From contig JAIXQG010000001.1 in assembly GCA_027485835.1 (NCBI GenBank), positions 2,948-66,947 of the forward strand: 64,000 nucleotides of DNA, read 5' to 3'. Below, piece by piece: positions 1 through 64,000 of the stretch. Positions within the stretch are counted from its first letter, which is position 1, and every line of letters starts with the position of its first letter. The stretch is from Alphaproteobacteria bacterium (GTDB lineage Bacteria > Pseudomonadota > Alphaproteobacteria > UBA2136 > UBA6156). The position numbers were made by a program, and so were the translations under genes. The notes beneath the pieces were generated by a model. That model searched no databases, had not been told where the DNA came from, and saw only the letters and a list, made by a program, of their open reading frames with translations.

Positions 1-22
1 ACCCCGTGAGCGGGAGTGCATG

Positions 23-47
23 AAAACGGGGCAGAGGCCCCGTTTTT
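23..47 (+). terminator. Rho-independent terminator of a gene ending at the left window edge
   Basis: Stem ACGGGG/CCCCGT (26-31/38-43) followed by a T5 run. Confidence 0.5.
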
Positions 48-158
48 GTTTGAAAGAGATGAGATATGAGTGGGATGATGTTGCATTGACAGGAATATCC
101 CCCTTTTACGTTTGAGTTGGTGGGTTTGACCTGTCGTTTTCTCTGGGAGGAGATAGCC

Positions 159-521
159 ATGAATAGCCAGTTAAGAACTTCTCAGTTGGTAGTTGGTGGC
201 GTTGTAGCGTTGGTATCTGGGCACGTTCAGAATATCGTTAGGCCCGCGCAGAAGGTTCTTGTGGAGATGAACTGGCGTGGCGGCGAGGCCGAATGCTATG
301 ACTTTCCGCTCGGGCAGTTGCAGCGATTCTTGACCAGCCAGACCGGAGTGCGCGAGTTTCAAGTGCATCCTGCGAGTATGGTTCCGCGGTTTGAACTGCG
401 ACCGATGGCGAATGACCCGCATTTTTGCGACAAGCTGTGCCTGCCGGATGTTCGGCAGATGATGCAGGAATGTGGGATTCGGGAGTTGCGGGCCTTAGGC
501 TTGGTTGTGGCTCTGTTATGA
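159..521 (+). CDS. hypothetical protein
   Basis: ORF 117-521. The internal ATG at 159 sits 7 nt after GGAGGAG. No recognisable motif. Confidence 0.35.
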   Translation: MNSQLRTSQLVVGGVVALVSGHVQNIVRPAQKVLVEMNWRGGEAECYDFPLGQLQRFLTSQTGVREFQVHPASMVPRFELRPMANDPHFCDKLCLPDVRQMMQECGIRELRALGLVVALL

Positions 522-663
522 ATCGTTCAGCGAAAAGGAGAGAGCAGCGCTCTCTCCTTCTTCGTTTGCAGAAAGACTGATTTTTGTGGCTGGAAGCCAT
601 GTTTTTGGGTATAATAGGCATGTGCCTGTTGTTAGGAAAACCAAGCCCGCTGCGACGAAACCG

Positions 664-1275
664 ATGCCCGTGGAAGCGGGTATGTTGCGTTTGGAAAGGC
701 GTGAGATACCCTATGAGGTAAAGCGTAGCGCCAAACGCCGCCGCAGCTTTGGCTTTGTGGTGAATGAGGCCGGTGTGGTGGTGTTTACCGCCCCGCGCTG
801 GGTGCGGCTGGAGCAGATGCTGGAATTTGCTCAGCGCCGTGAGAGTTTTATTGAAAAGCGCTTGAAAGAGCTTGGCTACAAAAAGGCGGTGGAAGCTGAA
901 AAGGAACTGCGCAAGCAGGACATGGAAGGCCGCTATTGCGAGCTGCCGGTGGAGTGGTTCCGCACCGCCGGCCGCCGCACCATGAACCGCGAGGTGACGC
1001 ATTGGGCCGCGAAGGTGGGCGTGACGGTGGCCAAAGTGCGCATAACTTCGGGGAAGACCGTTTGGGGCAGTTGTAACAGCAATGGCGAGATTAACCTGAG
1101 CTGGCGGCTGATGTTGGTGCCTGCGGAATTGCGGGAGTATGTGGTGATCCATGAGCTGTGTCACCGTGTGCACATGAACCATGGAGTGCGGTTTTGGCGG
1201 TTGGTGGAGAAGCATTGCCCTGATTATGAGGAGAAGCGGAAGCGCCTCAACAAATTGGGTGGGGAGATTGGTTGA
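664..1275 (+). CDS. YgjP-like (DUF45/M48 family) metal-dependent hydrolase
   Basis: The C-terminal motif VVIHELCHRVHMNHGVRFWRLV is HExxH followed by NH..FW, typical of the YgjP/DUF45 family. The ORF is open from 505, but family-like sequence begins after Met at 664, so the start is uncertain. Confidence 0.75.
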   Translation: MPVEAGMLRLERREIPYEVKRSAKRRRSFGFVVNEAGVVVFTAPRWVRLEQMLEFAQRRESFIEKRLKELGYKKAVEAEKELRKQDMEGRYCELPVEWFRTAGRRTMNREVTHWAAKVGVTVAKVRITSGKTVWGSCNSNGEINLSWRLMLVPAELREYVVIHELCHRVHMNHGVRFWRLVEKHCPDYEEKRKRLNKLGGEIG

Positions 1276-1295
1276 TTGTCTTCGTAGAAAGGCGC

Positions 1296-1452
1296 GGGCT
1301 AAAACGGCCCCCCAGCCCTTTTTAGCGGGGCTGAAATACTCCATCTGTATTCCCGTAGGCATTTTATTATTGTCGCTGCGCGGCTGTGTAATACGGGGAA
1401 CTTACGTTTCGGCGCCCCGCCAAAAAGCACCGGGATGACCGTTTGTAGCTCC
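1296..1452 (+). repeat. Nested-hairpin intergenic repeat, copy 1 (longest, diverged centre)
   Basis: Starts GGGCTAAAACGGCCCCCCAGC and ends AAAAAGCACCGGGATGACCGTTTGTAGCTCC. The termini match copies at 27719, 30503 and 49685. It begins 21 nt after the stop codon at 1275. Confidence 0.8.
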
Positions 1453-1484
1453 GCGTGTGGGGCCGAATCTCTTATTTTAAGACA

Positions 1485-1511
1485 TAAAAAATCCCTGCCG
1501 CGAGGGCAGGG
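1485..1511 (-). terminator. Rho-independent terminator (minus strand)
   Basis: Minus strand reads TCCCTGCCCTCGCGGCAGGGA followed by T7, downstream of the Sel1-repeat gene. Confidence 0.6.
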
Positions 1512-1568
1512 AGAGGTGGAGCCGGGGACTGTTGTAGTTACAGCCACCGAGGCAGAGGGGAGGCCTGA

Positions 1569-2003
1569 CTATCTTTCGATAGCGGGACACCCTTCTCTGG
1601 CCGGGATTGCCGGCTCGACGCATCTTCTTCTGAGGAAGATTGCGAAGGGTGAGGGGCGGGCAAGAACAAGTCTTTTTGCTACGGCATGCCCTTGGCGTGC
1701 AGCTGCGTTTAAGAACGTCATAGCCTCTGTGATCTGGCCTGAGTTCCGGTAAATAAGGAACAGCATGTAACTGGCCGAAGAGTGCTTGCGGTTGCTGGCT
1801 TGTTTGAATAGCTCGCGGGCCGTTGCAAGGCATTGTTTGCAGCCATAGCCATGAAGATAGTAAATGCCGAGCGTGTAGAGTGTCTCGCATTTATGAGACC
1901 TCGTTTTACGCGAGTGGATTCGGAACATCTGTTTGTCTGGCCCCGCAAACCGTGCGGTACCATTGAAAAAGAGTTCTTCTGCGGTAACGGGAATGCGGTT
2001 CAT
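1569..2003 (-). CDS. Sel1 (SLR/TPR-like) repeat protein
   Basis: Carries Sel1-type repeats: LGIYYLHGYGCKQCLATARELFKQA and SYMLFLIYRNSGQITEAMTFLNAAARQGHAVA. The ATG at 2003 is preceded by AGGAG. The longer track ORF to 2264 would overlap the next gene. Confidence 0.65.
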   Translation of the reverse strand: MNRIPVTAEELFFNGTARFAGPDKQMFRIHSRKTRSHKCETLYTLGIYYLHGYGCKQCLATARELFKQASNRKHSSASYMLFLIYRNSGQITEAMTFLNAAARQGHAVAKRLVLARPSPFAIFLRRRCVEPAIPAREGCPAIER

Positions 2004-2112
2004 GCGATGGCTCCTGTATATAGAGACGGTTCTTTCTGTATACCTTGCGACCGCGGTGGACAAGTATAAAAAAACCTCTGCCGGAGCAGAGGTTGGAATG
2101 GTGAATGTGCAG

Positions 2113-2562
2113 TTAGCGGCACATGATGGCCATTTGGATACCGCAGGGGGCGTGGCCTTCTTCGCATGGTCTGGAGGATTGCCAGCCGGAGTTGCTCCAA
2201 GGGCCGTAGGTCCAACCGGTGGAGTTTGACCAGCCCGTGGTTTGCCAAGGTGGGTTGGTGCCATTGGTTTTGTCGCGGAAGCGGTACATGAGGTTACATT
2301 GAACGCTTGCGCCAGGTGCTTTGCAGCCTTGGCCGTCTATCCCTGCCGTACCGGGAGCGTAAATCATGCCTTTAATCCCGCAGTCTCTAATGGCGTTTGC
2401 GAGGCTGGTAGCACCTTGTGCCTTGAAGTTTGCTGCTTCGACGAGGGTACGGAGACTTGCCCAGTTCGCTTCGTTTTGAAGATTGCCGCTTGCGGTGCGT
2501 TCCTGCGCATGTGTCTGCCACAACGGAGCGGCTAGGAGCGTCATGATAAAGAGGGAGTACAT
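2113..2562 (-). CDS. secreted cysteine-containing protein, QERTA-family member
   Basis: Signal peptide MYSLFIMTLLAAPLWQTHA, then a QERTASGNLQNEANWASL module shared with the genes at 20740 and 21267. The mature part has 6 Cys. The ATG at 2562 has AAGGT 9 nt upstream; the track ORF extends to 2571. Confidence 0.6.
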   Translation of the reverse strand: MYSLFIMTLLAAPLWQTHAQERTASGNLQNEANWASLRTLVEAANFKAQGATSLANAIRDCGIKGMIYAPGTAGIDGQGCKAPGASVQCNLMYRFRDKTNGTNPPWQTTGWSNSTGWTYGPWSNSGWQSSRPCEEGHAPCGIQMAIMCR

Positions 2563-2672
2563 GTAATGCATACCTTAATTTATCATACCCACAGCAAATT
2601 GAACCTGACAGATGCGTTTTATGTTTGTTTTAGTTGGGCTTTGTCGTAAAAAAGCATCAAATTGCCCTGTAA

Positions 2673-3938
2673 TTAGAGATTCTGGGAGAAAGCCCTGTCG
2701 GCGGCGAGGACGAGGCCGGTGCCGACCGAGGTGAGTTGGTCTCCCAGAATAATGTGGGAGTGGGGCAGGGCCGCGCGGATGGTGGCTTGTACCAGCGGCA
2801 TGGCGCTGGGGCCGCCGGTGACGAAGACAGTGGTGAGTTGCTCGGCGGGTGTGTTGGCTTGTTGTAGGGTGTAGTGGATGGATTCGGTGAGGGTGGTCAT
2901 CCAGTTGTGGGTGGCTTTGGCCATGGCTTCGGCGGTGAGGGGGAGGGTGAGGTCGCGTTCGATCCAGCCAAGATTCAGCAGGGTTTCGGTGGCCTCTGAC
3001 AGCGTGATTTTGGCGCCCTCGACGTCGAGCATCAGTTTGTGGCCGCCGCGTTCTTCCAGCAGCGTGATGAGGCGTTCCACCTTGTGGGGTTCTAGGGCCT
3101 CTTGCAGCACGCCGTTCGCTTCTTGCAGCGTTTTACGCTCGTACATCCGGTGGATGCGGTGCCATGTGGTGAGTTGGGTGAAGTAGCCCTCTGGCACCGT
3201 GAGGCCTTTGCGGCCGGTGGGGCCGGCGATTTCGGTACCTCGGCCGAAGGTGGGCATGACTTCGGCCATGGCGAAGGCTTGGTCGAGCATCGCGCCGCCC
3301 AAGCGCAGGCCGTGGGTGGCGAGGATGTCTGCGGTGCGGTCTGCTTTATCCTTCAGGTTTGGGCCGAGGCGGAGCAGGGAGAAGTCGGCGGTACCGCCGC
3401 CGATGTCGATAATCAGGGCGAGTTCTTCGTTTTGAAGCGTGTGCTCGTAGTGGTAGGCGGCGGCGAGGGGTTCGGCCATGAACGACACGTAGGGGATGCC
3501 GAGAGTGGCGACGACTTCCCGCAGTTGGGATTCGGCGACGGCGTCGGCCTCCGGCTGGTTGGTGAGGAAGTGGACGGGGCGGCCGAGCATGAGGTGGGTG
3601 ACGGATTCGCCGAGTTGGCTTTCTGCGGTTTTGACCAGCCAGCTGATGTAAGAGGCGATGATCTCGCGGAAGGTGAGGTGTTGGGTGCGTTCTTCGAACA
3701 GGTCTGTCCCCAGCACGCTTTTAAGACCGCGCATGAAGCGGCCTGGGTCTCCGCCCAAGTAGGACTGGATGGCGCCGTTGCCGGGGATGGGATTGGCGCT
3801 GCCCAGCGGAAAGAAGAGGGCGGTGGGGACGGCGCGTTTACCGGCCTCGGGCTGCAGCAACACCGGTTGGCCGCCCTGCATGATGCCGACGGTGGAGTTG
3901 GAGGTGCCGAAGTCGATGGCGGCGATGACGGGTTTCAT
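2673..3938 (-). CDS. Hsp70-family (YegD-like) ATPase
   Basis: Has the actin/Hsp70 phosphate motifs AIDFGTSNSTVG and IIDIGGGTADFS, plus VFVTGGPSAMP. At 421 aa it lacks a substrate-binding domain. Confidence 0.9.
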   Translation of the reverse strand: MKPVIAAIDFGTSNSTVGIMQGGQPVLLQPEAGKRAVPTALFFPLGSANPIPGNGAIQSYLGGDPGRFMRGLKSVLGTDLFEERTQHLTFREIIASYISWLVKTAESQLGESVTHLMLGRPVHFLTNQPEADAVAESQLREVVATLGIPYVSFMAEPLAAAYHYEHTLQNEELALIIDIGGGTADFSLLRLGPNLKDKADRTADILATHGLRLGGAMLDQAFAMAEVMPTFGRGTEIAGPTGRKGLTVPEGYFTQLTTWHRIHRMYERKTLQEANGVLQEALEPHKVERLITLLEERGGHKLMLDVEGAKITLSEATETLLNLGWIERDLTLPLTAEAMAKATHNWMTTLTESIHYTLQQANTPAEQLTTVFVTGGPSAMPLVQATIRAALPHSHIILGDQLTSVGTGLVLAADRAFSQNL

Positions 3939-4086
3939 GAAGGATCCTCTCTACGTTGGTTTGTCTATTCCCGCAAATAAAAACCGCCCCTTACAGGGCG
4001 GTGGGGGCGGTTTCGCCGGAATTTATGTGCGGGGGTATGTGCATGGCGAGGGTTATAGGATGAGATGGAGGTTTGTGCAAGAGGGT

Positions 4087-4110
4087 AAAAAAAAACCGCC
4101 CGAGGGCGGT
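4087..4110 (-). terminator. Rho-independent terminator of cspA
   Basis: Minus strand reads ACCGCCCTCGGGCGGT followed by T8, 20 nt after the csp stop codon. Confidence 0.7.
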
Positions 4111-4129
4111 TTGGGCTGTGAAGCAACAC

Positions 4130-4366
4130 CTATTCGTCGAGCAGTTGGAGCTTACCGGCGGACTGCTTGTTAGAGCGGCTGTCGCTGATAAGTTCGTAGC
4201 TGATGCGTTGGTTGTCCTTCAGGCGCTGGATGTTGGCGTCCTGCACGGCGGTGATGTGGACGAAGATGTCCTTATCGCTGCCATCCGGCTTGATGAAGCC
4301 GAAGCCCTTTTTGGCGTCGAACCATTTAACGGTGCCGTTTTGGCGGGTGTTGGATGAAGAATCCAT
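4130..4366 (-). CDS. cspA: cold-shock protein (CspA family)
   Basis: GTVKWFDAKKGFGFIKPDGSDKDIFVHITAV contains the RNP1 and RNP2 motifs. Confidence 0.95.
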   Translation of the reverse strand: MDSSSNTRQNGTVKWFDAKKGFGFIKPDGSDKDIFVHITAVQDANIQRLKDNQRISYELISDSRSNKQSAGKLQLLDE

Positions 4367-4508
4367 GTGTGTGAGTCAGTCTTTAGTGGTAGTGACGCCG
4401 ACCGGTTGGCCGGGGCCGCAGGAGGGTTAGCCCCCGCTGATGAAAAAGCTGGCACGTAATAGTAGAAGTGTCAAAGAGTTATTTTATACGGGTGTTACGA
4501 ATGACAAC

Positions 4509-5366
4509 CTACCAAGCGGCACGAGGCGGCAGGGACATGAGGATGGCATCGACGTTTCCGCCAGACTGGAGGCCGAAACGGGTGCCGCGGTCGTACATCA
4601 GATTGAACTCGGCATAGCGGCCGCGCTTGAGGAGTTGGGTGTGGCGCTCCGCTTCGGTAAACGGCGTTTGGAAGCGCTTTTCCACTGTAGGAAGATACGA
4701 GTTAAGGAAGGTATCCCCTACCTTTTGCACGAAGTTAAAGGTGTGTTCGGGATCGGTTTCTAAGTAATCGAAGAAGATACCGCCGACGCCGCGGGCCTCG
4801 TTGCGGTGAGGGAGGAAGAAGTAGTCGTCGCACCAGCTTTTGAACTTGGTATAGGCCTCGGGTTCGTACGTTTCGCACGCCGCTTTAAGAGTGTTGTGAA
4901 AGTGGTCGGTATCGTCACCGTAGGGCAGGGCGGGCGTGAGGTCGGCCCCGCCGCCGAACCAGCCTTTGGAGGTCTCGATACGGCGCACGTTAAAGTGCAC
5001 GCCCGGTACATGTGGGTTGGCGGGATGGCAGACCAAACTGACACCGGCGGCCCAGAAGCGGCCTTCGGATTCTATCGCGCCAGGGATTTCCTTGCGGAAG
5101 GGCTCGGGGAAGGTGCCGTGGACGCAGCTAAAGTTAACGCCCATTTTTTCGAAGACATCGCCACGGATAAGTGCGGTAGTACCGCCGCCTTGGAGGAGGC
5201 TTTCGGGGCCCTTGGTCCAATCTTGCACGTCAAAGGTCGAATGTCCTTCGTACGACTGAAAGGCGGAAATGATCTTTTTTTGCAAATCGCGAAAATAGGT
5301 TTCGGCTTGGTTTGCAAGGGCGCTGGGAGTTGTCATTCGGCGTTTGTAGCAGAATAAGGTCCGCAT
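4509..5366 (-). CDS. hemF: oxygen-dependent coproporphyrinogen III oxidase
   Basis: Full-length HemF-like sequence (GGGADLTP, RGVGGIFFD, C-terminal MSLPPRAAW). An alternative start lies at 5336 (MTTPS...). Confidence 0.93.
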   Translation of the reverse strand: MRTLFCYKRRMTTPSALANQAETYFRDLQKKIISAFQSYEGHSTFDVQDWTKGPESLLQGGGTTALIRGDVFEKMGVNFSCVHGTFPEPFRKEIPGAIESEGRFWAAGVSLVCHPANPHVPGVHFNVRRIETSKGWFGGGADLTPALPYGDDTDHFHNTLKAACETYEPEAYTKFKSWCDDYFFLPHRNEARGVGGIFFDYLETDPEHTFNFVQKVGDTFLNSYLPTVEKRFQTPFTEAERHTQLLKRGRYAEFNLMYDRGTRFGLQSGGNVDAILMSLPPRAAW

Positions 5367-5424
5367 TTAAAGGCCCCATGCTGAGTAGGGAAAATGTCAG
5401 GAGTCTTGTGAAAGTTATTTTGCT

Positions 5425-5688
5425 GTGCAACATATAGTTGTAATGAAAGCGCAAGTTGAGACTCCTGCATGTCAGGCCCGGTTACTTCATCATTTGGTGA
5501 AGGAGTTTTTTGCGGAGATGGAGAAGGAAGTGTATCCGCACGAAACCAGTTACTCGGTACTGTTAAACGTGGTGATGCGGCTGGCCTATGAGCAGCATGG
5601 CGAAGCCGGAATTGATGAGGTTCTAGAGCTGGTGTGCAAACTAGCCGAGGGATTGGAACGCCCCCACCTGAGAGCGGTAAGCGGATAA
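5425..5688 (+). CDS. hypothetical protein
   Basis: 87-aa ORF ending immediately before a good terminator. No motif recognised. Confidence 0.45.
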   Translation: MQHIVVMKAQVETPACQARLLHHLVKEFFAEMEKEVYPHETSYSVLLNVVMRLAYEQHGEAGIDEVLELVCKLAEGLERPHLRAVSG

Positions 5689-5716
5689 AAAGCGGCCCCG
5701 AGGGGCCGATTCTTTT
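5688..5716. terminator. bidirectional terminator hairpin
   Basis: Stem CGGCCCCGAGGGGCCG flanked by an A-run and a T-run, between convergent genes. Confidence 0.65.
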
Positions 5717-5732
5717 ATTTCATTTGTTTATT

Positions 5733-7607
5733 TTAGATCCGGCAGTGGAAGAGCTTACCATTAATATTGACGATGTTGCCCACATTGCTGGCGTTGCACG
5801 CCGATGTCGCGTTGGTTTTGAGGTTGATAGAGTTGCTGACGGCAAGCGAGCCGCTGATGTTGACTGTAGCGCTCACTGCGATATTGCCCGAGGGATCGGC
5901 AATAGCTGTCGTAGTACCGGATACGATACGGTCACCACTACTGCCACCACCGCCGCCACTTAAGCTGGAGAAGGTTGTACCGTTACAAACGCTGAGGGTA
6001 CCCGCAGAGTAGCGAATGGCACCAGCTGTTGCGGCCGAGCAGACGACGTTACTGTTGCTGACCTGAATTTCACCAATCACGCTCAGGCTTACGGCAGGAG
6101 AGGTTGTACCGAGGCCGATGGCATTTGCGACATACGCACGGGTGCTTGAGATGCCATTTAATGTAGTGATGCTGATACCCGGAGCTACGAGGCGGCCGAC
6201 AGTGTCGAAGTATGCCGTACCTGCAATACCACCAGTGGTGAATGATACGGTACCGATACTTGCGGCAACCCCACCCAAGCTTGCGCCAGAGGCTACACCT
6301 GTGGTGGAGATGCGGTCGGTTGCGACTTCTCCTACAAAACGTGTTGCATTGATTGTGCCTGATACCGTGAGACCCGATGCGGTGAGCAGCATGGATTGAA
6401 CGCCAGAAGAAACCGATGTTCCGCCTATACGCCAGCGGTGTTGGGTGTCTGCCCAGTGAGTGAGTGTGAAGGATTCGATACCGGTACCGTAGGTATTGCC
6501 CCAGTAGGTGACTTTATCGCCTGTGGTTGCCGTGAAGTTGACGGATGTGCTGAGGCTAACGCCGGTCGCATTGATGGCGCCGCCTACGTTAAGTGTATAG
6601 GAGGGGTTTGTGAGAGTACCTATACCCACTACTCCCGTTGACAGATTATAGACGAAAGGCCGGAAGGCATTCCAGGTACCGTATTGGTCTCCGCTTGCTG
6701 TTTGGAGCAGGTAGACGTTGGAACCATCGTTCCGCCAGAACACGCCGAAGCTGCCTTGAATCGAGCGGAAGGCATTCGCACCTGTTGATATGATTTCGCC
6801 CGAGCTACGCAGACCACCTGAAACATCCAACCTGTAAGTGGTGGATGGAGTCATACCCATACCGATGCTACCAGTGGAATCGATACGCATTCGCTCTGTT
6901 CCGGCTGTGCTTATGCCTATGCTATCTAACGCGGGGAGGAATAATCCCGTGTTTACATCGTTAACCCAGGTGTAAACTGGTAGTGCGGCCGTGCCTGACG
7001 GGCCCACGGAGACGCGCGTTGTTGAGATGCCGTTCGCTGTTGTAATGCTGATGCCCGGAGTGACAAGGCGACCGGAGGTATCTAAGTACGCCGTGCCCGA
7101 TACACCCCCCGTGGTAAAGCTGATGGTACCGCCATTACCCGCGACGACATTTGCAGAGGTGCTGATAATACGGTCGGAGCTGCCGCCGGCTCCGCCACCA
7201 TTGGTAGTTATGGCCACACCGTTGACGGTGAGGGCGGTGGCGCTGATGTTCGTTGCAGAAACCGAATTGCTGCTAAAGTTTGGGAGGTAACTGGCGGTAG
7301 AGCCTAGGTAGCCCCATGTGGTGCCGGCGGTGGTGAGGCTGACGTTGTTAACCGTGAGGCCACCGGTGAAGGTTGTGTGGCCGGTGGTGGCGCTGATGGA
7401 GGGGGCGTAGGAGGGGCAGCCGATATCGCCGCGGGTGGATTCCCCGATACAAATACGACTCCCCGAAACACCGATTGTGGCGGAAACCATGGCGTATTCT
7501 GACCAGATTTGGGCGCTAGCGGACAACGGCAACAGGCCAGAGAGAGTGACACAGAGAGCAATTAGGCGGAGCATGGGGGCATACCGTTTTTGTATATCTT
7601 TAGGCAC
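5733..7607 (-). CDS. secreted tail-fibre-like / adhesin-like repeat protein
   Basis: Signal peptide MLRLIALCVTLSGLLPLSASA. Composition is rich in G, S and T. Two roughly 60-aa internal repeats read (G)n-SDRI(I/S)..FTTGG(V/I)(S/A)GTAY(L/F)DT.GRLV.PGISITT.NGIS.TR. There are repeated IG(L/M)G(T)..P...L.V.G motifs and two C-terminal Cys pairs. Start may be GTG 7607 or ATG 7574. Confidence 0.8.
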   Translation of the reverse strand: MPKDIQKRYAPMLRLIALCVTLSGLLPLSASAQIWSEYAMVSATIGVSGSRICIGESTRGDIGCPSYAPSISATTGHTTFTGGLTVNNVSLTTAGTTWGYLGSTASYLPNFSSNSVSATNISATALTVNGVAITTNGGGAGGSSDRIISTSANVVAGNGGTISFTTGGVSGTAYLDTSGRLVTPGISITTANGISTTRVSVGPSGTAALPVYTWVNDVNTGLFLPALDSIGISTAGTERMRIDSTGSIGMGMTPSTTYRLDVSGGLRSSGEIISTGANAFRSIQGSFGVFWRNDGSNVYLLQTASGDQYGTWNAFRPFVYNLSTGVVGIGTLTNPSYTLNVGGAINATGVSLSTSVNFTATTGDKVTYWGNTYGTGIESFTLTHWADTQHRWRIGGTSVSSGVQSMLLTASGLTVSGTINATRFVGEVATDRISTTGVASGASLGGVAASIGTVSFTTGGIAGTAYFDTVGRLVAPGISITTLNGISSTRAYVANAIGLGTTSPAVSLSVIGEIQVSNSNVVCSAATAGAIRYSAGTLSVCNGTTFSSLSGGGGGSSGDRIVSGTTTAIADPSGNIAVSATVNISGSLAVSNSINLKTNATSACNASNVGNIVNINGKLFHCRI

Positions 7608-7705
7608 CTTAGTGGTGTTCTGAGGAACCGTATCAGTTAGACGTTCAAGTTGCCAGATGGCGCGTTTTCTATTTGCTTAGTTGTGTGGCTGTTGTGTTTG
7701 CTAAA

Positions 7706-9544
7706 TCAGTCTGGCAAGAAGCCGCCTGATTGGCGGGACCAGAGGCGGGCGTAGGCGCCGCCTTTTTTGAGAAGCTCGGCATGCGTACCGTCTTCGATGA
7801 TTTGGCCGTTGTCCATGACGATCAGGCGGTCTAGCTGCGAAATAGTGGAGAGGCGGTGGGCAATGGCGATAACCGTGCGGCCTTCCATCAGGGTTTGCAG
7901 GTTCTCTTGAATCGCGTGCTCGACTTCGCTGTCCAGTGCCGAGGTGGCTTCGTCCATGATGAGGATCGGTGCGTTTTTGAGGATGAGGCGTGCGATGGCG
8001 ATACGCTGGCGTTGGCCACCGGAGAGTTTGACGCCGCGCTCTCCCACCTTCGATTGGTAGCCGGTGTTGCCGTCTTTATCCGACAGTTGGCGGATGAAGC
8101 TATCGGCTTGCGCGAGTTTGGCGGCGTTTTCGATGTCTTCATCGGTCGCCGTGGGGTTACCGTAGGCGATATTGGAGCGGATGGAGCGGTGCAGAAGGGA
8201 GGTGTCTTGCGTCACCATACCGATGGCGCTGCGGAGTGAGTTTTGCGTGACGTTGTTGATGTTTTGGCCGTCTATCCGGATATCGCCTTCATTGACCTCG
8301 TAGAAGCGGAGCAGGAGGTTGACCAGCGTACTTTTGCCCGCGCCGGATTGGCCGATAAGCCCAACCTTTTGGCCTGCCGGGATGGTGAGGTTGAGGTTAT
8401 TCAGCACTGCGTCGCCTTCCGGGTGGTAGCGGAAGGTGACGTTTTCGAAGCGGATTTCGCCTTTGTCGATTTTCAGTTGCGTGGCGCCTGATTTATCTTG
8501 CAGCGTGTGCGGCTGGATGAGGACGTTCATCGTTTCTTCCGCCGTGCCCAGATGTTCGAAGAAGGCGGTGAGTTCGTTGGCTATCCAGCCCGCCTGGTTT
8601 GTGAGCATGACGGCGATAGGAATGACCATGGCGATGGAGCCTGCGGTAATGTGGCCGTGGGTCCAGAGATAAAGCGCCAGTGCCAGCGTGTTACCCATAA
8701 AGACGGTATTGTTGAGGTCGCACCATGCCTTCATTTTAAAGACCGCAATGTGGGTGGCGACGTGGTGGTTGCGTGCGTTGACGATCGAATTGACGATGGA
8801 GGAGTCTTCCGAGACGTCATTCGCAAACAGTTTGACGGTTTGGATGTTCGTATAAGCATCCACCGTGCGGCCGACGCTGGCGCTGCGGGCGTCAGAGAAC
8901 TCCATGGAGCGGCGGCGGATGGAGGGAATGCTAAAGCGCAGGATAAAGGCGTACATAACCAGCCAGAAGGCCAACGGCGTAAGCAATAAGTAGCTGGAAC
9001 TGGCAAAGCTGAAGGCTGACACGAGAATAGAAACCGTGACCCACCAGAGGCTACCGGTGAGGATGAGGACGACTTCGCGCAGAGCGCTGCCAGCATCGAA
9101 CACTTTGTTAGCCAAGCGGCCGGCGAAGTCGTTTTGGAAAAAGCTGAGGCTGTGGCGCAGCATGTACCAGTGCATCTGGCGGCGGATGGCGTGCGTGTAA
9201 GTGCTGGTAAACAGAGTAGCGTTGAGTGCGTTGTAGCATGTGCCCGCAATAAGGCGCACTATGAGCGCTATGGCGACGTATTGGCCCACCGGATACATAA
9301 GTAGGGGCCACGCTTCCGCTGGATTGGGTGTCGTGTTGATAATGTCTATGATTTTTTTAAGAAAAAAGGGCGCGATGGCTAAGCCGAGTGCGGCTGTACC
9401 GTTTAGGGTGAACAGAATGGCGAGCAGCTTTTTTTGTTGCCGCGCAAAGTGCAGAATGTAAGGCAGCAGGCGGCGCGGCGGGTAGGGGTTTTCGGGCAGT
9501 TGGGAGATATCGGCAAGGGCGGCGAGGCGTTTAAGAAGGGACAT
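7706..9544 (-). CDS. ABC transporter, fused permease/ATP-binding protein (MsbA-like exporter)
   Basis: N-terminal 6-TM domain followed by Walker A GQSGAGKST, signature LSGGQRQRIAIAR and Walker B ILIMDEATSALD. Confidence 0.95.
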   Translation of the reverse strand: MSLLKRLAALADISQLPENPYPPRRLLPYILHFARQQKKLLAILFTLNGTAALGLAIAPFFLKKIIDIINTTPNPAEAWPLLMYPVGQYVAIALIVRLIAGTCYNALNATLFTSTYTHAIRRQMHWYMLRHSLSFFQNDFAGRLANKVFDAGSALREVVLILTGSLWWVTVSILVSAFSFASSSYLLLTPLAFWLVMYAFILRFSIPSIRRRSMEFSDARSASVGRTVDAYTNIQTVKLFANDVSEDSSIVNSIVNARNHHVATHIAVFKMKAWCDLNNTVFMGNTLALALYLWTHGHITAGSIAMVIPIAVMLTNQAGWIANELTAFFEHLGTAEETMNVLIQPHTLQDKSGATQLKIDKGEIRFENVTFRYHPEGDAVLNNLNLTIPAGQKVGLIGQSGAGKSTLVNLLLRFYEVNEGDIRIDGQNINNVTQNSLRSAIGMVTQDTSLLHRSIRSNIAYGNPTATDEDIENAAKLAQADSFIRQLSDKDGNTGYQSKVGERGVKLSGGQRQRIAIARLILKNAPILIMDEATSALDSEVEHAIQENLQTLMEGRTVIAIAHRLSTISQLDRLIVMDNGQIIEDGTHAELLKKGGAYARLWSRQSGGFLPD

Positions 9545-9630
9545 TTCGGGACGATACGGGATTTGTGGGCGCGCTGGAAGATGGTTGCTTAAAAAAGGCG
9601 CCGGGTGGCGCCTTTTTGCTGGTCATCTGT

Positions 9631-10743
9631 TTAGAATTTAACGCGCATGCTAACGGTGTAGATGTTGATATCTTCGATGTTGCTGACGCCTTCGACATCG
9701 GCACTCAGGTTACGATACAGGCCGCCGACGCTGACACCGTTGCCGAGGTCGCGGTCGGCACCAATACCGTAGACGTCCATTTCATGTTCGGTAGATGTGG
9801 CGACGGGGTTTTTGAACTTACCGTACTCGGCCGCCACACCGTAGGGGCCAAAGGCGTAGCCGACCTTACCGTAGTAGCCTTCGGCTTCATCGACGCCGGA
9901 GGCCTTTTTAGACAAGTGTTGAGTGGTGTAGGCAATGGTGGCACCCAAACCGCTGGTGTGCTTGACCGAGGCGGAGCCGCTGGTGGCACCGGTTTGCTCG
10001 TTAGTTGCGGTAGAGGTTTCGTCGTTTACAAAGCTGTGACCGAGGGCGGTATCGATTTCGAAATCGCCGAAGGTGTTGGCATAGCGGAGAGCTGCGTCGA
10101 CATTTCCGCCTTGGCTGACGCTAAGGCTGCCGTTAACGCCATTGTAGGTTGCCGAGTTGAAACGTACGGAATTCGTCAGAGCCGTGTCTCCGTTGTTACC
10201 GAGGGCAAATTCGTCTGGCGTGACGTCGGTACCGCCTAGGCTTACCACTGTACCGGTGCTGGTATGGAACTTGAGGCCGCCACCGAAGGAGGCGACGTTT
10301 ACGTTGACGATACTGCCGGCTGCAGCGAGGTCGTGGGCTAGTGTGTCGTCGTTTGCGACATCCTGTCGGCCGATAAACAGAGCGCCGTGTTCGCTCGCCA
10401 GACCGACACGGGCGATGCGTTCCTCTAAGTTAGCCGTGGTATTGCTGGGGGTGTGGGATTGGCTAGGCGTGGTGTTTTGGGTGAGGGTGTGGCTGGCGTT
10501 GGATTGGGATTGGGCTTCGAGCAATACGGATGCGGTCAGGCCGTTGTCGAGCTTTTGCTCTCCGGCAAAGCCGAGGCGGGTGGAGAGGTTGTTGTCGTCG
10601 ACCACCGTGAATTCTTTGTCGATGCCGTCGTCGTAGCCCATGGCGGCTTTGGATACGTTACCATAGAGTTTGACATCTAAGGCGTTGGCGGCCAATGGCA
10701 TAGCCACTGTAGCAACGGCTGTAAGGAGAAAGGGGGAGCGCAT
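9631..10743 (-). CDS. outer-membrane porin
   Basis: Signal peptide MRSPFLLTAVATVAMPLAANA, alternating beta-strand pattern and C-terminal ...YTVSMRVKF. The ATG at 10743 avoids the overlap with the tRNA gene that the 455-aa track ORF would create. Confidence 0.85.
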   Translation of the reverse strand: MRSPFLLTAVATVAMPLAANALDVKLYGNVSKAAMGYDDGIDKEFTVVDDNNLSTRLGFAGEQKLDNGLTASVLLEAQSQSNASHTLTQNTTPSQSHTPSNTTANLEERIARVGLASEHGALFIGRQDVANDDTLAHDLAAAGSIVNVNVASFGGGLKFHTSTGTVVSLGGTDVTPDEFALGNNGDTALTNSVRFNSATYNGVNGSLSVSQGGNVDAALRYANTFGDFEIDTALGHSFVNDETSTATNEQTGATSGSASVKHTSGLGATIAYTTQHLSKKASGVDEAEGYYGKVGYAFGPYGVAAEYGKFKNPVATSTEHEMDVYGIGADRDLGNGVSVGGLYRNLSADVEGVSNIEDINIYTVSMRVKF

Positions 10744-10891
10744 TTTTGTATGTCCTTTATTAATGAGAACAATTTTGATGGTTCGCCGCGGAGGGTGTAA
10801 AGAGGGAGAGGCGGGGATGGTGAATTGGGTGTGATAAGTTTGCCGTTTGGTGTGGCTTATTGAACGCGGGCTGCCTTTAAATAAAAGCAAT

Positions 10892-10913
10892 AAAAAGAAG
10901 CCCTTGCGGGCTT
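10892..10913 (-). terminator. terminator downstream of tRNA-Ser
   Basis: Minus strand reads AAGCCCGCAAGGGCTT followed by a T-run. Confidence 0.55.
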
Positions 10914-10919
10914 TGAATC

Positions 10920-11012
10920 TGGCGGAGCGGGGGGGATTCGAACCCCCGATACGGATTTTGTCCGTATGACGATTTAGCAAACCGTTGCCTTCAGCCACTC
11001 GGCCACCGCTCC
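10920..11012 (-). tRNA. tRNA-Ser (anticodon GCU)
   Basis: Hand-folded cloverleaf. The acceptor stem is GGAGCGG/CCGCTCC. The anticodon stem-loop is ACGGT-TTGCTAA-ATCGT. There is a long variable arm, the T arm is GGGGG-TTCGAAT-CCCCC, and the CCA end is encoded. Confidence 0.95.
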
Positions 11013-11265
11013 AGCGCGCGCAACTTGCCTTTAAGTGGGGCGGATGTCAATCCGCTCGGTTTAGAAAATGCGCTTTTGTTAGGTTTATACGTGCATTTAC
11101 AATTTAAAACAATGGCTTGATAGTTATTGTGGGAGGGTGTGCATTTAGACTGTGCGGATTTGCAACCCTACGGGGTGGATTGTGCCGATTTTACAGGCGG
11201 AGAGCCTTGATATTACCGGCGCTGAAACCCATACTGACCTTATGTTGAGCTGCCTAAAGGGTACT

Positions 11266-14200
11266 ATGTACCGTTCGCTAACCCTGTTGGGGTTGGTTTT
11301 GGTATTTATGGTTGTGGCCAGTAATGGCTGGGCTCAGTTTCTTGTTGAAGGTGGTGAGCTTGCTGAAAAATACACTCAGTATCCTTTCTTAGGTGTTGAT
11401 AACACTCAGCGCAATATGCTTATCAATGCCTTTAACTTCCAGAGCCGCATATTTACTATGATGAGCGGGACTGGAGTTGAAAAGGTTGAGGCTTTTAACA
11501 TTTTAGCAATATTGGGAGCTCTTGTAGGGGCTTTGCTATTGTTCTTTAATGCAAAAATTCGCAAGCCCATGATCGTAGCTCCATGGTTAATAGTTCTTAT
11601 CCTGCTTGTATTTGCGCCTTATGGAAGTAAATTGCTATTTTACCCCGTATCTCAACAGTCATTACAACCTGTATTTACTGGTCCTCGAGCGACTATTGTC
11701 GAGAAAGATTGTGTGTCAGCTCCTGAAATATGTGGATTCGCACCACAGATTGTGGCTGTTCACGTTGCTTCTACATTACAGATGCTGTTCTCAGATGCTT
11801 TCCGTTCGGCTGGTTGGGAAGGATTGATGGAGTCCTTCAAGGCTCGAGCTGAATTATCCGGTTCGCCTAATTTAAATCTTAACCCTCAGGTTATTCAGAG
11901 GTTGAATGAATATGACAAGGCTTGTTCTTCCACGCCTATTACGAATCACGTTGATACTCTCTTTCCAGTAAGTAGTGCCGCCGCAAGCACGCCAACCGGT
12001 GCTGCAGGCAGTTCTGCACCTGCAGAAGATCAAAAGACCGTACCAATCCGATTTGCCGATAAATGGAAAAGTATCACGAATGAGATGAATAATGCCGATA
12101 TTGATGTCGGCTTAATGCCTCCTGATGCCATAGAACTTTGGGATGATGCAGCGTTTAAGACTGCTATGACTGAAAACGGTTGGGGACAAACCGTTCAACA
12201 GGAGTACGAAGCTGGGCTTACGCAGCTGTACCAAGCTGCCGGTGGTATTGCTACTGTATCTATTGATGCAACTACCTGCAGTGATGCAGAGAGTTGTGCC
12301 GGTAAAACCAAAGTTTCTGCTTTGACGGCCCTTAGAAAGCTTGAAGATAGTGGTTTTTTCAAAATTTATCAGAAAGATCAGCCTTATGGTGAGGAAGATT
12401 CTGGAAGAGATACCCGCTTGCTGCCTGGCTTTTTTGTTTATTGGGACGGAGCAAAGAACAACGACAGTAAATCGACTGAGCCGGCAGATGAAACGTTCTC
12501 TGCGGCTGGAGCACGGGCATGTTACCAAGCTAATTCTGGTGAGTTAAATATGGATCCCAGTTGCAGACGAATTGGTACTAACTATGGTCAGCAACTTACT
12601 TATGTTAAGGACAATTTCTTTAGTTCTGATAATTCTATTTTTAGTGTGCCTGAATGGCAGATTATGAGTGCTATTCAAGATCCCCGCTCAGCTATATCAC
12701 GTATGCCTGTTAAGCCACGTCGTTACTCTGAAGGAGTTAAGACTGATGAGGGAACCTCTAAACCTGTTGTTCAAGAGAACAAGGGCGGACAAAACTGTGA
12801 AGTTGATGGCGTTAATACAATTAAAGAGATTATCAATTTAACAGTTGGACCTGAGGGAACGACTAACAAAGCTGCCCGTAAGGACATGTTTAGCAATACT
12901 CAAAAACTATTGCTTGGTGAGACACCACTTCCTGCTCGAATCACTCTCAAAGATGTATGTAACGATGTGACGGATCCTGATACAGCATCTGAGGAATGTC
13001 ATACTGGTGCGGGGTTAGCAGCGGATGAAGAAATCACGAATATTGGGAAGAATATGGCCCTGTTCTTTGACGAAATTGTTCGTGCAAATTCGACGAAGAC
13101 TACGAGTGAAAAAAATAACATTATGTTAAGAGAATTTCTGAGATTGATTCAGGAATCCAGCATGAATGCTCGTAAAGGGGACCCAGATGCTGCTCAAAAA
13201 GCGGCGCAAGATGGCACAAGCCCAGAAGTCGTTGGTGCACGCTGGCTCACATCGCTTGGTGGAGGGATTGCGACGCTGTTAGGAAGCTTTATTGTTCAAA
13301 TTGGCTCTTGGTTTGTTGGACCTCTCTCTGCGGCTATTATCTTCTTCCTGACGATGTTGGTAGATATGTCGCTCATGATTTTGATCATCCTCACTCCGTT
13401 CCTTCTTTTGGCTGGATTGTTTGTGCCAGGGAACGCGATTGGTGTGCTTACTGTTAGCATTGTTGGGGTGTTTGTTCTGAAGTTTGTGCCGGTGACGTTG
13501 GTCATTTTAAACTATCTTGGCGCGATGATTTACACCTTTGTTGGTTATGGTGCTGACCCTGAATTAGCAAAAACCATGCAGAGTATGATTATCATTGCGA
13601 TGGGTGGTATGTATGCGAGCCTTGTGACAATGACGTTCTTCTTGTTGTTCAAGATGGGTGATGCTTCCGCCATTCTCAGTCGCTTTACGGCATTGGATAA
13701 TAATGCCAAGGAAATTGCCCAGCGTGGGATGGGGGCTGCCCTTACATTGGCAAGTGCGGCTGCTATTATTGCCGGTGGTGGAGTTGCGGCGGCGCTAGGT
13801 CGTGGTTCGATGGGTTTGGCGGCCAAGAAAGCTGCTGCGAATTTAGGTATTCCGCCGGGCTGGGTTGATGCTGCTAAGGGGCTTGCTGAGACGCCAAACA
13901 AAGATGCTAAAACTGCAGGTAACGGTAAAGAGGGGCCGGAGGGTGTGGAAGACCTCCCTACCGAACCGTTGGATGGGCTCACTGCTGAAGAGCGTGCCAT
14001 GCGCGATCAGAACGATGACATTCTGGGGGCCAAGCTAGACCAGGCAGGCCTTGAACGTGCTAAAAAACAGAATGCCGCATCCGACGCCAAGGAAATGTTG
14101 CGTGATGTGTATGGCAGGCACTTTGAAGGAGGCATTAGTGCGGAAGAGGCGGAGAAGTTTGTTGATGAAGGTCGTCTTGTTAAGGAAGACAAGTATGGCA

Positions 14201-16797
14201 ACATGCGTGAATTTCAGCTTACCAAGAATGGTGATGCCTATGGTGTGAATCCGAGCGGTATTACGCCCAAGATTGCCGGCGCGAGCGAAACCGTTGGTAC
14301 AGGCATTGGCTCGACAGTAGGTGATGCCATTGGCACTGATGCTCAGGCAAATGCGGCTCTTTCCGAGACAAATGGTATGCCTACGGCAGAGGGAGGTGCT
14401 AATACATCTCAAGCTGCGGCAGGTGGAGGTGGTATACCGGCCTCTGTGACCATTGCAGGTGGTAGCTTGAGCTCGATTGACTCTGTTGGTGAGGTCGGAC
14501 GAATTCAGCAAAGTGCGACTGAACAAGCTAGCATGCAAGACCGCGTAAAAGAGATTGCGGCTGAAAAAGAAGCAGAGCGTCAGGCAGCCGAGAACAAAGA
14601 CGCATTGGCGCTTGCGAATAATACCAAGCTTGAGCCGACTCAGAGAGAACAACTCTCTAAAATTGCGGATGAGTTAGACAAGACTACTGACGAGGATCGT
14701 CGTGAGGAACTCTTTAAACAGCAAGATGATGTTCTTAAGCAGGCTGGTAAGACCAAGGCTGGTATGAAGCGTGATGAGCTATTAACGCGCAATATGAATG
14801 ACCAGATTGCCGAAGCATTGTTGCGCTTTGATAGTGAGCACGGTGAGGCATATCAAGCTGCTGATAAGAAGAAGCAGAGTGGTGGAGCTCTTTCTAAGCA
14901 AGAGAAAGAGCTTATGGCTATACGTGATGGTTTGGCTAACTTTGATACGGCCGGAGTTGCTCAGGGTGAGATCATGTCACGTCTGGGGACTTTTGAGAGT
15001 TTAAATGCGTCTCTGCGGGCCCGTGCTGGCGCCGATAACTTGCCGAGCTTAGGTGCGAGTGTTTTGAGTGGTATGTACGGTGGCTTAACAGGTGCTGGTG
15101 GCGGCTTAGCCAAAATTCCGGTTATTGGGCCGGCAATTACTGAGTCTATCAATGAGTTCTATCAAGCACCTGAACGTGCCCGTGCTGCTGCGGCTGTAGG
15201 TGGACTCGGAGCTTGGTGGTCTGCTCAGGGCAATGCCAAGCGTATGGGCTTCTACCAGAAGGAAATGACTCCGCTTGTTGCAGCTCAGCAGTATGAATCT
15301 ATGTCTACTATTGGCGGATTCCAAGCTCAGGCAGATCTTGCTCGTCAGGCTGCAAATGAGGCTGTGGCACGGAGTCGTTCTCAGTGGGAAGCAATGGTTG
15401 CTAGCCGCGCACCGACCCTTTCCATGGATTTACGCAATGAAATCTTGAGTAAGAATCCTAATATCTCTCAATCTGATTTACAGGTTGAATTAAGCCGTAG
15501 GTTTAATGAAAAGATTAATAGTTCTGAATTCAAGGTTGTGATGTCTGCGGGAGAGCTCTCTGGTTTGGGCCGTTTGGATGCTGCAGATAAGATTGCCTCG
15601 GTGCGGCAGGAAGCTTTCCTGATGCAGGGTGCTTCTCTTGATGTGAAGCGTGTTAAGGGTGGTTTAGATGGCAATATGATGCTTAAGGCTGGCTCTACTG
15701 CAGGTTTGAATGTTGAAGTGGAGCAGGTAGGTGTGGTTCTTACTCCGGAAGCTTTGGCGCGTGTGCGTGGTGATTTGACCACTAAGGCTACGATTGGTAA
15801 ATATGATGACATGATGCTCGCGCATTATGGACTTGCTGAGAAGCAGTACTTACGGGGTGATGCGGATTGGGACTCTACTCGTAATATGAACACGAGTGGT
15901 GCTGCAGCACGCATGTTTGCCCGTAAGGATGTGTCGACGGACTACCTGATTGGTGGGCACCTTAAGATGGTATCGGGTAAGGAAAAATTCCTCGAAGGTA
16001 AGGCTCAGTATGAGACTTTGGTGAAGTTCCGTAACGAAACCAATAACAAGATTGCCGAGTTTATGCAGACCCAGCTTGCGGGCGCAGGTGGCCAGCTCTC
16101 TAAGGTGCTTGCCGATGCGGGTGTTCAGGGCAAACTGAGTGGCTTAAGCGGACGTGATTTAGCTGTAAATACGCGTATGGAGCTTGAGAAGTGGGCTGGC
16201 AAGCAAATGGTGGCAAATAAGGAATACCTGCCGCTTAACTTGTTGTTTGAATCTGCTGATGCGCGTGGAAGATCTTCTTACGAATTAAAGGCTAAGAAGG
16301 CACGTTCTGAGATTGCTGCTGAAAATGCGGCGGTTTGGGAAGCAGTGGATAAGGCTCGTCGGGCTGCTGTGGCCAGTGCGTTACCTTCTTTGAATAGTTC
16401 TGCGAAGAAAGCAGCAAAAACCGAATGGAACGGCTTTAATATTGAAGCTGGTGCTCCGTTAGAAATTTTTACAGAATGGCTGGACAGTGCTTTAGGTACG
16501 GCTTCAGAAGAAATTCTGGGTAAGCTCAGTAAAGCAATACCTTCAGCTATGCAGGACTCTTTCTTGCGATCTGAAAAGAGAACTATAAAAATAGATGGAA
16601 AGGATTACCGTGAAGTTGTGTCCTATATGAATAAGGATGCTTTTGCGGAACTGCAGCGGACAATGAACGAAGAGCAAAGAAAAGCCTTTTTAGCAGAAAA
16701 GAAATACTACCGTGAAGCTAACGGACGGATTGAGTTGTCTCGTACGGTTATGGGTAGCGACGGAAGCATTCGTGAAGACTTGTCGCATAACAGATAA
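11266..16797 (+). CDS. giant polytopic membrane protein of unknown function (about 1843 aa)
   Basis: Single uninterrupted ORF (the track gives 11152-16797 from a GTG). The ATG at 11266 yields a canonical signal peptide, MYRSLTLLGLVLVFMVVASNGWA. Two further hydrophobic helices lie near 11500-11640, an exported region with many Cys follows, and about 6 TM helices are encoded at about 13240-13800. The last roughly 1000 aa are A/E/K/Q-rich helical and Gly-rich. No enzymatic motif recognised. G+C is visibly lower than in the flanks. Confidence 0.85.
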   Translation: MYRSLTLLGLVLVFMVVASNGWAQFLVEGGELAEKYTQYPFLGVDNTQRNMLINAFNFQSRIFTMMSGTGVEKVEAFNILAILGALVGALLLFFNAKIRKPMIVAPWLIVLILLVFAPYGSKLLFYPVSQQSLQPVFTGPRATIVEKDCVSAPEICGFAPQIVAVHVASTLQMLFSDAFRSAGWEGLMESFKARAELSGSPNLNLNPQVIQRLNEYDKACSSTPITNHVDTLFPVSSAAASTPTGAAGSSAPAEDQKTVPIRFADKWKSITNEMNNADIDVGLMPPDAIELWDDAAFKTAMTENGWGQTVQQEYEAGLTQLYQAAGGIATVSIDATTCSDAESCAGKTKVSALTALRKLEDSGFFKIYQKDQPYGEEDSGRDTRLLPGFFVYWDGAKNNDSKSTEPADETFSAAGARACYQANSGELNMDPSCRRIGTNYGQQLTYVKDNFFSSDNSIFSVPEWQIMSAIQDPRSAISRMPVKPRRYSEGVKTDEGTSKPVVQENKGGQNCEVDGVNTIKEIINLTVGPEGTTNKAARKDMFSNTQKLLLGETPLPARITLKDVCNDVTDPDTASEECHTGAGLAADEEITNIGKNMALFFDEIVRANSTKTTSEKNNIMLREFLRLIQESSMNARKGDPDAAQKAAQDGTSPEVVGARWLTSLGGGIATLLGSFIVQIGSWFVGPLSAAIIFFLTMLVDMSLMILIILTPFLLLAGLFVPGNAIGVLTVSIVGVFVLKFVPVTLVILNYLGAMIYTFVGYGADPELAKTMQSMIIIAMGGMYASLVTMTFFLLFKMGDASAILSRFTALDNNAKEIAQRGMGAALTLASAAAIIAGGGVAAALGRGSMGLAAKKAAANLGIPPGWVDAAKGLAETPNKDAKTAGNGKEGPEGVEDLPTEPLDGLTAEERAMRDQNDDILGAKLDQAGLERAKKQNAASDAKEMLRDVYGRHFEGGISAEEAEKFVDEGRLVKEDKYGNMREFQLTKNGDAYGVNPSGITPKIAGASETVGTGIGSTVGDAIGTDAQANAALSETNGMPTAEGGANTSQAAAGGGGIPASVTIAGGSLSSIDSVGEVGRIQQSATEQASMQDRVKEIAAEKEAERQAAENKDALALANNTKLEPTQREQLSKIADELDKTTDEDRREELFKQQDDVLKQAGKTKAGMKRDELLTRNMNDQIAEALLRFDSEHGEAYQAADKKKQSGGALSKQEKELMAIRDGLANFDTAGVAQGEIMSRLGTFESLNASLRARAGADNLPSLGASVLSGMYGGLTGAGGGLAKIPVIGPAITESINEFYQAPERARAAAAVGGLGAWWSAQGNAKRMGFYQKEMTPLVAAQQYESMSTIGGFQAQADLARQAANEAVARSRSQWEAMVASRAPTLSMDLRNEILSKNPNISQSDLQVELSRRFNEKINSSEFKVVMSAGELSGLGRLDAADKIASVRQEAFLMQGASLDVKRVKGGLDGNMMLKAGSTAGLNVEVEQVGVVLTPEALARVRGDLTTKATIGKYDDMMLAHYGLAEKQYLRGDADWDSTRNMNTSGAAARMFARKDVSTDYLIGGHLKMVSGKEKFLEGKAQYETLVKFRNETNNKIAEFMQTQLAGAGGQLSKVLADAGVQGKLSGLSGRDLAVNTRMELEKWAGKQMVANKEYLPLNLLFESADARGRSSYELKAKKARSEIAAENAAVWEAVDKARRAAVASALPSLNSSAKKAAKTEWNGFNIEAGAPLEIFTEWLDSALGTASEEILGKLSKAIPSAMQDSFLRSEKRTIKIDGKDYREVVSYMNKDAFAELQRTMNEEQRKAFLAEKKYYREANGRIELSRTVMGSDGSIREDLSHNR

Positions 16798-16820
16798 ATA
16801 TTGATTAAGAAAAAATAACA

Positions 16821-18926
16821 ATGAAGTTAAAAGCTTACGCCGCACGCTATGAGATGAGCAAGGGGGAGAGCCCCTTGCTCCTGATTGACGAACGTGTGGC
16901 TGAGGACTGGTTTGGGCGCGAGCCTTTTGATGATACACAAGCTCAAGGTGTAAGCGACAACCTTATGATGGCGCCTTATGGCACGACCGATGGCCATAAT
17001 TTGATGCGCGACAGCACCATTATGGATGGCATGCAGTTGGATAAGTATGTGCCGTTGTCTCCGTTGTTTGTCAAAGACCTTGCGGGACGCACTATTTACA
17101 TTGGTTATGGCCCTGAGCGGAAGTCTAACTACGAATGGCAGGCCTATGCTGTGGATGTGGATAAAGTTGGACCTGAAGAAGTAAACCCGTTTATTCCGCT
17201 CGTAGTTTTCCCCCGGTTTTGCCGTGACGCAAGTGGAATGGATGGGGAGGACTTACTGGAGCAGGTATTTTTGACCAAGTTCCGTTGCTTGGAAATGAGT
17301 ATGGGCTTTCATGGACAGCTTAGTGGAGCCGGTGAGGATGACCCGTTGGTTTCGGCGAGTTATGATGGCGCCAACCTTTATCCGTATAAGTTACGTATGG
17401 ATACTTTCTATATTGATGGGTACAAAGTGCCTCAAACCCAAATGGTTTACGCCCGAGGCATGCAAGATGGTGTGAGCCCGGTACAAGCAAAGAAGCTTGG
17501 TTTGAAGTTTTTGCAGCAGTGGAGCGAACGTCCGGCTGGTACGACATATGAACAATGGTTGGAACAATTTGGAGAAGACCATGTTGAGGACTTATTTCAG
17601 TCTGGCTGTTCTGTTATTCCAACCTTTGAGGCCTGTAACGGATATCATCTTGTCGGGCGAGAATTCCAGTTAGAAGACTTCTGGCCGGGCCGCGCTGTTT
17701 TGGGGTTGCATGATGTGGCCGATACTCGTACCGATAAGGCGCCTGCTGGAACCATTTTAGACGTTTTAGAGCCTGGATTTGTAACTGCAGACTACGTAAG
17801 GCCGGCTAAGGTTGTTGTGAGCGATGGAAGTGGTTACGTTAGCCCAAATGCGAGTGACCCTGACCCCTTGGTACCTAATTTGAATTTGCCGCATCCGCGG
17901 CTGATTGATAATTGGCGTGCGGTTTGGTTACCTACTCACCCCCTGCATTTTGAAGCACCTGCGTTGTGGGGATGGGATATTTCCACTGGACGATTTATGC
18001 AGATTGCTGGCCCGGTTTGGGACCCTTTGCATTACTATTATGAGAGTGTGGATCGGGTATTGGCTGCGTTTGATGCTTACCCGTTAGGATCAAACCGGAC
18101 GGGTTTAGTGCCTGTACCGGATGATATGGAAGAGCGATTCTTTCCGATTGTACCAATGACTGGGTTTGATACATTTTCGGAAGCTGAATTTAAGCGCCGA
18201 TTAGAAAAAAACGTACTACCGAAGAGCTGTATTAAGCGGTTCAATACCGGCCAATATTCTGCCGGTTTAGGGTATCACCCGTTGCCGGCTGAATTTGAGT
18301 TTGAGTTGGATCCGTTCTGGTTCCCGGAACTGCATCCGCTTAACCGTGAGCAGGGGGCTGCTCCGGAAGATGTAGACTCTCGTATTAGCCCGGTTATTAA
18401 CCCTCAGATTACCGTTACCGTGTTTAAGCCTACGGTGGATGCTCCTGCACAGGCAACGTGGATGACAGATGATGCCAAGTTAATGACGCCGATGCCTGAT
18501 CCTCTTACAAATTATCCGCAATTGACTCGTTATCTTTTACCGGATGCGGATATTGAGACCATCATGAAGATATGCCCAGTGCCTTACTTGGGGCAACCTG
18601 AAGAGGAAGAGATACTTACGAAACCTGCGACGTTGTGGTGGACTACAGAGGAAGGTCTTCAGCTTGATAACCCTGTTGCATTGGAAGATTTTATTCCTGG
18701 AGTGCATGATGCTTTATGGGATATGCGTCAGAAAGGTGTTGATATCGTTAAATTCCGTCACATGATCTATCGCACCAATCTGCCACTTTACATGTTGGGT
18801 TGGTGGTATGGTTGGGATTTGGACCGGATGCAAGGCTATGCTGTGAATTGGATTCAAACATCGGTTGCAGAAGATCAGCAGATGCAGACTATTTTACGTG
18901 ATTTAACAGTAAATGCTCGCACTTAA
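16821..18926 (+). CDS. hypothetical 701-aa soluble protein, partner of the giant membrane protein
   Basis: Starts 23 nt after the preceding stop on the same strand and has the same low-GC composition. No signal peptide or TM helix. Acidic and rich in Trp and Pro. No motif recognised. Confidence 0.85.
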   Translation: MKLKAYAARYEMSKGESPLLLIDERVAEDWFGREPFDDTQAQGVSDNLMMAPYGTTDGHNLMRDSTIMDGMQLDKYVPLSPLFVKDLAGRTIYIGYGPERKSNYEWQAYAVDVDKVGPEEVNPFIPLVVFPRFCRDASGMDGEDLLEQVFLTKFRCLEMSMGFHGQLSGAGEDDPLVSASYDGANLYPYKLRMDTFYIDGYKVPQTQMVYARGMQDGVSPVQAKKLGLKFLQQWSERPAGTTYEQWLEQFGEDHVEDLFQSGCSVIPTFEACNGYHLVGREFQLEDFWPGRAVLGLHDVADTRTDKAPAGTILDVLEPGFVTADYVRPAKVVVSDGSGYVSPNASDPDPLVPNLNLPHPRLIDNWRAVWLPTHPLHFEAPALWGWDISTGRFMQIAGPVWDPLHYYYESVDRVLAAFDAYPLGSNRTGLVPVPDDMEERFFPIVPMTGFDTFSEAEFKRRLEKNVLPKSCIKRFNTGQYSAGLGYHPLPAEFEFELDPFWFPELHPLNREQGAAPEDVDSRISPVINPQITVTVFKPTVDAPAQATWMTDDAKLMTPMPDPLTNYPQLTRYLLPDADIETIMKICPVPYLGQPEEEEILTKPATLWWTTEEGLQLDNPVALEDFIPGVHDALWDMRQKGVDIVKFRHMIYRTNLPLYMLGWWYGWDLDRMQGYAVNWIQTSVAEDQQMQTILRDLTVNART

Positions 18927-18955
18927 AAAAAAACGGCCGGTGAGGCCGTTTTTTT
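18925..18955. terminator. bidirectional rho-independent terminator
   Basis: A9-CGGCCGGTGAGGCCG-T7, between the convergent 701-aa gene and grxD. Confidence 0.8.
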
Positions 18956-18967
18956 GAGGTGAGATGG

Positions 18968-19300
18968 TTAGGCGGTGAGGGGGGCGAGGAGGTCGGCCAG
19001 TTCGCCGCTGGTGTACATCTCCACCATGATGTCGGCGCCGCCGATGAGGTCGCCGTTCACGTACAATTGCGGGAAGGTTGGCCATTCGCTGAATTCCTTC
19101 AGGCCGGCGCGCAGGTCGTCGCGCTCCAGAATGTTAATGCCGGTAAAGGGTATGCCGAGGTTGTTGAGAACGCCGACAGCGCGGGCGGAGAAGCCGCACA
19201 TAGGTTGCGAAGGCGTGCCCTTCATGTACAGCACAACGGGGCTACCGTTGATTTGGCTTTCGATTTCGGCTTTGAGCTCGGGGGTGAGGATGTCGTCCAT
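18968..19300 (-). CDS. grxD: Grx4-family monothiol glutaredoxin
   Basis: CGFS active site (PMCGFSARAV) and WPTFPQLYVNGDLIGGADI. Confidence 0.95.
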   Translation of the reverse strand: MDDILTPELKAEIESQINGSPVVLYMKGTPSQPMCGFSARAVGVLNNLGIPFTGINILERDDLRAGLKEFSEWPTFPQLYVNGDLIGGADIMVEMYTSGELADLLAPLTA

Positions 19301-19333
19301 GGTGTGCTTCCTTTTCTAAACTGGATTTTAAGC

Positions 19334-19576
19334 TTATTGGGCTTTGGGTAGGCGGGTGGTGAGTTGCAGGGCGTGCAGCTCGTTTTCGAACGCGTTACCG
19401 AGCGCGCTGTAAACCAAGCGGTGCTGCTGGATGCGGGTAAGGCCCGCAAAGCTGGCACTGGTGACGGTGGCGCTGAGGTGGGCGCCGTCAGGGTCGTGGA
19501 CGTACACGTCGGCATCCGGCAGGGTGCTACGGATGAGGTTTTGGATGGCGAGTGCCAGTTCTGTGGGTTCGTTCAT
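19334..19576 (-). CDS. bolA: BolA family protein
   Basis: BolA-like ...HDPDGAHLSATVTSASFAGLTRIQQHRLVYSAL...LHALQL. Adjacent to grxD, as is common. The track ORF extends to 19612. Confidence 0.85.
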   Translation of the reverse strand: MNEPTELALAIQNLIRSTLPDADVYVHDPDGAHLSATVTSASFAGLTRIQQHRLVYSALGNAFENELHALQLTTRLPKAQ

Positions 19577-19811
19577 GGCCCTGACCCTAGGGGTATTACG
19601 ATTTTTTGGCAAGGGCTTGCCATGTGTATGCGAAGTTTGGTAGAATAGACGAAACTAAGGCGTCGTACGTGTTGATGCGTGGAGGAAATCATTTCTTCCT
19701 TCACTAGTTCCAGCCCCGTGGATTGGGGGAGGAACGCACAGCATCTATAACGTTTTCTTAGGTAATTCTTCGTTGATTCCGATTTTACATCACCCACCAG
19801 AGGAGTGTGAC

Positions 19812-20048
19812 ATGCGTGAAGATCGTAATGATACTGCTATTACACCTGCCAAGAACATGGCTCATTCGGCCGCCGGTTGGGGAAACCTGACGGTGTCGCA
19901 GCGCATTGAGCGTGCGGCCGAGGAGGCCCGTGCCAACGGTACCTATGGCAGGCCGACGCCTTCGGCCGCCGATGAAGCTGCTTTCAAGGAGAAGGTGGCT
20001 CAGTCGCTGGGGCTCGGAAAAGGTGGGAAAAAGATACACCGGCACTAA
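19812..20048 (+). CDS. hypothetical protein
   Basis: The ATG at 19812 is preceded by AGAGGAG, and a hairpin follows the stop. No motif recognised. Confidence 0.45.
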   Translation: MREDRNDTAITPAKNMAHSAAGWGNLTVSQRIERAAEEARANGTYGRPTPSAADEAAFKEKVAQSLGLGKGGKKIHRH

Positions 20049-20067
20049 AAGTGCATTCAAAATCGGC

Positions 20068-20100
20068 AATGCGCCGGAGGTTAACCCCTCCGGCGCATTT
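20068..20100 (+). terminator. terminator-like hairpin
   Basis: 13-bp stem AATGCGCCGGAGG/CCTCCGGCGCATT with a short T-run. Confidence 0.5.
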
Positions 20101-20164
20101 GCATTTGGTTGGGATGTGGTAGAGTTATCTTTATATTAGTACTGTAATTAAAGGGGTAGGCACT

Positions 20165-20647
20165 ATGGCCGGTAGCGTAAATAAAGTGATTCTGATTGGT
20201 AACCTGGGCCGTGACCCCGAGGTGCGTGCCAGCCAGAACGGCGGCAAGATTGCCAATATCACCGTGGCCACCAGCGAAAGCTGGAACAACAAGCAGAGCG
20301 GGCAGCGCGAGGAAAAGACCGAATGGCACCGCCTTGTGATGTTTAACACCACTGCCGAAATTGCCGAAAAGTACCTTAAGAAGGGCAGCAAGATTTACGC
20401 CGAAGGCAAGCTGCAAACCCGCAAGTGGACCGATAAGGACAACCAAGAGCGCTTTACCACCGAAGTGGTGGTGGATAACTTCACCATGCTGGACAGCAAG
20501 CGCGACGGCGAAGGTGGCGGTAACAGCTATGGTAGCTTTGACCAGACGCCGAGCAGTTCGTCCTCTTCCGGCAGCTTTAGCAAGCCGATGAGCCAGCCCA
20601 AGAAGATTAGTGAGGATGCTCCGTTCGACGACGAGATTCCGTTCTAG
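20165..20647 (+). CDS. ssb: single-stranded DNA-binding protein
   Basis: N-terminal OB fold [21 protein letters not shown], a Gly/Ser-rich linker and an acidic tail ending DDEIPF. Confidence 0.97.
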
Positions 20648-20666
20648 TTTTGGAATACAATTGTTA

Positions 20667-20693
20667 GAAAGGCCACAGGCCTTTCTTTCGTTT
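20667..20693 (+). terminator. terminator of ssb
   Basis: GAAAGGCC-ACAG-GCCTTTC followed by a T-rich tract. Confidence 0.6.
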
Positions 20694-20739
20694 GGAGCTA
20701 AAGGTTGTGGTTGGTGGCTTGGAGACCTATACTTATTGT

Positions 20740-21246
20740 ATGAAAATGTGGATGTGGTTGGTGGCATTATGTTGCCTAAGTGGGGCGGCTGTTGCGCAAG
20801 AGCGTACGGCGGGTGGGAGTTTGCAGACGGAGTCTAGCTGGACGGCTTTAAAAGCCATGATAGGCAAGACCGATGGCGATGTTTCCCTACTGAAAACAGA
20901 TGTAAACGCCATAAAATCGTGTGCTGCGCAGAAGAAGATGTGGGACCCTGCCAAAGGGTGTGTGAACATTGACACCAGTTTATACGACAGCATGATTGCG
21001 TGTGGAGATGTTGGAAAAGTCTATGATAAGAGTTCTAATTCTTGCGTTTCGGCAGGTGGGAACTGTTCTTTGAAGCTGGTTCATCAATATGTCTCCAAAT
21101 CCGGGGGGCATCCTATTGGAAGAAAGACGGGAAGTTGTCCCGCCGGTTCGTATCGATTGATGACAAGTAGCGCGAGTGTGTATTGCTCTAATGATGCCAG
21201 TTGTACTGAGCAACGATTTGATTGCTTGGCGGTAACATGTCAATAA
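20740..21246 (+). CDS. secreted 10-Cys protein, QERTA family, tandem copy 1
   Basis: Signal peptide MKMWMWLVALCCLSGAAVA followed by QERTAGGSLQTESSWTAL. The mature part has 10 Cys. Paralog of the next gene. Confidence 0.7.
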   Translation: MKMWMWLVALCCLSGAAVAQERTAGGSLQTESSWTALKAMIGKTDGDVSLLKTDVNAIKSCAAQKKMWDPAKGCVNIDTSLYDSMIACGDVGKVYDKSSNSCVSAGGNCSLKLVHQYVSKSGGHPIGRKTGSCPAGSYRLMTSSASVYCSNDASCTEQRFDCLAVTCQ

Positions 21247-21266
21247 AGATAGTGAAAGCTTTGAAA

Positions 21267-21776
21267 ATGAAGGTGTTTTTATGTGTTGTGGCGCTATGCG
21301 CTGTTGCCGTGACTGGAGCTGTTGCGCAGGAGCGAACGGCGGGTGGGAGTTTGCAGACGGAGGCTAGCTGGACGGCGTTGCAAAGCATGATTGGTAAAAC
21401 CAATGGCGATGTATCTATCATTAAAACTGATTTGAATGCGATGAAGGCGTGTGCCGCGGATCGGAAGATTTGGGACCCTGCTAGAGGCTGTGTGAACATT
21501 GATACCACGTTATATGATAATGTGGTTACGTGCGGTGATTCTGGGAGAGTTTATGACAGGAGTGCCGGAGGATGCGTGCCTGCGGTTGCGGTTGCACCCA
21601 CGTGCCGACTCTCCTCGGTGGCGAAATCTTCCAGCAACCGGGGCTCTAATGACGAGACGAGTTGTCCGGCTGGTGCTTATGTGGATATTAAGAGCTCCAG
21701 CACTAGTGACTGCCATGGGAGTTCTTATCAATGTACCCGTACGCAGTACAATTGTGTGACTGTGGTGTGTAACTAG
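21267..21776 (+). CDS. secreted 10-Cys protein, QERTA family, tandem copy 2
   Basis: Signal peptide MKVFLCVVALCAVAVTGAVA followed by QERTAGGSLQTEASWTAL. It has 10 Cys at matching positions, and the C-terminal half has diverged from copy 1. Confidence 0.7.
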   Translation: MKVFLCVVALCAVAVTGAVAQERTAGGSLQTEASWTALQSMIGKTNGDVSIIKTDLNAMKACAADRKIWDPARGCVNIDTTLYDNVVTCGDSGRVYDRSAGGCVPAVAVAPTCRLSSVAKSSSNRGSNDETSCPAGAYVDIKSSSTSDCHGSSYQCTRTQYNCVTVVCN

Positions 21777-21793
21777 TTTTTTTACACAGCTTG

Positions 21794-23968
21794 TTAACCG
21801 CCGCGGAGCCAGTCTGCGGCGGTTTCTTTATGGAAGGTTGTGAGAAGGAGTGCCAAGGCGTTGCGTTGAGCGGCGTTGAGCGGGCGGGTGAGGGCGGCCG
21901 AACCCAACTGGTGCGCCACCGGCATGAGGTGTTTGTGGTGGTGGAGGTCGGCGAGGCGGGTTTTCATTTCGCCTGATTGGCGCGCGCCCAAAACTTCGCC
22001 CGGGCCGCGGAGTTCGAGGTCTTTTTCCGCCAAGTAAAAGCCGTCTTCGCTGTCGCGCAATGCTTGCAGGCGCTCTTGCGCAAACGGTGACAACGGTGCG
22101 GTGTAGATGAGGATGCAGTGCGACGCCAGGGCCCCCCGGCCGACGCGGCCGCGCAGCTGGTGGAGTTGCGAGAGGCCGAAGCGCTCAGCGTGCTCGATCA
22201 CCATGACTGTGGCGTTAGGGACGTCGACGCCGACTTCGATGACGGTGGTTGACACTAGTACGCTGTACTCATGCCGCTTGAAGGCTTGCATGATGTCGTC
22301 TTTATCCTTCGGCTTCATCTTGCCGTGGAGGAGGGCGACTTTGTCTCCGTAGACCTGTTTGAGCCAATTGTAGCGCGAGGTGGCGTCGGAGAGGTCGGAT
22401 TCTTCCGATTCTTCTACCAGCGGGCAGACCCAGTAGGCCTGCTCGCCTTTGGCAATCACGCCTTGCAGGCGCTGGGCGATTTGGGCGAGTTTGTCGTCGG
22501 CCATCACCAATGTGGTGATAGGCGTGCGGCCCGGGGGCTTTTGGGCGAGGATGGAGGTGTCCATATCGCCAAAGGCGGTCAGGGCTAATGTGCGCGGAAT
22601 GGGGGTGGCGGTCATGATGAGCATATCCGGCGCCAGAGGCTGGTTGGCCGAGAGGGCGACGCGTTGCTTAACGCCGAAGCGGTGCTGTTCATCGATGACG
22701 GCAAGGCCGAGTTTGTCGAAGACGACGGAGTCTTCCGTTAACGCATGGGTGCCGACGGTGAGTTGGACGAAGCCTTGGCGGATGTGGTCCTTCAGTCGCT
22801 TTTTTTGTGCCGCCGACATGCTACCCGTGAGCAGGCCTACGGTGATGCCGAGCGGTTGCAGGTATTTGACGGCGTTGGCGTAGAGCTGTTGGGCGAGGAT
22901 TTCTGTCGGCGCCATAAGGACGCCTTGGTGGCCGTTTTCGATGACTTTGAGAAGTGACAGAAGTGCGACCATGGTTTTGCCGGAGCCAACATCGCCTTGC
23001 AGCAGGCGCAGCATGGGGCGTGGGGCGGAGAGGTCGGCGCGGATTTCGGTCAGGGCGTTTTGCTGGTCTTGAGTGAGCGGGAAGGGGAGGCTGGCGAGGA
23101 AGCGGTCTGTCAGCAGGTGACTTTTGCCGTGCGCGATGCCGCGCTGGCCGCGGTTGGCCACACGGGCGTGCTGGAGGGCGAGTTGGGTGGCGTAGAGTTC
23201 ATCTAAAGCCAAGCGTGTGCGGGCGGGTGCGTTGGGTTGCAGGTCGGCTTCGGTTTGCGGGTTGTGCGCGGCTTTCAGTGCTTCGGTAAACGTCGGCAAG
23301 TTGTGCTGTTCGCGGAGCGAGGCGGGGAGCCATTCCGGTAAGGGGCAGTCTTCGGCGACGTCTAAGGCGGTCAGGATGGCGCGGGACAGCCAGCCTTGAC
23401 CCAAGCCTGCGGTGAGGGGGTAAAGTGGCCAGATGCGCGCGACGTGATTGATTTTGGTGTTAGCGTTGTCTTCGGACTTCGGGAGGCTCCAGACATCCGG
23501 ATGGATGAGTTTGCGGCCTTTGTTATCTGTTTCTATCTTACCCGAGAGAATCACGGTTTCTCCCACCGGATAGGCGCGTTCCAGCCAGTATCCTGGGTTG
23601 AAGTACATGACGCGGAGCGGGGCGGAGCCGTCGGTGACATCGATGGTCATCGGCCGCTTAATATGGCGGGGTGGGAGCGGTTGGCGGCGCAGCACTTGGA
23701 CGATGAGGGTGACGGTTTCTCCGACCGGTGCGGCTGCGATGGTGGGGGTGGCGGATCTATCCAGCATTTTGGTGGGGAGGTGGAAGAGCAGGTCTATCCA
23801 GCGCGGGCCGCAGAGGGTTTGCAGTTTGGTGTATTGCGCGGGGGTGAGGCCGTTGAGTTTGGGGTAGTCCTCGAGGAGGGATGACGGGCGAACGGCGGCA
23901 ACCGCCTTTGTGGCAGGCTTGGGTGCCTTGAGTTTATTGGTGGTTTGTGATTGAGTGCCGCCGGACAT
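21794..23968 (-). CDS. recG: ATP-dependent DNA helicase RecG
   Basis: Wedge domain plus SF2 helicase motifs GDVGSGKTMVA, DEQHRFGV and QLRGRVGRG. Confidence 0.97.
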   Translation of the reverse strand: MSGGTQSQTTNKLKAPKPATKAVAAVRPSSLLEDYPKLNGLTPAQYTKLQTLCGPRWIDLLFHLPTKMLDRSATPTIAAAPVGETVTLIVQVLRRQPLPPRHIKRPMTIDVTDGSAPLRVMYFNPGYWLERAYPVGETVILSGKIETDNKGRKLIHPDVWSLPKSEDNANTKINHVARIWPLYPLTAGLGQGWLSRAILTALDVAEDCPLPEWLPASLREQHNLPTFTEALKAAHNPQTEADLQPNAPARTRLALDELYATQLALQHARVANRGQRGIAHGKSHLLTDRFLASLPFPLTQDQQNALTEIRADLSAPRPMLRLLQGDVGSGKTMVALLSLLKVIENGHQGVLMAPTEILAQQLYANAVKYLQPLGITVGLLTGSMSAAQKKRLKDHIRQGFVQLTVGTHALTEDSVVFDKLGLAVIDEQHRFGVKQRVALSANQPLAPDMLIMTATPIPRTLALTAFGDMDTSILAQKPPGRTPITTLVMADDKLAQIAQRLQGVIAKGEQAYWVCPLVEESEESDLSDATSRYNWLKQVYGDKVALLHGKMKPKDKDDIMQAFKRHEYSVLVSTTVIEVGVDVPNATVMVIEHAERFGLSQLHQLRGRVGRGALASHCILIYTAPLSPFAQERLQALRDSEDGFYLAEKDLELRGPGEVLGARQSGEMKTRLADLHHHKHLMPVAHQLGSAALTRPLNAAQRNALALLLTTFHKETAADWLRGG

Positions 23969-23985
23969 AAAAAAGGTTATAGCAT

Positions 23986-24252
23986 ATGGATCGTGAATTG
24001 CTGCTCAAGGAAGTGAAATATCGCGCCAGTTACAGAGGCACTTTAGAGCTGGACAATGTGTGCCGCAGTTTGTTGCCACATTTGGAGAGCTTGGACGATG
24101 CCGAACTTGCGGCGATTGCCGAGTTGCTTCAGCAGGGGGAGAACCATTTGATGACATGGCTGGTGGAAGGTGGTGAGGTGCCCGAGCAATGGCAATTGCA
24201 GGTTGGTTTGGTGAGGCACTTCTTTAAAAACCGCGATAAGGCTGTTGCCTAG
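23986..24252 (+). CDS. sdhE: succinate dehydrogenase assembly factor 2 (SdhE/DUF339)
   Basis: 88 aa with the RGxxE motif (YRGTLELD). It sits in the recG-sdhE-mfd arrangement typical of alphaproteobacteria. Confidence 0.85.
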   Translation: MDRELLLKEVKYRASYRGTLELDNVCRSLLPHLESLDDAELAAIAELLQQGENHLMTWLVEGGEVPEQWQLQVGLVRHFFKNRDKAVA

Positions 24253-27200
24253 GTGAAGAACCTGTTTGCTGCTTTGAAGAATGAGAGACTGGCCCGTGTG
24301 GCCGGTTTACCTGTGGCCGGTTGGCCATGGGTGGCGCATTTGGTAAGTGGCAAGCATGATGTGGTTGTGGTGGTGGCACCGGAAGCGGGGAGTGTGACCG
24401 CAATTGCGGCGGGGTTGCGGGCGTTGGTGAAGGATCGCGAGGTGGCGGTCTTCCCCAGTTGGGATGTGCAGCCCTATGACCGTTTGGGGCCCAGTGCCGA
24501 GGTAAGTGGTGAACGGCAGGAGACGCTGGCCAAAGTGCGTGCCGGTGGGCCGTTGGTGATTGTGACCAATGTGGCGGCGCTGGGCGTGATGGAAGCGCCG
24601 GTGGAAGGCGATTTGTGGCGTGTGAGTGTGGGCGGTGAAGTTGAGCCTGCGGAATTGGCGGCCAAGCTGGTAGACCTTGGCTACAAACGCGAAGAGGTGG
24701 TGCAGGAAGCCGGTAGTTTTGCCGTACGCGGCGGGATTATTGACGTATGGCCTGCCGCCAGCGAGCCCGTGCGAATGGAGCTGTTTGGTGATGAGGTGGA
24801 GCGCTTGCGCACGTTTGATCCGGCATCTCAAAAGAGCCTTGAGGATATTGACGAGCTGGTGATTGGCGTGGCCGGTAACGTGGTGCTGAATGACGACCGG
24901 ATGGGGGTTTTCCGCACAAAGTACCGCGAGCATTTTCCGCATGGGCAGGACGATGATGTGTATGTTTCCGTTAGCAACGGAATTTTGCCGCCGGAAGCGG
25001 GGCAGTATCTGCCGTTGTTTTATGATGAGCCTTTGGTGGGGTTGCTGGATGTGCTGCCAGATACAGCCGTGCTGATGGTGCCGGACAATGTGGATATGCA
25101 GGCTGAGGCGTGGGATGAGCTGATTGGTCAGGCTTATGCGGCACGCCATGCGACCGAGAAGGATAAGGGCAATGTGAAGGCGGTGCCGCCGGAATTGTTG
25201 TATGTGAGTGGTGCGAAATTACAGGGCGCTATGGGACGTTTTGCCCGTGTGGAAGCCGGTATTTTTGATGATGGTGAAGGTGAGAACCTTGGTGTGCGGG
25301 CCCATGGTTACCATACGGCAAACCGGCATGGGGCTTCGGTTTCTGCCGCCAAAGATGTAGCGAGCCGAATTGCCGATGGCTGGAGCATGGTGCTGACCGC
25401 GCAGAATGCTCCGGCATTGGCGCAGTTCATTCGGGTGTTGGAAGGTGAGGGCGGGGTTGGCGCGCGGAGTATTGAACAATTCGGGATAGTCAAAGGCAGT
25501 GCGGTGGCTGCCGTGAGCGGGATTACAGCGGGTTGGGTGGACGGGCCTGGCAAGGTATTTGTGCTAGCCGATAGCGACGTGTTTGGTGCGCGGATGGGCG
25601 GGCAGGTGAAGAAGCGTCGGCGCAGTGCGGAAGAGGTGATTGCGCACTTTAGCGAGCTTAAGGATGGCGATTATGTGGTGCATGAGAACCATGGGATTGG
25701 GAAGTTTGCCGGCCTGCTGACCATGCAAACGGGTGGCGTGACGCAGGACTTTTTGAAGCTGTTGTATGCTGGAGATGACCGCCTGTTTGTACCGGTGGAA
25801 AACCTCGACTTGCTCAGCCGCTATAAGGGCAGTGATGCGGGGAATGTTGTTTTAGACCGGCTCGGTACGGGTGGTTGGGAGATTCGGAAGGCCAAGGTTA
25901 AGGAAGACCTAATGGCGATGGCGGGCGAGTTGCTGGCGACGGCGGCGGCGCGTCAGGCCGCGCAGCGGGCGCCGATTGAGCGGACGCCGGGGCTGTATGA
26001 TGAGTTTTGTGCCGGATTTGCCTACCCTCTGACCGATGACCAGCAGCGTGTGATGGACGAAATTGAAGACGATTTTGCCAACGGTACGCCGATGGACCGG
26101 CTTGTGGTGGGGGATGTGGGCTTTGGGAAAACCGAAGTGGCGTTACGCTCGGCGTTTTTGATGGCCAGTGCGGGTCGGCAGGTGGCGATTGTGTGCCCGA
26201 CCACGCTGCTGGCGCGCCAGCACTATGAGAACTTTAGGGAGCGTTTTGAGGGGTTTCCGCTGACTGTGGGGCGGTTGAGTCGGTTGGTTTCTGCTAAGGA
26301 AGCCAAAGAGACTAAGCAGGGCTTGGCCAAGGGGACGGTTGATATTGTGGTGGGCACCCATGCGCTGCTGAGCAAGGACTTGGATTTTGCGCGCCTTGGC
26401 ATGGTGGTGATTGATGAAGAGCAGCGCTTTGGGGTGGCCCATAAGGAAAAGCTGAAAACGCTGCGGGCCGAGGTGGATGTGTTGACGCTGACCGCCACGC
26501 CGATACCGCGTACCTTGCAGATGGCGGTGGGCGGTGTGCGTCAGCTCAGCCTGATTACGACGCCGCCCGTGGACCGCCAAGCCGTGACCACCATGGTATT
26601 GCGTTGGGACAATGTGACCCTGAAGGGCGCGATTACCCGCGAGCTGGTGCGCGGTGGGCAGGTGTATGTGGTGGCGCCGCATGTGGAGGATTTGCCGCGG
26701 TTAGAGGATTCTATTCGGGACTTGGTACCCGAGGCACGGATTGGTGTGGCGCATGGCCAGATGGCCGAAGGGGCGCTGGAGCCGGTGATGGAGGCGTTTT
26801 ACGAGGGCAAGATTGATATTCTGTTAGCGACCACGATTATTGAGAGTGGGTTGGATGTGCCCAAGGCCAATACGATGATTGTTTATAGGGCTGACCGCTT
26901 TGGCTTGGCGCAGCTTTACCAATTACGCGGGCGAGTAGGGCGCAGTACGGCCAAGGCGTTTGCGTACTTCCTTCTGCCCGAGAGTGGCGTGCTGAGTGGT
27001 GACAGTGCCAAGCGCTTGCAGATTTTGCAGCGCCTAGATGGCCTTGGTGCAGGCTTTACGCTGGCCAGTTACGACATGGACCTGCGCGGGTTTGGCAACC
27101 TGCTGGGTAAGCAGCAGAGCGGGCATATCCGCGACATTGGCTTTGAGTTGTACGCCAAGATGCTGAAGGATGCAGTGGAGACCAAGCAGCGCCGCAGCAA

Positions 27201-27696
27201 GGAAGCGGCGGTGATGCAGAAGCGGATGGATGAGGCGGAGTTCAAGGCGTCTTCGGTCAGCTTGAAACTGGGGATTTCTTATTTGATACCCGAAGCCTAT
27301 GTGAGCGATGTGGCGACGCGTTTGCAGCTTTACCGCCGCTTGGCGAATTTGCAGGATGCCGAGATGATGGAGGAATTCCGTACCGAGCTGGCCGACCGCT
27401 TTGGCGAATTGCCGGCCGAAGTGCAGGCATTGCTCTCGGTGGTGGATTTGAAGAACCGCGCGGCCGAGCTGAACATTGCTAAGGTGGAAGTCGGCGAAAA
27501 GGGCGTGGTAGTTGGCTTTGAAGGCGGGCGCTTTAAGAACCCCGAAGGCTTGGTGGGGTTGGTGCAGAAGCTGGCGGGGGTTGTGAGCATACGCCCTGCA
27601 GGCCGTGGGCAGGAGTTGATTTGGCACCGGAGAGTTTCGGCCGATGTGTTGCGTGGGGTTGGTGTGATTCTCTCGGAGCTGGAAAGCGCTGCTTGA
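24253..27696 (+). CDS. mfd: transcription-repair coupling factor
   Basis: 1147 aa with UvrB-homology, CarD/RID (DYVVHENHGIGKF), helicase motifs (GDVGFGKTEVA, DEEQRFGV) and a TRCF C-terminal domain. Confidence 0.97.
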   Translation: MKNLFAALKNERLARVAGLPVAGWPWVAHLVSGKHDVVVVVAPEAGSVTAIAAGLRALVKDREVAVFPSWDVQPYDRLGPSAEVSGERQETLAKVRAGGPLVIVTNVAALGVMEAPVEGDLWRVSVGGEVEPAELAAKLVDLGYKREEVVQEAGSFAVRGGIIDVWPAASEPVRMELFGDEVERLRTFDPASQKSLEDIDELVIGVAGNVVLNDDRMGVFRTKYREHFPHGQDDDVYVSVSNGILPPEAGQYLPLFYDEPLVGLLDVLPDTAVLMVPDNVDMQAEAWDELIGQAYAARHATEKDKGNVKAVPPELLYVSGAKLQGAMGRFARVEAGIFDDGEGENLGVRAHGYHTANRHGASVSAAKDVASRIADGWSMVLTAQNAPALAQFIRVLEGEGGVGARSIEQFGIVKGSAVAAVSGITAGWVDGPGKVFVLADSDVFGARMGGQVKKRRRSAEEVIAHFSELKDGDYVVHENHGIGKFAGLLTMQTGGVTQDFLKLLYAGDDRLFVPVENLDLLSRYKGSDAGNVVLDRLGTGGWEIRKAKVKEDLMAMAGELLATAAARQAAQRAPIERTPGLYDEFCAGFAYPLTDDQQRVMDEIEDDFANGTPMDRLVVGDVGFGKTEVALRSAFLMASAGRQVAIVCPTTLLARQHYENFRERFEGFPLTVGRLSRLVSAKEAKETKQGLAKGTVDIVVGTHALLSKDLDFARLGMVVIDEEQRFGVAHKEKLKTLRAEVDVLTLTATPIPRTLQMAVGGVRQLSLITTPPVDRQAVTTMVLRWDNVTLKGAITRELVRGGQVYVVAPHVEDLPRLEDSIRDLVPEARIGVAHGQMAEGALEPVMEAFYEGKIDILLATTIIESGLDVPKANTMIVYRADRFGLAQLYQLRGRVGRSTAKAFAYFLLPESGVLSGDSAKRLQILQRLDGLGAGFTLASYDMDLRGFGNLLGKQQSGHIRDIGFELYAKMLKDAVETKQRRSKEAAVMQKRMDEAEFKASSVSLKLGISYLIPEAYVSDVATRLQLYRRLANLQDAEMMEEFRTELADRFGELPAEVQALLSVVDLKNRAAELNIAKVEVGEKGVVVGFEGGRFKNPEGLVGLVQKLAGVVSIRPAGRGQELIWHRRVSADVLRGVGVILSELESAA

Positions 27697-27718
27697 GTCG
27701 TTCTGTGAAGAAAGGCGA

Positions 27719-27819
27719 GGGCTAAAACGGCCCTCTAGCACTTTTTGACTTGGCTTATGTACCCCATTTCCCGTACACGGCGCCAAGTCAAAAAGCACTA
27801 TGGAACCTTTGTAGCCTCT
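27719..27819 (+). repeat. Nested-hairpin intergenic repeat, copy 2
   Basis: GGGCTAAAACGGCCC..AGCACTTTTTGACTTGGC..GCCAAGTCAAAAAGCACT..CTTTGTAGCC. It begins 23 nt after the mfd stop. Confidence 0.85.
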
Positions 27820-28001
27820 CGCGCAGGGGCGACGTCGCTTCGCGCCGGAATGACATGACTCTCCGTTTGAAGAAAGCGCTTGGTTTTGCTTGGGTTTGCG
27901 ATTTGTTTAGGGAGTTAACTTTTTTCGGGGTATGATTCTTGCAGGGGTTGTAGAGAGGGAAGTTGTTTGGTATACAACTCCTCAACAAGGGAGGGACGGA
28001 C

Positions 28002-28220
28002 ATGTTGGTTAAGCTACGCGATGTACAAAATAACGTACGGCAGAATGTAAAGCCGGAGAGTTTGCTGTGGACGTCTATGGGCATGTTGTTGCTCGGTAAT
28101 TTTACCTCCACTACATTAGACTTTGGTATGACCGGCGGTGTTGTGGCTTTGATGGGCATTGTGGTGATGATTACCGGCCTGGTGTTGATGGGCGATTTGA
28201 CCCGTGAGGATTTGGAGTAA
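28002..28220 (+). CDS. small membrane protein (72 aa)
   Basis: The ATG at 28002 follows AAGGGAGGG. Two hydrophobic helices. A terminator follows. Confidence 0.45.
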   Translation: MLVKLRDVQNNVRQNVKPESLLWTSMGMLLLGNFTSTTLDFGMTGGVVALMGIVVMITGLVLMGDLTREDLE

Positions 28221-28237
28221 ATTATCAAACATTTAAG

Positions 28238-28259
28238 AGCGGCTTTAGCCGCTTTTTTT
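28238..28259 (+). terminator. Rho-independent terminator
   Basis: AGCGGC-TTTA-GCCGCT followed by T7. Confidence 0.7.
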
Positions 28260-28337
28260 GCGTTTGGGGGTTGTGGGGAACTGATGTGGGACTTATGTGG
28301 TTGGTATATATGTTTTTGCCAAACCTAGGAGGGTGAA

Positions 28338-28616
28338 ATGGCGAATGAACGTTTTTACAGGGAGGCGAGAGTGCTTGCTTCTCAATCTACGGCTTTGCTG
28401 GAGCTTTCCAGCAGGCCGATGACAGACTCGATTGTGAGCCGCTATGAGGCCACGATTGAGTCTGAGCGAAAGCTTCAGCGGGAGATGCGGGATGCCGGGT
28501 ATAACCCGGACGCGTCTCCGGACATCCGCGGCTGCTTGCTGCATGTGGACAGGTTGAAGGCTGTTGTTGGCCCTGTTGTCGAGGGTATTCGGAGGACTTC
28601 TCATGGTGTCGCTTAA
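28338..28616 (+). CDS. hypothetical protein (92 aa)
   Basis: ATG preceded by TAGGAGGGTGAA. Predicted helical. No motif recognised. Confidence 0.5.
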   Translation: MANERFYREARVLASQSTALLELSSRPMTDSIVSRYEATIESERKLQREMRDAGYNPDASPDIRGCLLHVDRLKAVVGPVVEGIRRTSHGVA

Positions 28617-28902
28617 CGATATTCTCGTAGAAGCCAAGGCTCTTCGGGAGACGGGAGATGCCTTGGTGAATGAATTTCGGGAGACGGGACTTTCGATCGA
28701 AGCCATTCTTGCAAAGCTTCTTGAAGTTACAAACTTTCTGGGAGCTTCTCTTGCGCTTTTGGACAAGATTGCAGATGCCGGAATTGATACTTCGGAGTCG
28801 GTGGAATTGAGGGATCATCTGCAGAGGATTGCCTTTATTCAACAAGACTTCGAGGCTGTCATTGCCCGAGCTGAAACCTATACAAAGCCTAAGCTTCATT
28901 AG
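28603..28902 (+). CDS. hypothetical protein (99 aa)
   Basis: The ATG at 28603 is preceded by CGGAGGAC and overlaps the previous ORF by 14 nt. Helical and acidic. No motif recognised. Confidence 0.5.
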   Translation: MVSLNDILVEAKALRETGDALVNEFRETGLSIEAILAKLLEVTNFLGASLALLDKIADAGIDTSESVELRDHLQRIAFIQQDFEAVIARAETYTKPKLH

Positions 28903-28926
28903 TTTGGACTTGGGATTGCGATTTTA

Positions 28927-28958
28927 AGACGCTGGTATATACCGGCGTCTGTTTTTTT
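28927..28958 (+). terminator. Rho-independent terminator
   Basis: AGACGCTGGT-ATAT-ACCGGCGTCT followed by GTTTTTTT. Confidence 0.75.
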
Positions 28959-28975
28959 GGTAGAAGCTTTGGATT

Positions 28976-29440
28976 ATGGCTAAAAAGCAGAACGACAGCG
29001 TGATTTGTGAGAACCGGCGGGCCCGGTTCAATTACGAATTGCTGGAGTTTTATGAGGGCGGTTTGGTGCTGACCGGCCCTGAAGTGAAAAGCCTGCGCAA
29101 TGGCGGTGGGCATATGAATGAGGCTTATGCGAATTTTTCGCGCGGGGAGCTTTGGCTGATGGGGAGCCATATTGCGCCCTATGACCATGGTGGCTATGCG
29201 GTACAGGAAGAGCGCCGGACGCGGAAAATTCTGCTGAACAAAAGCGAGCTTGAGAAGATTAAGAAGGCGCTGGAGCGCGAAGGTTTGGCGTTGGTGCCTC
29301 TGCGGATGTTCTGGGCCAAGGGGCGTGCGAAAGTGGCGCTGGCCGTGGGTAAGGGCAAGAAGACCGTGGACAAGCGTGAGACGATTAAGAAGCGCGATGC
29401 GGAGCGAGAGACGCAGAGAATCTTTAAGGGCCGTCGGTAA
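28976..29440 (+). CDS. smpB: SsrA-binding protein
   Basis: ENRRARFNYELLEFYEGGLVLTGPEVKSLR and a basic C-terminal tail. Confidence 0.97.
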   Translation: MAKKQNDSVICENRRARFNYELLEFYEGGLVLTGPEVKSLRNGGGHMNEAYANFSRGELWLMGSHIAPYDHGGYAVQEERRTRKILLNKSELEKIKKALEREGLALVPLRMFWAKGRAKVALAVGKGKKTVDKRETIKKRDAERETQRIFKGRR

Positions 29441-29442
29441 TT

Positions 29443-29916
29443 ATGGCTGAGGTGGCGGTTGTAGTAACAAGTCGCCAGCAGTTAGCGGCACGGTTGGCGA
29501 ATTGGCCAGATGTAGACGCTGACCAAAGCTGGGGCTTGGTGTTTTGTGGCGGTGTTCCGACGGCGAGTGAGTTAATGGCGATGCGTGAGGCTTCCCGCTT
29601 GGTAGATAGGTTAGTATGCTTGCGGATTTTTGACCGTGAGCGGCCGGTTGCCCCGCAGTTTGATGAGGTTTTGCGGAGTGCCGGGGTGGACATAGTGTGG
29701 GTGCCTGCGGAGGTGGACGGCCCCGCGCGTGTGGATTTGGGCGTGGCTGAGTTGGGCGAGGAGGGGGCGACCTTGTTGGCGCAGGCGGTGATGCACGTTA
29801 TGCCGCTGTTGGTGGTGGTGCCGCGGAGTGGGTTGAGCTTGGTGCGGGCGTGTCGGAATATGCAGGCCAGTTTTGGGGATGTGTTTAGTCTCCGTATTGT
29901 AGGCGAGAATACTTAA
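29443..29916 (+). CDS. hypothetical protein resembling the N-terminal Rossmann domain of PanC, without catalytic motifs
   Basis: Starts 2 nt after the smpB stop. By hand alignment it parallels the pantoate-beta-alanine ligase N-domain, but TASE stands where HxGH is expected and the C-terminal domain is absent. Confidence 0.55.
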   Translation: MAEVAVVVTSRQQLAARLANWPDVDADQSWGLVFCGGVPTASELMAMREASRLVDRLVCLRIFDRERPVAPQFDEVLRSAGVDIVWVPAEVDGPARVDLGVAELGEEGATLLAQAVMHVMPLLVVVPRSGLSLVRACRNMQASFGDVFSLRIVGENT

Positions 29917-29975
29917 ATTTTAGTTTAATTTAAAACTATATTAAATTGTATTTATTTGCATAAATCACTTTTTTG

Positions 29976-30005
29976 TTGACTTGTTGGATGGGGTGCCCCT
30001 ATCTG
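29976..30005 (+). promoter_or_regulatory. putative sigma70-type promoter of rpoZ with an AT-rich upstream tract
   Basis: TTGACT (29976-29981), a 17-18 nt spacer, then CTATCT/TATCTG. Preceded by about 60 nt that is almost pure A/T. Confidence 0.3.
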
Positions 30006-30040
30006 AATCTAATTGAATTGTAACAAATAGGAGTGCCCCC

Positions 30041-30484
30041 ATGGCCCGCGTAACCGTTGAAGACTGCGTTGAAGTAATCCCGAACCGCTATGAGCTGGTG
30101 CTTGTTGCCGCCCAGCGCGCCCGTGACATTGCTGCCGGTGCCCCGATCACCCTTGACCGCGACAACGACAAGAACCCCGTTGTGGCCCTGCGCGAAGTGG
30201 CTGGCCAGACCATTGACCTTGACCAAGTGCGTGAACACATTGTGAGCGGTGTGAACCGTATGGCCGACCTGAACGTGGAAGACGAACTGCTGCTTAGCCT
30301 TGCAGGTTCCGGCATGGAAGGTGGCAACGCCAGCGCCGCGATGATCGATGAAGTTGTGTTTGACGACAGCGCCACCGTGAACGCCATGGAAGAAGACATG
30401 GGCGACGACTTTATGGGTGAGGCTGGTGAAGACATCGACTTCAATGCCGGTGCTGACCTGGTTGGCGACGAAATGCCTGAATAG
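30041..30484 (+). CDS. rpoZ: DNA-directed RNA polymerase subunit omega
   Basis: [30 protein letters not shown], followed by a long acidic C-terminal extension. Confidence 0.95.
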
Positions 30485-30502
30485 ATGCTTGATTAAGCGC
30501 GC

Positions 30503-30606
30503 GGGCTAAAACGGCCCCCCAGCACTTTTTGACTTGGCTTATGTACCCCATGTTCCGCGTACACCGCGCCAAGTCAAAAAGCACTGGGATGACCGTTTGT
30601 AGCTCC
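30503..30606 (+). repeat. Nested-hairpin intergenic repeat, copy 3 (best preserved)
   Basis: Outer arms GGGCTAAAACGG/CCGTTTGTAGCTC, inner arms CCAGCACTTTTTGACTTGGC/GCCAAGTCAAAAAGCACTGG (14 bp perfect) and apical TGTAC/GTACA. It begins 19 nt after the rpoZ stop. Confidence 0.9.
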
Positions 30607-30746
30607 GCGAAGGTTCCGAAACGAAAAAGCCCCTGCGGGGGGCTTTTTGGTTGGGGGGAGGTGGTTAGTTTGTGGTCGATTACCTTGCGGGGGGTGGGGT
30701 TTCTTTTTTTGATTTTGAGATGATTGAACTTATAGTGACGTAACTG

Positions 30747-31571
30747 ATGAACAAGGAAAGAACCAAGATGGATGCGGCGCGCTTTTATGAGAATATGTAC
30801 ACGCATACCAACTATTCGGTTGGAATAGGCGATGACCGTACTGAGGCTTTGAAGAACATGGCCACCGCTTGCATGCGCCAGTATCAGATTGGCGACAGTG
30901 CCGTTGTTTTGGAAGTAGGAGCGGGGCATGGGGATTTGCGGCGGATACACCCTAACTGGCATGGCGTGGAATATTCGGAAGCGGCTATAAGCCAAGGTAA
31001 CGCCAAGCATGGGGCGAGTGCCACATATAAGCAGGGAGATGCGACACGGCTTGAATGGGCGGATAACATCGTGGACTTTTTATACACCTTTGCCACGCTT
31101 GAGCACGTACCTGAAATTGAAAAGGCGTTACAGGAAATTATGCGCGTATTGCGCCCCGGCGGCGTGGCGCTGGTAGCCCCCGCATGGAACTGCCGCCCGT
31201 GGACCGTGCAGAAGCTTCAGCAGCGGCCTTATGATGAGTTGGGACTGTTTGAAAAAGTTGGCAAGGCGTTGATTCCGTTGCGTGAGAATTTGATTTTCCG
31301 CAGTTTATTGTCTCTGCCCGGTCGGATTTATCGGGAGTGTTTGATGCGCGCCAAGGTTACTGTGCCTTTGCAATACCGAGCGATGACGCCGCGCTGGGAC
31401 CTGATGGATAAATACCCGCACATTGCTGATGATGACGCGTTTGTGAGTATGGATGCCCATGCGGCGATGGCGTATTTTCTGGCGCGCGGTTTTGCCGTGC
31501 CTTCTCATGGGTCTCTGCTGCGCCGTTTGGCGTGCCGAGGCGAACCGATTGTGGTTGTGAAGCCAGCTTAG
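30747..31571 (+). CDS. class I SAM-dependent methyltransferase
   Basis: Motif I VLEVGAGHGDL and post-I/II LRPGGVALV. Confidence 0.85.
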   Translation: MNKERTKMDAARFYENMYTHTNYSVGIGDDRTEALKNMATACMRQYQIGDSAVVLEVGAGHGDLRRIHPNWHGVEYSEAAISQGNAKHGASATYKQGDATRLEWADNIVDFLYTFATLEHVPEIEKALQEIMRVLRPGGVALVAPAWNCRPWTVQKLQQRPYDELGLFEKVGKALIPLRENLIFRSLLSLPGRIYRECLMRAKVTVPLQYRAMTPRWDLMDKYPHIADDDAFVSMDAHAAMAYFLARGFAVPSHGSLLRRLACRGEPIVVVKPA

Positions 31572-31592
31572 GCCGGCGTTGCCGGCTAACGT

Positions 31593-31949
31593 TTAGTGCT
31601 CGGTGTGGCCGGTGCCGCGTTGGGTCTCGCGGATTTGCCAGCTTTGGGATTCGTCGCCGTCGCCCATTTTGGTGGTGCGGTGGGTGGTGTGGAAGGTGGC
31701 GCCGTTCAGTGTGGACTGGCTAGGGCGTTCGTCGGCTGTTTCGGTTATCTCGGGCACGTCGAGGTCGGATTCCAATTCCGTATAGGTGAGCGAGGCTTCT
31801 GGAGTGGTCAGTTCTTCGGCTTCGTCGGACGTAGCCAGACTGTTCTGGTTGCTGCTTTGCAGCTGCGTGCTTTCGTCCAGCGGGTTGGTTTCGGGTGGCA
31901 GAATGGCCTTGTCGATGGGTTTTACGAGTGCGTCGTTACGGTTTGGCAT
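31593..31949 (-). CDS. hypothetical acidic low-complexity protein
   Basis: ATG preceded by GGAAGGA. Composition is rich in E, T, S and D. No motif recognised. Confidence 0.4.
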   Translation of the reverse strand: MPNRNDALVKPIDKAILPPETNPLDESTQLQSSNQNSLATSDEAEELTTPEASLTYTELESDLDVPEITETADERPSQSTLNGATFHTTHRTTKMGDGDESQSWQIRETQRGTGHTEH

Positions 31950-32098
31950 GGTCGTGATCCTTCCTCTGAAATTCTGCAGTTGTGGGGATAATCGTTAAAG
32001 GGGAGAGATGTTCCGCAGAAGGGGTTGAAAAGCTCGGATTTGGGCCTATTTGATAGGGGATCTAATTCTTTGGCCTTTTTTACAAATGGGGAGCTGTT

Positions 32099-32815
32099 AT
32101 GGCCGACATGCAATTTGTACTACGTAAAGTGGGCGCCAAGGTTGAGCGGTGGGATTATCCCACCCAAACCTGGACTCACTGGAAGAATGGTGGGGATTAT
32201 ACAGCCCCGACGATGGTCGGGCGGTATGTTCTTGTGCTAAAAGGGAGTAAGTGGACTCTCCAGCGGATTTCCCAGCGGGGGAATTTGCAATGGGAAGTTG
32301 TCGTTCCTGAGGGGGTCTCGGCCTACCATTCGATGAAACAAGGCGGCAAGGTTGTGCTGCCTTGGGAGGAGACTGACCCTTACATCTATGTTTGCCGGAT
32401 GGCGGGCATCGATGCGGAAAAGGTGATATTCCATGAGCCACGGCTCACCGAGGTGACGATCGGGCTGATGTCTGGTACCTCGTATGATGGTCGCCCCTAT
32501 ATGGAGGCCATCGAAACAGACGGAACCCAGAAGGTGACTGAGCAAGGGGTGCGGATTTCGCTCCCGAGCTACGTTTTGCAGATGGAGATTTCTCCTCCGC
32601 TGCATACAGGGCGGCCTCCGCGCAAGTTCGCGACGTCAATTCTCCTCTGGAAGGAGACGTTGTCGGGTGCCGGAATCTCTCCGCGCCAGCTGCTGACGGT
32701 TTTGAAGGGCCTTGGCCTGAAAAACCAGATGCCAAGCTGGCAAGTGGCTTTGTACGAAGAGTACAAGGCCACCAAAGCCAAACTGAAAGTGGAAAAGGAG
32801 AAGGGGGGCGCATAG
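32099..32815 (+). CDS. hypothetical protein (238 aa)
   Basis: ATG preceded by GGGGAG. No motif recognised. Confidence 0.55.
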   Translation: MADMQFVLRKVGAKVERWDYPTQTWTHWKNGGDYTAPTMVGRYVLVLKGSKWTLQRISQRGNLQWEVVVPEGVSAYHSMKQGGKVVLPWEETDPYIYVCRMAGIDAEKVIFHEPRLTEVTIGLMSGTSYDGRPYMEAIETDGTQKVTEQGVRISLPSYVLQMEISPPLHTGRPPRKFATSILLWKETLSGAGISPRQLLTVLKGLGLKNQMPSWQVALYEEYKATKAKLKVEKEKGGA

Positions 32816-32844
32816 CCCCCCGAACCCTTTTTTAGAGCGTTTGT

Positions 32845-35169
32845 TTACGTTGCCTTTTTGGCGGCCGCCTTTTTAGGGGCGGCTTTTTTTGTGGCCGTAG
32901 CTTTGGTGGCAGCTTTTTTTACGGGTGCCTTGGCGGCCTTGGGGGCGGCTTTGGCTTTGTTGGTTTTGGCCGAGGCCTTTTTGGCGGCAGCGGCGTCTTT
33001 CCCCTTGGTGAAGCGGGCGCGGAAGGCGGCTGTGGCGTCGGCGGCTTCCTGGTTGTCGTTCCAGTCGCAGGTGGGTTGCGGGCAGCGGTGCCATTCGCCG
33101 TACTTTTTGCTGACTTTTTTGCCGACTAGGGGCCAGTGGCAGGTGGGGCAGGCTTGTTGCACCGGTTCGTCCCACATCGCGCCATTGCATTGCGGGTAGC
33201 GCGAGCAGCCGTAGAAGGTTTTGCCCATGCGCGAGGTGCGTTTGAGCAGTGTGCCACCTTCCTTGGTGCCGCAGACCGGGCAGGGGATGCCGGTGTCGGT
33301 GCCCGCGGCGGGAGCGGCGGATTCGTTCTTCTCGATGTAGTTACATTCCGGATAGCCCGAGCAAGCCTTGAATTTGCCGTAGCGGCCCAAGCGGAAGACA
33401 AGCTCGTGCTTGTTGCATTGGGGACAGGTTTCGCCGGTGGACTCGGTGGTGACGTCGGAGCGTTTGACCGATTCGGTTTTCTCTTCGGTCAGCGACTTGA
33501 ACGGGCCCCAGAAGTTGCGGAGCATGGGTTTCCATTCGGTCTCGCCACGGGCGACGGCGTCGAGCTCGTCTTCCATGCCTGCTGTAAAGTTGTAATCCAC
33601 GTATTTCTCGAAGTGCATGGTGAGGAACTTGTTGACCACGCGGCCCACGTCTTCCGGGAAGAAGCGTTTTTGCTCGAGCTTCACGTAGCCGCGGTCTTGC
33701 AGCGTGCTGATGATGCTGGCGTAGGTGGAGGGGCGGCCGATGCCGTATTCTTCCAGCGCCTTGACCAGTGTCGCTTCGGTAAAGCGGGGCGGCGGTTGGG
33801 TGAAGTGCTGCTCGGTATCGATACTGCGGGTGGTGAGGACGTCGCCTTCGTTCACTTGCGGGAGGATGGCCTCATCGTCGTCGCCGGCGTTGTCGTCCTT
33901 GCCCTCTTGATACACGCTGAGGAAACCTGGGAAGATGATGACGCTACCCGTGGCGCGGAAGGTGTTCTTCTGGCTGTCGTCGGTGATGGTAATGGTGGTT
34001 TGCTCGAGACGCGCGGGCGACATTTGGCAGGCCACGGTGCGTTGCCAGATGAGGTTGTAGAGGCGGGCCTGGTCGTCTTCCAAGTGCAGTTTGCCCGGTA
34101 GGTTGGCCGGGGTGGTGGGGCGGATGGCTTCGTGGGCCTCTTGCGCGTTTTTGGACTTGGATTTGTAGGTGTTGGGTGCAGTTGGTAGATAGTTGGCGCC
34201 GTATTTGCTGTGAATGAGGTCGCGGATGCTGGCGACGGCTTCGTTCGCCAGATTCACGCTGTCGGTACGCATATAGGTGATGTGACCGGCTTCATAGAGA
34301 CGTTGCGCGGTTTGCATGGTGCGGCGGGCGGCGAAGCCGAGTTTACGGGCGGCCTCTTGTTGCAGCGTGCTGGTGATGAAGGGGGGCGAGGGGAAGCGGC
34401 GCTTATCGGCCTTTTCCAGCGCGGACACCTTGTAGCTCAGCGGTTGAAGGTGGGTTTGCGCGGAGGTGGCTTGGGCTTCGTTGACGAAGCTGAATTTCTC
34501 GACCTTGTCGCCTTTGAACACCGCGAGGTTGCTGGGCAGTGCTTTGCCTTGGGCGGTGCTAAACTGACCGTGGATGGTCCAGTATTCTTCCGCTTTAAAG
34601 GCTTCGATAGCGTCTTCGCGTTCGGCAATCAGGCGCAATGCCACGGACTGTACGCGGCCCGCGGAGAGGCCGCCTTTAACCTTGCGCCAGAGCACGGGGC
34701 TGAGGGTGAAGCCGACCAAGTAGTCGAGCGCGCGGCGGGCCTGTTGGGCGTTGATGAGATTCAGCGCCAGGGCACGCGGGTGGGCGATGGCGTGCTGGAG
34801 AGCGGATTTGGTAATTTCGGTAAATTCGATACGGTGAACGTGCAGGCGGGCGGCCATTTTGGCGTCGCGGCGCTTGATTTCTTCCCAGACGTGCCACGAG
34901 ATGGCTTCCCCTTCGCGGTCCAAGTCGGTTGCGAGGTAGAGGGTGTCGGCTTCTTTCAGGGCTTGCATGATGCCTTTCAGCGTTTTTTCGCTGGCAGCGT
35001 CGCTCACCTTGTAGTGCATCATGAAGTCGTTATCCGGCTCAACCGCTTTTTCCTTGCTTGGGAGGTCGCGGACGTGACCGTAGGAGGCCAAGACCTTATA
35101 ACCTTTGCCCAAATACCCTTCGATGGTTTTGGCTTTTGCGGGGGACTCTACGATAACGACAGCACTCAT
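32845..35169 (-). CDS. topA: DNA topoisomerase I
   Basis: TOPRIM domain MSAVVIVESPAKAKTIEGYL, three CxxC..C zinc ribbons and a Lys/Ala-rich C-terminal tail. Confidence 0.97.
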   Translation of the reverse strand: MSAVVIVESPAKAKTIEGYLGKGYKVLASYGHVRDLPSKEKAVEPDNDFMMHYKVSDAASEKTLKGIMQALKEADTLYLATDLDREGEAISWHVWEEIKRRDAKMAARLHVHRIEFTEITKSALQHAIAHPRALALNLINAQQARRALDYLVGFTLSPVLWRKVKGGLSAGRVQSVALRLIAEREDAIEAFKAEEYWTIHGQFSTAQGKALPSNLAVFKGDKVEKFSFVNEAQATSAQTHLQPLSYKVSALEKADKRRFPSPPFITSTLQQEAARKLGFAARRTMQTAQRLYEAGHITYMRTDSVNLANEAVASIRDLIHSKYGANYLPTAPNTYKSKSKNAQEAHEAIRPTTPANLPGKLHLEDDQARLYNLIWQRTVACQMSPARLEQTTITITDDSQKNTFRATGSVIIFPGFLSVYQEGKDDNAGDDDEAILPQVNEGDVLTTRSIDTEQHFTQPPPRFTEATLVKALEEYGIGRPSTYASIISTLQDRGYVKLEQKRFFPEDVGRVVNKFLTMHFEKYVDYNFTAGMEDELDAVARGETEWKPMLRNFWGPFKSLTEEKTESVKRSDVTTESTGETCPQCNKHELVFRLGRYGKFKACSGYPECNYIEKNESAAPAAGTDTGIPCPVCGTKEGGTLLKRTSRMGKTFYGCSRYPQCNGAMWDEPVQQACPTCHWPLVGKKVSKKYGEWHRCPQPTCDWNDNQEAADATAAFRARFTKGKDAAAAKKASAKTNKAKAAPKAAKAPVKKAATKATATKKAAPKKAAAKKAT

Positions 35170-35289
35170 GGCCTTAGGTGGTGATGCATATTTTGTGCGG
35201 TGTCAACAGGGTTTACCTGCGCGTAGGCACCCGCGTGCGGGTGCCTATACGTATGCGTACGTACGTGTACGCGAGAGGCCTTGGCAGGC

Positions 35290-35886
35290 TTACTGCTGGG
35301 TGGCGGTGGAGTCGGATCCGCCCGAGCCTTTGGCGGCAACGAGGTAGTAGACGTCGTCGGTCGGGCCGGGCACGAACTCGATACGGAAGACGCCGCTGTT
35401 GGCGGTACTGGTGCTGTCGAGGGTTTTGTCGACTTCGGCGGCAACGCTGTCCTTCACCTTGGTAAGCTTGAGCCATGTGGCGCAGATACCGCCGCCGCCG
35501 GAGCATTCGACGGGAGGTACGCCTGCGACATCCTGACGGCCTTCTACAAAACTGTAGGTGCCGTATTGGCGTGATTTGTCGCTCAGCATGCCTTCCATGT
35601 AAGGGCCGGACCAGCCGCTGAAGCCGGTGTCGTTATCGATAAGGTCGAGGAAGCGGGTGGTGTGTTCGCCGGTGGCAAGGTGGAACTCGGTGTAGGCTTT
35701 TTTGATGTTGGAGAATTCGGTCACCATGGCGGTGGTGCTGGCTTGACCAAACACGTTGATGGCGGCGACACCGGCTACGACCGACAGGATGCCGAAAATG
35801 GCCAACGCGATACGGGCATCGAGACCGAACATGGCGCCAGACTGGTTGGAGAGAATGGTGTGCGAGGATTTTGCGATGTTTTTCAT
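35290..35886 (-). CDS. pseudopilin/GspG-like protein with a non-canonical prepilin-type N-terminus
   Basis: Leader MKNIAKSSHTILSNQSG, then AMFGLDARIALAIFGILSVVAG. The following helix plus ...GFSGWSGPYMEG resembles the GspG ...W.GPYL.. region. Confidence 0.55.
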   Translation of the reverse strand: MKNIAKSSHTILSNQSGAMFGLDARIALAIFGILSVVAGVAAINVFGQASTTAMVTEFSNIKKAYTEFHLATGEHTTRFLDLIDNDTGFSGWSGPYMEGMLSDKSRQYGTYSFVEGRQDVAGVPPVECSGGGGICATWLKLTKVKDSVAAEVDKTLDSTSTANSGVFRIEFVPGPTDDVYYLVAAKGSGGSDSTATQQ

Positions 35887-35987
35887 GGGGGCAGTTTAGG
35901 GGAAGGGGGCTGGGATGGGAATTGTAGGGGATTTGGTTTTGGGATAGGGTGTGGGGTATCTGCAACGGAACATTGGAGGGGAAGGTT

Positions 35988-36350
35988 ATGCCGATTGCTC
36001 TTGCTTTGACGTTTTTGGTTTTTGGAATTTTACATGCTTGCTTTTTCTGGATGGGGAGCGAATTGGTGCCATTGTTAGGTGCCCTGTGCTTTAGCGCTGC
36101 TGGGGGATCGATATTACTCTCCAAATGGTGGGATGTCTGGAGGGAGGGGATTTTCGTCGAAGTGGTGTCCGTCCTGTTGTTAGGGTTAGCTGCTGTAGCT
36201 ACCAGCCAGACGCGGTTTGCGAACGCGATTGCTCCTGCGGGGTTTTCTACTCCGGTAATCACGATAGTGGCGATCGGGTTTGGCGGTGTTATGGCACTGC
36301 TGCTCATGCCGGATGTTCTCAAAGCTTTAAAGCGTCTTTCTGCTGAGTGA
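35988..36350 (+). CDS. small integral membrane protein (120 aa)
   Basis: The ATG at 35988 follows GGAGGGGAAGG. Four hydrophobic helices. Confidence 0.5.
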   Translation: MPIALALTFLVFGILHACFFWMGSELVPLLGALCFSAAGGSILLSKWWDVWREGIFVEVVSVLLLGLAAVATSQTRFANAIAPAGFSTPVITIVAIGFGGVMALLLMPDVLKALKRLSAE

Positions 36351-36367
36351 AGACGAAGCTTTTGCGA

Positions 36368-36397
36368 AGAAAGGCGGCCCGTGGGGCCGCCTTTTCT
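36368..36397. terminator. bidirectional terminator
   Basis: AAGGCGGCCC-GTG-GGGCCGCCTT between convergent genes. Confidence 0.7.
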
Positions 36398-36410
36398 ATT
36401 TGTCGGATGG

Positions 36411-36935
36411 TTACTTGAGAGTTTCCAGCCAGGCGATAAGGTCGGCGCGTTCGGCGGGCTTTTTGATGCCGTTGAACTGCATCTTGGTGCCCGGGACGTA
36501 TTCCTTCGGGTTTTCCAAGTACGCGTTCAAGTGCTCTTTGTCCCAGTTGCCGAATTCGGCCTTTTTGGCCAGCATGGCGCTGGAGTAGGCGTAGCCTTCG
36601 CGGTGGCCGACGGACGCGCCGACGATACCCCAGAGGTTGGGGCCGGTACGGTCCGGGCCGCCGTTATCGAACGTGTGGCAGGCCTTGCACTTTGCGGAGA
36701 TTTTCATGCCGTTTTCGACATTGGCAACGTAGGTCGCGGGGTCGAAGGCGGGTTCGGCAGCCTTTGAAGCGGTTTCGGTGCTGGAGGCTTCTTCGGCGCC
36801 GGCGACGATGATCTTGGTTTCCTCGTGGTGGGGCAACATGCTGCCGGTGAGGGCGTAGGTACCGCCGAAATACACAATAGCGAGAAGGTCGGCTGCGATA
36901 ACCGCGCTAATAAAGGTACGGGTGGCAAGATTCAT
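36411..36935 (-). CDS. membrane-anchored c-type cytochrome
   Basis: N-terminal TM anchor, heme site CKACH and the distal Met region GTKMQFNGIKKPAERADLIAWLETLK. The ATG at 36935 has an AAGGAT SD. Confidence 0.85.
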   Translation of the reverse strand: MNLATRTFISAVIAADLLAIVYFGGTYALTGSMLPHHEETKIIVAGAEEASSTETASKAAEPAFDPATYVANVENGMKISAKCKACHTFDNGGPDRTGPNLWGIVGASVGHREGYAYSSAMLAKKAEFGNWDKEHLNAYLENPKEYVPGTKMQFNGIKKPAERADLIAWLETLK

Positions 36936-37195
36936 GGGGGATCCTTTTTCGTCATTTCTGCCGGGTTTGGTCTTGTTTTTACAGATGTAAGCGCAAGTGG
37001 TTACGGCGTTGTTAGGTGGCAACCTAGGCGCGGAGGCGGGGGGTCGTCAAGTAGCCGCCGCACTTTTAGGGTTGACGCGCCCGTTGCAATGTGGCAAACG
37101 CGCCCAGAGATGGGACAACTCTGCCTGCTTTATGTAGGACAAACCGGAGAGTGTCGCCGAACGAATTAGTAACAGACCGACGGATAGGAGCCACC

Positions 37196-37360
37196 ATGGC
37201 CACGAAACGTACTTATCAGCCGAGCAAAGTTGTGAAGAAGCGCAGCTGCGGCTTCCGCGCACGTATGAAGACCAGCGACGGTCAAAAGGTTCTCAAGCGC
37301 CGCCGTGCTGCTGGCCGCAAGCGCCTGAGCACCGCACCTTTCGCTCAATACCAGCGCTAG
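37196..37360 (+). CDS. rpmH: 50S ribosomal protein L34
   Basis: [24 protein letters not shown]...GRKRLS, with SD TAGGAG. It carries about 8 extra C-terminal residues. Confidence 0.9.
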
Positions 37361-37371
37361 GACCTGTTATT

Positions 37372-37737
37372 ATGGCGGTGCGCGTGCGTCGCCTGATGAT
37401 CAGGGCGGATTTCTTGAAAGTGAAACTGGGTCGGAGAGCTTCGACCCAGTCTTTTGTTGTCCAGTATCTGGATGTTCCCGAAGAAAACGGCTTGGGCGTT
37501 GGCTTTACCGCCAGCACCAAAGGTGTGGGTAACGCCGTGGCCCGCAACCGTGCGCGCCGCCGTTTAAAGGCTGTGTTTGATGACGTGTGCCGCCTGAACC
37601 CCGAGGCCGAAGGGCAGGGTAAGTGGCTGGTGTTGGTGGCCAAGGCGCCGATTTTAGAGATTGATTATAAATATCTGGTGAAAGATATGCGCAAGGCGCT
37701 GGCGGAGGCGGGTATTACATGCGGCGCGCCTGTTTAA
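37372..37737 (+). CDS. rnpA: ribonuclease P protein component
   Basis: Position after rpmH, and the RNR motif [14 protein letters not shown]. Confidence 0.9.
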
Positions 37738-37991
37738 TGGCCCGTAAGGCTGTGTGGTGGCTGATACGGGGGTATCAGTTGACCCTAAGTGCACTTGTAG
37801 GCCGTAGGTGCCGATTTGAGCCGACATGCAGCCATTATGCCCAAGAGGCGGTGATGGTGCATGGCGTATTTAAAGGTGGTTGGCTGGCCGCCAAGCGCGT
37901 GGCGCGTTGCGGGCCTTTGGGCGGGCATGGGTATGACCCCGTGCCGCCTGTGCCGGATAATGACAGTTGCCAATGCTGCGGGCGTAAATGA
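37737..37991 (+). CDS. yidD: membrane protein insertion efficiency factor YidD
   Basis: [45 protein letters not shown] overlap with rnpA. Confidence 0.9.
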
Positions 37992-38072
37992 CGCTTTTGT
38001 GGTCGGGTTTTGGTGGTGGTTACCGCGTTTTATGGTATAAGCCCTGCTATCTAGTTTTGAGGAGATGTTTCC

Positions 38073-39755
38073 ATGGCGCGTAAAGATGATAACGGCATGA
38101 ATAAACGCATGATGTGGGCGCTGGTTGCTAGCGCGGCGATTCTGCTGGTAAGCGATTGGGCTGCCATGCGCTTTTTCGGGACGTCTCTGGCCGGTGCCAA
38201 CACACCTGCGGTTGAAAAGGTTGCAACTGTTGCGCAAGCTCAGGGAGCCACAACGGTTGTCGCGGGTGTTTCGGGGACTCAGCCTGAGGCTGTGGCACCT
38301 GTTCAGGCCGTGCGTGTGGCGGTGGGGAATGAGCGCGTGGATGCGAGCATTAACACCCAAGGTGCCCGTTTGGACATGCTGACCCTGAAGAATTATAAGG
38401 GTGAGATTGATGATCCGGATGGTTTTACCTTCCTGAAGCCGACCGGCCAGTATGCTGAGTATGTGGCGGCGGGTTGGGCCGGTGCGGGCATTGAAGGCCC
38501 CGGTGAAAACGCCGTGTGGCAGGTGGAAGGCGACAGTGCCGCCGGTAAGCCGGTGGTTATGATTTGGCGCAATGCCAGCGGGCAGGTGTTCCAGCGTGAA
38601 GTGAGCATGAACCCCGATAGCTACGTGATGAATGTAGTGGAGCGTGTGTATAACGGCGCGACCCTGCCGGTGAGCCTGACCCCCTATGTACAGGTACACC
38701 GTGCCGACGGTTACTGGCCGAATGAGACTAGCAACTGGGTGAACTACTTTGGCCCGATGGGTGTGGTGGAGAAGCCTGAGGACGGTTTTCTGCAATACGA
38801 AACCAAGTATGCCGACCTGAAAGACGAAGGTAAGAGCGACGTTGTTGAGGGGCAAGGCGGTTGGTGGGGCATTACCAGCCAGTACTTTATGACCGCCATT
38901 CTGCCCGGTACCGTGGATAACGTGCCGGTGGATAGCCAACGCCAGTTCCGCTTTAAAGAGCTGAACGTGGGCGGAACGGCACAAGACGTTTATACCGCCA
39001 GTGTGAGCTGGCCGAACGTAGTGGTTGGCCCGAACGAGACCAAGAGCGTAAGCTACCAGCTTTACGTAGGCCCCAAGCATTACGGCCAGCTGCAAGCGGC
39101 CGGGCATGAGCTTGACCGTGCCATTAGCTGGGGTTGGTTTGGCCCGATGGTGAAGGGGCTGTACCATGTGCTGGCATGGATCCATGGTTATGTTGGCAAC
39201 TGGGGTATTGCCGTGATTGGTTTGACTATTTTACTCAAGCTGGTGACCTTCCCGCTGGCGAACAAAAGTTACCATGCGATGGCGAAAATGCGTCGTCTTC
39301 AGCCTAAAATGGAAGAGCTGAAAGCCAAGCACAAGGACAACCAGCAGGCGCTGGCGACCGAAATGATGGCCCTTTACAAGCGCGAAAAAGTGAACCCGAT
39401 GGGCGGGTGCTGGCCGATGCTGATTCAGATCCCGATCTTCTTTGCCATGTATAAGGTGGTGCTGGTAATGTTTGAGTTCCGCCACGCGCCGCTGGGCCTG
39501 TGGATTACCGACATGAGCGTGTATGACCCGTTGTATGTGCTGCCGGTGCTGATGGGTATTAGCATGTGGGTCCAGTTCAAGCTGAACCCCGCACCGACCG
39601 ACCCGACGCAGGCGATGATGTTCAAGTGGATGCCCGCGTTTATGACCGTGATGTTCCTGTGGTTCCCCGCCGGATTGGTGTTGTACTGGTTGGTGAACAA
39701 CGTGCTGAGCGTGGCGCAGCAGTACTTTATTATGAAAAAAGACAAGGCTATATAA
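38073..39755 (+). CDS. yidC: membrane protein insertase YidC
   Basis: N-terminal TM, periplasmic P1 domain and a conserved 5-TM core (WGIAVIGLTILLKLVTFPL, GCWPMLIQIPIFFAMY). Confidence 0.97.
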   Translation: MARKDDNGMNKRMMWALVASAAILLVSDWAAMRFFGTSLAGANTPAVEKVATVAQAQGATTVVAGVSGTQPEAVAPVQAVRVAVGNERVDASINTQGARLDMLTLKNYKGEIDDPDGFTFLKPTGQYAEYVAAGWAGAGIEGPGENAVWQVEGDSAAGKPVVMIWRNASGQVFQREVSMNPDSYVMNVVERVYNGATLPVSLTPYVQVHRADGYWPNETSNWVNYFGPMGVVEKPEDGFLQYETKYADLKDEGKSDVVEGQGGWWGITSQYFMTAILPGTVDNVPVDSQRQFRFKELNVGGTAQDVYTASVSWPNVVVGPNETKSVSYQLYVGPKHYGQLQAAGHELDRAISWGWFGPMVKGLYHVLAWIHGYVGNWGIAVIGLTILLKLVTFPLANKSYHAMAKMRRLQPKMEELKAKHKDNQQALATEMMALYKREKVNPMGGCWPMLIQIPIFFAMYKVVLVMFEFRHAPLGLWITDMSVYDPLYVLPVLMGISMWVQFKLNPAPTDPTQAMMFKWMPAFMTVMFLWFPAGLVLYWLVNNVLSVAQQYFIMKKDKAI

Positions 39756-39762
39756 GCAACAG

Positions 39763-39789
39763 AAAGGCCCCCGTGATGGGGGCCTTTTG
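39763..39789 (+). terminator. Rho-independent terminator of yidC
   Basis: AAGGCCCCC-GTGAT-GGGGGCCTT followed by TTTT. Confidence 0.7.
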
Positions 39790-39840
39790 CTCAGGTTTTT
39801 TGCCTAATTTTCGGTATTATGGTGAGAAGCGCCGCGAGGG

Positions 39841-40290
39841 TTATCGGTGGCTGCGGGCTGCCAGTGCCTTGAGAGGGCCTTCCTGATAGCGCTTGAGGAT
39901 TGCCCTGTGGGCGAGGCGCTGGGCCCGCCAGATCTTGAAGGTTTCGAGCATCATGTGCCAGAGGCCAGCGTTGCGGTTACGGGCTTCGGCCAGCGTCCGT
40001 TCGATTCTGGTGATTCCGGCCCCATGAGAGATGAGGCGGGCGTTCTTGCGGAACCGGTAGGCGGGAAGCTCGTCGAGCTTGATGTCGATCGGTACCCAGG
40101 TGTCATAGGGTTGCATGGTTTCGAGGTTGATAGCCCAGAACAGGCGTTTGTCACTGTCGACGTTGGTGACAATGTAGTCGGCGTGCTTGCCACTGTCGAT
40201 GGTGGTGAAGAACACGCCGACGAAAATGTGGTGCGGCGGGAAATTGTCGGGAGTTTCGGGAGTGCCGTCGGCATTGCGGTCGGTGGGCAT
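39841..40290 (-). CDS. hypothetical protein (149 aa)
   Basis: The ATG at 40290 is preceded by AAAGGAG. No motif recognised. Confidence 0.55.
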   Translation of the reverse strand: MPTDRNADGTPETPDNFPPHHIFVGVFFTTIDSGKHADYIVTNVDSDKRLFWAINLETMQPYDTWVPIDIKLDELPAYRFRKNARLISHGAGITRIERTLAEARNRNAGLWHMMLETFKIWRAQRLAHRAILKRYQEGPLKALAARSHR

Positions 40291-40455
40291 GATGTGCTCC
40301 TTTCGTTGGAAGCGGTTTCGGTGCGGCATGAATTCCAATGAGATAAATTGCATACGATTAAGGTTTGGTCAAGTTGGTTGCGGGATGCTTGTGTGGGCGC
40401 GGGTTTTGCGGTAAGCGTATGTTTACTGGATAAGAATATAAGGATTTTCTGAATT

Positions 40456-41088
40456 ATGAGTCGCTCGACCTCGGAACTGACTGCCGGACAACTGCGGATT
40501 TTGAAGGCTGTAGCCACGTTGCTGGAGAACCCTTCCAACAAGTTGACCGTACAGCGCATTGCGACGGAAATTCACGTGACCGATGGCGCGATTTACCGCC
40601 ACTACAAAAGCAAAGACGAGATTTTTGAAGCCATTGCCGGTTATATGGAGAGTAACCTGCTGGGGCCGCTGAACGCCGCTGCCAAGCAGACCGAGCACAC
40701 CCCCAAGCGTTTGGAATTGGTGTTTGAACAGCATATGGCGTTTTTAGAGGGTCACCCCGGCCTTGCGCGGATGATGCTGGGCGGAGGCAGCACCGAAAGT
40801 GAGCCGTTGGCCGAGCGCCTAAAGCTGCTGAACGCCAAGGTGCGTGCGCAGGTGGTACAGCTTTTGAAATTCGGGGAAGCGCAGGGGGTGCTGGAGCGCT
40901 CTGTCACCCCCGAGCAGGCGACAGAGATGTTTTATGGCCTGATGGTGGCGACGGCGGTGTGCTACAGCTTTGCGTTGCCGCAGATTTCGGCTAGCCAGAA
41001 ATGGCGTTTGTTTGCGACGGCCTGTTTGAAGGGTGGGGTTGAGGCGACTCAGTCTCCTACTGCTAACAACCCTGCGGTTTACGGCTAA
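40456..41088 (+). CDS. TetR/AcrR family transcriptional regulator
   Basis: HTH region LTVQRIATEIHVTDGAIYRHYKSKDEIF. Confidence 0.9.
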   Translation: MSRSTSELTAGQLRILKAVATLLENPSNKLTVQRIATEIHVTDGAIYRHYKSKDEIFEAIAGYMESNLLGPLNAAAKQTEHTPKRLELVFEQHMAFLEGHPGLARMMLGGGSTESEPLAERLKLLNAKVRAQVVQLLKFGEAQGVLERSVTPEQATEMFYGLMVATAVCYSFALPQISASQKWRLFATACLKGGVEATQSPTANNPAVYG

Positions 41089-41588
41089 TGCTGCGCGGGG
41101 TTGTTTTCGCGCTGGGTCTGCTGCTTGCCGCGTGCGGGGAGGGGGAGACGAGCAAGGTTTCCAAAGGATTTGAGAAGTGGGTAGGGCAGGATGTGAGCGC
41201 CCTTGAAGTGCAGACCCTGGATGGGGGTGTGCAGCCGCTGAAGGATGTTCTGGTAGAGGGCAAGCCCGTTGTACTGAACGTGTGGGCGACGTGGTGCCCG
41301 CCGTGTTTGAAGGAAATGCCGACGCTGGATGCCCTTGGCAAGCAAGGCCAGTACACGGTTGTGGCGATTGCGACCGATGGCAATGTGGAGACCGTGAAGG
41401 AGTTTTTGAAAAAGCAGGAGTGGGGGGCTGGCGTGCGCATCTGGTACGACGCCAACGGCACCGTGACCCGCGAGAAGCTGGGGGCGGCGGCCGTGCCGGT
41501 GACCTATGTGCTGGATAAGGATTTGAAAGTGGTGGATGTGCAGACGGGGGCACATGATTGGGTGGCGCGGCTGGGAGCTGCCAAGTAA
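41088..41588 (+). CDS. TlpA-like thiol:disulfide oxidoreductase lipoprotein
   Basis: Lipobox LLLAACG and thioredoxin motif WATWCPPC. TAATG overlap with the TetR gene. Confidence 0.9.
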   Translation: MLRGVVFALGLLLAACGEGETSKVSKGFEKWVGQDVSALEVQTLDGGVQPLKDVLVEGKPVVLNVWATWCPPCLKEMPTLDALGKQGQYTVVAIATDGNVETVKEFLKKQEWGAGVRIWYDANGTVTREKLGAAAVPVTYVLDKDLKVVDVQTGAHDWVARLGAAK

Positions 41589-41616
41589 AAAAAAAACGGC
41601 TTTGGCCGTTTTTTTT
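41587..41616. terminator. bidirectional terminator
   Basis: A10-CGGCTTTGGCCG-T8. Confidence 0.75.
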
Positions 41617-41851
41617 ACGATTTACTGCGGGTTTTTTTGTTGCCGGTGACGATGGTGGGCGCGCTTTTGTTTTTTTCCTTTTGGGAGGCGCGTTGTTCCG
41701 GCGGTTGGCTGGCGTCGGCCTCGGACAGGGCGATGGCGATGGCCTGCTTGCGGTTGGTGACCTTGCGGTCGTGGCTGGTTTTGAGATCACCTTCCTTGAA
41801 GTTGTTAATGACTTTTTCGATTTTGTGCTGTTGGGCGGGTGTTTGCGGCAT
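41615..41851 (-). CDS. small conserved protein (DUF6496-like, recalled and not verified)
   Basis: The ATG at 41851 is preceded by AAAGGAG. The motif KEGDLKTS..RKVTNRKQAIAIALSEA recalls that family. The 224-aa track ORF is an artefactual upstream extension. Confidence 0.6.
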   Translation of the reverse strand: MPQTPAQQHKIEKVINNFKEGDLKTSHDRKVTNRKQAIAIALSEADASQPPEQRASQKEKNKSAPTIVTGNKKTRSKS

Positions 41852-41897
41852 GGTTGTTCTCCTTTGAAGGAGAATGGGTGTGGAGGAGGGTGGTTCC

Positions 41898-41930
41898 AAA
41901 AAAATTCCTTCCATGGCGAACCATGGAAGG
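41898..41930 (-). terminator. Rho-independent terminator of small ORF A
   Basis: Minus strand reads CCTTCCATGG-TTCG-CCATGGAAGG, then AATTTTTTT. Confidence 0.75.
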
Positions 41931-42006
41931 GGGTTGGAGTACGAGAATTGTGAACTGCGCGAGCCCTGTGGTGGGGCGCCCGGCAGATGCCGTCGATCGA
42001 CAGGAG

Positions 42007-42159
42007 CTATTCGGTCAAGCCGCCCTGGCGGTCGACATCGCGGCCGCGGTGGCCGGCAGCGTCGCCGATCGAGTGATTGCAGCACGAAATATGGTCGGCA
42101 CCCATGGCCAGTTTTTCCGAAATCATGATTGCCGGAGGCGAATGCGAATGGCGTGTCAT
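42007..42159 (-). CDS. small His/Cys-containing protein A (50 aa), paralog of 43073-43219
   Basis: MTRHSHSPPAIMISEKLAMGADHISCCNHSIGDAAGHRGRDVDRQGGLTE. Has SD GAAAGG, an own terminator and a promoter-like TTGCAA-N17-TACCAT. It is the C-terminal part of track ORF 42007-42390. Confidence 0.4.
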   Translation of the reverse strand: MTRHSHSPPAIMISEKLAMGADHISCCNHSIGDAAGHRGRDVDRQGGLTE

Positions 42160-42271
42160 TTCGAAAACCTTTCGAAGTTTGTTTCGGGAAAGCCGAGGAA
42201 TGTCGTGGGTAAATGGGAGCGGATAAGTCGGCCCCCTGTAGTTTGCACCCAGCGAAGCCTCGGTACTGATG

Positions 42272-42300
42272 ATGGTAGGTTGTGTACATTTCTTTTGCAA
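42272..42300 (-). promoter_or_regulatory. putative promoter of small ORF A
   Basis: Minus strand reads TTGCAA (42300-42295), 17 nt, TACCAT (42277-42272), about 105 nt upstream of the ATG. Confidence 0.3.
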
Positions 42301-42402
42301 GGGGGTTGCAAGATTTATTTTGGAATCTAATTCATTAGTACGCATGTCCCGTTTCTTAATGAAAACGTCCTCCCATCGGGGTGTGCGCAAAAGGGGAATA
42401 CG

Positions 42403-42924
42403 ATGAATAAAATCGTAAATAACTTAGAAGTTCAGCGCGCGGAGCCTGTTTCAAATAGGCAGAAGCCATTCAAGCTCATTCAGGCTGCGGGAATGGAGGA
42501 GGAGCGAGCGACTCGTTCCAAATCCAAGCCCAAGCCCAAGCCGAGGTTCAAGACTCACACAGCCGTTGATGGTTATGTGGGGGATCGCATCAAGTTGCGC
42601 CGCGTTTTGCTGGCCATGAGCCAGCAAAGGCTCGGCGAACTGCTTGGTATTTCTGGACAGCTTGTTCAGAAATACGAGAAGGGCACCGACCGTATTGGTG
42701 CTGGCCGCCTTTACATGGTGGCAAAGGCGCTTGGGGTTACCGTTGGTTACTTTTATGAAGGGGCTGACGACGATGCCGAATGCCTAGATGCCCAGCACCT
42801 AGCTATTCTGGATACCCCCGAAGGAGTGGCTATGGCGAAGGCTTTCCCCCGGATTGCCGACCAGACGGTGCGGCAGAACCTTGTCACTTTGGCGAAGTCT
42901 CTGGCGGTGCCGGACAACGACTAA
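42403..42924 (+). CDS. XRE-family helix-turn-helix transcriptional regulator
   Basis: HTH_3-type LRRVLLAMSQQRLGELLGISGQLVQKYEKGTDRIGAGRLYMVAKALGV, preceded by a roughly 55-aa basic N-terminal extension. Confidence 0.85.
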   Translation: MNKIVNNLEVQRAEPVSNRQKPFKLIQAAGMEEERATRSKSKPKPKPRFKTHTAVDGYVGDRIKLRRVLLAMSQQRLGELLGISGQLVQKYEKGTDRIGAGRLYMVAKALGVTVGYFYEGADDDAECLDAQHLAILDTPEGVAMAKAFPRIADQTVRQNLVTLAKSLAVPDND

Positions 42925-42985
42925 GCCTTATCGTTTAGCGAAAGCCGCAGGAGTTATCCTGCGGCTTTTGGCTTTTTAGAAGGAT

Positions 42986-43013
42986 AAAAAAACGCCAGCC
43001 CCGAGGGACTGGC
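42986..43013 (-). terminator. Rho-independent terminator of small ORF B
   Basis: Minus strand reads GCCAGTCCC-TCG-GGGCTGGC followed by GTTTTTTT. Confidence 0.7.
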
Positions 43014-43072
43014 GGGCCGGATGGCCTTGTTACGATAAAATATTTCTGCCCTTGATTCTCGAACGCTCGAGA

Positions 43073-43219
43073 TCAGGCGCCCAGGTCGGCCGACGAAGCT
43101 GCGAATGCTGCTGCGGGGTTGTCCGGGCGATGGCGGTGACCGACGGCGACGTTGTTCGAATGGCCGGCGCGCTTTGCGGATGCTGCTGCGCCGGGAGAGA
43201 AATTGCAATGCGTATGCAT
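43073..43219 (-). CDS. small His/Cys-containing protein B (48 aa), paralog of 42007-42159
   Basis: Hand translation: MHTHCNFSPGAAASAKRAGHSNNVAVGHRHRPDNPAAAFAASSADLGA. Has SD AAAGGGA and an own promoter-like sequence and terminator. It is too short for the supplied ORF track. Confidence 0.4.
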   Translation of the reverse strand: MHTHCNFSPGAAASAKRAGHSNNVAVGHRHRPDNPAAAFAASSADLGA

Positions 43220-43335
43220 GACTGTTCCCTTTCGTTTTTGCCGTTTTGGAAAATTTGCCGAGAGACTCGGGAGGAAAAGGACAGCCGGACATCGGCTGAT
43301 TTTTTGAATCCTCCGGTGCCAGTGGCAACTTTGGT

Positions 43336-43364
43336 ATGATGCGAAGTAGGCGATTGGTTGGCAA
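43336..43364 (-). promoter_or_regulatory. putative promoter of small ORF B
   Basis: Minus strand reads TTGCCA (43364-43359), 17 nt, CATCAT (43341-43336), about 110 nt upstream of the ATG. Confidence 0.3.
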
Positions 43365-43417
43365 GGGATTTTTGAGATGTGGGTGCTAATTTTTTTAGGC
43401 GGGTTGAGAGTAGTATA

Positions 43418-43447
43418 GCAAAAGCCCGCCGTGGGGCGGGCTTTTGG
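43418..43447. terminator. terminator hairpin downstream of glyQS
   Basis: AAAGCCCGCC-GTGG-GGCGGGCTTT. Confidence 0.65.
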
Positions 43448-43460
43448 GGTTGCGCGGATA

Positions 43461-44840
43461 CTACAGGGTGTAGAACTTGCGCAGGTAGGCGGAAAGGTCG
43501 GCGATTTGGATGCGTTGCTGCTCCATGGTGTCGCGGTTGCGGACGGTGACGGCGTTGTCTTCGAGAGAGTCGAAGTCCACCGTGACGCATAGCGGGGTGC
43601 CGATTTCGTCGTGCTTGCGGTAGGCCTTACCGACGTTACCGGTGTCTTCGAAGATGATCCGGCCCAAGCCCAGCTTTTGGAGGTCGGCCTTGATGCCCTT
43701 GGCCAAATTGACCAGCTCCGGCTTGTTTTTGGCCAGCGGAATGACCGCGGCTTTGATGGGGGCCAGATGCGGTTTGAACTTGAGGACGAGGCGGGTTTCG
43801 GCGTCTTTGCCCTCTTTGGCGGGTAGGGTTTCTTCGGTGTAGGCCTCGTTGAGGATGGCCAAGAAGGCGCGTTCGAGACCGGCGGAGGGTTCGATCACGT
43901 AGGGGACGACCCACTTTTTCGCTTCGAGGTCTTGTACCGCTAACCGCGCGTTGGATTTGGTGTTTTCGTGGACGTGGGCGGTGAGGTTCAGCTCGCTCTG
44001 GTTTTTAGTGTGGTTACCGAGGTCGTAGTCCGTGCGGTTGGCGATGCCTTCCACTTCGTCGTGGCCGTGGGGGTATTCATATTCGAGGTCGAAGGTGCGC
44101 TTGCTATAGTGGGCGAGGTCGTCTTTGGCGACGTCCACGACTTTGATTTTCTCGCGCGGGACACCGACGGACTCCCACCACTTGAGGCGGGTTTCCAGCC
44201 AGTATTCGTGCCACTTTTCGTCTTCGCCGGGTTGGACGAAGAATTCGAGTTCCATTTGCTCGAACTCCCGTACGCGGAAGACGAAGTTGCGCGCGATGAT
44301 CTCATTCCGGAAGGCCTTACCGATTTGTGCGATACCGAAGGGTAGCTTGCGCGAGGTGGTATCCAGCACGTTTTTGAAGTTCATGAAGATGTGCTGAGCG
44401 GTTTCGGGCCGGAGGTAGGCGACGGAGCCGCTGTCTTCGGTCGGGCCGTATTGCGTTTTGAACATCATGTTGAACGCGCGCGGTTCCATCAGGTTTTTGC
44501 TGCCGCAGGTTTCGCACTTGGTGGGGTCGGCCATCTTATCCGTCCGCATGCGCGATTTGCACTCGCGGCATTCGGTGAGGGGGTCATTGAAGGTGGCGGC
44601 GTGGCCGGATTGCTCGAACGTGATGGACGGGCCGATGATGGCAGAGTCGATGCCTTCGACGTCGTCGCGCTCGTAGACCATATTGCTCCACCAACTGCGC
44701 TTGATGTTGTTCTTCAGCTCAACGCCCAGTGGGCCGAAGTCGTACAGGCCTTTCATGCCGCCATAAATATCGGCGGATTGGAAAATGAAGCCGCGGCGCT
44801 GGCACAGGCTTACGAGTTCGGACATATCTTTTGCGGGCAT
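43461..44840 (-). CDS. glyQS: glycine--tRNA ligase, single-chain (alpha2, GlyQS-type)
   Basis: [22 protein letters not shown], the class II motifs and a C-terminal anticodon-binding domain. The ATG at 44840 has an AAGGAAAG SD; the track ORF extends to 44900. Confidence 0.93.
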
Positions 44841-45073
44841 GAAAATAGCTTTCCTTAACAGGTGGTTTCTTAATGGATTTAGTAGAGAATGGGAATACAC
44901 AAAGACGGGCTAGCGCCCGCCACCAAGGCCGCCAGTGATAAAGATGTGGGCGATGTGTTGATTCATAAGCCAATTGTGCGGGAGAGGGGCAATGTATGTC
45001 AAGGCCGCTTTTTTGGGCGTTAAGCCGATGTTTGGGCTGGTGCTGTGCGTTGCCCTTGGGTTAAAGTGCCGCC

Positions 45074-46345
45074 ATGTTGCAAGAAGATAAACACATTTTA
45101 TGGCGTGCTAGCGCTGTTCTTATCGGGCTTTCGCTGCCGGCCATGTTGCTGGGCAAGGGCCTGATGTTCGGGCTGCTAGTGCTGGGTATTATTACGGGCC
45201 TGATGGCGACCAAGGACGAAAGCCTTCGTGCGACGGTGAAGCTGCTGCTGAACAGTCGTACAACACTGGCGATTGTCGGTTTATTGGCTGCGCTGATGCC
45301 TGGTGTGGCGTTGGGGCCCAACCCCCTGTATGCCCTTGAGCAGTGGGGGCAGGTGATTTTGTTCTGCCTTGGTGCGGCGAGCCTGTTTATTACGTTGCGT
45401 GAGATGCCCGGGCGTCACCTTGAGCTTCTCTTAAAAGTATTGGCCATTGCCACCATGGCGGCGTGCGGCCTTGCGCTGCTGGATGCGCTGGCGCATGACC
45501 CGCGCCTGAGCGGTGCGCTGCATGGTGCCGACAAGGCGCTGACGCCGTATCGGCTTAACTTCTTCAGTGGAGCGCTGGCGGTGATACTGCCATTCGTGTG
45601 GGCCCGTTTGACAGTGAAGAGCCGCGAGGGTGAGCCATTTGCTGTGCGGATTGCCCCGATTGCGGCTGCTTTTGGCTTTGTGGTTGCGATTGCCTGCGGC
45701 GGGCGTTCCGGCTGGATTGGTTTGTTTGCCGGTACCTTTATTTTCTTGCTGATGGCGAGCCGTTACCACGGTTTGGTGATTCATAAGAAGCACTGGCTGG
45801 CGGGGATTGGTGTGGTGCTGGTTGGGTTGGGTATGTATATTCTGGCGGCTGGTTGGGAATTTGTGGCGGCACGGATTTCGATTATCGGTGAGCTGGAAAC
45901 CTCTCAGCGCGGTATGTTGAGTGGCCGTGGCGAAGTGTGGGGTATGGCGTGGAATGCCTTTTTACAAAACCCCTTGTTTGGCGCGGGCGTTATGAACTAC
46001 CGCAACATGCCCGGCGTGATTGACCTGCACCCGCACAACTGGCTGCTGCAGATTTTGGTAGAAGGCGGTTTGTTGGGCACGGCCGCTTACCTGACGTTGA
46101 TCGGTTTGGTGTTGGTACGCTTTTACGGCTATGCCAAGGGCAACCTGTATGGTGTTGCCGCGCTTGCAAGCTTGGTGGCGTACGTGATTACGGGACTTGC
46201 CAATACCAGTATGTTTAATGGCTGGTGGCTGACCTTCTTGATTGTTTCCACCATGCTCGGCTGGCGTGCCGGCTGGGGTGGCAGCGAGTTGAAAAAGCGC
46301 CGCCGTGCCTCGGTTGTTGTAAAACCTGCCGCACACGGACGCTAA
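45074..46345 (+). CDS. O-antigen ligase / Wzy_C family membrane protein
   Basis: About 10 TM helices and a periplasmic loop reading ...VIDLHPHNWLLQILVEGGLLG. Confidence 0.85.
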   Translation: MLQEDKHILWRASAVLIGLSLPAMLLGKGLMFGLLVLGIITGLMATKDESLRATVKLLLNSRTTLAIVGLLAALMPGVALGPNPLYALEQWGQVILFCLGAASLFITLREMPGRHLELLLKVLAIATMAACGLALLDALAHDPRLSGALHGADKALTPYRLNFFSGALAVILPFVWARLTVKSREGEPFAVRIAPIAAAFGFVVAIACGGRSGWIGLFAGTFIFLLMASRYHGLVIHKKHWLAGIGVVLVGLGMYILAAGWEFVAARISIIGELETSQRGMLSGRGEVWGMAWNAFLQNPLFGAGVMNYRNMPGVIDLHPHNWLLQILVEGGLLGTAAYLTLIGLVLVRFYGYAKGNLYGVAALASLVAYVITGLANTSMFNGWWLTFLIVSTMLGWRAGWGGSELKKRRRASVVVKPAAHGR

Positions 46346-46346
46346 G

Positions 46347-47399
46347 ATGCTGAAGGTGATGCAGATGATCGGCGCCGCCAAACCTGGCGGCGCCGAGATG
46401 TTTGCGTATCGGTTTTTCGTGGCTTTGAGTAAGCACCCGAAGGTGGATGTGTTGGTTGTTGTGCGGGAAAAAAGCTGGATGGAAGGCGTTTTGCGCGACG
46501 CGGGAGTGCCGCATAAAACGGTGCCGTATGGCGGCTTTTTTGACTGGAGCACCAAAGGTAAGGTTCGGCGGATTGCGCAGGACTTTCAGCCCGATGTGGT
46601 GATGAGCTGGATGAACCGCGCGACGCGTTTTGTGCCGAAAGGCCCTTGGGCGACGGTGGGCCGGTTGGGTGGCTTTTATGATCTGAAATATTACAAAGGC
46701 AAGGTGAAGCACCTTGTGTGTAATACCGAAGAGCTGTGCGAGCATTGCCGTAAGGGCGGATGGCCAGCTGAGGCTTTGGCGATGATTTCGAATTTTATTC
46801 CGGCACCTGCTGAAGGCTGGCGGAATGCCCGTGCCGCCAAACGACGCGAGCTTGGTTTTGCGGAGGACGATGTGGTGGCTATTATGTCCGGCCGCTTGCA
46901 TAAGGTGAAGGGGATTGACCTTGCCATGAAGGCGGTGGCGGGGTTGCCGGAGAACTTCAAGCTGTTGCTGGTGGGTGAGGGACCGCTGCATGCGGAATTA
47001 ACCGAGCTTGCGGCTAGTTTGCGGATTAGCGACCGTGTGGTTTTTGCAGGTTGGCAGGACAATGTAAGCCCGTTTGCTGCGGCCTCTGACCTTTGGTTGG
47101 CGCCGAGCCGCCATGAGCCTTTGGGCAACACGTGTTTGGATGGGTGGATTCATGAAATTCCCGTTATTGTGGCGGATACCGGTGGCCTTGCCATGTTGGT
47201 GGAAGAGGGAGCGACCGGCTTGAAAGTGCCGGTTGAGGATGCGGATGCGTTGCGGGAAGCCATGCTGAGGCTTGCGCAGGATAAAAGTTTGCAGACGAAT
47301 GTGATGAATGGCGCTTTGGCCAAGTTCCAACGCCTTTACAGTGAAGATGTGATTGTGGGGCAGTATCTGGCCTACTATACTAAGCTTGCGAAACGATAG
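46347..47399 (+). CDS. glycosyltransferase family 4 (GT-B)
   Basis: C-terminal EPLGNTCLDGW..PVIVADTGG..LV motif (E-x7-E region). Confidence 0.9.
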   Translation: MLKVMQMIGAAKPGGAEMFAYRFFVALSKHPKVDVLVVVREKSWMEGVLRDAGVPHKTVPYGGFFDWSTKGKVRRIAQDFQPDVVMSWMNRATRFVPKGPWATVGRLGGFYDLKYYKGKVKHLVCNTEELCEHCRKGGWPAEALAMISNFIPAPAEGWRNARAAKRRELGFAEDDVVAIMSGRLHKVKGIDLAMKAVAGLPENFKLLLVGEGPLHAELTELAASLRISDRVVFAGWQDNVSPFAAASDLWLAPSRHEPLGNTCLDGWIHEIPVIVADTGGLAMLVEEGATGLKVPVEDADALREAMLRLAQDKSLQTNVMNGALAKFQRLYSEDVIVGQYLAYYTKLAKR

Positions 47400-47405
47400 G
47401 GTAAG

Positions 47406-47633
47406 ATGATGAGCGAGAAAACGCAGACGTTTGAACAGCATATGGCCGATCTGGAAAAGCTGGTGACCCGTATGGAGCAGGGTGATGTGCCGCTGGACGA
47501 AGCCCTTAAGGCCTTTGAGCAAGGCATGAAGCTGGTGGCCGTGTGCAAGGAGCAATTGGCCCAAGCCGAGATGAAGGTGGAAAAGGTTATGAATGCGCAG
47601 GGCGACACGGTGCCCTTTAACGTAGGGGAATAA
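47406..47633 (+). CDS. xseB: exodeoxyribonuclease VII small subunit
   Basis: FEQHMADLEKLVTRMEQGDVPLDEALKAFEQGMKL. Confidence 0.95.
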   Translation: MMSEKTQTFEQHMADLEKLVTRMEQGDVPLDEALKAFEQGMKLVAVCKEQLAQAEMKVEKVMNAQGDTVPFNVGE

Positions 47634-47635
47634 CC

Positions 47636-48580
47636 ATGAATCGCCATTTAATGCTGAATGAAACGGAGCAGTCGTTTTTTCAAAACGAGCTGAAGGCGAT
47701 TTCCGGCAAGGTTGAACAATGCCTTGATAGCTGGTTGCCCACGCTACAGAGCCAGCATGGCGACCGTGTGCTGGAGTGTATGCGTTACAGTACATTTGCC
47801 GGTGGCAAGCGGTTGCGTCCGGCGCTGGTGCTGGCGGCCTCCCGTTTAGGGCGTTATGAGGGTGAGGGCGCTTATTGGGTGGGGAGTGCGATGGAGATGA
47901 TCCATACTTACAGCCTGATGCAGGATGACCTGCCGAGTTTGGACAATGACGACTTACGCCGTGGCCGCCCCACCGCGCATAAGCAGTATGATGAAGCCAC
48001 CGCCATTTTGGCCAGCGATGGTTTGCAGACCGGTGCGTATGAGCTGTTGACGTGTGAGAGAGTACATAAAGATCCTTTGGTAAGACTTGAAATTATAAGG
48101 TTATTTGCGCGGAGCAGCGGTGCCATTGGCATGGTGCTGGGGCAGATGGTCGACATGCAATGGGAGTGGGATAAGCCCACGAATTTGCGTGTGGATGACC
48201 TTGCGCGCATGAACTATTTGAAGACCGGTATGAACATTACCGCGTGCTGCGAAGCAGGTGTTGTATTGGCCGCCGCCGCGCATGAGCCCAACCACGACCT
48301 GCGCTTGCGTATGGTGCGCTTTGGCGATGCGATTGGCCGCGCCTTCCAAGTTTATGATGACGTGTTGGATGTGGTAGGTACTGCCGAAGTACTAGGGAAA
48401 ACGCCGGGTAAGGACGCCAAGGCGGGGAAGACCACGTTTGTGAGCTTGCTTGGTTTGGAAGGCGCCCAAAAACGTGCGGTGGAAGAATGTGAGCGCGCGC
48501 TGGCGGAAATTCAGGACTTTGGGCCGGAAGCCGAACTGTTGCGCCTGATTGCCCGCTATTGTGTGACGCGCGATAAATAA
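47636..48580 (+). CDS. ispA: farnesyl/geranyl diphosphate synthase (polyprenyl synthetase)
   Basis: FARM motif LMQDDLPSLDNDDLRRG and SARM motif FQVYDDVLD. Lies in an xseB-ispA arrangement. Confidence 0.95.
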   Translation: MNRHLMLNETEQSFFQNELKAISGKVEQCLDSWLPTLQSQHGDRVLECMRYSTFAGGKRLRPALVLAASRLGRYEGEGAYWVGSAMEMIHTYSLMQDDLPSLDNDDLRRGRPTAHKQYDEATAILASDGLQTGAYELLTCERVHKDPLVRLEIIRLFARSSGAIGMVLGQMVDMQWEWDKPTNLRVDDLARMNYLKTGMNITACCEAGVVLAAAAHEPNHDLRLRMVRFGDAIGRAFQVYDDVLDVVGTAEVLGKTPGKDAKAGKTTFVSLLGLEGAQKRAVEECERALAEIQDFGPEAELLRLIARYCVTRDK

Positions 48581-48638
48581 GAATTCAGAACTCCCGTAGA
48601 AATATGGGCATGAATCATAAGAAAAAGGTGGCTGGGTT

Positions 48639-49676
48639 ATGATGGCATTACGGCGCGACGGCGAAATGGATGTGCAGGATATTCAGGATATTGCCAAGGC
48701 ACGGGTGCTGATTCTCTCGGACGGCCGAACAGGTGCGCAAAACCGTAGTTTGGGTGTGGCGGAGATGCTGGGGATTAAAGACCCTGAGGTTGTGACGCTG
48801 ACGCCCAAATACTCCAGTAAACTTTTGCGCTTGTTGCCGGTGAGCTGGCTGTATGAGGATTATGACCGTTTAGTGCGTGACGTGCGCGATTATGATGTTG
48901 TTATTACCGCCGGTTACCAGATTAGTCGCGTGCTGAGTGCGCTGAAAAAGAATGATCCGCGTTTGTTTGCGGTGGTGCTGATGCGCCCTGCTGGTAGCGC
49001 CAAACATTTTGATGTTGTGGCGGTGGAGCAGCATGACCGCTACCCCGCGGCGAACAATGTGGTGGTCACGCTGGGGGCGCCGAACCGCATTACACGCGAG
49101 AAGTTGGCCCTTGAAGCCGACCGTTGGCGCAAGCGGCTGAGCCATGTGCGCGGGACGAAGATTGCGGTGTTGGTGGGGGGGACTAGCAAGCGGTCTCGGT
49201 TTGGTGTGGAAGATGCGCGTGCGTTGGTGAGGGAATTGAGTAGCGTGCTTAAAGAGAGTGGTGCAGGGATATTGCTGACCACAAGCCGCCGCACGGGTAA
49301 GGATGTTACCGAAGCGCTGGAAAGTACCCTCAAGACCAGTGGGATAGAGCACTTCATGTGGTCTCCCGAAGAAGGGGGGCGGGATAACCCGTATTTAGCC
49401 TATTTGGCTTTGGCCGATGCCGTTGTTGTGACCGCCGACAGCGTGAGCATGGTGAGTGAGGCCGCCAGTGCCGGTAAACCGGTCTATTTGTGGGGCGATG
49501 AGAAGGCTTTGCCGCGTAAGTTGAAGGATTATTATACCTCGATGATCAAGCAGGGCCGTGTGCGTTGGTGGCATGGCAAGTTTACGCTGCGTCCGCCTGC
49601 GGCCGGGTTGATGGATACGATGATGGTGGCGGGGTTTGTTAGATCCAAATGGATGAAACGAAATCGAGCTTCGTAG
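48639..49676 (+). CDS. ELM1/GtrOC1-like (mitochondrial-fission ELM1 family) putative glycosyltransferase
   Basis: N-terminal VLILSDGRTGAQNRSLGVAEMLG and overall length fit the family as I recall it. Confidence 0.75.
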   Translation: MMALRRDGEMDVQDIQDIAKARVLILSDGRTGAQNRSLGVAEMLGIKDPEVVTLTPKYSSKLLRLLPVSWLYEDYDRLVRDVRDYDVVITAGYQISRVLSALKKNDPRLFAVVLMRPAGSAKHFDVVAVEQHDRYPAANNVVVTLGAPNRITREKLALEADRWRKRLSHVRGTKIAVLVGGTSKRSRFGVEDARALVRELSSVLKESGAGILLTTSRRTGKDVTEALESTLKTSGIEHFMWSPEEGGRDNPYLAYLALADAVVVTADSVSMVSEAASAGKPVYLWGDEKALPRKLKDYYTSMIKQGRVRWWHGKFTLRPPAAGLMDTMMVAGFVRSKWMKRNRAS

Positions 49677-49684
49677 AGAGGTAC

Positions 49685-49786
49685 GGGCTAAAACGGCGCC
49701 ACAGTACTTTATCGATTGGCTTATGTACCTTCCGTTTTTGTACACCGCGCCACTCGAAAAAGCACTGTGCCACCGTTTGTAGCTCC
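49685..49786 (+). repeat. Nested-hairpin intergenic repeat, copy 4 (diverged inner arms)
   Basis: GGGCTAAAACGGCGCCACAGTACTTTATCGATTGGCTTATGTACC...CCACTCGAAAAAGCACTGTGCCACCGTTTGTAGCTCC. It begins 9 nt after the stop at 49676. Confidence 0.8.
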
Positions 49787-49883
49787 GTAAGCAGGGCAAC
49801 GGCACTACGTGCCGGTTTATTGTTTTTGTGGCGTATTTTGGTATAAAGCTTGCATAGTAAAGGCATAACGAAAGGTGGCAGTT

Positions 49884-50399
49884 ATGTTGCAAGGTTTGGC
49901 GGTTGGTTTGCTGGGTGGTGCGCTTGGTACGGCCCTAGATACGGTTTTTAAAGATAAGAAAGACGCGGCTGCCACGGATGGCTTTGCCATTGCCACTTTG
50001 GATACGGCAAAGACCCAAGACACTGAGACCACTTATGCAGATAATAATATGGATGCGGGTGCCAAGGATGCGCTGGAAGCCCTGCGTGAGATGACGGCCG
50101 GTGGCATTGAAGGCTACTGGAAGTGGATGATGAAGGAATTGCGGGAAGATGTGATGGAGGAAATGGGTGTGAGCGAAGAAGAGCTTGCGGCCATGCCGGT
50201 AGAACAGCGCGGTGCCGTGGAAAAGGCGATTAACGATGAGGTTGAGAAGCGCATTAAAGAAGCCATGGGCGTTAAGGATGGCGAAGAGGGTGTGGTAAAC
50301 GCCGAGCAGATGATTGAAAAGATGAAGCAAGCGATACAGGCTGAGCAGGCGAAGGGTGCCTATAAGAACGAGGAAAAAGGCCTTCTGGATATACTTTAA
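49884..50399 (+). CDS. hypothetical protein (N-terminal hydrophobic helix, acidic helical body)
   Basis: The ATG at 49884 follows AAAGGTGG. No motif recognised. Confidence 0.5.
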   Translation: MLQGLAVGLLGGALGTALDTVFKDKKDAAATDGFAIATLDTAKTQDTETTYADNNMDAGAKDALEALREMTAGGIEGYWKWMMKELREDVMEEMGVSEEELAAMPVEQRGAVEKAINDEVEKRIKEAMGVKDGEEGVVNAEQMIEKMKQAIQAEQAKGAYKNEEKGLLDIL

Positions 50400-50408
50400 T
50401 TCCAAATT

Positions 50409-50435
50409 AAAAAAGGCGCTGGGTTGCGCCTTTTT
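50409..50435. terminator. bidirectional terminator
   Basis: A5-GGCGC-TGGGTT-GCGCC-T5. Confidence 0.7.
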
Positions 50436-50446
50436 AGTGGGATGGT

Positions 50447-51241
50447 CTACATTCCGGCGGGGGTGGGGCCGAGGATGTGCGCGCCGGTGTCGACGTTCAG
50501 GACTTCTCCGGTGGTGCCGCTGCCCAAGCTGGAGAGCAGGTAGAGGGCGGCGCCCGCGACGTCTTCCTTAGATGTTAAGCGGCGCATGGGTGCGGTGGCT
50601 TCGTGGTGCTTCAGCATGTTACCGAAGTCGGAAATGCCGCGCGCGGCCATGGTGTTGATGGGGCCTGCGGAGATGGCGTTAACGCGAATACCTTGCGGGC
50701 CGAACTCGGCCGCGAGGTAGCGCACGGCGGATTCCAGAGCCGCTTTGGCGACGCCCATTACGTTGTAGTTGGGGACGACCTTGATGCTGCCTTCGTAGGT
50801 GAGCGTGAGCACCGAGGCGTTGGCGGTGAGGCGCGGCTTGAGGTACTTCATCACGGCGATGAGCGAGTAGCAGGAGACATCCAGCGCGAGGTTGAAGCCT
50901 TCTCGGGAGGTTTGCGAGATTCCGCCTTTGAGTTCCTCTTTATTGGCGAAGGCGATGGCGTGGACGACGAAGTCGAGCTGGTGGCCGTCGGCCTCTAATA
51001 CGTGGTTGAGGGTGATAAGTTGGCTATCGGCTTGGACATCGCACGGGTAGACCGGAATGCCGCCGAGTTTTTCGGCGAGGGCGCGGACGCGTTTTTCCAC
51101 TGCCGCATTCGGGTAGGTGAAGATGAGCTTGGCGCCGGCAGCTTGCGCGGCTTCGGCGATGCCCCAGGCGATGGACCAATCGTTGGCCACACCCATGATG
51201 AGGCCGGTTTTACCTTTAAGGAGTTGTGCAGTTTCGTTCAT
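50447..51241 (-). CDS. fabI: enoyl-[acyl-carrier-protein] reductase (NADH)
   Basis: LKGKTGLIMGVANDWSIAWGIA, catalytic Y..M....K spacing (YNVMGVAKAALE) and 264 aa from the ATG at 51241. Confidence 0.97.
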   Translation of the reverse strand: MNETAQLLKGKTGLIMGVANDWSIAWGIAEAAQAAGAKLIFTYPNAAVEKRVRALAEKLGGIPVYPCDVQADSQLITLNHVLEADGHQLDFVVHAIAFANKEELKGGISQTSREGFNLALDVSCYSLIAVMKYLKPRLTANASVLTLTYEGSIKVVPNYNVMGVAKAALESAVRYLAAEFGPQGIRVNAISAGPINTMAARGISDFGNMLKHHEATAPMRRLTSKEDVAGAALYLLSSLGSGTTGEVLNVDTGAHILGPTPAGM

Positions 51242-51293
51242 GCGGGCACTATAGCCCCAGATTTCTAAAAAGAAAACCAAAGGAAGCCCCGTT

Positions 51294-52268
51294 ATGTTCG
51301 GTAGCTGTGAATTACGTGCGTTTGAAAGTTTGAGCGAGAAGGAAGTTCTGGCCCTTGCGATTGGGGCTGAAGAGGAAGATGGCCGGATTTACCGCGACAT
51401 TGCCGAGCAATTGCGCGGTGAGTTTGCGGCGACTGCGGCTATTTTTGACCAAATGGCTGCGGAAGAAGATGGCCACCGGCGGGCATTATTGGATTTATTC
51501 CAGAAAAAGTTTGGAGCACACATACCGTTGGTACGCCGCGCGGATGTGAAGGGGTTTCGGAAAATTGACCCCGTGTGGCTGGTGCAGCCGCTGAATGTGC
51601 AGAAATTGTGGCGTTTGGCCGAGGATATGGAAGGACAGGCCAGCCGTTTTTACCTGCTGGCAGCACAGCGTAGCCAAGATGTGGCCGTGCGCAAGCTGTT
51701 GGGGGATTTGGCCGCCGCCGAGCAAAAGCATGAGCACAAAGCTGTGAGCTTGCAAAACACGGCGCTGACCGAAGATGCCAGGGGCGTGGAGAAGGCCGAA
51801 GCGCACAAGCAGTTTGTGCTGCAGATTGTTCAGCCGGGATTGGCTGGGTTGATGGATGGCAGTGTTTCGACGTTAGCCCCGTTGTTTGCGGCGGCGTTTG
51901 CGACCCAGAACAACCATGAGACATTGATGGTGGGTTTGGCGGCGAGTGTAGGGGCGGGGATTAGCATGGGCCTGACCGAAGCCTTTAGTGATGATGGTAA
52001 GATTAGCGGCCGTGGCAGCCCGTGGGTGCGGGGTACGGTGTGCGGGTTTATGACCATGATTGGTGGGATTGGGCACGCGTTGCCCTACCTGTTAAGCGAC
52101 TTCCATGCCGCGACGGCGTTGGCGGTGCTGGTGGTGTTGGTGGAGCTGGTGGCGATTGCGTGGATACGCTGGAAGTATATGGAGAGCCGGTTCTGGGTGG
52201 CGGTGATTCAGGTATTTATTGGCGGTTTGCTTGTGTTGGGGGCGGGGGTTTTGTTGGGGGCGGCTTAA
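51294..52268 (+). CDS. mbfA: MbfA-type iron exporter (ferritin-like/erythrin domain fused to a VIT1/CCC1 membrane domain)
   Basis: N-terminal di-iron E..H pairs (AEEEDGRIY, AAEEDGHRRAL, AAAEQKHEHK), then 5 TM helices with GLMDGSVSTLAPLFA. Confidence 0.85.
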   Translation: MFGSCELRAFESLSEKEVLALAIGAEEEDGRIYRDIAEQLRGEFAATAAIFDQMAAEEDGHRRALLDLFQKKFGAHIPLVRRADVKGFRKIDPVWLVQPLNVQKLWRLAEDMEGQASRFYLLAAQRSQDVAVRKLLGDLAAAEQKHEHKAVSLQNTALTEDARGVEKAEAHKQFVLQIVQPGLAGLMDGSVSTLAPLFAAAFATQNNHETLMVGLAASVGAGISMGLTEAFSDDGKISGRGSPWVRGTVCGFMTMIGGIGHALPYLLSDFHAATALAVLVVLVELVAIAWIRWKYMESRFWVAVIQVFIGGLLVLGAGVLLGAA

Positions 52269-52282
52269 GAATATCTGCAACT

Positions 52283-52309
52283 AAAAAAACCGCTAAATGC
52301 GGTTTTTTT
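52283..52309. terminator. bidirectional terminator
   Basis: A7-CCGC-TAAAT-GCGG-T7. Confidence 0.75.
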
Positions 52310-52316
52310 AGTTGTT

Positions 52317-53591
52317 TTAGCGGCTGGCCATTTGGCGGTTTTGCATGAAGGCGGCGTTCCAGGCCGTTTGGGCGTTGGAAACGTGGCGCTTGAACTCGGC
52401 CAGTTGCTTTTTGCTGAGGGGGCTGCCGGTGGGGAGGTCGGTCCGCATGGCATCGACGTGGGTGCCGTTCTTGATAACCTCGTAGTGCAGGTGCGGGCCG
52501 CTGGAGACGCCGGTGGAGCCGACAAACGCAATAACCTGACCCTGCTTGACGCGTGCGCCGACCTTGAGGCCCTTGGCAAAGCGCGAGAGGTGGGCGTAGG
52601 CGGTGCTATAAGTACCGTTGTGCTCGATCTTCACAAAGTTACCGTGGCCACCGTGTGGGCCGACGTAGACGACCTTACCGTCGCCACTGGCCTTGACCGG
52701 TGTGCCGGTGGGGGCTGCGAAGTCCGTCCCCTTGTGGGCGCGGGTAAAGCCCAGCACGGGGTGTTTGCGGTGGAGGTTGAAGTTACTGGAAATACGGGTG
52801 AACTCGAGCGGGGTGCGGAGCAGGAGCTTCTTCTTGCTTTCGCCTTTTTCGTTCAGGTATTCGCCACCATAGTAGTAGGCCGAGCGGGTTTCGCCGCCGA
52901 CCGTGAACTCGGCCGCCAGAATTTTACCGGTTTTGACGGTGACGCCTTTGTCGTTCACGGTCTTTTCGTAGAGCACCTTGAAGGTGTCGCCGGGGTGAAT
53001 ATCACGTGTATAATCAAGGTCCCACGCGAACAAGTTCATGAACTGCATGACTTGTGCGGGGGAGAGGCCGGCTTCGGTGGCGTCTTGATACAAGGAATCG
53101 TGAATTTCGCCGACGGCGGTGCCGTTCGACTCGACCAGCGGCTTGGCAACTGCTTTGGCCGTGGCTTGAGTGCCGTTGAGTTTCAGCGTCACTTCCTCTT
53201 CCGGTTTGGGGCGGTAGGTGAGGGAGGCGGTTTGAATTTGGTAGGGCGCGCTTTCGGTGTAAGTCAGCTTCATCTCGGTTTTGTGCGTGATGGGCTTGGT
53301 GACCGAAGGCGTGCTGATGGTCATCGCGGTGATTTGCTCCGGCGAAAAACCAGCCTTTTTCAGCGTGGAAGCGAGGGTGTCGCCGCGCTTCATGACAATA
53401 GTGCGTTGGATTTCCAGCTGCGGCAGCGTTTGCGCGCTGTTAGCCGCTTTGGCGTCGGATGGGATGCGCAGGGTGGCGATGGCTTGCTCGGTGCTGGCCA
53501 GATTCACTGCCAGATAGCCTGAACAAATAAGACCACCTATCGCGAGGGTACGGCGTAAAGCCAAGTTTTTCTCCTTACTTCCGGTATCCAA
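52317..53591 (-). CDS. M23 family metallopeptidase (LytM domain)
   Basis: HKGTDFAAPTGTPV and GSTGVSSGPHLHYEV. N-terminal membrane anchor. Confidence 0.92.
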   Translation of the reverse strand: MDTGSKEKNLALRRTLAIGGLICSGYLAVNLASTEQAIATLRIPSDAKAANSAQTLPQLEIQRTIVMKRGDTLASTLKKAGFSPEQITAMTISTPSVTKPITHKTEMKLTYTESAPYQIQTASLTYRPKPEEEVTLKLNGTQATAKAVAKPLVESNGTAVGEIHDSLYQDATEAGLSPAQVMQFMNLFAWDLDYTRDIHPGDTFKVLYEKTVNDKGVTVKTGKILAAEFTVGGETRSAYYYGGEYLNEKGESKKKLLLRTPLEFTRISSNFNLHRKHPVLGFTRAHKGTDFAAPTGTPVKASGDGKVVYVGPHGGHGNFVKIEHNGTYSTAYAHLSRFAKGLKVGARVKQGQVIAFVGSTGVSSGPHLHYEVIKNGTHVDAMRTDLPTGSPLSKKQLAEFKRHVSNAQTAWNAAFMQNRQMASR

Positions 53592-53981
53592 CCCGCCTTG
53601 TTCTTCTTATCAGGGCAGGAGCCGTTGGGAGATTTTGCTCCCCCACAAGGCGCACATATGCCTGAGTGGGGAGGGGGGTGTCAACCCTTACGCCGCTTGG
53701 TTTTCGTCATACATTCAAGGGGGTGTGCTTTTTGGGTGCAGGCCTATTTTATACTATTCAATGTGTTAAGCGGAGCGAAATGTGACCGTTTTGACAAGGG
53801 GTGGTGGTGTTTCACGCATTAGGGGTTGAGGTGGGTGCGTTAGTACACTATATAATAGGGGAGGAATTTTTTAGACCGTTTCACTATACAGCCACGAAGG
53901 CTGTGAATGTGCGGTTTGACTATTCCGTTTCACTGGCCCTGTTGGGCTTTGATTTAGAAATGCATGACACGGGGATTGGTC

Positions 53982-54413
53982 ATGACAGTTGCAGTGCATA
54001 AGAAAAAGGAAGAGAGCGAGGTCATCGCTCTTCTGGAATTCGTTAAGCGGGGTCCGTTTAGTGAAAAGGAGCTTTCTGAGTTTTATTGCGGCCTCAGGAA
54101 GAGAAGTTGCTCCAAAATCGAACTGATCGTGATCGACCATATCGCGGCGTTTTGCCGTGCTCCTATCAGGGGAAAGGAGCGGAAGCCGTTCACGCGCGAC
54201 GAGATCGAGCGCGACTTTCCTTATATGGATGGCGTGCGGCGTGCGATTCCTCACCCGGAAAGGCTTGATCTCGTATCTGATGATGTCTTTCGTTCGTTGG
54301 CGCTGATCGGCGCCATTATGGACGAGTGCGGGCATCAGATGAGCGGCGAGGAGAATGTCGAGTGCATTCTCGCCTGCAGGAAGCTTATGTTTCCACTACC
54401 GAAGGCGGTGTAA
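53982..54413 (+). CDS. hypothetical protein
   Basis: ORF in a lower-GC stretch, followed by a good terminator. No motif recognised. The track ORF starts at 53964. Confidence 0.45.
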   Translation: MTVAVHKKKEESEVIALLEFVKRGPFSEKELSEFYCGLRKRSCSKIELIVIDHIAAFCRAPIRGKERKPFTRDEIERDFPYMDGVRRAIPHPERLDLVSDDVFRSLALIGAIMDECGHQMSGEENVECILACRKLMFPLPKAV

Positions 54414-54445
54414 AAGCTGCCTTTGGACTAGCGAAATACGGTGTG

Positions 54446-54478
54446 GACCGGCTCTTTTTGAGCCGGTCTTCGTTTTTT
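54446..54478 (+). terminator. Rho-independent terminator
   Basis: GACCGGCTC-TTTTT-GAGCCGGTC, then TTCGTTTTTT. Confidence 0.7.
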
Positions 54479-54556
54479 CTGAAAATAGATTTTGAGTGTT
54501 TTCAGTGGGGTTCCAAGAAAAATGGGGTTTGATGCGTTTTTTCTTGAAACGAGGTG

Positions 54557-54585
54557 TTGACAGGTCGTGGGGGTCGGGCTATACC
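54557..54585 (+). promoter_or_regulatory. putative 16S rRNA promoter
   Basis: TTGACA (54557-54562), exactly 17 nt, TATACC (54580-54585), about 415 nt upstream of the mature 16S 5' end. Confidence 0.6.
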
Positions 54586-54672
54586 CCCGTTCGTCAGCGA
54601 CGGTGAGCCGAGAAAAAGGAAACCGGAAGCGAAGGAAACTCTAGGGAATCCGAGCCACACAGCCTGACGAAG

Positions 54673-54772
54673 TTCTGTGAAAACCGAATAGGCAAGATAC
54701 AAGCAAATCTTCTGAATTCACGCAAGTGAGTTTGATAAGAAGGTTTGTACAAGACAGAACAGTTAACGAGGT
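54673..54772 (+). other. 16S leader half of the long-range processing (RNase III-type) stem
   Basis: Segments 54673-54703 and 54753-54772 are complementary to trailer segments 56532-56560 and 56508-56527 in nested order. The second pair matches 19 of 20. Confidence 0.75.
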
Positions 54773-54998
54773 TCACGTAAGTATCGACATCAGACTCTAA
54801 CCGGTCGGCCGATATAAATTTGAACTTCATTATTAACTGTGAAGGTTCGTTAATTTATGTGAGCTTCGGCTCACAATGAGAAATAACGTAATCTACGCAA
54901 ATGAATTCAGTGCATCTCCTTGTGCCCATTCCGGCACTATTATAGGAGAGCAAAGCCTTGTATCGGACCGGCTTGGATACTTCCTCGGAAGTACACAT

Positions 54999-56491
<1,493 letters not shown>

Positions 56492-56507
56492 TAAGGATGC
56501 TTGGTGG

Positions 56508-56560
56508 ACCTCGTTAAATGTTCTGTCGACACTGTATCTTGCCTATTGGTTCTTTCAGAA
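56508..56560 (+). other. 16S trailer half of the processing stem
   Basis: Complementary to leader 54673-54772 (see the leader feature). Confidence 0.75.
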
Positions 56561-56564
56561 TTTA

Positions 56565-56588
56565 ACCCACCGCAAGGTGGGTTTTTTT
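56565..56588 (+). terminator. Rho-independent terminator immediately after the 16S trailer
   Basis: ACCCACC-GCAA-GGTGGGT followed by T7. Confidence 0.8.
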
Positions 56589-56654
56589 GATTGTTTATGG
56601 TTTATATTCAGTTTATTATCAGCACGAATTGAAATTTCACTTTATGTGTTTGAG

Positions 56655-56876
56655 ATGCCTGCCCTTCGGGGAGGTGCAAGCAGGTGCGGATAGCATCGGG
56701 GGTGTCACACCGTGAAATGGGTTAAGTCCCTCTACGGTTATGTTCCTTGTCTTCGGCGTGCGGGACTTCGTCCCGTGAAGGACCACACAGTTAGGCTGGT
56801 GGGCGGAAGACACTGTGTCGATCATGGTCGGCCTGTTTGGGAAAAGCCCGGTACCTTTTGGTGCCGGGCTTTTTTT
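56655..56876 (+). ncRNA. candidate structured small RNA (family not identified)
   Basis: Non-coding stretch with several GC stems, three of them UUCG-capped (CCTTCGGGG, GTCTTCGGC, GGGACTTCGTCCC), and a 7-bp stem ACACAGT/ACTGTGT. It ends in a strong terminator, AGCCCGGTACC-TTTT-GGTGCCGGGCT followed by T7. The 5' end and strand are uncertain. Confidence 0.3.
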
Positions 56877-56898
56877 GTTATTAAATTACAATAAATTA

Positions 56899-57648
56899 TT
56901 ACTTATCGTTAGGAGATATAAAGAACATAAACGGTTCTTCTAAAAATTGATTGGTAGCTTGTTTACTGATGACAGTTTCATTCACAGTAACATTTTGAAA
57001 TGTGGCGCGGGTCAAACATGAGAGTATAAGATTTACATAGTGTATGTAATTCCCAGTGATATTCATTAATTCGTCATGACATAGGCGCAGAGCATCCATG
57101 ATTTCCCTAGAGGTTTTGGCATTTGGATTAATTTTCAAAACTAACGGCTGATAGGCTGCAAATGAAGATATTCCATTAAACTTATTAACAGCTTCCGTAG
57201 GGTGAATGAAAATTGACGTCTCAATCTCGTCGAGTGGTTTAAAATGAAGCCTATGTGGATAGTGATATGCTAAGTTAGATCTTATAAAATGTATTAAAGA
57301 ATCTTTTTCAGTGAATTTTTTTATGGAATCTCTCTTTGTTTCTAATTCTTTTTCTTTATTGAAAAGACGAGCTGACTTGAAAATTATGTTTTTTATATTT
57401 TCGCTTCTAAGTCTATTGTCGGCCTCGTGAATTTTACTGGCTAATAATGTCATTAGCATGTGGGTTAAACCTACAAGGGTAGCAATTTCTTCGCATTCTT
57501 CTTTTTGTGGATTCATAGATTTTATTAATAGCTTAGAAAGCCAGTTGATTTCATTAAGTATATGGCCAACAAGGAGAAATGTTTCGTAGTATTCGTGATT
57601 TAATTTTTCATAGTTATCTAGTGAAAAACTATATTTCTTAATATCCAT
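56899..57648 (-). CDS. AT-rich orphan protein (249 aa), unknown function
   Basis: Clean 750-nt ORF with G+C far below that of its neighbours (spot counts 22-40% per 60 nt). Predicted all-helical and soluble. No motif recognised. Confidence 0.7.
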   Translation of the reverse strand: MDIKKYSFSLDNYEKLNHEYYETFLLVGHILNEINWLSKLLIKSMNPQKEECEEIATLVGLTHMLMTLLASKIHEADNRLRSENIKNIIFKSARLFNKEKELETKRDSIKKFTEKDSLIHFIRSNLAYHYPHRLHFKPLDEIETSIFIHPTEAVNKFNGISSFAAYQPLVLKINPNAKTSREIMDALRLCHDELMNITGNYIHYVNLILSCLTRATFQNVTVNETVISKQATNQFLEEPFMFFISPNDK

Positions 57649-57652
57649 TTTA

Positions 57653-58531
57653 CTACTTTTTATAATTAGGACGGAGGAGGGTGTGGGTTATGAGCGGGAA
57701 GGTGAGGGCGAGGGTGGTGGCTTCGGTGGTTTCGGAGAGAATCAGGATGGCGAAGAGGGTAGTGAGGAGCCAGGCGAGTTGCTGCGGGGCTGTCCACCAG
57801 CGCCAGTGGTAGACCGCTTGCGTGAGGACGATGGCGAGCAGCGCGAGGGCGGCAAAGCCTTCAGGACCGTTTAGGAGTGAGTGGAGCGTGGATTCTGCGA
57901 CAACCTCCCACCAGTGGGCGGAAAGTGCGTTGTAAAGCCCGATGGTGAGGGCTGTACCTGCCACGGCGACCGCGATGGCGCGCTTGGGCCAGACGGCGAA
58001 CAGCGTGATGCCGGAGAGGGCGGGCAGAAGGGTGAGGACCGGGTGGATGAGTGTTGTGGCGGAGAGGAGGACGATGCGGGCGGCGAGCTCGAGATTGGCG
58101 ACGCGGTGTTGGGAGAGAAGCATGAGCAGCGTGAGGATGAACAGTCCGGCGGCGGGGTAAGGTGTGGAGAAGCTGGAGGCGGCCGGCCACATGATGAGGC
58201 TGGTGAAGGTTGCGAGCAGGAAGCGGTTGACCTGCACCCACGGCATGTTGCTGGCGCGGAGAACGTAGGTGCTGAAGCAGAGGGTGAGGAGGAGCGCGAA
58301 ATTGGGATAGTCGGCCGGTTGGGTGGCGCTGATAGCGAGCACCAGTGCGGTGAAGGGCCATGCGGTGGTGAGCGCTTTGGGGGCCTCGGGCTGGACTATC
58401 AGGCGTAGTGCGATGGCTTGGACCAAGAGCATGACGCCGAGGGCGAAGAGGCTGGAGGTGCTCTCGAGCGCCACCGGAAGAGACGTGAGGAAAGCGGCGG
58501 CGAGGAGGAGGGTGTAGGCGTTCTTTTGCAT
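57653..58531 (-). CDS. polytopic inner-membrane protein, unknown function
   Basis: About 9 hydrophobic helices and GC-rich. The ATG at 58531 gives MQKNAYTLLLAAAF. The track ORF extends to 58600. Confidence 0.7.
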   Translation of the reverse strand: MQKNAYTLLLAAAFLTSLPVALESTSSLFALGVMLLVQAIALRLIVQPEAPKALTTAWPFTALVLAISATQPADYPNFALLLTLCFSTYVLRASNMPWVQVNRFLLATFTSLIMWPAASSFSTPYPAAGLFILTLLMLLSQHRVANLELAARIVLLSATTLIHPVLTLLPALSGITLFAVWPKRAIAVAVAGTALTIGLYNALSAHWWEVVAESTLHSLLNGPEGFAALALLAIVLTQAVYHWRWWTAPQQLAWLLTTLFAILILSETTEATTLALTFPLITHTLLRPNYKK

Positions 58532-58714
58532 AATGTATTCTAGCAGGTTTTGGCGGAAATGTGCGGGTTTGCTGGCGTATTCTGGTTGTTTGCAAGGCAT
58601 TTGGTTAAGCTATTGAAATGTCGTTTTGCGGGAACTGCGTTGTCCGGTTTCGGTTGATTGATGAGACCTGCTTTGCTGATATGTGCGGGCAGAAACAACG
58701 AAGGAGGACTGCCA

Positions 58715-59020
58715 ATGCCACTACTTGTAAGCCCGATTGACGGCCAAACGCCGATGCAACAGATCAAGCGTGATGGAATTGAAATCGACCGTTGCCCCGT
58801 AAGCGGCGGCGTATGGCTGGACCGGGGGGAACTGGAAAAGCTGCTGCAAGCCGTGCAAAGCGCGGCGGCGGAAGAGCGCTCGCATTACGCCGAGTACCGT
58901 CAGGCCGTGCCGCAGAAGCCGATGCACCATGGCTACCGCGATGATGATTACGAGGATTATCATCACAAGAAATATGGCCGGAAGAGCAAGATGAAGACTA
59001 TCTTCGACTTGTTTGACTAA
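58715..59020 (+). CDS. zf-TFIIB-like domain protein lacking three of the four zinc ligands
   Basis: The ATG at 58715 follows AAGGAGGA. IEIDRCPVSGGVWLDRGELEKLL matches the family core C..C.GvWlD.gEl.kl. The tail ...KSKMKTIFDLFD is also typical of the family. Confidence 0.7.
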   Translation: MPLLVSPIDGQTPMQQIKRDGIEIDRCPVSGGVWLDRGELEKLLQAVQSAAAEERSHYAEYRQAVPQKPMHHGYRDDDYEDYHHKKYGRKSKMKTIFDLFD

Positions 59021-59034
59021 TCGACTGGTTAAGC

Positions 59035-59060
59035 AAAAGGGCCCGTGAAGGGCCTCTTTT
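59035..59060. terminator. bidirectional terminator hairpin
   Basis: AGGGCCC-GTGAA-GGGCCT with flanking A-run and T-run, between convergent genes. Confidence 0.6.
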
Positions 59061-60030
59061 ACATGCTGTGGATGACGTAGCCGATATAGACCGCGTAGGC
59101 GATGAGGAAGAGAATCGCCTCGGCCCGTTTGAACTTGCGCATGGAGGGGTGGGTGAAGACCATAAAAGCTATAGACGCCCCGGCCAGCACAAAGAAGCTG
59201 GTGAGAATGGTGCCGCCCCAGACCAGTTTGATAGGGCTGAATGCCAGAATAAGGCCGCAGATACCCAGTAGGTTGAAAATGGTGTTACCGACCAGATTGT
59301 TGAGGAGTTGGGTGTGCTGTTTTTCGCGGTGGGCGTGCAGCGACGACAAGAGTTGCGGCAGTGCGGTACCGACGGCGAGCACGGTGAGGCCTAGGAACGG
59401 TGCGGAGAGTTCGCGCGTCATGGTGAGTTGCTGCGTGACATCTACCAGCAGATTAGCGCCCAGAATGAGGCCCAGCAGGCCGCCGAAAAACAGGCAGATG
59501 TGCAGGACCGGTGGGAGTTTGCGAGTTTCTTTCAGTAACGGCAGGGAGACGGGCTGCTTGTGCTCCATCCAGTTGGCAAAGCCGATATAGACGGCGAGGC
59601 TTGCCAACATCGCGGCGCCTAACCAGCGGGGGGCGACGCCAATGTTTTCTCCTGTATGCAGTGTAAACCACGTGAGTGCGCCGACAACACCGCAAGCGAT
59701 GAGAGCGAGGGGCAGGTTGCCGCGACGCCAGAGGCGGATATCCAGTTTAACTGCGCCGCCGCTAAGGCCGACCGCGCCCATGGTGGCGAAGATGTTGAAA
59801 ATGCTGGCGCCGACTACGGTGGCCAAGGCCATGACCGGTGTTTCCGAGATGCTGGCCTGAATGGCTGTAAACAGCTGCGGTGTGCTGGTGCCGAAGGCGA
59901 TAATAACTAAACCGATAAGGAACGTGGGCAAGCGGGTAAGCTGGGCCAAGCCCACCGTACCGCGCATAAGAGCGCCAGCACCGAGAGCGAGGAAGGTGAG
60001 ACCCCCCAGCAGAGTGAGAAACAGAAACAT
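59059..60030 (-). CDS. calcium/sodium:cation antiporter (CaCA/YrbG family)
   Basis: Two alpha-repeat motifs, GTSTPQLFTAIQAS and GTALPQLLSSLHA, and about 10 TM helices. ATG at 60030. Confidence 0.9.
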   Translation of the reverse strand: MFLFLTLLGGLTFLALGAGALMRGTVGLAQLTRLPTFLIGLVIIAFGTSTPQLFTAIQASISETPVMALATVVGASIFNIFATMGAVGLSGGAVKLDIRLWRRGNLPLALIACGVVGALTWFTLHTGENIGVAPRWLGAAMLASLAVYIGFANWMEHKQPVSLPLLKETRKLPPVLHICLFFGGLLGLILGANLLVDVTQQLTMTRELSAPFLGLTVLAVGTALPQLLSSLHAHREKQHTQLLNNLVGNTIFNLLGICGLILAFSPIKLVWGGTILTSFFVLAGASIAFMVFTHPSMRKFKRAEAILFLIAYAVYIGYVIHSM

Positions 60031-60192
60031 GGGCGGCACTGTAGGCGGATACCGCGCAAAGGGCAAGGCTGGAAGCGTGCCTTAAGGGTATGGCGCCTTA
60101 GAATTGAGGCTTATTAAATAAGCTTTGTAAGCCAGGCTAGGGGCGGTATTCCGAAAAACCAGAGGCTTGTCGGAATGCCGCCCTTCGGCCTG

Positions 60193-60933
60193 TTAGGCTG
60201 CCGTGTGTGTTTGGGTTGTTTGAGCTACCTGTTGAATGGGAGCTTGCTGCTGATAGGGATTCAGGTATTGCAGCAGCACACGTTCGGCGAGGGCGAAGTC
60301 GCCATCTACCAACGCGGCGTTGATGCGCATTTGGATCTGGATAGTCCGCATCACTTCATCCGGGTTACTAAACCGATTGATGCGTGCAGAGCCCTCTAGC
60401 GCCATAAGCGTTTGTAACAGCAGGTGGGTGAGCATGCTGCCGCTGAGGCGTGCCATTTGCAGGTGCCACTGGGCTTCGGTTTCGGCGTTTTCTTCTGCCA
60501 TGGCATGGCGGTTGAGCGTGTAGCGGTGCAGTTCTCCGCGCTGGGTGGGGCTTAGGCGGGCAAGGCGGCCCAGAGCATCGCGTTGAATTAGGCAGCGCAC
60601 GTGGGCGATATCCTGCAGGCTGTTGCGAAGGGCGGGGGCAGCCATGGCAAGATCGGCCAACAGTTGCGAAAGGTCGGGCGTGCGGACGAAGCTGCCGCGG
60701 CCGGGTGTGACATCCAACAACCCCGACGTACGCAACATTTGAATGGCCTCGCGCAGCGTCGTGCGGCTCACACCAAACTGGCGGCAGAGGGTCGACTCGG
60801 TCGGGAGTTGGTCTCCCGGTTTGAGTTGGCCACTGCTAATCAGACGACGAAGTTCCGTTGCAATGGCTGTGCTGCGGCGATGGCGCGGCGCGAGCGGGGA
60901 GAAGGACAGATCGTTCAATTGAGAACCTAACAT
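60193..60933 (-). CDS. GntR family (FadR/FCD subfamily) transcriptional regulator
   Basis: LKPGDQLPTESTLCRQFGVSRTTLREAIQMLRTSGLLDVTPGRGSFV plus a helical FCD C-terminal domain. Confidence 0.92.
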   Translation of the reverse strand: MLGSQLNDLSFSPLAPRHRRSTAIATELRRLISSGQLKPGDQLPTESTLCRQFGVSRTTLREAIQMLRTSGLLDVTPGRGSFVRTPDLSQLLADLAMAAPALRNSLQDIAHVRCLIQRDALGRLARLSPTQRGELHRYTLNRHAMAEENAETEAQWHLQMARLSGSMLTHLLLQTLMALEGSARINRFSNPDEVMRTIQIQMRINAALVDGDFALAERVLLQYLNPYQQQAPIQQVAQTTQTHTAA

Positions 60934-61146
60934 GATGTTAGTCTTTCGGTTGTTGTTATGTCGGGCAACTTTTGGTTTTTATTTGCCTGATACGATGAAT
61001 GATATGTTTGCAACCGATAGTTGTAAATAGAAAAAAATAAGCAACACGCAACCATATGTTGTAATATTGCTTAATCCTTCATCTGACACGAAAAAGGGAG
61101 GCTGAGCCTCCCTTTTGCGGATGTCCGACCATTGGCCGGTGGATGG

Positions 61147-62469
61147 TTAGGCCTTGGATGGGCGACCCAGCGGGAAGTAATGCAGGCCCGCGGCTTTAGC
61201 TTCTTCCATGGTGAACAGGTTGCGCAGGTCGACCAGTTTGGATTCACTCAGAGTAGTCTTCAGGCTGCCGAGATTGAGATTACGGAAGTCGACCCATTCG
61301 GTCAGGATAACGGCGCTGTCGGCACCGTTCAGCGCTTCTTCAGTGCTGTTGACATAGGTCAAGGTAGGCATCAGTTGCTTGGCGCGCGGCATGGCGGCGG
61401 GGTCGAACGCCACGATTTTGGCACCCATGCTTTGCAGGCGCGGCAGAATGGTGAGGGACGAGGCATCGCGCATGTCGTCGGTGTTGGCCTTGAAGGCGAG
61501 ACCGAGGACGGCGATGGTTTTGCCGCTGACACCGCCGAGGTTGGCGGCGATACGGTCGGCCATTTGCTCTTTGATGTTCTGGTTGGTGCGGATGGTTTCT
61601 TCCACGAGGTTGAGTTGAACACCGTGGTCGCGGGCGGTTTTGGCCAGTGCGTTGGTGTCCTTCGGGAAGCAGCTACCGCCGTAGCCCGGGCCCGGTTGCA
61701 GGAAGCGGGGTGCGATGCGGCTATCGAGACCCATACCGCGCGAGACGCTGAGAATGTCGGCGCCGACTTTATCGCAGAGGGAGATCAGTTCGTTGATGAA
61801 CGTGATTTTGGTCGCGAGGAAGGCGTTGGCGGCGTACTTGATCAGCTCGGAGCTGGCGCGGTTGGTTACGTGCAGGGTTACGCCTTGGTCCATTTGCGGC
61901 TTGTAGATGGAGGCCATCATGGCGCGGGCGCGCTCGCTTTCGACACCCACCACCACACGGTCAGGGTGCATGAAGTCGCCCACGGCTTCGCCTTCGCGGA
62001 GGAATTCCGGGTTGCTGGTGACGTCGAAGTCGGCTGTCGGGTTGGTAGCGCGGATAGCGTCTTCCACCAGTTGGCCGGTACCGACCGGTACGGTGCTTTT
62101 GTTCACGATAACGGTGTAGCCCTTAAGGTGTTTGGCCAGTTGCTCGGCAGCGGCCTTCACGTATTGCAGGTCGGCCGAGCCGTCTTCATCCTGCGGGGTG
62201 CCTACGGCGATGAAGATGGCGTCGGAGTCGGGGACGACCGATGCGAGGTCTGTCGTAAAGTGCAGGCGGCCAGCCTTGGCGTTACGGCGTACCATTTCTT
62301 CCAGGCCCGGTTCGTAAATCGGGATAATGCCGTCGTTCTTGAGGTTATCGATCTTGGTTTGGTCGACGTCGACACAGGTCACGTTAAAGCCCATTTCGGC
62401 AAAGCAGGTGCCACTTACGAGGCCTACGTAGCCGGTGCCGATCATGGTGAGGTTTCGGGCTTGAATCAT
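61147..62469 (-). CDS. ugd: UDP-glucose 6-dehydrogenase
   Basis: MIGTGYVGLVSGTCFAEMG (NAD-binding) and catalytic GGSCFPKD. Confidence 0.97.
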   Translation of the reverse strand: MIQARNLTMIGTGYVGLVSGTCFAEMGFNVTCVDVDQTKIDNLKNDGIIPIYEPGLEEMVRRNAKAGRLHFTTDLASVVPDSDAIFIAVGTPQDEDGSADLQYVKAAAEQLAKHLKGYTVIVNKSTVPVGTGQLVEDAIRATNPTADFDVTSNPEFLREGEAVGDFMHPDRVVVGVESERARAMMASIYKPQMDQGVTLHVTNRASSELIKYAANAFLATKITFINELISLCDKVGADILSVSRGMGLDSRIAPRFLQPGPGYGGSCFPKDTNALAKTARDHGVQLNLVEETIRTNQNIKEQMADRIAANLGGVSGKTIAVLGLAFKANTDDMRDASSLTILPRLQSMGAKIVAFDPAAMPRAKQLMPTLTYVNSTEEALNGADSAVILTEWVDFRNLNLGSLKTTLSESKLVDLRNLFTMEEAKAAGLHYFPLGRPSKA

Positions 62470-62624
62470 GGATAATGTCCTTTCTCTACAGGCGCTTTGA
62501 CGCGTTTAACGGCTGATGTATAGGCTTGAATGGCATCAGTGGCAAGGGGAAATGGCAGTAAAATAGCCCTTTTTTGGCTGAAAAGGCTGGAAATACAAGG
62601 GAGGCGGGAGGTTGAGATGAAATT

Positions 62625-62699
62625 TGGCAGGGGAGACAGGACTTGAACCTGCAACCAATGGTTTTGGAGACCACTACTCTACCATTGAGCCACTCCCCT
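62625..62699 (-). tRNA. tRNA-Trp (anticodon CCA)
   Basis: Hand-folded. The acceptor stem is AGGGGAG/CTCCCCT. The anticodon stem-loop is GTGGT-CTCCAAA-ACCAT. The T loop is TTCAAGT, and the CCA end is encoded. Confidence 0.95.
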
Positions 62700-62764
62700 A
62701 CACGGGCGGTTTATGGCACGGGTGAGGGGAGGATTCAAGAGGTTTTGTGCGTTTGAAGTGCAGG

Positions 62765-63361
62765 CTACATGAGCTTTTGTACAGCCCAGAACGCCATGAC
62801 GCCTAGGATGGAGCCGATAACAAGGCTGGAGAGCGTGAGCAGGTGGCCCAGCAGCACGGTGAGACCATCGCGGAACAGCACGCCGAGCGCCATAACGATA
62901 TTGGCAAATGCGGGCAGGGTGTTACCGAACGGGATGGGGAGGAACACGATGATCGCGTTGATCATCACCATAAACCCGATAACGCGGAGCGGGAAGCCTT
63001 TGGTGAGGTGGGATTGGCGGGGTTTGCACAGCCGCTCGGCGTACTCGTAAGCCTTCGCCATTTTGAGGAGAATGTTGCGGGCGGTGTCGGTATTGAGGTC
63101 GTAGTCGTTAATCTTATTGGGGAGCTTTACGGTTTTTTTACCGGCGAACCATGCAAGGCCCACGATAAACATTGCAGGGCTGAAGAGGCTGCCGAAGGGG
63201 ATGCCCGTGCTGGGCAGCAAGCCGGGAATGGAGACTAACAGCAGCATGGTGCCGAGAACTTCCTCGGAATGCGCTTGTAGCAGGGTTTTGACCGAAATCT
63301 GGCCTTTTTTGGGCAGGGAATTAGCTTGCTCGCGCGTCGCTTGGGAGAGGATTTTGCTCAT
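62765..63361 (-). CDS. exoD: exopolysaccharide synthesis protein ExoD family
   Basis: About 200-aa membrane protein with a typical ExoD layout (..LLLVSIPGLLPSTGIPFGS.., four TM helices). Confidence 0.7.
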   Translation of the reverse strand: MSKILSQATREQANSLPKKGQISVKTLLQAHSEEVLGTMLLLVSIPGLLPSTGIPFGSLFSPAMFIVGLAWFAGKKTVKLPNKINDYDLNTDTARNILLKMAKAYEYAERLCKPRQSHLTKGFPLRVIGFMVMINAIIVFLPIPFGNTLPAFANIVMALGVLFRDGLTVLLGHLLTLSSLVIGSILGVMAFWAVQKLM

Positions 63362-63367
63362 GTGCCG

Positions 63368-63874
63368 TTATGCCCGTGGGAAGAGGCCGAGGTCAAGCTG
63401 TTCTACCGTGTGGCCCCAGCTTTGGATGGCGTTTAGGAGGTTTTGTGGCGTGAGCGACGTGGTTTGCGTGTTGATGAGCGGGTGCGAATGGACGTGGGTG
63501 TGGGCCATGATGCCGCTATCCAGAATAAACCGAAGGCTGCCCGGTTTGGCGTTGATGAGTGTGAGCGGGCTGACCGAGCCCGGGGTGACGCCGAGGTAGT
63601 CCATCAGCGTAGGTTCGTCGGCGAAGGAGAGGCGGTCCTTCGCGCCCAGATGTTTGCCGAGGGCGTTGAGGTTGAGCGAACGGTCTTGCAGTGACGTGAT
63701 GAGGAAGAAGTTCTTGGCTTTGTCCTTCACGAACAGGTTTTTGACGTGCGCGCCGGGGAGGTGGTCGGTGATGCCTTCACCCTCTGCTACCGTAAAGACG
63801 GCGGCATGGTGGTGGTTTTCGTACGGGATGTTGAGTTGGCCAAGGGCTTGGAGGAGGGATTCGGGCGTATGCAT
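63368..63874 (-). CDS. YbaK/ProX-type aminoacyl-tRNA deacylase (prolyl-tRNA synthetase-associated domain)
   Basis: VKNLFVKDKAKNFFLITS......L..HLGAKDRLSFADEPTLMDYLGVTPGSVSPL. Confidence 0.8.
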   Translation of the reverse strand: MHTPESLLQALGQLNIPYENHHHAAVFTVAEGEGITDHLPGAHVKNLFVKDKAKNFFLITSLQDRSLNLNALGKHLGAKDRLSFADEPTLMDYLGVTPGSVSPLTLINAKPGSLRFILDSGIMAHTHVHSHPLINTQTTSLTPQNLLNAIQSWGHTVEQLDLGLFPRA

Positions 63875-63886
63875 GTCGTTTCGCTT

Positions 63887-64000
63887 CTATTTAACGAACA
63901 GCAACATAAAGCCAAGTGCGATGGCTGCCAAGGCGAATCCGGTGCGTTTGGTGAGGGGGAGGTCGCGCGTGGCGAGGTCGTACACCGCAAACAGGGCGGC
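63887..64000 (-). CDS. 3' end of a membrane-protein gene truncated by the window edge
   Basis: The minus-strand frame reads ...AALFAVYDLATRDLPLTKRTGFALAAIALGFMLLFVK and stops at TAG (63889-63887). Only 37 codons are visible. Confidence 0.3.
   Translation of the reverse strand, partial: AALFAVYDLATRDLPLTKRTGFALAAIALGFMLLFVK

What the first reader, a model, noticed from the sequence alone, without database searches (positions are those of the whole stretch)
11013..18960. Low-GC 7.7-kb two-gene module between tRNA-Ser and grxD: candidate undescribed system
- **Composition.** Spot counts of individual 60-nt lines inside 11.15-18.93 kb give about 32%, 43% and 60% G+C, and the region looks like mid-40s overall by eye. 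The flanking porin and grxD/bolA lines give about 60%. Third codon positions visibly shift toward A/T.
- **Content.** The segment contains only two co-directional ORFs, 23 nt apart. It ends at a strong bidirectional terminator (18925-18955).
- **No recognisable function.** I found no nucleotide-binding, protease, nuclease or glycosyl-transfer motif in about 2,540 residues.
- **Mobility signs are absent.** No integrase, transposase or flanking direct repeat is visible, and the tRNA shows its 5' end to the segment.

A foreign-looking, very large, function-less operon embedded in housekeeping context is the strongest candidate in this window for a novel membrane-associated machine. A role in cell-cell interaction is possible.
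Basis: partly seen in the sequence, partly recalled or inferred. Interest (0 to 1): 0.8.

Follow-up and report, generated by a model that had tools for sequence, protein, structure and literature searches.

The report
Detached, fast-evolving type IV secretion gene pair
The two large unannotated genes are real, and they are most likely a split-off, fast-evolving piece of an unusual type IV secretion (cell-to-cell transfer) machine found only in a group of uncultured alphaproteobacteria, not a foreign island or a stand-alone new system.

Summary
Two co-directional genes lie between tRNA-Ser and grxD: A (11266-16797, 1843 aa from its ATG) and B (16821-18926, 701 aa). They are 23 nt apart and end at a hairpin terminator. 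GC3 is 0.42 and 0.47, against 0.66±0.11 for other window genes. Neither protein matches Pfam, NCBIfam, PHROGs, PADLOC or PDB.

The interpretation needs correcting.
- **Not an island.** The order tRNA-Ser–A–B–grxD–bolA–ssb–recG is kept in relatives whose RecG is only 73% identical.
- **Linked to type IV secretion.** A and B homologues lie adjacent in about 33 loci. In many they sit inside a deeply divergent F-like type IV secretion (T4SS) cluster: TraE–TraK?–lytic transglycosylase–helicase–761–641–A–B–TraB–lipoprotein–TraC–872–297.
- **Complementary distribution.** Nine genomes carry the detached A+B pair plus a cluster that keeps a B paralogue but has no A and no other polytopic membrane protein.

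A is therefore most likely the VirB6/TraG-like inner-membrane subunit, with a roughly 950-aa hypervariable tail. B is its soluble partner. B gives a confident model (pLDDT 92.7) with no PDB fold match and carries a GrpE-type β-domain.

The pair diverges far faster than its flanks: B is 72% and A 49% identical where RecG is 95%.

Verdict: new variant of a known kind, moderate interest.

The parts
10920..11012 (-). tRNA-Ser(GCT). It lies immediately upstream of gene A and is a conserved neighbour of the pair in relatives, where it is usually on the opposite strand.
   Evidence: ARAGORN and Rfam. The same tRNA lies next to A in L001, L004, L008, L010 and L021. blastn shows it is inverted relative to L004 and L008.
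11076..11124 (+). Two overlapping sigma-70-like hexamer pairs in the tRNA–A spacer. This is a candidate promoter with weak evidence only.
   Evidence: Both are 9/12 matches, and the region's total count is not above the shuffled expectation.
11266..16797 (+). Gene A (1843 aa from the ATG; the ORF is open from a GTG at 11152). It encodes a polytopic membrane protein and is the proposed VirB6/TraG-like inner-membrane subunit.
   Evidence: ORF. Database length of 1843 aa. Homologues lie directly upstream of B in about 33 loci, including T4SS clusters.
11266..11337 (+). Signal peptide or N-terminal anchor of A (MYRSLTLLGLVLVFMVVASNGWA).
   Evidence: Hydropathy peak at residues 38-56 in ORF numbering. 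Sequence read.
11491..11625 (+). First transmembrane hairpin of A (ORF residues 114-158). It is conserved across the whole A family.
   Evidence: It is 75-79% identical to L001, while the rest of A is 20-60%.
11626..13221 (+). Loop of about 530 aa between the two TM blocks. It is predicted to be periplasmic, is variable, and has the lowest GC3 (0.36).
   Evidence: The periplasmic location is inferred from the signal peptide plus two TM segments.
13222..13821 (+). Transmembrane bundle of A (about 5-6 TM, ORF residues about 691-890). This is the most conserved part and is the segment shared with the A-like genes inside T4SS clusters.
   Evidence: phmmer domains, profile search, 89% identity to L001 and hydropathy.
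13822..16794 (+). C-terminal tail of about 990 aa, rich in Ala, Gly, Glu and Lys. It is hypervariable and found only in the detached-type A proteins.
   Evidence: Local jackhmmer. Identity to L001 is 19-59% per 100 aa. Composition. No Pfam hit.
16821..18926 (+). Gene B (701 aa). It encodes a soluble protein with no signal peptide or TM segment. The family is sharply bounded, and the structure model is confident but has no known fold match.
17682..17852 (+). GrpE-type C-terminal β-domain inside B (residues 288-344). It is the most densely invariant stretch of the family.
   Evidence: hhalign probability 97.3%, E 2.7e-11. The only distant HMM hits in 1.84e9 proteins are GrpE proteins. The top Foldseek PDB hits are GrpE. 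The motif is kept in all clades.
18925..18955 (.). Bidirectional intrinsic terminator shared by B and the convergent grxD.
   Evidence: A9-CGGCC-GGTGA-GGCCG-T7, read in the sequence.

Best explanation
A and B form a two-gene operon that is a detached module of a lineage-specific, deeply divergent F-like type IV secretion system (T4SS). The other genes of that system (TraE-like, TraK-like?, VirB1-like, TraB/VirB10, TraV-like lipoprotein, TraC/VirB4 and several unknown proteins) lie elsewhere in the genome.

**Proposed mechanism.**
- A is exported by its Sec signal peptide and inserts into the inner membrane.
- Its two TM blocks and its large periplasmic loop supply the polytopic VirB6/TraG-like platform of the machine.
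- Its roughly 950-aa hypervariable tail is a specificity or contact element, comparable to the C-terminal domain of F TraG or the extended VirB6 paralogues of Rickettsiales.
- B is a soluble cytoplasmic protein made from the same transcript. It binds A or the base of the machine. Its invariant GrpE-type β-domain is a docking surface for a nucleotide-binding protein.

**Shown versus inferred.**
- Shown: the homology and adjacency of A and B across loci, their location inside T4SS clusters, the complementary distribution, the topology, the GrpE-like segment and the fast divergence.
- Inferred: that A works as the VirB6-like subunit, that A and B bind each other, what B does, and what the T4SS transports.
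For: 1. **Pair conserved.** An A homologue lies directly upstream of B in about 33 loci.
2. **Pair inside T4SS clusters.** In L022, L024, L025, L030-L033, L035 and L038 the pair sits within a fixed cluster: TraE-239-LT-helicase-761-641-A-B-TraB-151-TraC-872-297.
   - TraB matches NF010289 at 1.4e-16 and Pfam TrbI at 1.2e-9.
   - TraC matches TIGR02746 at 2.7e-59.
   - TraE matches at 7e-4 and VirB1 at 3e-4.
   - The 151-aa protein has a lipobox.
3. **A is the only polytopic protein.** In clusters that contain it, A is the only polytopic membrane protein. Clusters that lack it (L047, L043) encode none.
4. **Complementary distribution.** Nine genomes (VAFM01, DIUO01, QFOU01, JAIXZU01, RFNJ01, JACKLD01, CAZROO01, JAPPOO01, JBAQUW01) carry a detached A+B pair plus a T4SS cluster with a B paralogue and no A. 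VAFM01 is 95% identical to the window in RecG and carries both loci on one 626-kb contig.
5. **Tree.** In the B tree the detached B proteins form one clade and the B paralogues of A-less clusters form another. The B proteins of A-containing clusters branch apart from both.
6. **Topology.** A has a signal peptide, 2 TM, a loop of about 530 aa, then about 5-6 TM. This is the VirB6/TraG_N/DotA style of architecture (own knowledge).
7. **Sequence divergence is expected.** VirB6-like proteins are known to be almost unrecognisable by sequence. F TraG and pKM101 TraD are 8% identical (PMC10939261).
8. **Precedent.** Rickettsiales have split T4SS loci with giant, strain-variable VirB6 paralogues (PMC3556328, PMC7648143).
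9. **B's conserved domain.** The GrpE-type β-domain is the most conserved part of B in every clade.
Against: - **No similarity of A to known subunits.** Single-sequence and 21-member Pfam scans, a PDB profile search, and hhalign against an SXT-type TraG (probability 0.1) all failed. The only A model was unusable, with pLDDT 34.8.
- **T4SS not seen in this genome.** The 64-kb window contains no T4SS gene. I could not check the rest of the source genome.
- **The cluster is only weakly a T4SS by curated standards.**
  - All matches are below the NCBIfam cut-offs.
  - No coupling protein, relaxase, TraL, TraH, TraU, TraN, TraW or TraF was recognised within ±10 kb.
  - The only P-loops are in TraC and a UvrD-like helicase.
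- **B may have a different role here.** B persists in two copies per genome, so the detached B may have diverged in function from the in-cluster copy.
- **C-terminal tail side unresolved.** I could not determine on which side of the membrane the tail of A lies.
Confidence: 0.6

Rival explanations
1. The pair originated in the T4SS but now works as an independent two-protein membrane device. One possibility is a surface or recognition determinant under diversifying selection, with B as its dedicated cytoplasmic chaperone or assembly factor.
For: - The detached pair forms its own B clade.
- It has gained a roughly 900-aa C-terminal region absent from the in-cluster A proteins.
- It diverges much faster than its flanks and faster than most T4SS genes.
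- The T4SS cluster keeps its own B paralogue.
- L026, L027 and L023 carry A+B with no T4SS gene within reach.
- B's GrpE-like domain hints at a chaperone connection.
Against: - Clusters in two-copy genomes encode no polytopic membrane protein, so the machine would lack a core part unless the detached A supplies it.
- The TM core of A stays 89% identical between close relatives, as expected for a retained structural role.
Confidence: 0.22
2. The segment is a recently acquired foreign island, integrated next to tRNA-Ser.
For: - GC3 is low (0.42 and 0.47 against 0.66).
- A tRNA lies adjacent.
- Synonymous sites in B are near saturation against the closest relative, while the flanks are not.
- B's GC3 varies from 0.39 to 0.71 among relatives with constant flanks. 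This is compatible with allele replacement from other lineages.
Against: - The same pair sits at the same position in every relative examined, down to 73% RecG identity.
- There is no integrase, transposase or att-like repeat.
- B has no match in 72,556 plasmids, 50,697 phages or IMG/VR.
- The family is confined to this lineage.

At most, alleles are exchanged among relatives at a fixed locus.
Confidence: 0.05
3. A is a phage-derived tape-measure-like or toxin-like giant protein, and B is its partner. Under this reading the pair is a prophage remnant or a polymorphic toxin system.
For: A is very long, has central TM segments and low-complexity regions, and is hypervariable.
Against: - No PHROGs or PADLOC hits.
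- No BFVD structural match for B.
- No phage or IMG/VR homologues.
- No neighbouring phage, toxin or immunity genes.
- The consistent neighbours are T4SS genes.
Confidence: 0.03

Closest known systems
F-type T4SS TraG (VirB6-like N-terminal membrane domain plus a C-terminal domain for mating-pair stabilisation and entry exclusion)
   Same: - It is a large polytopic inner-membrane protein of an F-like (TraE/K/B/V/C) system.
- It has a long extra C-terminal region that carries specificity. In SXT/R391-type elements traG sits next to the exclusion gene eexS.
- The order TraE–TraK–…–TraB–TraV–…–TraC in the related clusters is F-like.
   Different: - There is no detectable sequence similarity (Pfam TraG_N not hit; hhalign probability 0.1).
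- A has a cleavable-looking signal peptide and a roughly 530-aa loop.
- A is always paired with B, which has no F counterpart.
- In this genome the gene lies away from the rest of the machine.
Rickettsiales vir homologue (rvh) T4SS with split loci and extended VirB6 paralogues (e.g. Anaplasma VirB6-4)
   Same: - T4SS genes are scattered over several chromosomal loci.
- The VirB6-type proteins carry giant C-terminal extensions that differ strongly between close strains (PMC3556328, PMC7648143, PMC2653234).
- Both occur in Alphaproteobacteria.
   Different: - The rvh system is a P-type (VirB/D4) system with recognisable VirB6 domains and tandem repeats.
- Here the system is F-like, A has no recognisable VirB6 domain and no tandem repeats, and there is one A rather than 4-5 paralogues.
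GrpE (nucleotide exchange factor of DnaK), C-terminal β-domain
   Same: B residues 288-344 align with the GrpE β-domain. The signature …H.V……P.GTIL.V..PGY….PA.V.VS.G is shared. Foldseek also ranks GrpE structures first.
   Different: - Only about 57 of B's 701 residues match by sequence.
- TM-scores normalised to the query are about 0.1.
- B has no GrpE-like N-terminal long helix by sequence, and it lies in a secretion-system context.
- B is not a GrpE family member.
Dot/Icm DotA / IncI TraY (large polytopic T4SS membrane protein with a big periplasmic loop)
   Same: The general architecture and size class are similar (own knowledge; not tested here).
   Different: The associated ATPase is F-type TraC-like, not DotO/IcmB-like. 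No sequence link was seen.

Membership tests
VirB6/TrbL (PF04610) or TraG_N (PF07916) | Significant match to the family profile | tested here: not met
   No Pfam hit for A at E≤0.01. None for 21 family members at E≤10. hhalign of the A profile against an SXT-type TraG gave probability 0.1. The PDB profile search gave only low-complexity noise.
VirB6/TrbL or TraG_N | Polytopic inner-membrane topology with a large periplasmic loop between TM blocks | tested here: met
   Hydropathy gives a signal peptide, TM 114-158, a loop of about 530 aa, then 5-6 TM at 691-890. The same layout appears in homologues. This rests on hydropathy only, not a dedicated topology predictor.
VirB6/TrbL or TraG_N | Encoded with VirB4, VirB8 and VirB10 homologues of one machine | tested here: inconclusive
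   Met for A homologues in L022, L024, L025, L030-L033, L035 and L038. Not met in the window, where no T4SS gene lies within 64 kb. The closest relative has the cluster about 570 kb away on the same contig.
VirB6/TrbL or TraG_N | Fold similar to solved VirB6 (R388 TrwI) or predicted TraG_N | tested here: inconclusive
   Only a 4-sequence alignment was accepted by the predictor. The model had pLDDT 34.8 and pTM 0.24 and was unusable.
F-type (MPF-F) type IV secretion system (the related clusters) | VirB4-family ATPase of TraC type | tested here: met
   TIGR02746 TraC-F-type at 2.7e-59 (below the curated cut-off). Pfam TraC_F_IV and P-loop_TraG. Identity to plasmid TraC is 20-25%.
F-type (MPF-F) type IV secretion system (the related clusters) | TraB/VirB10, TraE/VirB8-like, TraK/VirB9-like and TraV lipoprotein | tested here: inconclusive
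   TraB matches at 1.4e-16 and TrbI at 1.2e-9. TraE matches only at 7e-4. The 239-aa secreted protein has no hit. The 151-aa protein has a lipobox but no TraV hit.
F-type (MPF-F) type IV secretion system (the related clusters) | F-specific genes TraF, TraH, TraN, TraU, TraW and TrbC, plus TraL and pilin | tested here: not met
   None were recognised among cluster ORFs within ±10 kb.
Conjugative T4SS | Relaxase and type IV coupling protein | tested here: not met
   None were recognised within ±10 kb. The only P-loop proteins are TraC and a UvrD-like helicase. They could lie elsewhere in the genomes.
GrpE (PF01025) | Full-length match: long N-terminal helix, four-helix bundle and C-terminal β-domain | tested here: not met
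   Pfam GrpE is not hit by B. Only the β-domain aligns (57 columns, probability 97.3%).
Genomic island / integrative element | Integrase or transposase, att-like direct repeats, and presence/absence polymorphism among relatives | tested here: not met
   There is no such gene or repeat. The pair is present at the same site in all relatives examined.

The most novel reading that the evidence does not exclude
The TraB/TraC clusters plus the A–B pair define a previously unrecognised class of T4SS-derived contact machine in a lineage of small-genome, uncultured Alphaproteobacteria. This class would lack a conventional coupling protein and relaxase. In it, B would use its GrpE-type domain to act on an Hsp70-type or other nucleotide-binding partner, either to energise or gate the machine or to handle the long tail of A. 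A's hypervariable tail would set target-cell specificity. B would then be a new protein fold with a new role in secretion.
Probability: 0.12. Interest if true: 0.85.

Novelty: new variant of a known kind. Interest (0 to 1): 0.55.

Why it matters
- **Two undescribed protein families.** One (B) gives a high-confidence model with no fold match in the PDB and has only about 49 representatives among 1.84 billion clustered proteins. Both can now be tied to type IV secretion rather than left as 'hypothetical'.
- **An unusual T4SS branch.** The work exposes a deep F-like branch in uncultured Alphaproteobacteria. It has about six lineage-specific genes inserted between TraK and TraB, and no recognisable coupling protein.
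- **A second case of a split T4SS.** It gives a second, independent example, after the Rickettsiales, of a T4SS split over several loci with a giant, fast-diverging VirB6-type subunit. That pattern may mark machines whose exposed parts are under diversifying selection from target cells.
- **Annotation value.** The link between A, B and the T4SS would let genome annotators recognise these systems.
- **A possible experimental route.** One cultured strain, Brucella daejeonensis DSM 26944, carries a B homologue.

Tried and rejected
**Domain and structure searches**
- Pfam, NCBIfam, PHROGs and PADLOC on A and B gave nothing.
- PDB sequence-profile searches found nothing for B and only low-complexity noise for A, such as CoREST and SLC12.
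- Foldseek of the confident B model against PDB and BFVD gave no hit with E ≤ 0.001. The top PDB hits were GrpE, with TM-score normalised to the query ≤ 0.11.

**Attempts on protein A**
- A second word-indexed homologue search with A residues 31-960 returned nothing, not even the query itself.
The permitted 4-sequence alignment gave pLDDT 34.8. I ran no further search on it.
- hhalign of the A profile against one SXT-type TraG was negative. I did not build a TraG family profile.
- I tested whether the C-terminal tail of A is a fusion with another cluster protein (641, 761 or 872). It is not.

**Mobile-element and other-origin tests**
- Flanking att-like repeats and tandem repeats were not found.
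- Plasmid, phage and IMG/VR searches for B were negative.
- Looking up the window's own B to find the source record returned 'not on record'.

**Literature and taxonomy**
- The Micavibrio genome paper reports no T4SS (PMC3189940). No paper links a GrpE-like domain to T4SS.
- I suspected a Micavibrio-like lineage but could not test it.

**Recombination versus fast local evolution**
- No clear incongruence appeared among the five close genomes.
- After correcting for base composition, the synonymous excess of B over recG is about 3-4 fold. That could also arise from relaxed codon or GC constraint, so the question stays open.
Full report

Yes.
- tRNA-Ser(GCT) lies at 10920-11012 on the minus strand.
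- Two + strand ORFs follow, at 11152..16797 and 16821..18926, separated by 23 nt.
- The convergent grxD lies at 18968-19300, followed by bolA, ssb, recG and mfd.
- The database copy of the first protein is 1843 aa. The real start is therefore most likely the ATG at 11266, which opens directly onto a signal-peptide-like sequence.
- The terminator is visible in the sequence as A9-CGGCC-GGTGA-GGCCG-T7 at 18925-18955. The pattern scanner missed it.

The compositional dip is real but moderate.
- The 500-nt windows give 42-53% G+C inside the segment and 52-60% outside.
- Per gene, GC3 is 0.415 for A and 0.470 for B, against 0.657±0.11 for 27 other ORFs. GC1 and GC2 are normal.

Neither protein hits Pfam, NCBIfam, PHROGs or PADLOC. 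There is no integrase, transposase, flanking direct repeat or tandem repeat.

**2. The pair is old and fixed in place, not a recent island.**

A search with B found 187 homologues at 38-83% identity. All are unnamed and come from metagenome-assembled Alphaproteobacteria.

Contigs carrying close and more distant B homologues show the same order: tRNA-Ser, a 1766-1974-aa protein, B, then grxD, bolA, ssb, recG and mfd. This holds even where RecG is only 73% identical to the window's.

A phmmer and profile scan of every ORF in the fetched loci found an A homologue directly upstream of B in about 33 loci. The pair is therefore conserved as a pair, and its position is ancestral for this clade.

**3. 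Both genes belong to a type IV secretion context.**

A scan of one genome per GTDB species found 43 loci. Almost all are uncultured Alphaproteobacteria carrying inconsistent NCBI labels. They fall into two kinds.

*Detached pairs.* These resemble the window: A is 1500-2200 aa, and no secretion gene lies within 10 kb.

*Clusters with a fixed order*:
- TraE-like (227 aa)
- a secreted 239-aa protein
- a VirB1-like lytic transglycosylase
- a UvrD-like helicase
- a 761-aa protein with HTH and sigma-like segments
- a secreted protein of about 641 aa
- A-like (930-1290 aa)
- B
- TraB/VirB10
- a 151-aa lipoprotein
- TraC/VirB4
- a variable protein of about 872 aa
- a highly conserved 297-aa protein

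The identifications rest on these matches:
- NCBIfam F-type TraB at 1.4e-16 and Pfam TrbI at 1.2e-9
- TraC-F-type at 2.7e-59
- TraE at 7e-4 and VirB1 at 3e-4
- a LAGC lipobox in the 151-aa protein

All of these are below the curated cut-offs. The cluster's TraC is only 20-25% identical to plasmid F-type TraC. This is therefore a very deep F-like branch. The backbone order TraE–TraK–TraB–TraV–TraC matches that of F-like elements.

**4. The distribution is complementary.**

Where a genome has one copy of B, the A-like gene and B sit inside the cluster. In those clusters A-like is the only polytopic membrane protein.

Nine genomes have two copies of B: VAFM01, DIUO01, QFOU01, JAIXZU01, RFNJ01, JACKLD01, CAZROO01, JAPPOO01 and JBAQUW01. 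In these:
- The cluster keeps a B paralogue.
- The cluster has no A, and L047 and L043, the two A-less clusters checked by hydropathy, encode no polytopic protein at all.
- A detached A+B pair lies elsewhere.

VAFM01 is the closest sequenced relative of the window, with RecG 95% identical. It carries both loci on one 626-kb contig.

A neighbour-joining tree of B puts the detached copies in one clade and the paralogues of A-less clusters in another. The copies from A-containing clusters branch apart from both.

The simplest history has three steps. The ancestral state was A–B inside the cluster. B, or the A–B pair, was then duplicated. Finally the cluster copy of A was lost, leaving the detached A as the only candidate for the machine's polytopic subunit.

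**5. Protein A.**

Hydropathy gives the following layout:
- a signal peptide
- a TM hairpin at residues 114-158
- a loop of about 530 aa, inferred to be periplasmic
- 5-6 TM segments at residues 691-890
- a tail of about 990 aa rich in Ala, Gly, Glu and Lys

Only the two TM blocks are shared with the in-cluster A-like proteins. The tail is confined to the detached type.

This layout resembles VirB6, TraG_N or DotA (my own knowledge). I could not show homology, however:
- Pfam on 21 family members found nothing.
- A PDB profile search found only noise.
- hhalign against an SXT-type TraG was negative.

VirB6-type proteins are known to be nearly unalignable. F TraG and pKM101 TraD are 8% identical (PMC10939261). 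The negative result therefore weakens the assignment but does not exclude it.

**6. Protein B.**

B has no signal peptide, no TM segment and no P-loop. Forty homologues share 70 invariant columns, many of them His, Asp, Arg, Tyr, Trp or Pro.

AlphaFold gives a very confident model, with pLDDT 92.7 and pTM 0.92. Foldseek finds nothing comparable in the PDB or BFVD. The best TM-score normalised to the query is 0.11.

An exhaustive HMM search of 1.84 billion representative proteins found only 49 hits. The full-length ones all score below 1e-128, and most of the rest are fragments, so the family is small and sharply bounded.

The only distant hits are GrpE proteins.
- A profile-profile comparison aligns B residues 288-344 with the GrpE C-terminal β-domain at 97.3% probability, E 2.7e-11.
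- The top Foldseek hits are also GrpE.
- The motif GRAV.GLH.V…P.GTIL.V..PGY…PA.V.VSDG is kept in every clade of B.

In GrpE this domain contacts the nucleotide-binding domain of DnaK (established knowledge, PDB 1DKG). What it binds here is unknown.

**7. Evolutionary tempo.**

Five genomes have RecG 94-96% identical and grxD 93-97% identical, with pS of 0.28-0.46 in those genes. Among the same five genomes:
- B is only 71-84% identical, with pS of 0.69-0.79.
- A is 49% identical.

At four-fold degenerate sites of identical residues, B differs at 69% of sites, against a random expectation of 73%. recG differs at 36%, against a random expectation of 54.5%. After correcting for composition, the synonymous distance of B is about 3-4 times that of recG.

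Within A, the TM blocks stay 75-89% identical. The stretch from about residue 900 to 1300 and the last 180 residues fall to about 20-30%.

B's GC3 ranges from 0.39 to 0.71 among relatives whose flanking genes stay at 0.70-0.88. In VAFM01 the T4SS cluster has normal GC3.

Two readings remain open:
- old alleles maintained or exchanged by recombination at a fixed locus (diversifying selection), or
- locally relaxed codon or GC constraint combined with fast protein evolution.

Inside the T4SS cluster, the B paralogue and the 641- and 872-aa proteins are likewise the fast-evolving members, at 58-68% identity where TraC is 90%.

**8. Mechanism I commit to (confidence 0.6).**

A and B are co-transcribed. 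The 23-nt gap and the single terminator support this, but it is inferred, not shown.

A supplies the VirB6/TraG-like inner-membrane platform for the TraB/TraC machine encoded elsewhere. Its hypervariable tail acts as a specificity or contact element. B is a soluble partner at the cytoplasmic face and uses its GrpE-type domain to dock a nucleotide-binding protein.

The association with the T4SS is well supported. The subunit role of A is an inference from context, topology and exclusion. The role of B is a hypothesis. What the machine transports is unknown. No relaxase or coupling protein was seen within ±10 kb, but a UvrD-like helicase is a constant member of the cluster.

**9. Comparison with known systems.**

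The closest functional analogues are:
- F-type TraG, which combines a VirB6-like membrane domain with a specificity-bearing C-terminal domain.
- The split rvh T4SS of Rickettsiales, with giant, strain-variable VirB6 paralogues (PMC3556328, PMC7648143, PMC2653234).

Membership in the VirB6, TraG_N or GrpE families is not supported by the profile tests. The cluster meets only part of the F-type definition. I therefore classify the finding as a new variant of a known kind, not as a member of those families and not as categorically new.

**10. Limits.**
- I could not inspect the rest of the source genome.
- I could not place the lineage taxonomically.
- I could not obtain a usable model of A.
- I could not distinguish recombination from rate acceleration.

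No paper in the searchable library links these proteins, or a GrpE-like domain, to type IV secretion.

Noticed in passing
window 54999-56490 (+): A complete 16S rRNA gene. The remaining 7.5 kb of the window contains no 23S rRNA and no spacer tRNA-Ile or tRNA-Ala, so the rRNA genes appear to be unlinked. Unlinked rRNA genes are typical of small-genome or slow-growing lineages. This 16S could be used to name the organism.
   Followed up: partly
window 56899-57648 (-): A 249-aa ORF directly downstream of the 16S gene has a strikingly low G+C of 32% (GC3 0.30) in a 55% G+C window. It has no Pfam hit. It is a better candidate for truly foreign DNA than the finding itself.
   Followed up: partly
L023 (Brucella daejeonensis DSM 26944, NZ_JACIJG010000023.1, 1-13550): This is the only cultured organism with a B homologue (41% identity). 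A fragment of the A TM core (247 aa) and a 222-aa ORF lie upstream of it. A serine resolvase and ArdC anti-restriction genes lie about 6-8 kb downstream, suggesting a plasmid or mobile context or a contaminant contig.
   Followed up: partly
L047 2183-4129 and homologues in all T4SS clusters; L033 21030-21848: A UvrD-like helicase is a constant member of the T4SS clusters, and a PD-(D/E)XK nuclease lies at the cluster edge in L033. No relaxase or coupling protein was recognised. This hints at an unusual DNA-processing route.
   Followed up: partly
window 10913-11054 versus L004 4403-4512 and L008 4172-4309: The roughly 140-bp segment carrying tRNA-Ser is inverted in the window and in L001 relative to other relatives. 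In L001 and L050 a PAS/MCP chemoreceptor gene lies just upstream of A; in L001 it sits between the tRNA and A. The upstream edge of the pair is therefore a small rearrangement hotspot.
   Followed up: partly
L055 (Comamonadaceae bacterium OS-4 plasmid pOS401, 72327-104705): The nearest plasmid relative of the cluster's TraC (25% identity) lies in a long operon of almost entirely 'hypothetical' genes, together with a virB1 and a YjcD-like helicase. This may be another unannotated divergent T4SS of the same broad branch. It has no B homologue.
   Followed up: no
NCBI labels of loci L007, L009, L010, L016, L026, L031, L038: Genomes carrying this gene pair are labelled Blastochloris viridis, Pseudomonas fluorescens, Sphingobacteriales, Pseudomonadaceae and Magnetococcales in their records. 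Their loci are nevertheless syntenic with one another, so several of these MAG labels are evidently wrong.
   Followed up: no

What the first reader, a model, noticed from the sequence alone, without database searches (positions are those of the whole stretch)
11266..16797. 1.8-kaa protein with a signal peptide, large exported Cys-containing domain, 6-helix membrane core and 1000-aa tail
Reading the translation gives this layout:
- A canonical Sec signal (MYRSLTLLGLVLVFMVVASNGWA) and two hydrophobic helices (nt about 11500-11640).
- A roughly 530-aa hydrophilic region with scattered Cys pairs, probably periplasmic.
- A dense block of about 6 TM helices (nt about 13240-13800).
- About 1000 residues of A/E/K/Q-rich helical sequence, for example QDRVKEIAAEKEAERQAAENKD...DEDRREELFKQQDDVLKQ. 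Gly-rich linkers such as GMYGGLTGAGGGLAKIPVIGP interrupt it.

The topology, an exported domain plus a multi-helix core plus a huge cytoplasmic extension, resembles extended VirB6/TraG_N-type channel subunits of type IV secretion systems or phage tape-measure-like proteins. No other secretion or phage genes are nearby. The resemblance is topological only.
Basis: inference. Interest (0 to 1): 0.7.

Follow-up and report, generated by a model that had tools for sequence, protein, structure and literature searches.

The report
Giant divergent TraG-like secretion-system protein
This 1,843-residue membrane protein is real and is most likely a very divergent, doubled-in-size relative of TraG, the inner-membrane subunit of F-type conjugation (type IV secretion) machines; it is always followed by an unknown 700-residue partner gene and occurs only in uncultured alphaproteobacteria.

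Summary
The protein matches no Pfam, NCBIfam, PHROG, PADLOC or PDB entry. An exhaustive search found about 120 relatives (50%-identity clusters), all unnamed and from metagenomes.

An equally orphan 701-aa protein (16821-18926) follows it in all 12 related genome loci that hold both genes. That partner is more conserved than the big protein.

In 15 more distant loci the pair lies in a fixed cluster: lytic transglycosylase, UvrD-like helicase, ParB-like protein, secreted protein, big-protein homologue (937-1289 aa), partner, F-type TraB/VirB10, lipoprotein, F-type TraC/VirB4.

Four results link the family to TraG:
- Sub-threshold Pfam TraG_N hits.
- Colinear profile-profile alignments that score above all shuffled controls.
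- Shared core motifs and a conserved cysteine pair.
- A cysteine-free C-terminal domain (3 Cys in 65,459 tail residues; 0 in six real TraG tails).

So the TraG_N idea is supported and the tape-measure idea is rejected. The claim that the tail is cytoplasmic is doubtful. No other type IV secretion gene lies in this 64-kb window. Whether the pair still serves a scattered machine or has been exapted is open. I rate it a new variant of a known kind, of moderate interest.

The parts
11266..16797 (+). Gene for the 1843-aa TraG-like membrane protein ('BIG'). A possible alternative start is the ATG at 11242.
   Evidence: ORF and translation. Full-length homologues. A conserved upstream in-frame MLSC motif.
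11266..11334 (+). Signal-peptide-like N-terminus (aa 1-23, MYRSLTLLGLVLVFMVVASNGWA|Q).
   Evidence: Hydropathy. The G[WF]AQ end is conserved in the alignment. Cleavage was not tested.
11494..11631 (+). N-terminal membrane hairpin (aa ~77-122) with a positively charged KIRKP turn. It is part of the family-wide 'N block' (aa ~29-200, including FAPYGSKLLF and C..CGF.PQ..H).
   Evidence: The N block is found in 108 of 122 family representatives. It aligns with the first two membrane helices of TraG in hhalign.
11632..13230 (+). Exported (periplasmic) domain, aa ~123-655. It contains all 10 cysteines of the protein.
   Evidence: Cys positions. Invariant C156, C419, C511. Family Cys frequency before the core is 1.08%. 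Two nearly invariant family cysteines align with the conserved Cys pair of TraG. AF2 gave moderate confidence only for aa ~260-530.
13231..13800 (+). Membrane core, aa ~656-845 (4-6 helices). This is the most widely conserved part of the family, with invariant TP (710-711), P721, K739, P742, N749 and TFFL.FK.GD (790-799).
   Evidence: The core is found in 115 of 122 representatives. It aligns to F TraG residues 335-431 and to Pfam TraG_N positions 216-457 in homologue P0231. Motif comparison.
13801..14775 (+). Variable low-complexity linker, aa ~846-1170 (A/G/E/K/T-rich, length-variable, poorly conserved).
   Evidence: Alignment A1. Composition.
14776..16797 (+). Conserved, cysteine-free C-terminal tail, aa ~1171-1843. 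Conserved blocks are tail1 (nt 15013-15405), tail2 (nt 15538-16095) and tail3 (to about nt 16365).
   Evidence: Invariant columns. The blocks occur in 59, 49 and 28 of 122 representatives, mainly those over 1300 aa. 3 Cys in 65,459 tail residues of 91 members. A mostly helical, low-confidence AF2 model. No similarity to the TraG C-domain.
16821..18926 (+). Partner gene: a 701-aa soluble protein of an orphan family, 23 nt downstream. It has no signal peptide and no membrane helix.
   Evidence: At least 187 homologues, all unnamed. It sits immediately downstream of the BIG homologue in all 12 related genome loci that hold both genes and in the metagenome loci with enough sequence. Maximum hydropathy 0.77. 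No Pfam, NCBIfam, PDB, plasmid, phage or viral match apart from a weak GrpE-like motif.

Best explanation
The gene encodes a very divergent, enlarged member of the TraG lineage. TraG is the polytopic inner-membrane protein of F-type type IV secretion (conjugation) systems and the functional counterpart of VirB6.

**Shown.**
- It belongs to a MAG-only family of about 120 sequence clusters.
- Shorter members (937-1289 aa), together with the same partner protein, are fixed components of a conserved chromosomal cluster that also encodes a lytic transglycosylase, an F-type TraB/VirB10 and an F-type TraC/VirB4.
- The TraG-like gene and its partner form a stable two-gene module that persists when the cluster is split or rearranged.

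**Inferred mechanism.**
- The N-terminal hairpin and the 4-6-helix core sit in the inner membrane as part of the channel or assembly platform.
- The disulfide-bonded exported domain contacts the periplasmic parts of the machine.
- The soluble partner docks on the cytoplasmic face.
- The cysteine-free linker plus tail behaves like the C-terminal TraG* domain of F TraG. It would be an extended, flexible, helical arm exported beyond the inner membrane for cell-cell contact or stabilisation. I put about 60% on this location, against about 40% for a cytoplasmic scaffold.

In the window's clade the tail has grown by about 700 residues and the pair sits among housekeeping genes. The remaining machine genes are presumed to lie elsewhere in the genome, as in the split loci L030-L032.
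For: **Family and partner.**
- Family and size.
- Partner always adjacent and more conserved (45-72% against 27-61% identity).

**Cluster context.**
- SLT, UvrD, ParB-like, secreted protein, BIG, partner, TraB, lipoprotein, TraC, two more genes, in 15 loci.
- TraB matches NCBIfam F-type TraB at 2.3e-21 and Pfam TrbI at 6e-13. TraC matches TIGR02746 (TraC-F-type) at 4e-60..
- The TraC homologue matches F-type plasmid TraC genes in 4907 plasmids.
- The A1 profile hits the cluster-embedded 1240-aa and 1176-aa proteins at 1e-18 and 2e-27.

**Link to TraG.**
- Pfam TraG_N in 3 of 40 distant members. For P0231: E 2.3e-4, residues 500-726 against profile positions 216-457.
- hhalign of the whole family against 6 TraG proteins: score 43.6, against 28.4 reversed and at most 35.6 in 10 shuffles.
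- hhalign of the short subfamily: colinear over TraG 3-478, score 48.8, E 2.3e-4, against at most 37.1 in 16 controls.
- Shared core motifs: (T/F)P.L.LA, P..L..ILN and K.G at the core's end.
- Same architecture and cysteine pattern: Cys in the exported loop and none in the 579-738-aa C-domains of six TraG proteins. 3 Cys in 65,459 residues of family tails, against 1.08% before the core and 1.02% in the partner.
- The F TraG C-domain is described as a periplasmic, flexible, largely helical arm joined by a linker (PMC9797247).

**Split loci.** L030-L032 and L035-L036 show that the cluster can be separated into modules.
Against: - The protein itself has no hit to TraG_N or any other family at E <= 0.01.
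- The TraG_N hits are below Pfam's gathering score (20.7 against 36.1 bits).
- hhalign probabilities are only 21-44%, and membrane regions invite false similarity.
- The tail shows no similarity to the TraG C-domain.
- None of the F-specific genes (TraH, F, N, U, W, TrbC, TraK, E, L, A) could be recognised in the clusters. So the machine is at best a remote cousin of F-type systems.
- No TraB, TraC or other cluster gene occurs within this 64-kb window. Their presence elsewhere in this genome is assumed, not shown.
- Counting five helices with the positive-inside rule puts the tail in the cytoplasm.
- The AF2 models were too poor to help.
Confidence: 0.55

Rival explanations
1. Exapted module. 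The TraG-like protein and its partner descend from a type IV secretion cluster. In the window's clade they now work without the rest of the machine, for example as an envelope-spanning adhesion, contact or surface-display device whose enlarged cysteine-free tail is the functional part.
For: - In the window and in L001-L012, L014, L018 and L026 the pair lies among housekeeping genes with no TraB or TraC within up to 10 kb. None is in the 64-kb window.
- Synteny with porin, grx, bolA, ssb and recG is conserved across species, as for a core gene.
- Stand-alone copies are much longer (mostly 1607-2056 aa) than cluster-embedded ones (937-1289 aa), and they carry tail blocks that most short members lack.
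Against: - Only +/-10 kb (here 64 kb) of each genome could be seen.
- Split arrangements exist (L030-L032, L035-L036), so distance from TraB/TraC does not prove loss.
- The partner and the membrane core remain under strong constraint, as expected if old interactions persist.
Confidence: 0.3
2. Unrelated to type IV secretion. It would be a lineage-specific polytopic membrane protein with a cytoplasmic coiled-coil scaffold (a polar or division organiser, or a mechanosensitive-channel-like protein), and its position next to TraB/TraC in some genomes would be incidental.
For: - No significant hit of the protein itself to any T4SS family.
- An A/E/K/Q-rich helical tail.
- A soluble partner without a signal peptide.
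Against: - The same gene order recurs in 15 independent loci from different samples, with the pair between cluster genes.
- Colinear TraG similarity above controls, plus shared motifs and cysteine pattern.
- A cytoplasmic scaffold does not explain 3 Cys in 65,459 residues when the partner has 1.02%.
Confidence: 0.1
3. A phage tape-measure-like protein or another mobile-element or defence gene.
For: Length and helical, Gly-linker-interrupted composition. A Peptidase_S74 tail-fibre-like gene lies 3.7 kb upstream.
Against: - No PHROG or PADLOC hit.
- No relative of the partner in 50,697 phage records, 72,556 plasmids or IMG/VR.
- No relative of the cluster-embedded homologue P0225 in plasmids.
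- A signal peptide plus multiple membrane helices.
- Conserved housekeeping synteny.
Confidence: 0.02

Closest known systems
TraG of F-type (MPF_F) conjugation systems (Pfam TraG_N, PF07916), e.g. F/R100 TraG and the ~1100-1200-aa TraG_N proteins of IncA/C-like and Rhodanobacter plasmids
   Same: - The order of parts is the same: an N-terminal pair of membrane helices, an exported loop with a conserved cysteine pair, a cluster of membrane helices with shared motifs, a flexible linker, and a long cysteine-free, largely helical C-terminal domain.
- Both are encoded with F-type TraB and TraC (in the distant homologues).
- Weak but colinear sequence similarity.
   Different: - Below every curated threshold.
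- It has an added signal peptide.
- The exported domain is about twice as long (530 against ~250 aa).
- There are one or two extra hydrophobic segments before the shared core.
- The tail is unrelated in sequence and about 1000 aa long.
- It is followed by a 700-aa soluble partner rather than TraS.
- No TraH, TraF or TraN neighbours.
- It is chromosomal, in a housekeeping context and MAG-only.
Extended VirB6-like proteins of Rickettsiales (rvh system) and VirB6/TrbL in general (Pfam TrbL, PF04610)
   Same: Both are polytopic inner-membrane T4SS subunits with very large extensions, encoded in alphaproteobacteria whose T4SS genes are scattered over several loci. The Rickettsiales part rests on my own knowledge and on PMC2653234, which appeared but which I did not read in detail.
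   Different: - No TrbL hit for this protein or for any of 40 distant relatives.
- No hhalign signal to R388 TrwI.
- The associated VirB4 and VirB10 are F-type, not P-type.
DotA/TraY of type IVB (Dot/Icm, IncI) systems
   Same: A polytopic inner-membrane protein with a ~500-aa periplasmic domain between membrane helices (own knowledge).
   Different: No NCBIfam or Pfam match. Only a 'faint' DotY flag on one homologue. The associated genes are F-type.

Membership tests
TraG (F-type T4SS; Pfam TraG_N PF07916) | Significant match to the TraG_N profile | tested here: inconclusive
   The window protein has no hit at E <= 0.01. 3 of 40 distant family members hit TraG_N. The best is P0231: E 2.3e-4, 20.7 bits, below the gathering score of 36.1.
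TraG (F-type T4SS; Pfam TraG_N PF07916) | Profile-profile similarity that is colinear with TraG_N and exceeds composition and topology controls | tested here: met
   hhalign score 48.8 (E 2.3e-4, probability 44%) over TraG 3-478, against 23-37 in 16 controls. The whole family scores 43.6 on the core, against at most 35.6. Shared motifs. The signal is weak, so this is supportive rather than proof.
TraG (F-type T4SS; Pfam TraG_N PF07916) | Architecture: N-terminal membrane hairpin, exported loop with conserved Cys pair, membrane-helix cluster, long Cys-free C-terminal domain | tested here: met
   All six reference TraG proteins have Cys only before the core and none in tails of 579-738 aa. Family tails have 3 Cys in 65,459 residues.
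TraG (F-type T4SS; Pfam TraG_N PF07916) | Encoded together with the VirB4 (TraC) and VirB10 (TraB) genes of an F-type system | tested here: inconclusive
   Met for distant homologues in 15 loci. Not met in this window. The rest of the genome could not be searched.
TraG (F-type T4SS; Pfam TraG_N PF07916) | Presence of the F-specific assembly genes (TraH, TraF, TraN, TraU, TraW, TrbC, TraK, TraE, TraL, pilin) | tested here: not met
   None was recognised in the clusters by HMM or hhalign against the Rhodanobacter and F plasmid proteins. The templates were single sequences, so the test has low power.
TraG (F-type T4SS; Pfam TraG_N PF07916) | Periplasmic location of the C-terminal domain; role in pilus assembly, mating-pair stabilisation and entry exclusion | not testable with these tools
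   The topology is ambiguous from sequence alone. Reporter fusions and genetics are needed.
VirB6 / TrbL (Pfam PF04610) | Match to the TrbL profile or to a bona fide VirB6 | tested here: not met
   No TrbL hit for the protein or for 40 relatives. hhalign to R388 TrwI gave probability <= 1.9%. This test has low power: real TraG also failed it.
Phage tape-measure proteins | Match to tape-measure families and a location in a tail-gene module | tested here: not met
   No PHROG hit. No phage or viral relatives of the partner. Housekeeping neighbours.
DotA/TraY (type IVB) | Match to the NCBIfam DotA/TraY model | tested here: not met
   The NCBIfam scan returned no family at E <= 0.01.

The most novel reading that the evidence does not exclude
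The TraG-like protein plus its orphan 700-aa partner is the persistent core of a previously undescribed type IV secretion-like apparatus of a MAG-only alphaproteobacterial lineage. That apparatus keeps only VirB1-, VirB4-, VirB10- and TraG-like parts and has a UvrD-like helicase and a ParB-like protein in place of a relaxase and coupling protein. In the window's clade the pair has been exapted, and its 1000-residue cysteine-free tail is threaded out of the cell to contact another cell (host, prey or mate).
Probability: 0.2. Interest if true: 0.8.

Novelty: new variant of a known kind. Interest (0 to 1): 0.55.

Why it matters
- It gives a name and a testable role to two large orphan families (about 120 and at least 187 sequence clusters) that are invisible to Pfam, NCBIfam, PHROGs and the PDB.
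- It defines a conserved, very divergent F-related type IV secretion-like cluster in uncultured alphaproteobacteria. Only three or four of its roughly twelve genes are recognisable, and it has no identifiable relaxase, coupling protein, pilin or secretin.
- It shows that the TraG-like protein and its partner are the part that survives when the cluster is broken up. That makes them candidates for the functional heart of the system, or for a new stand-alone envelope device.
- Near-absolute cysteine avoidance in about 65,000 tail residues, shared with real TraG C-domains, is a simple sequence signature. It may be useful for recognising exported arms of secretion-system subunits.

Tried and rejected
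- **Family libraries on BIG and the partner** (Pfam, NCBIfam, PHROGs, PADLOC): nothing, apart from a weak GrpE-like motif in the partner.
- **PDB sequence profiles** of both families: nothing.
- **AlphaFold2.** Run on aa 1-860 and aa 1170-1843 with only 7 sequences. pLDDT was 45 and 53. Foldseek against the PDB gave only noise. In hindsight, one job would have been better spent on the partner with its deep alignment.
- **Word-indexed homologue search** with the family alignment: no gain.
A chimeric single sequence of the conserved parts was accepted and worked.
- **Sequence searches against TraG.** Pairwise phmmer/HMM of TraG against the family found no signal. tblastn of a cluster-embedded homologue (P0225) against plasmids found none.
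- **hhalign tests.** Tail against the TraG C-domain: none. The other cluster genes against F-type TraK, V, E, L, A, H, U, N, F and TrbC: none (one search timed out). Against VirB6 (TrwI): none.
- **Taxonomy.** I suspected Micavibrio-like predators from the GC content and GC skew but could not test it. The one paper naming UBA6156 was uninformative. I make no taxonomic claim beyond uncultured Alphaproteobacteria.
- **Promoter and terminator scan** around the operon: not above chance.
Full report

Yes. The frame is open from 11152 to 16797. The ATG at 11266 gives a 1843-aa product, the longest ORF in the window.

Hydropathy and the translation confirm each element at the coordinates given:
- A signal-peptide-like start ending GWA|Q.
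- Two hydrophobic helices at aa ~77-122, joined by KIRKP.
- A hydrophilic stretch of about 530 aa that contains all ten cysteines (149-578).
- A dense hydrophobic core at aa ~656-845.
- About 1000 further residues.

The gene is not a chance ORF. Full-length homologues at 27-61% identity exist in twelve other genomic loci.

The seven-sequence alignment shows block-wise conservation:
- An N block including FAPYGSKLLF and C..CGF.PQ..H.
- The membrane core, with invariant TP710-711, P721, K739, P742, N749 and TFFL.FK.GD.
- A variable low-complexity linker (aa ~846-1170).
- Strongly conserved tail blocks at 1256-1376, 1431-1449 and 1493-1600.

The tail is therefore more than A/E/K/Q-rich coiled coil. 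A conserved in-frame MLSC motif upstream suggests that the ATG at 11242 may be the real start.

**2. What databases say about the protein itself**

Nothing. There is no Pfam, NCBIfam, PHROG or PADLOC family and no PDB sequence relative.

The word-indexed search found only six relatives, all about 1850-2050 aa, all unnamed and from metagenome assemblies.

An exhaustive phmmer search used a concatenation of the conserved parts as query. It found 120 representative clusters of 950-2190 aa. With block-specific HMMs, the N block is present in 108 of the 122 family sequences collected (those 120 plus two from the earlier searches) and the core in 115. The tail blocks are found mainly in members longer than 1300 aa: 59, 49 and 28 representatives.

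**3. The neighbour matters**

A 701-aa ORF starts 23 nt downstream (16821-18926). It has no signal peptide and no hydrophobic segment: its maximum 19-residue hydropathy is 0.77.

It is an orphan too, but it has at least 187 homologues, all unnamed. In the twelve related genome loci that hold both genes it follows the big gene directly. It is more conserved than the big protein, at 45-72% against 27-61% identity.

The only database signal is a 30-residue GrpE-C-terminal-like motif (window residues 302-334), seen in 24 of 43 members at best E 5.9e-5. It has no relatives in plasmids, phages or IMG/VR.

**4. Context in close relatives**

In the window's clade the pair sits in conserved housekeeping synteny:
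- Upstream on the opposite strand: hemF, a Peptidase_S74 protein, an MsbA-like ABC exporter and a porin.
- Then the pair itself.
- Downstream: grx and bolA, then ssb, then recG, then sdh5 and mfd.

It is therefore a core chromosomal operon and not part of a mobile element. The rest of the window is housekeeping as well: topA, a class II tRNA synthetase, O-antigen ligase, glycosyltransferase, polyprenyl synthase and others.

**5. Context in distant relatives: the key result**

Partner homologues at about 36-45% identity lie in a fixed cluster. It was seen first in three loci. A metagenome scan and local HMMs then brought the total to 15 loci.

The gene order is:
- Lytic transglycosylase (SLT).
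- UvrD-like helicase.
- A ~710-aa ParB-like protein.
- A secreted 485-794-aa protein.
- The BIG homologue (937-1289 aa).
- The partner.
- TraB/VirB10.
- A 136-aa lipoprotein.
- TraC/VirB4.
- Two or three further orphan genes.

The TraB homologue matches NCBIfam F-type TraB (2.3e-21) and Pfam TrbI. The TraC homologue matches TIGR02746 (TraC-F-type) at 4e-60. It also matches annotated traC genes of 4907 plasmids. The 7-sequence BIG profile hits the cluster-embedded 1240-aa protein at 1e-18 and the stand-alone 1176-aa protein of L014 at 2e-27.

The cluster can be rearranged (divergent operons in L035 and L036) or split (BIG, partner and the secreted protein without TraB/TraC in L030-L032). One cluster lacks BIG (L043). 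In every other locus the BIG-partner pair stays together.

Stand-alone pairs occur in the window, L001-L012, L014, L018 and L026. Their BIG proteins are mostly 1607-2056 aa, against 937-1289 aa inside clusters.

**6. Is it TraG?**

I assembled six bona fide TraG proteins: F, Rhodanobacter, Aeromonas, Citrobacter, Providencia and IncT.

Direct HMM comparisons are silent. Several independent weak signals nevertheless point the same way:
- **(a) Pfam.** TraG_N is the only recurrent Pfam family among 40 distant members (3 of 40). In P0231 it covers residues 500-726 against profile positions 216-457. That is the region homologous to the BIG core.
- **(b) hhalign, whole family.** It aligns BIG 705-799 with F TraG 335-431 at score 43.6. 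The reversed template scores 28.4, and ten locally shuffled templates score at most 35.6.
- **(c) hhalign, short cluster-embedded subfamily.** It gives a colinear alignment over TraG 3-478 at score 48.8, E 2.3e-4, probability 44%. Sixteen controls score 23-37. The alignment pairs the two nearly invariant family cysteines with the conserved TraG cysteine pair (C164 and C210 in F).
- **(d) Shared core motifs, read by eye.** FPLLILAAVF against TPFLLLAGLF. WPLLYAILN against VPVTLVILN. ...MMVKGLG against ...LLFKMGD.
- **(e) Cysteine distribution.** All six TraG proteins have cysteines only before the core and none in C-domains of 579-738 aa. In 91 family members the tails hold 3 cysteines in 65,459 residues. 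The frequency is 1.08% before the core and 1.02% in the partner.

Together with the F-type TraB/TraC neighbourhood, I put about 75-80% on descent from the TraG lineage.

Against membership in the strict sense:
- No curated threshold is met.
- The tail is unrelated to the TraG C-domain.
- None of the F-specific assembly genes could be recognised in the clusters.
- No link to VirB6/TrbL was detectable, although that test has little power.

**7. Which side is the tail on?**

This cannot be settled here.

For the cytoplasm:
- Family-averaged hydropathy and charge give the KIRKP loop inside and the acidic 761-770 loop outside. That implies four helices in 664-760 plus 771-797.
- The weakly hydrophobic A/G-rich segment 823-845 has positive flanks on both sides.
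- These two features yield five helices and a cytoplasmic tail.
- The partner is soluble and lacks a signal peptide.

For export:
- The low-confidence AF2 model draws four long helices. An even count places the tail on the side of the exported domain.
- F TraG's C-domain is reported to be periplasmic, linked by a flexible segment and released at a signal-peptidase site (PMC9797247).
- A cytoplasmic location does not explain the extreme cysteine avoidance. The explanation I favour is that a long arm crossing an oxidising compartment, or threading through a channel, must avoid disulfide trapping. That is an inference.

I give the exported tail about 60%.

**8. Mechanism proposed (inferred)**

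- The hairpin and core form the inner-membrane part of a T4SS-like machine.
- The disulfide-bonded exported domain contacts the TraB/VirB10 scaffold.
- The partner binds the cytoplasmic face.
- The linker plus tail acts as a TraG*-like extended arm.

The window's clade either keeps the other machine genes elsewhere or has exapted the pair. These are the best explanation and the first rival, and only whole-genome data can decide between them.

**9. Novelty and verdict**

However, the object is not a recognised TraG or VirB6. It is a new, very divergent and enlarged variant. It is bound to an orphan partner, inside a previously unannotated and minimal-looking F-related cluster of uncultured alphaproteobacteria. 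I found no paper describing it. My interest score is 0.55.

**10. Limits**

- No transmembrane or signal-peptide predictor was available.
- The structure jobs were limited to a 7-sequence alignment and failed.
- The organism could not be placed beyond 'Alphaproteobacteria' as labelled on related MAGs.
- Only 64 kb of this genome could be inspected.

Noticed in passing
window 54999-56490 (+): A complete 16S rRNA gene (Rfam 1521 bits) with no 23S rRNA and no tRNA-Ile/Ala anywhere in the remaining 7.5 kb downstream or upstream. The rRNA genes appear to be unlinked. The local GC content dips to 0.46-0.51.
   Followed up: partly
window 5733-7607 (-), with 7706-9544 (-) and 9631-~10750 (-): A 624-aa protein with phage tail-fibre-like hits (PHROG tail-fibre families, E down to 8e-19; Pfam Peptidase_S74 in its 710-aa and 1513-aa counterparts in L002 and L003). 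It sits next to an MsbA/HlyB-like ABC exporter and a Porin_4 porin. The trio is syntenic upstream of the big gene in related genomes. Any functional link to the TraG-like pair is unknown.
   Followed up: partly
window 20692-21246 (+) and 21222-21776 (+): Two tandem paralogues (51% identical, about 165 aa mature). Both have signal peptides and many cysteines and match no known family. They are inserted between ssb and recG and are absent from the same position in L001-L003.
   Followed up: partly
window 17724-17822 (partner residues 302-334): The motif APAGTILDVLEPGFVTADYVRPAKVVVSDG resembles the C-terminal beta-domain of GrpE. It matches Pfam GrpE in 24 of 43 partner homologues (best E 5.9e-5) and NCBIfam GrpE at 0.016 in the L013 partner. 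Its significance is unknown.
   Followed up: partly
window 11215-11265 (+): The in-frame sequence upstream of the annotated start (..THTDLMLSCLKGT) is conserved at the amino-acid level in homologues P0004 and P0005 (HT.IMLSC.R). This points to an earlier start at 11242 or to a conserved leader.
   Followed up: partly
window 10920-11012 (-): A tRNA-Ser(GCT) gene lies between the porin gene and the big gene. It overlaps the mechanically extended porin ORF (9631-10998), so the real porin start is further downstream. No integrase or repeat suggests an island, although GC content drops from about 0.56 to 0.46-0.52 across 10-22 kb.
   Followed up: partly
whole window: GC skew is strongly positive and uniform (0.14-0.32 in every 2-kb bin). 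The whole 64 kb therefore lies on one replichore with marked strand asymmetry.
   Followed up: no
L013, L017, L019, L034, L042 and others (cluster loci): The T4SS-like cluster has no recognisable relaxase, coupling ATPase, VirB11, pilin or secretin. It always carries a UvrD-like helicase and a ~710-aa ParB-like/HTH protein. These may be its DNA-processing components, or the system may not transfer DNA at all. L043 has the cluster without a BIG homologue.
   Followed up: partly
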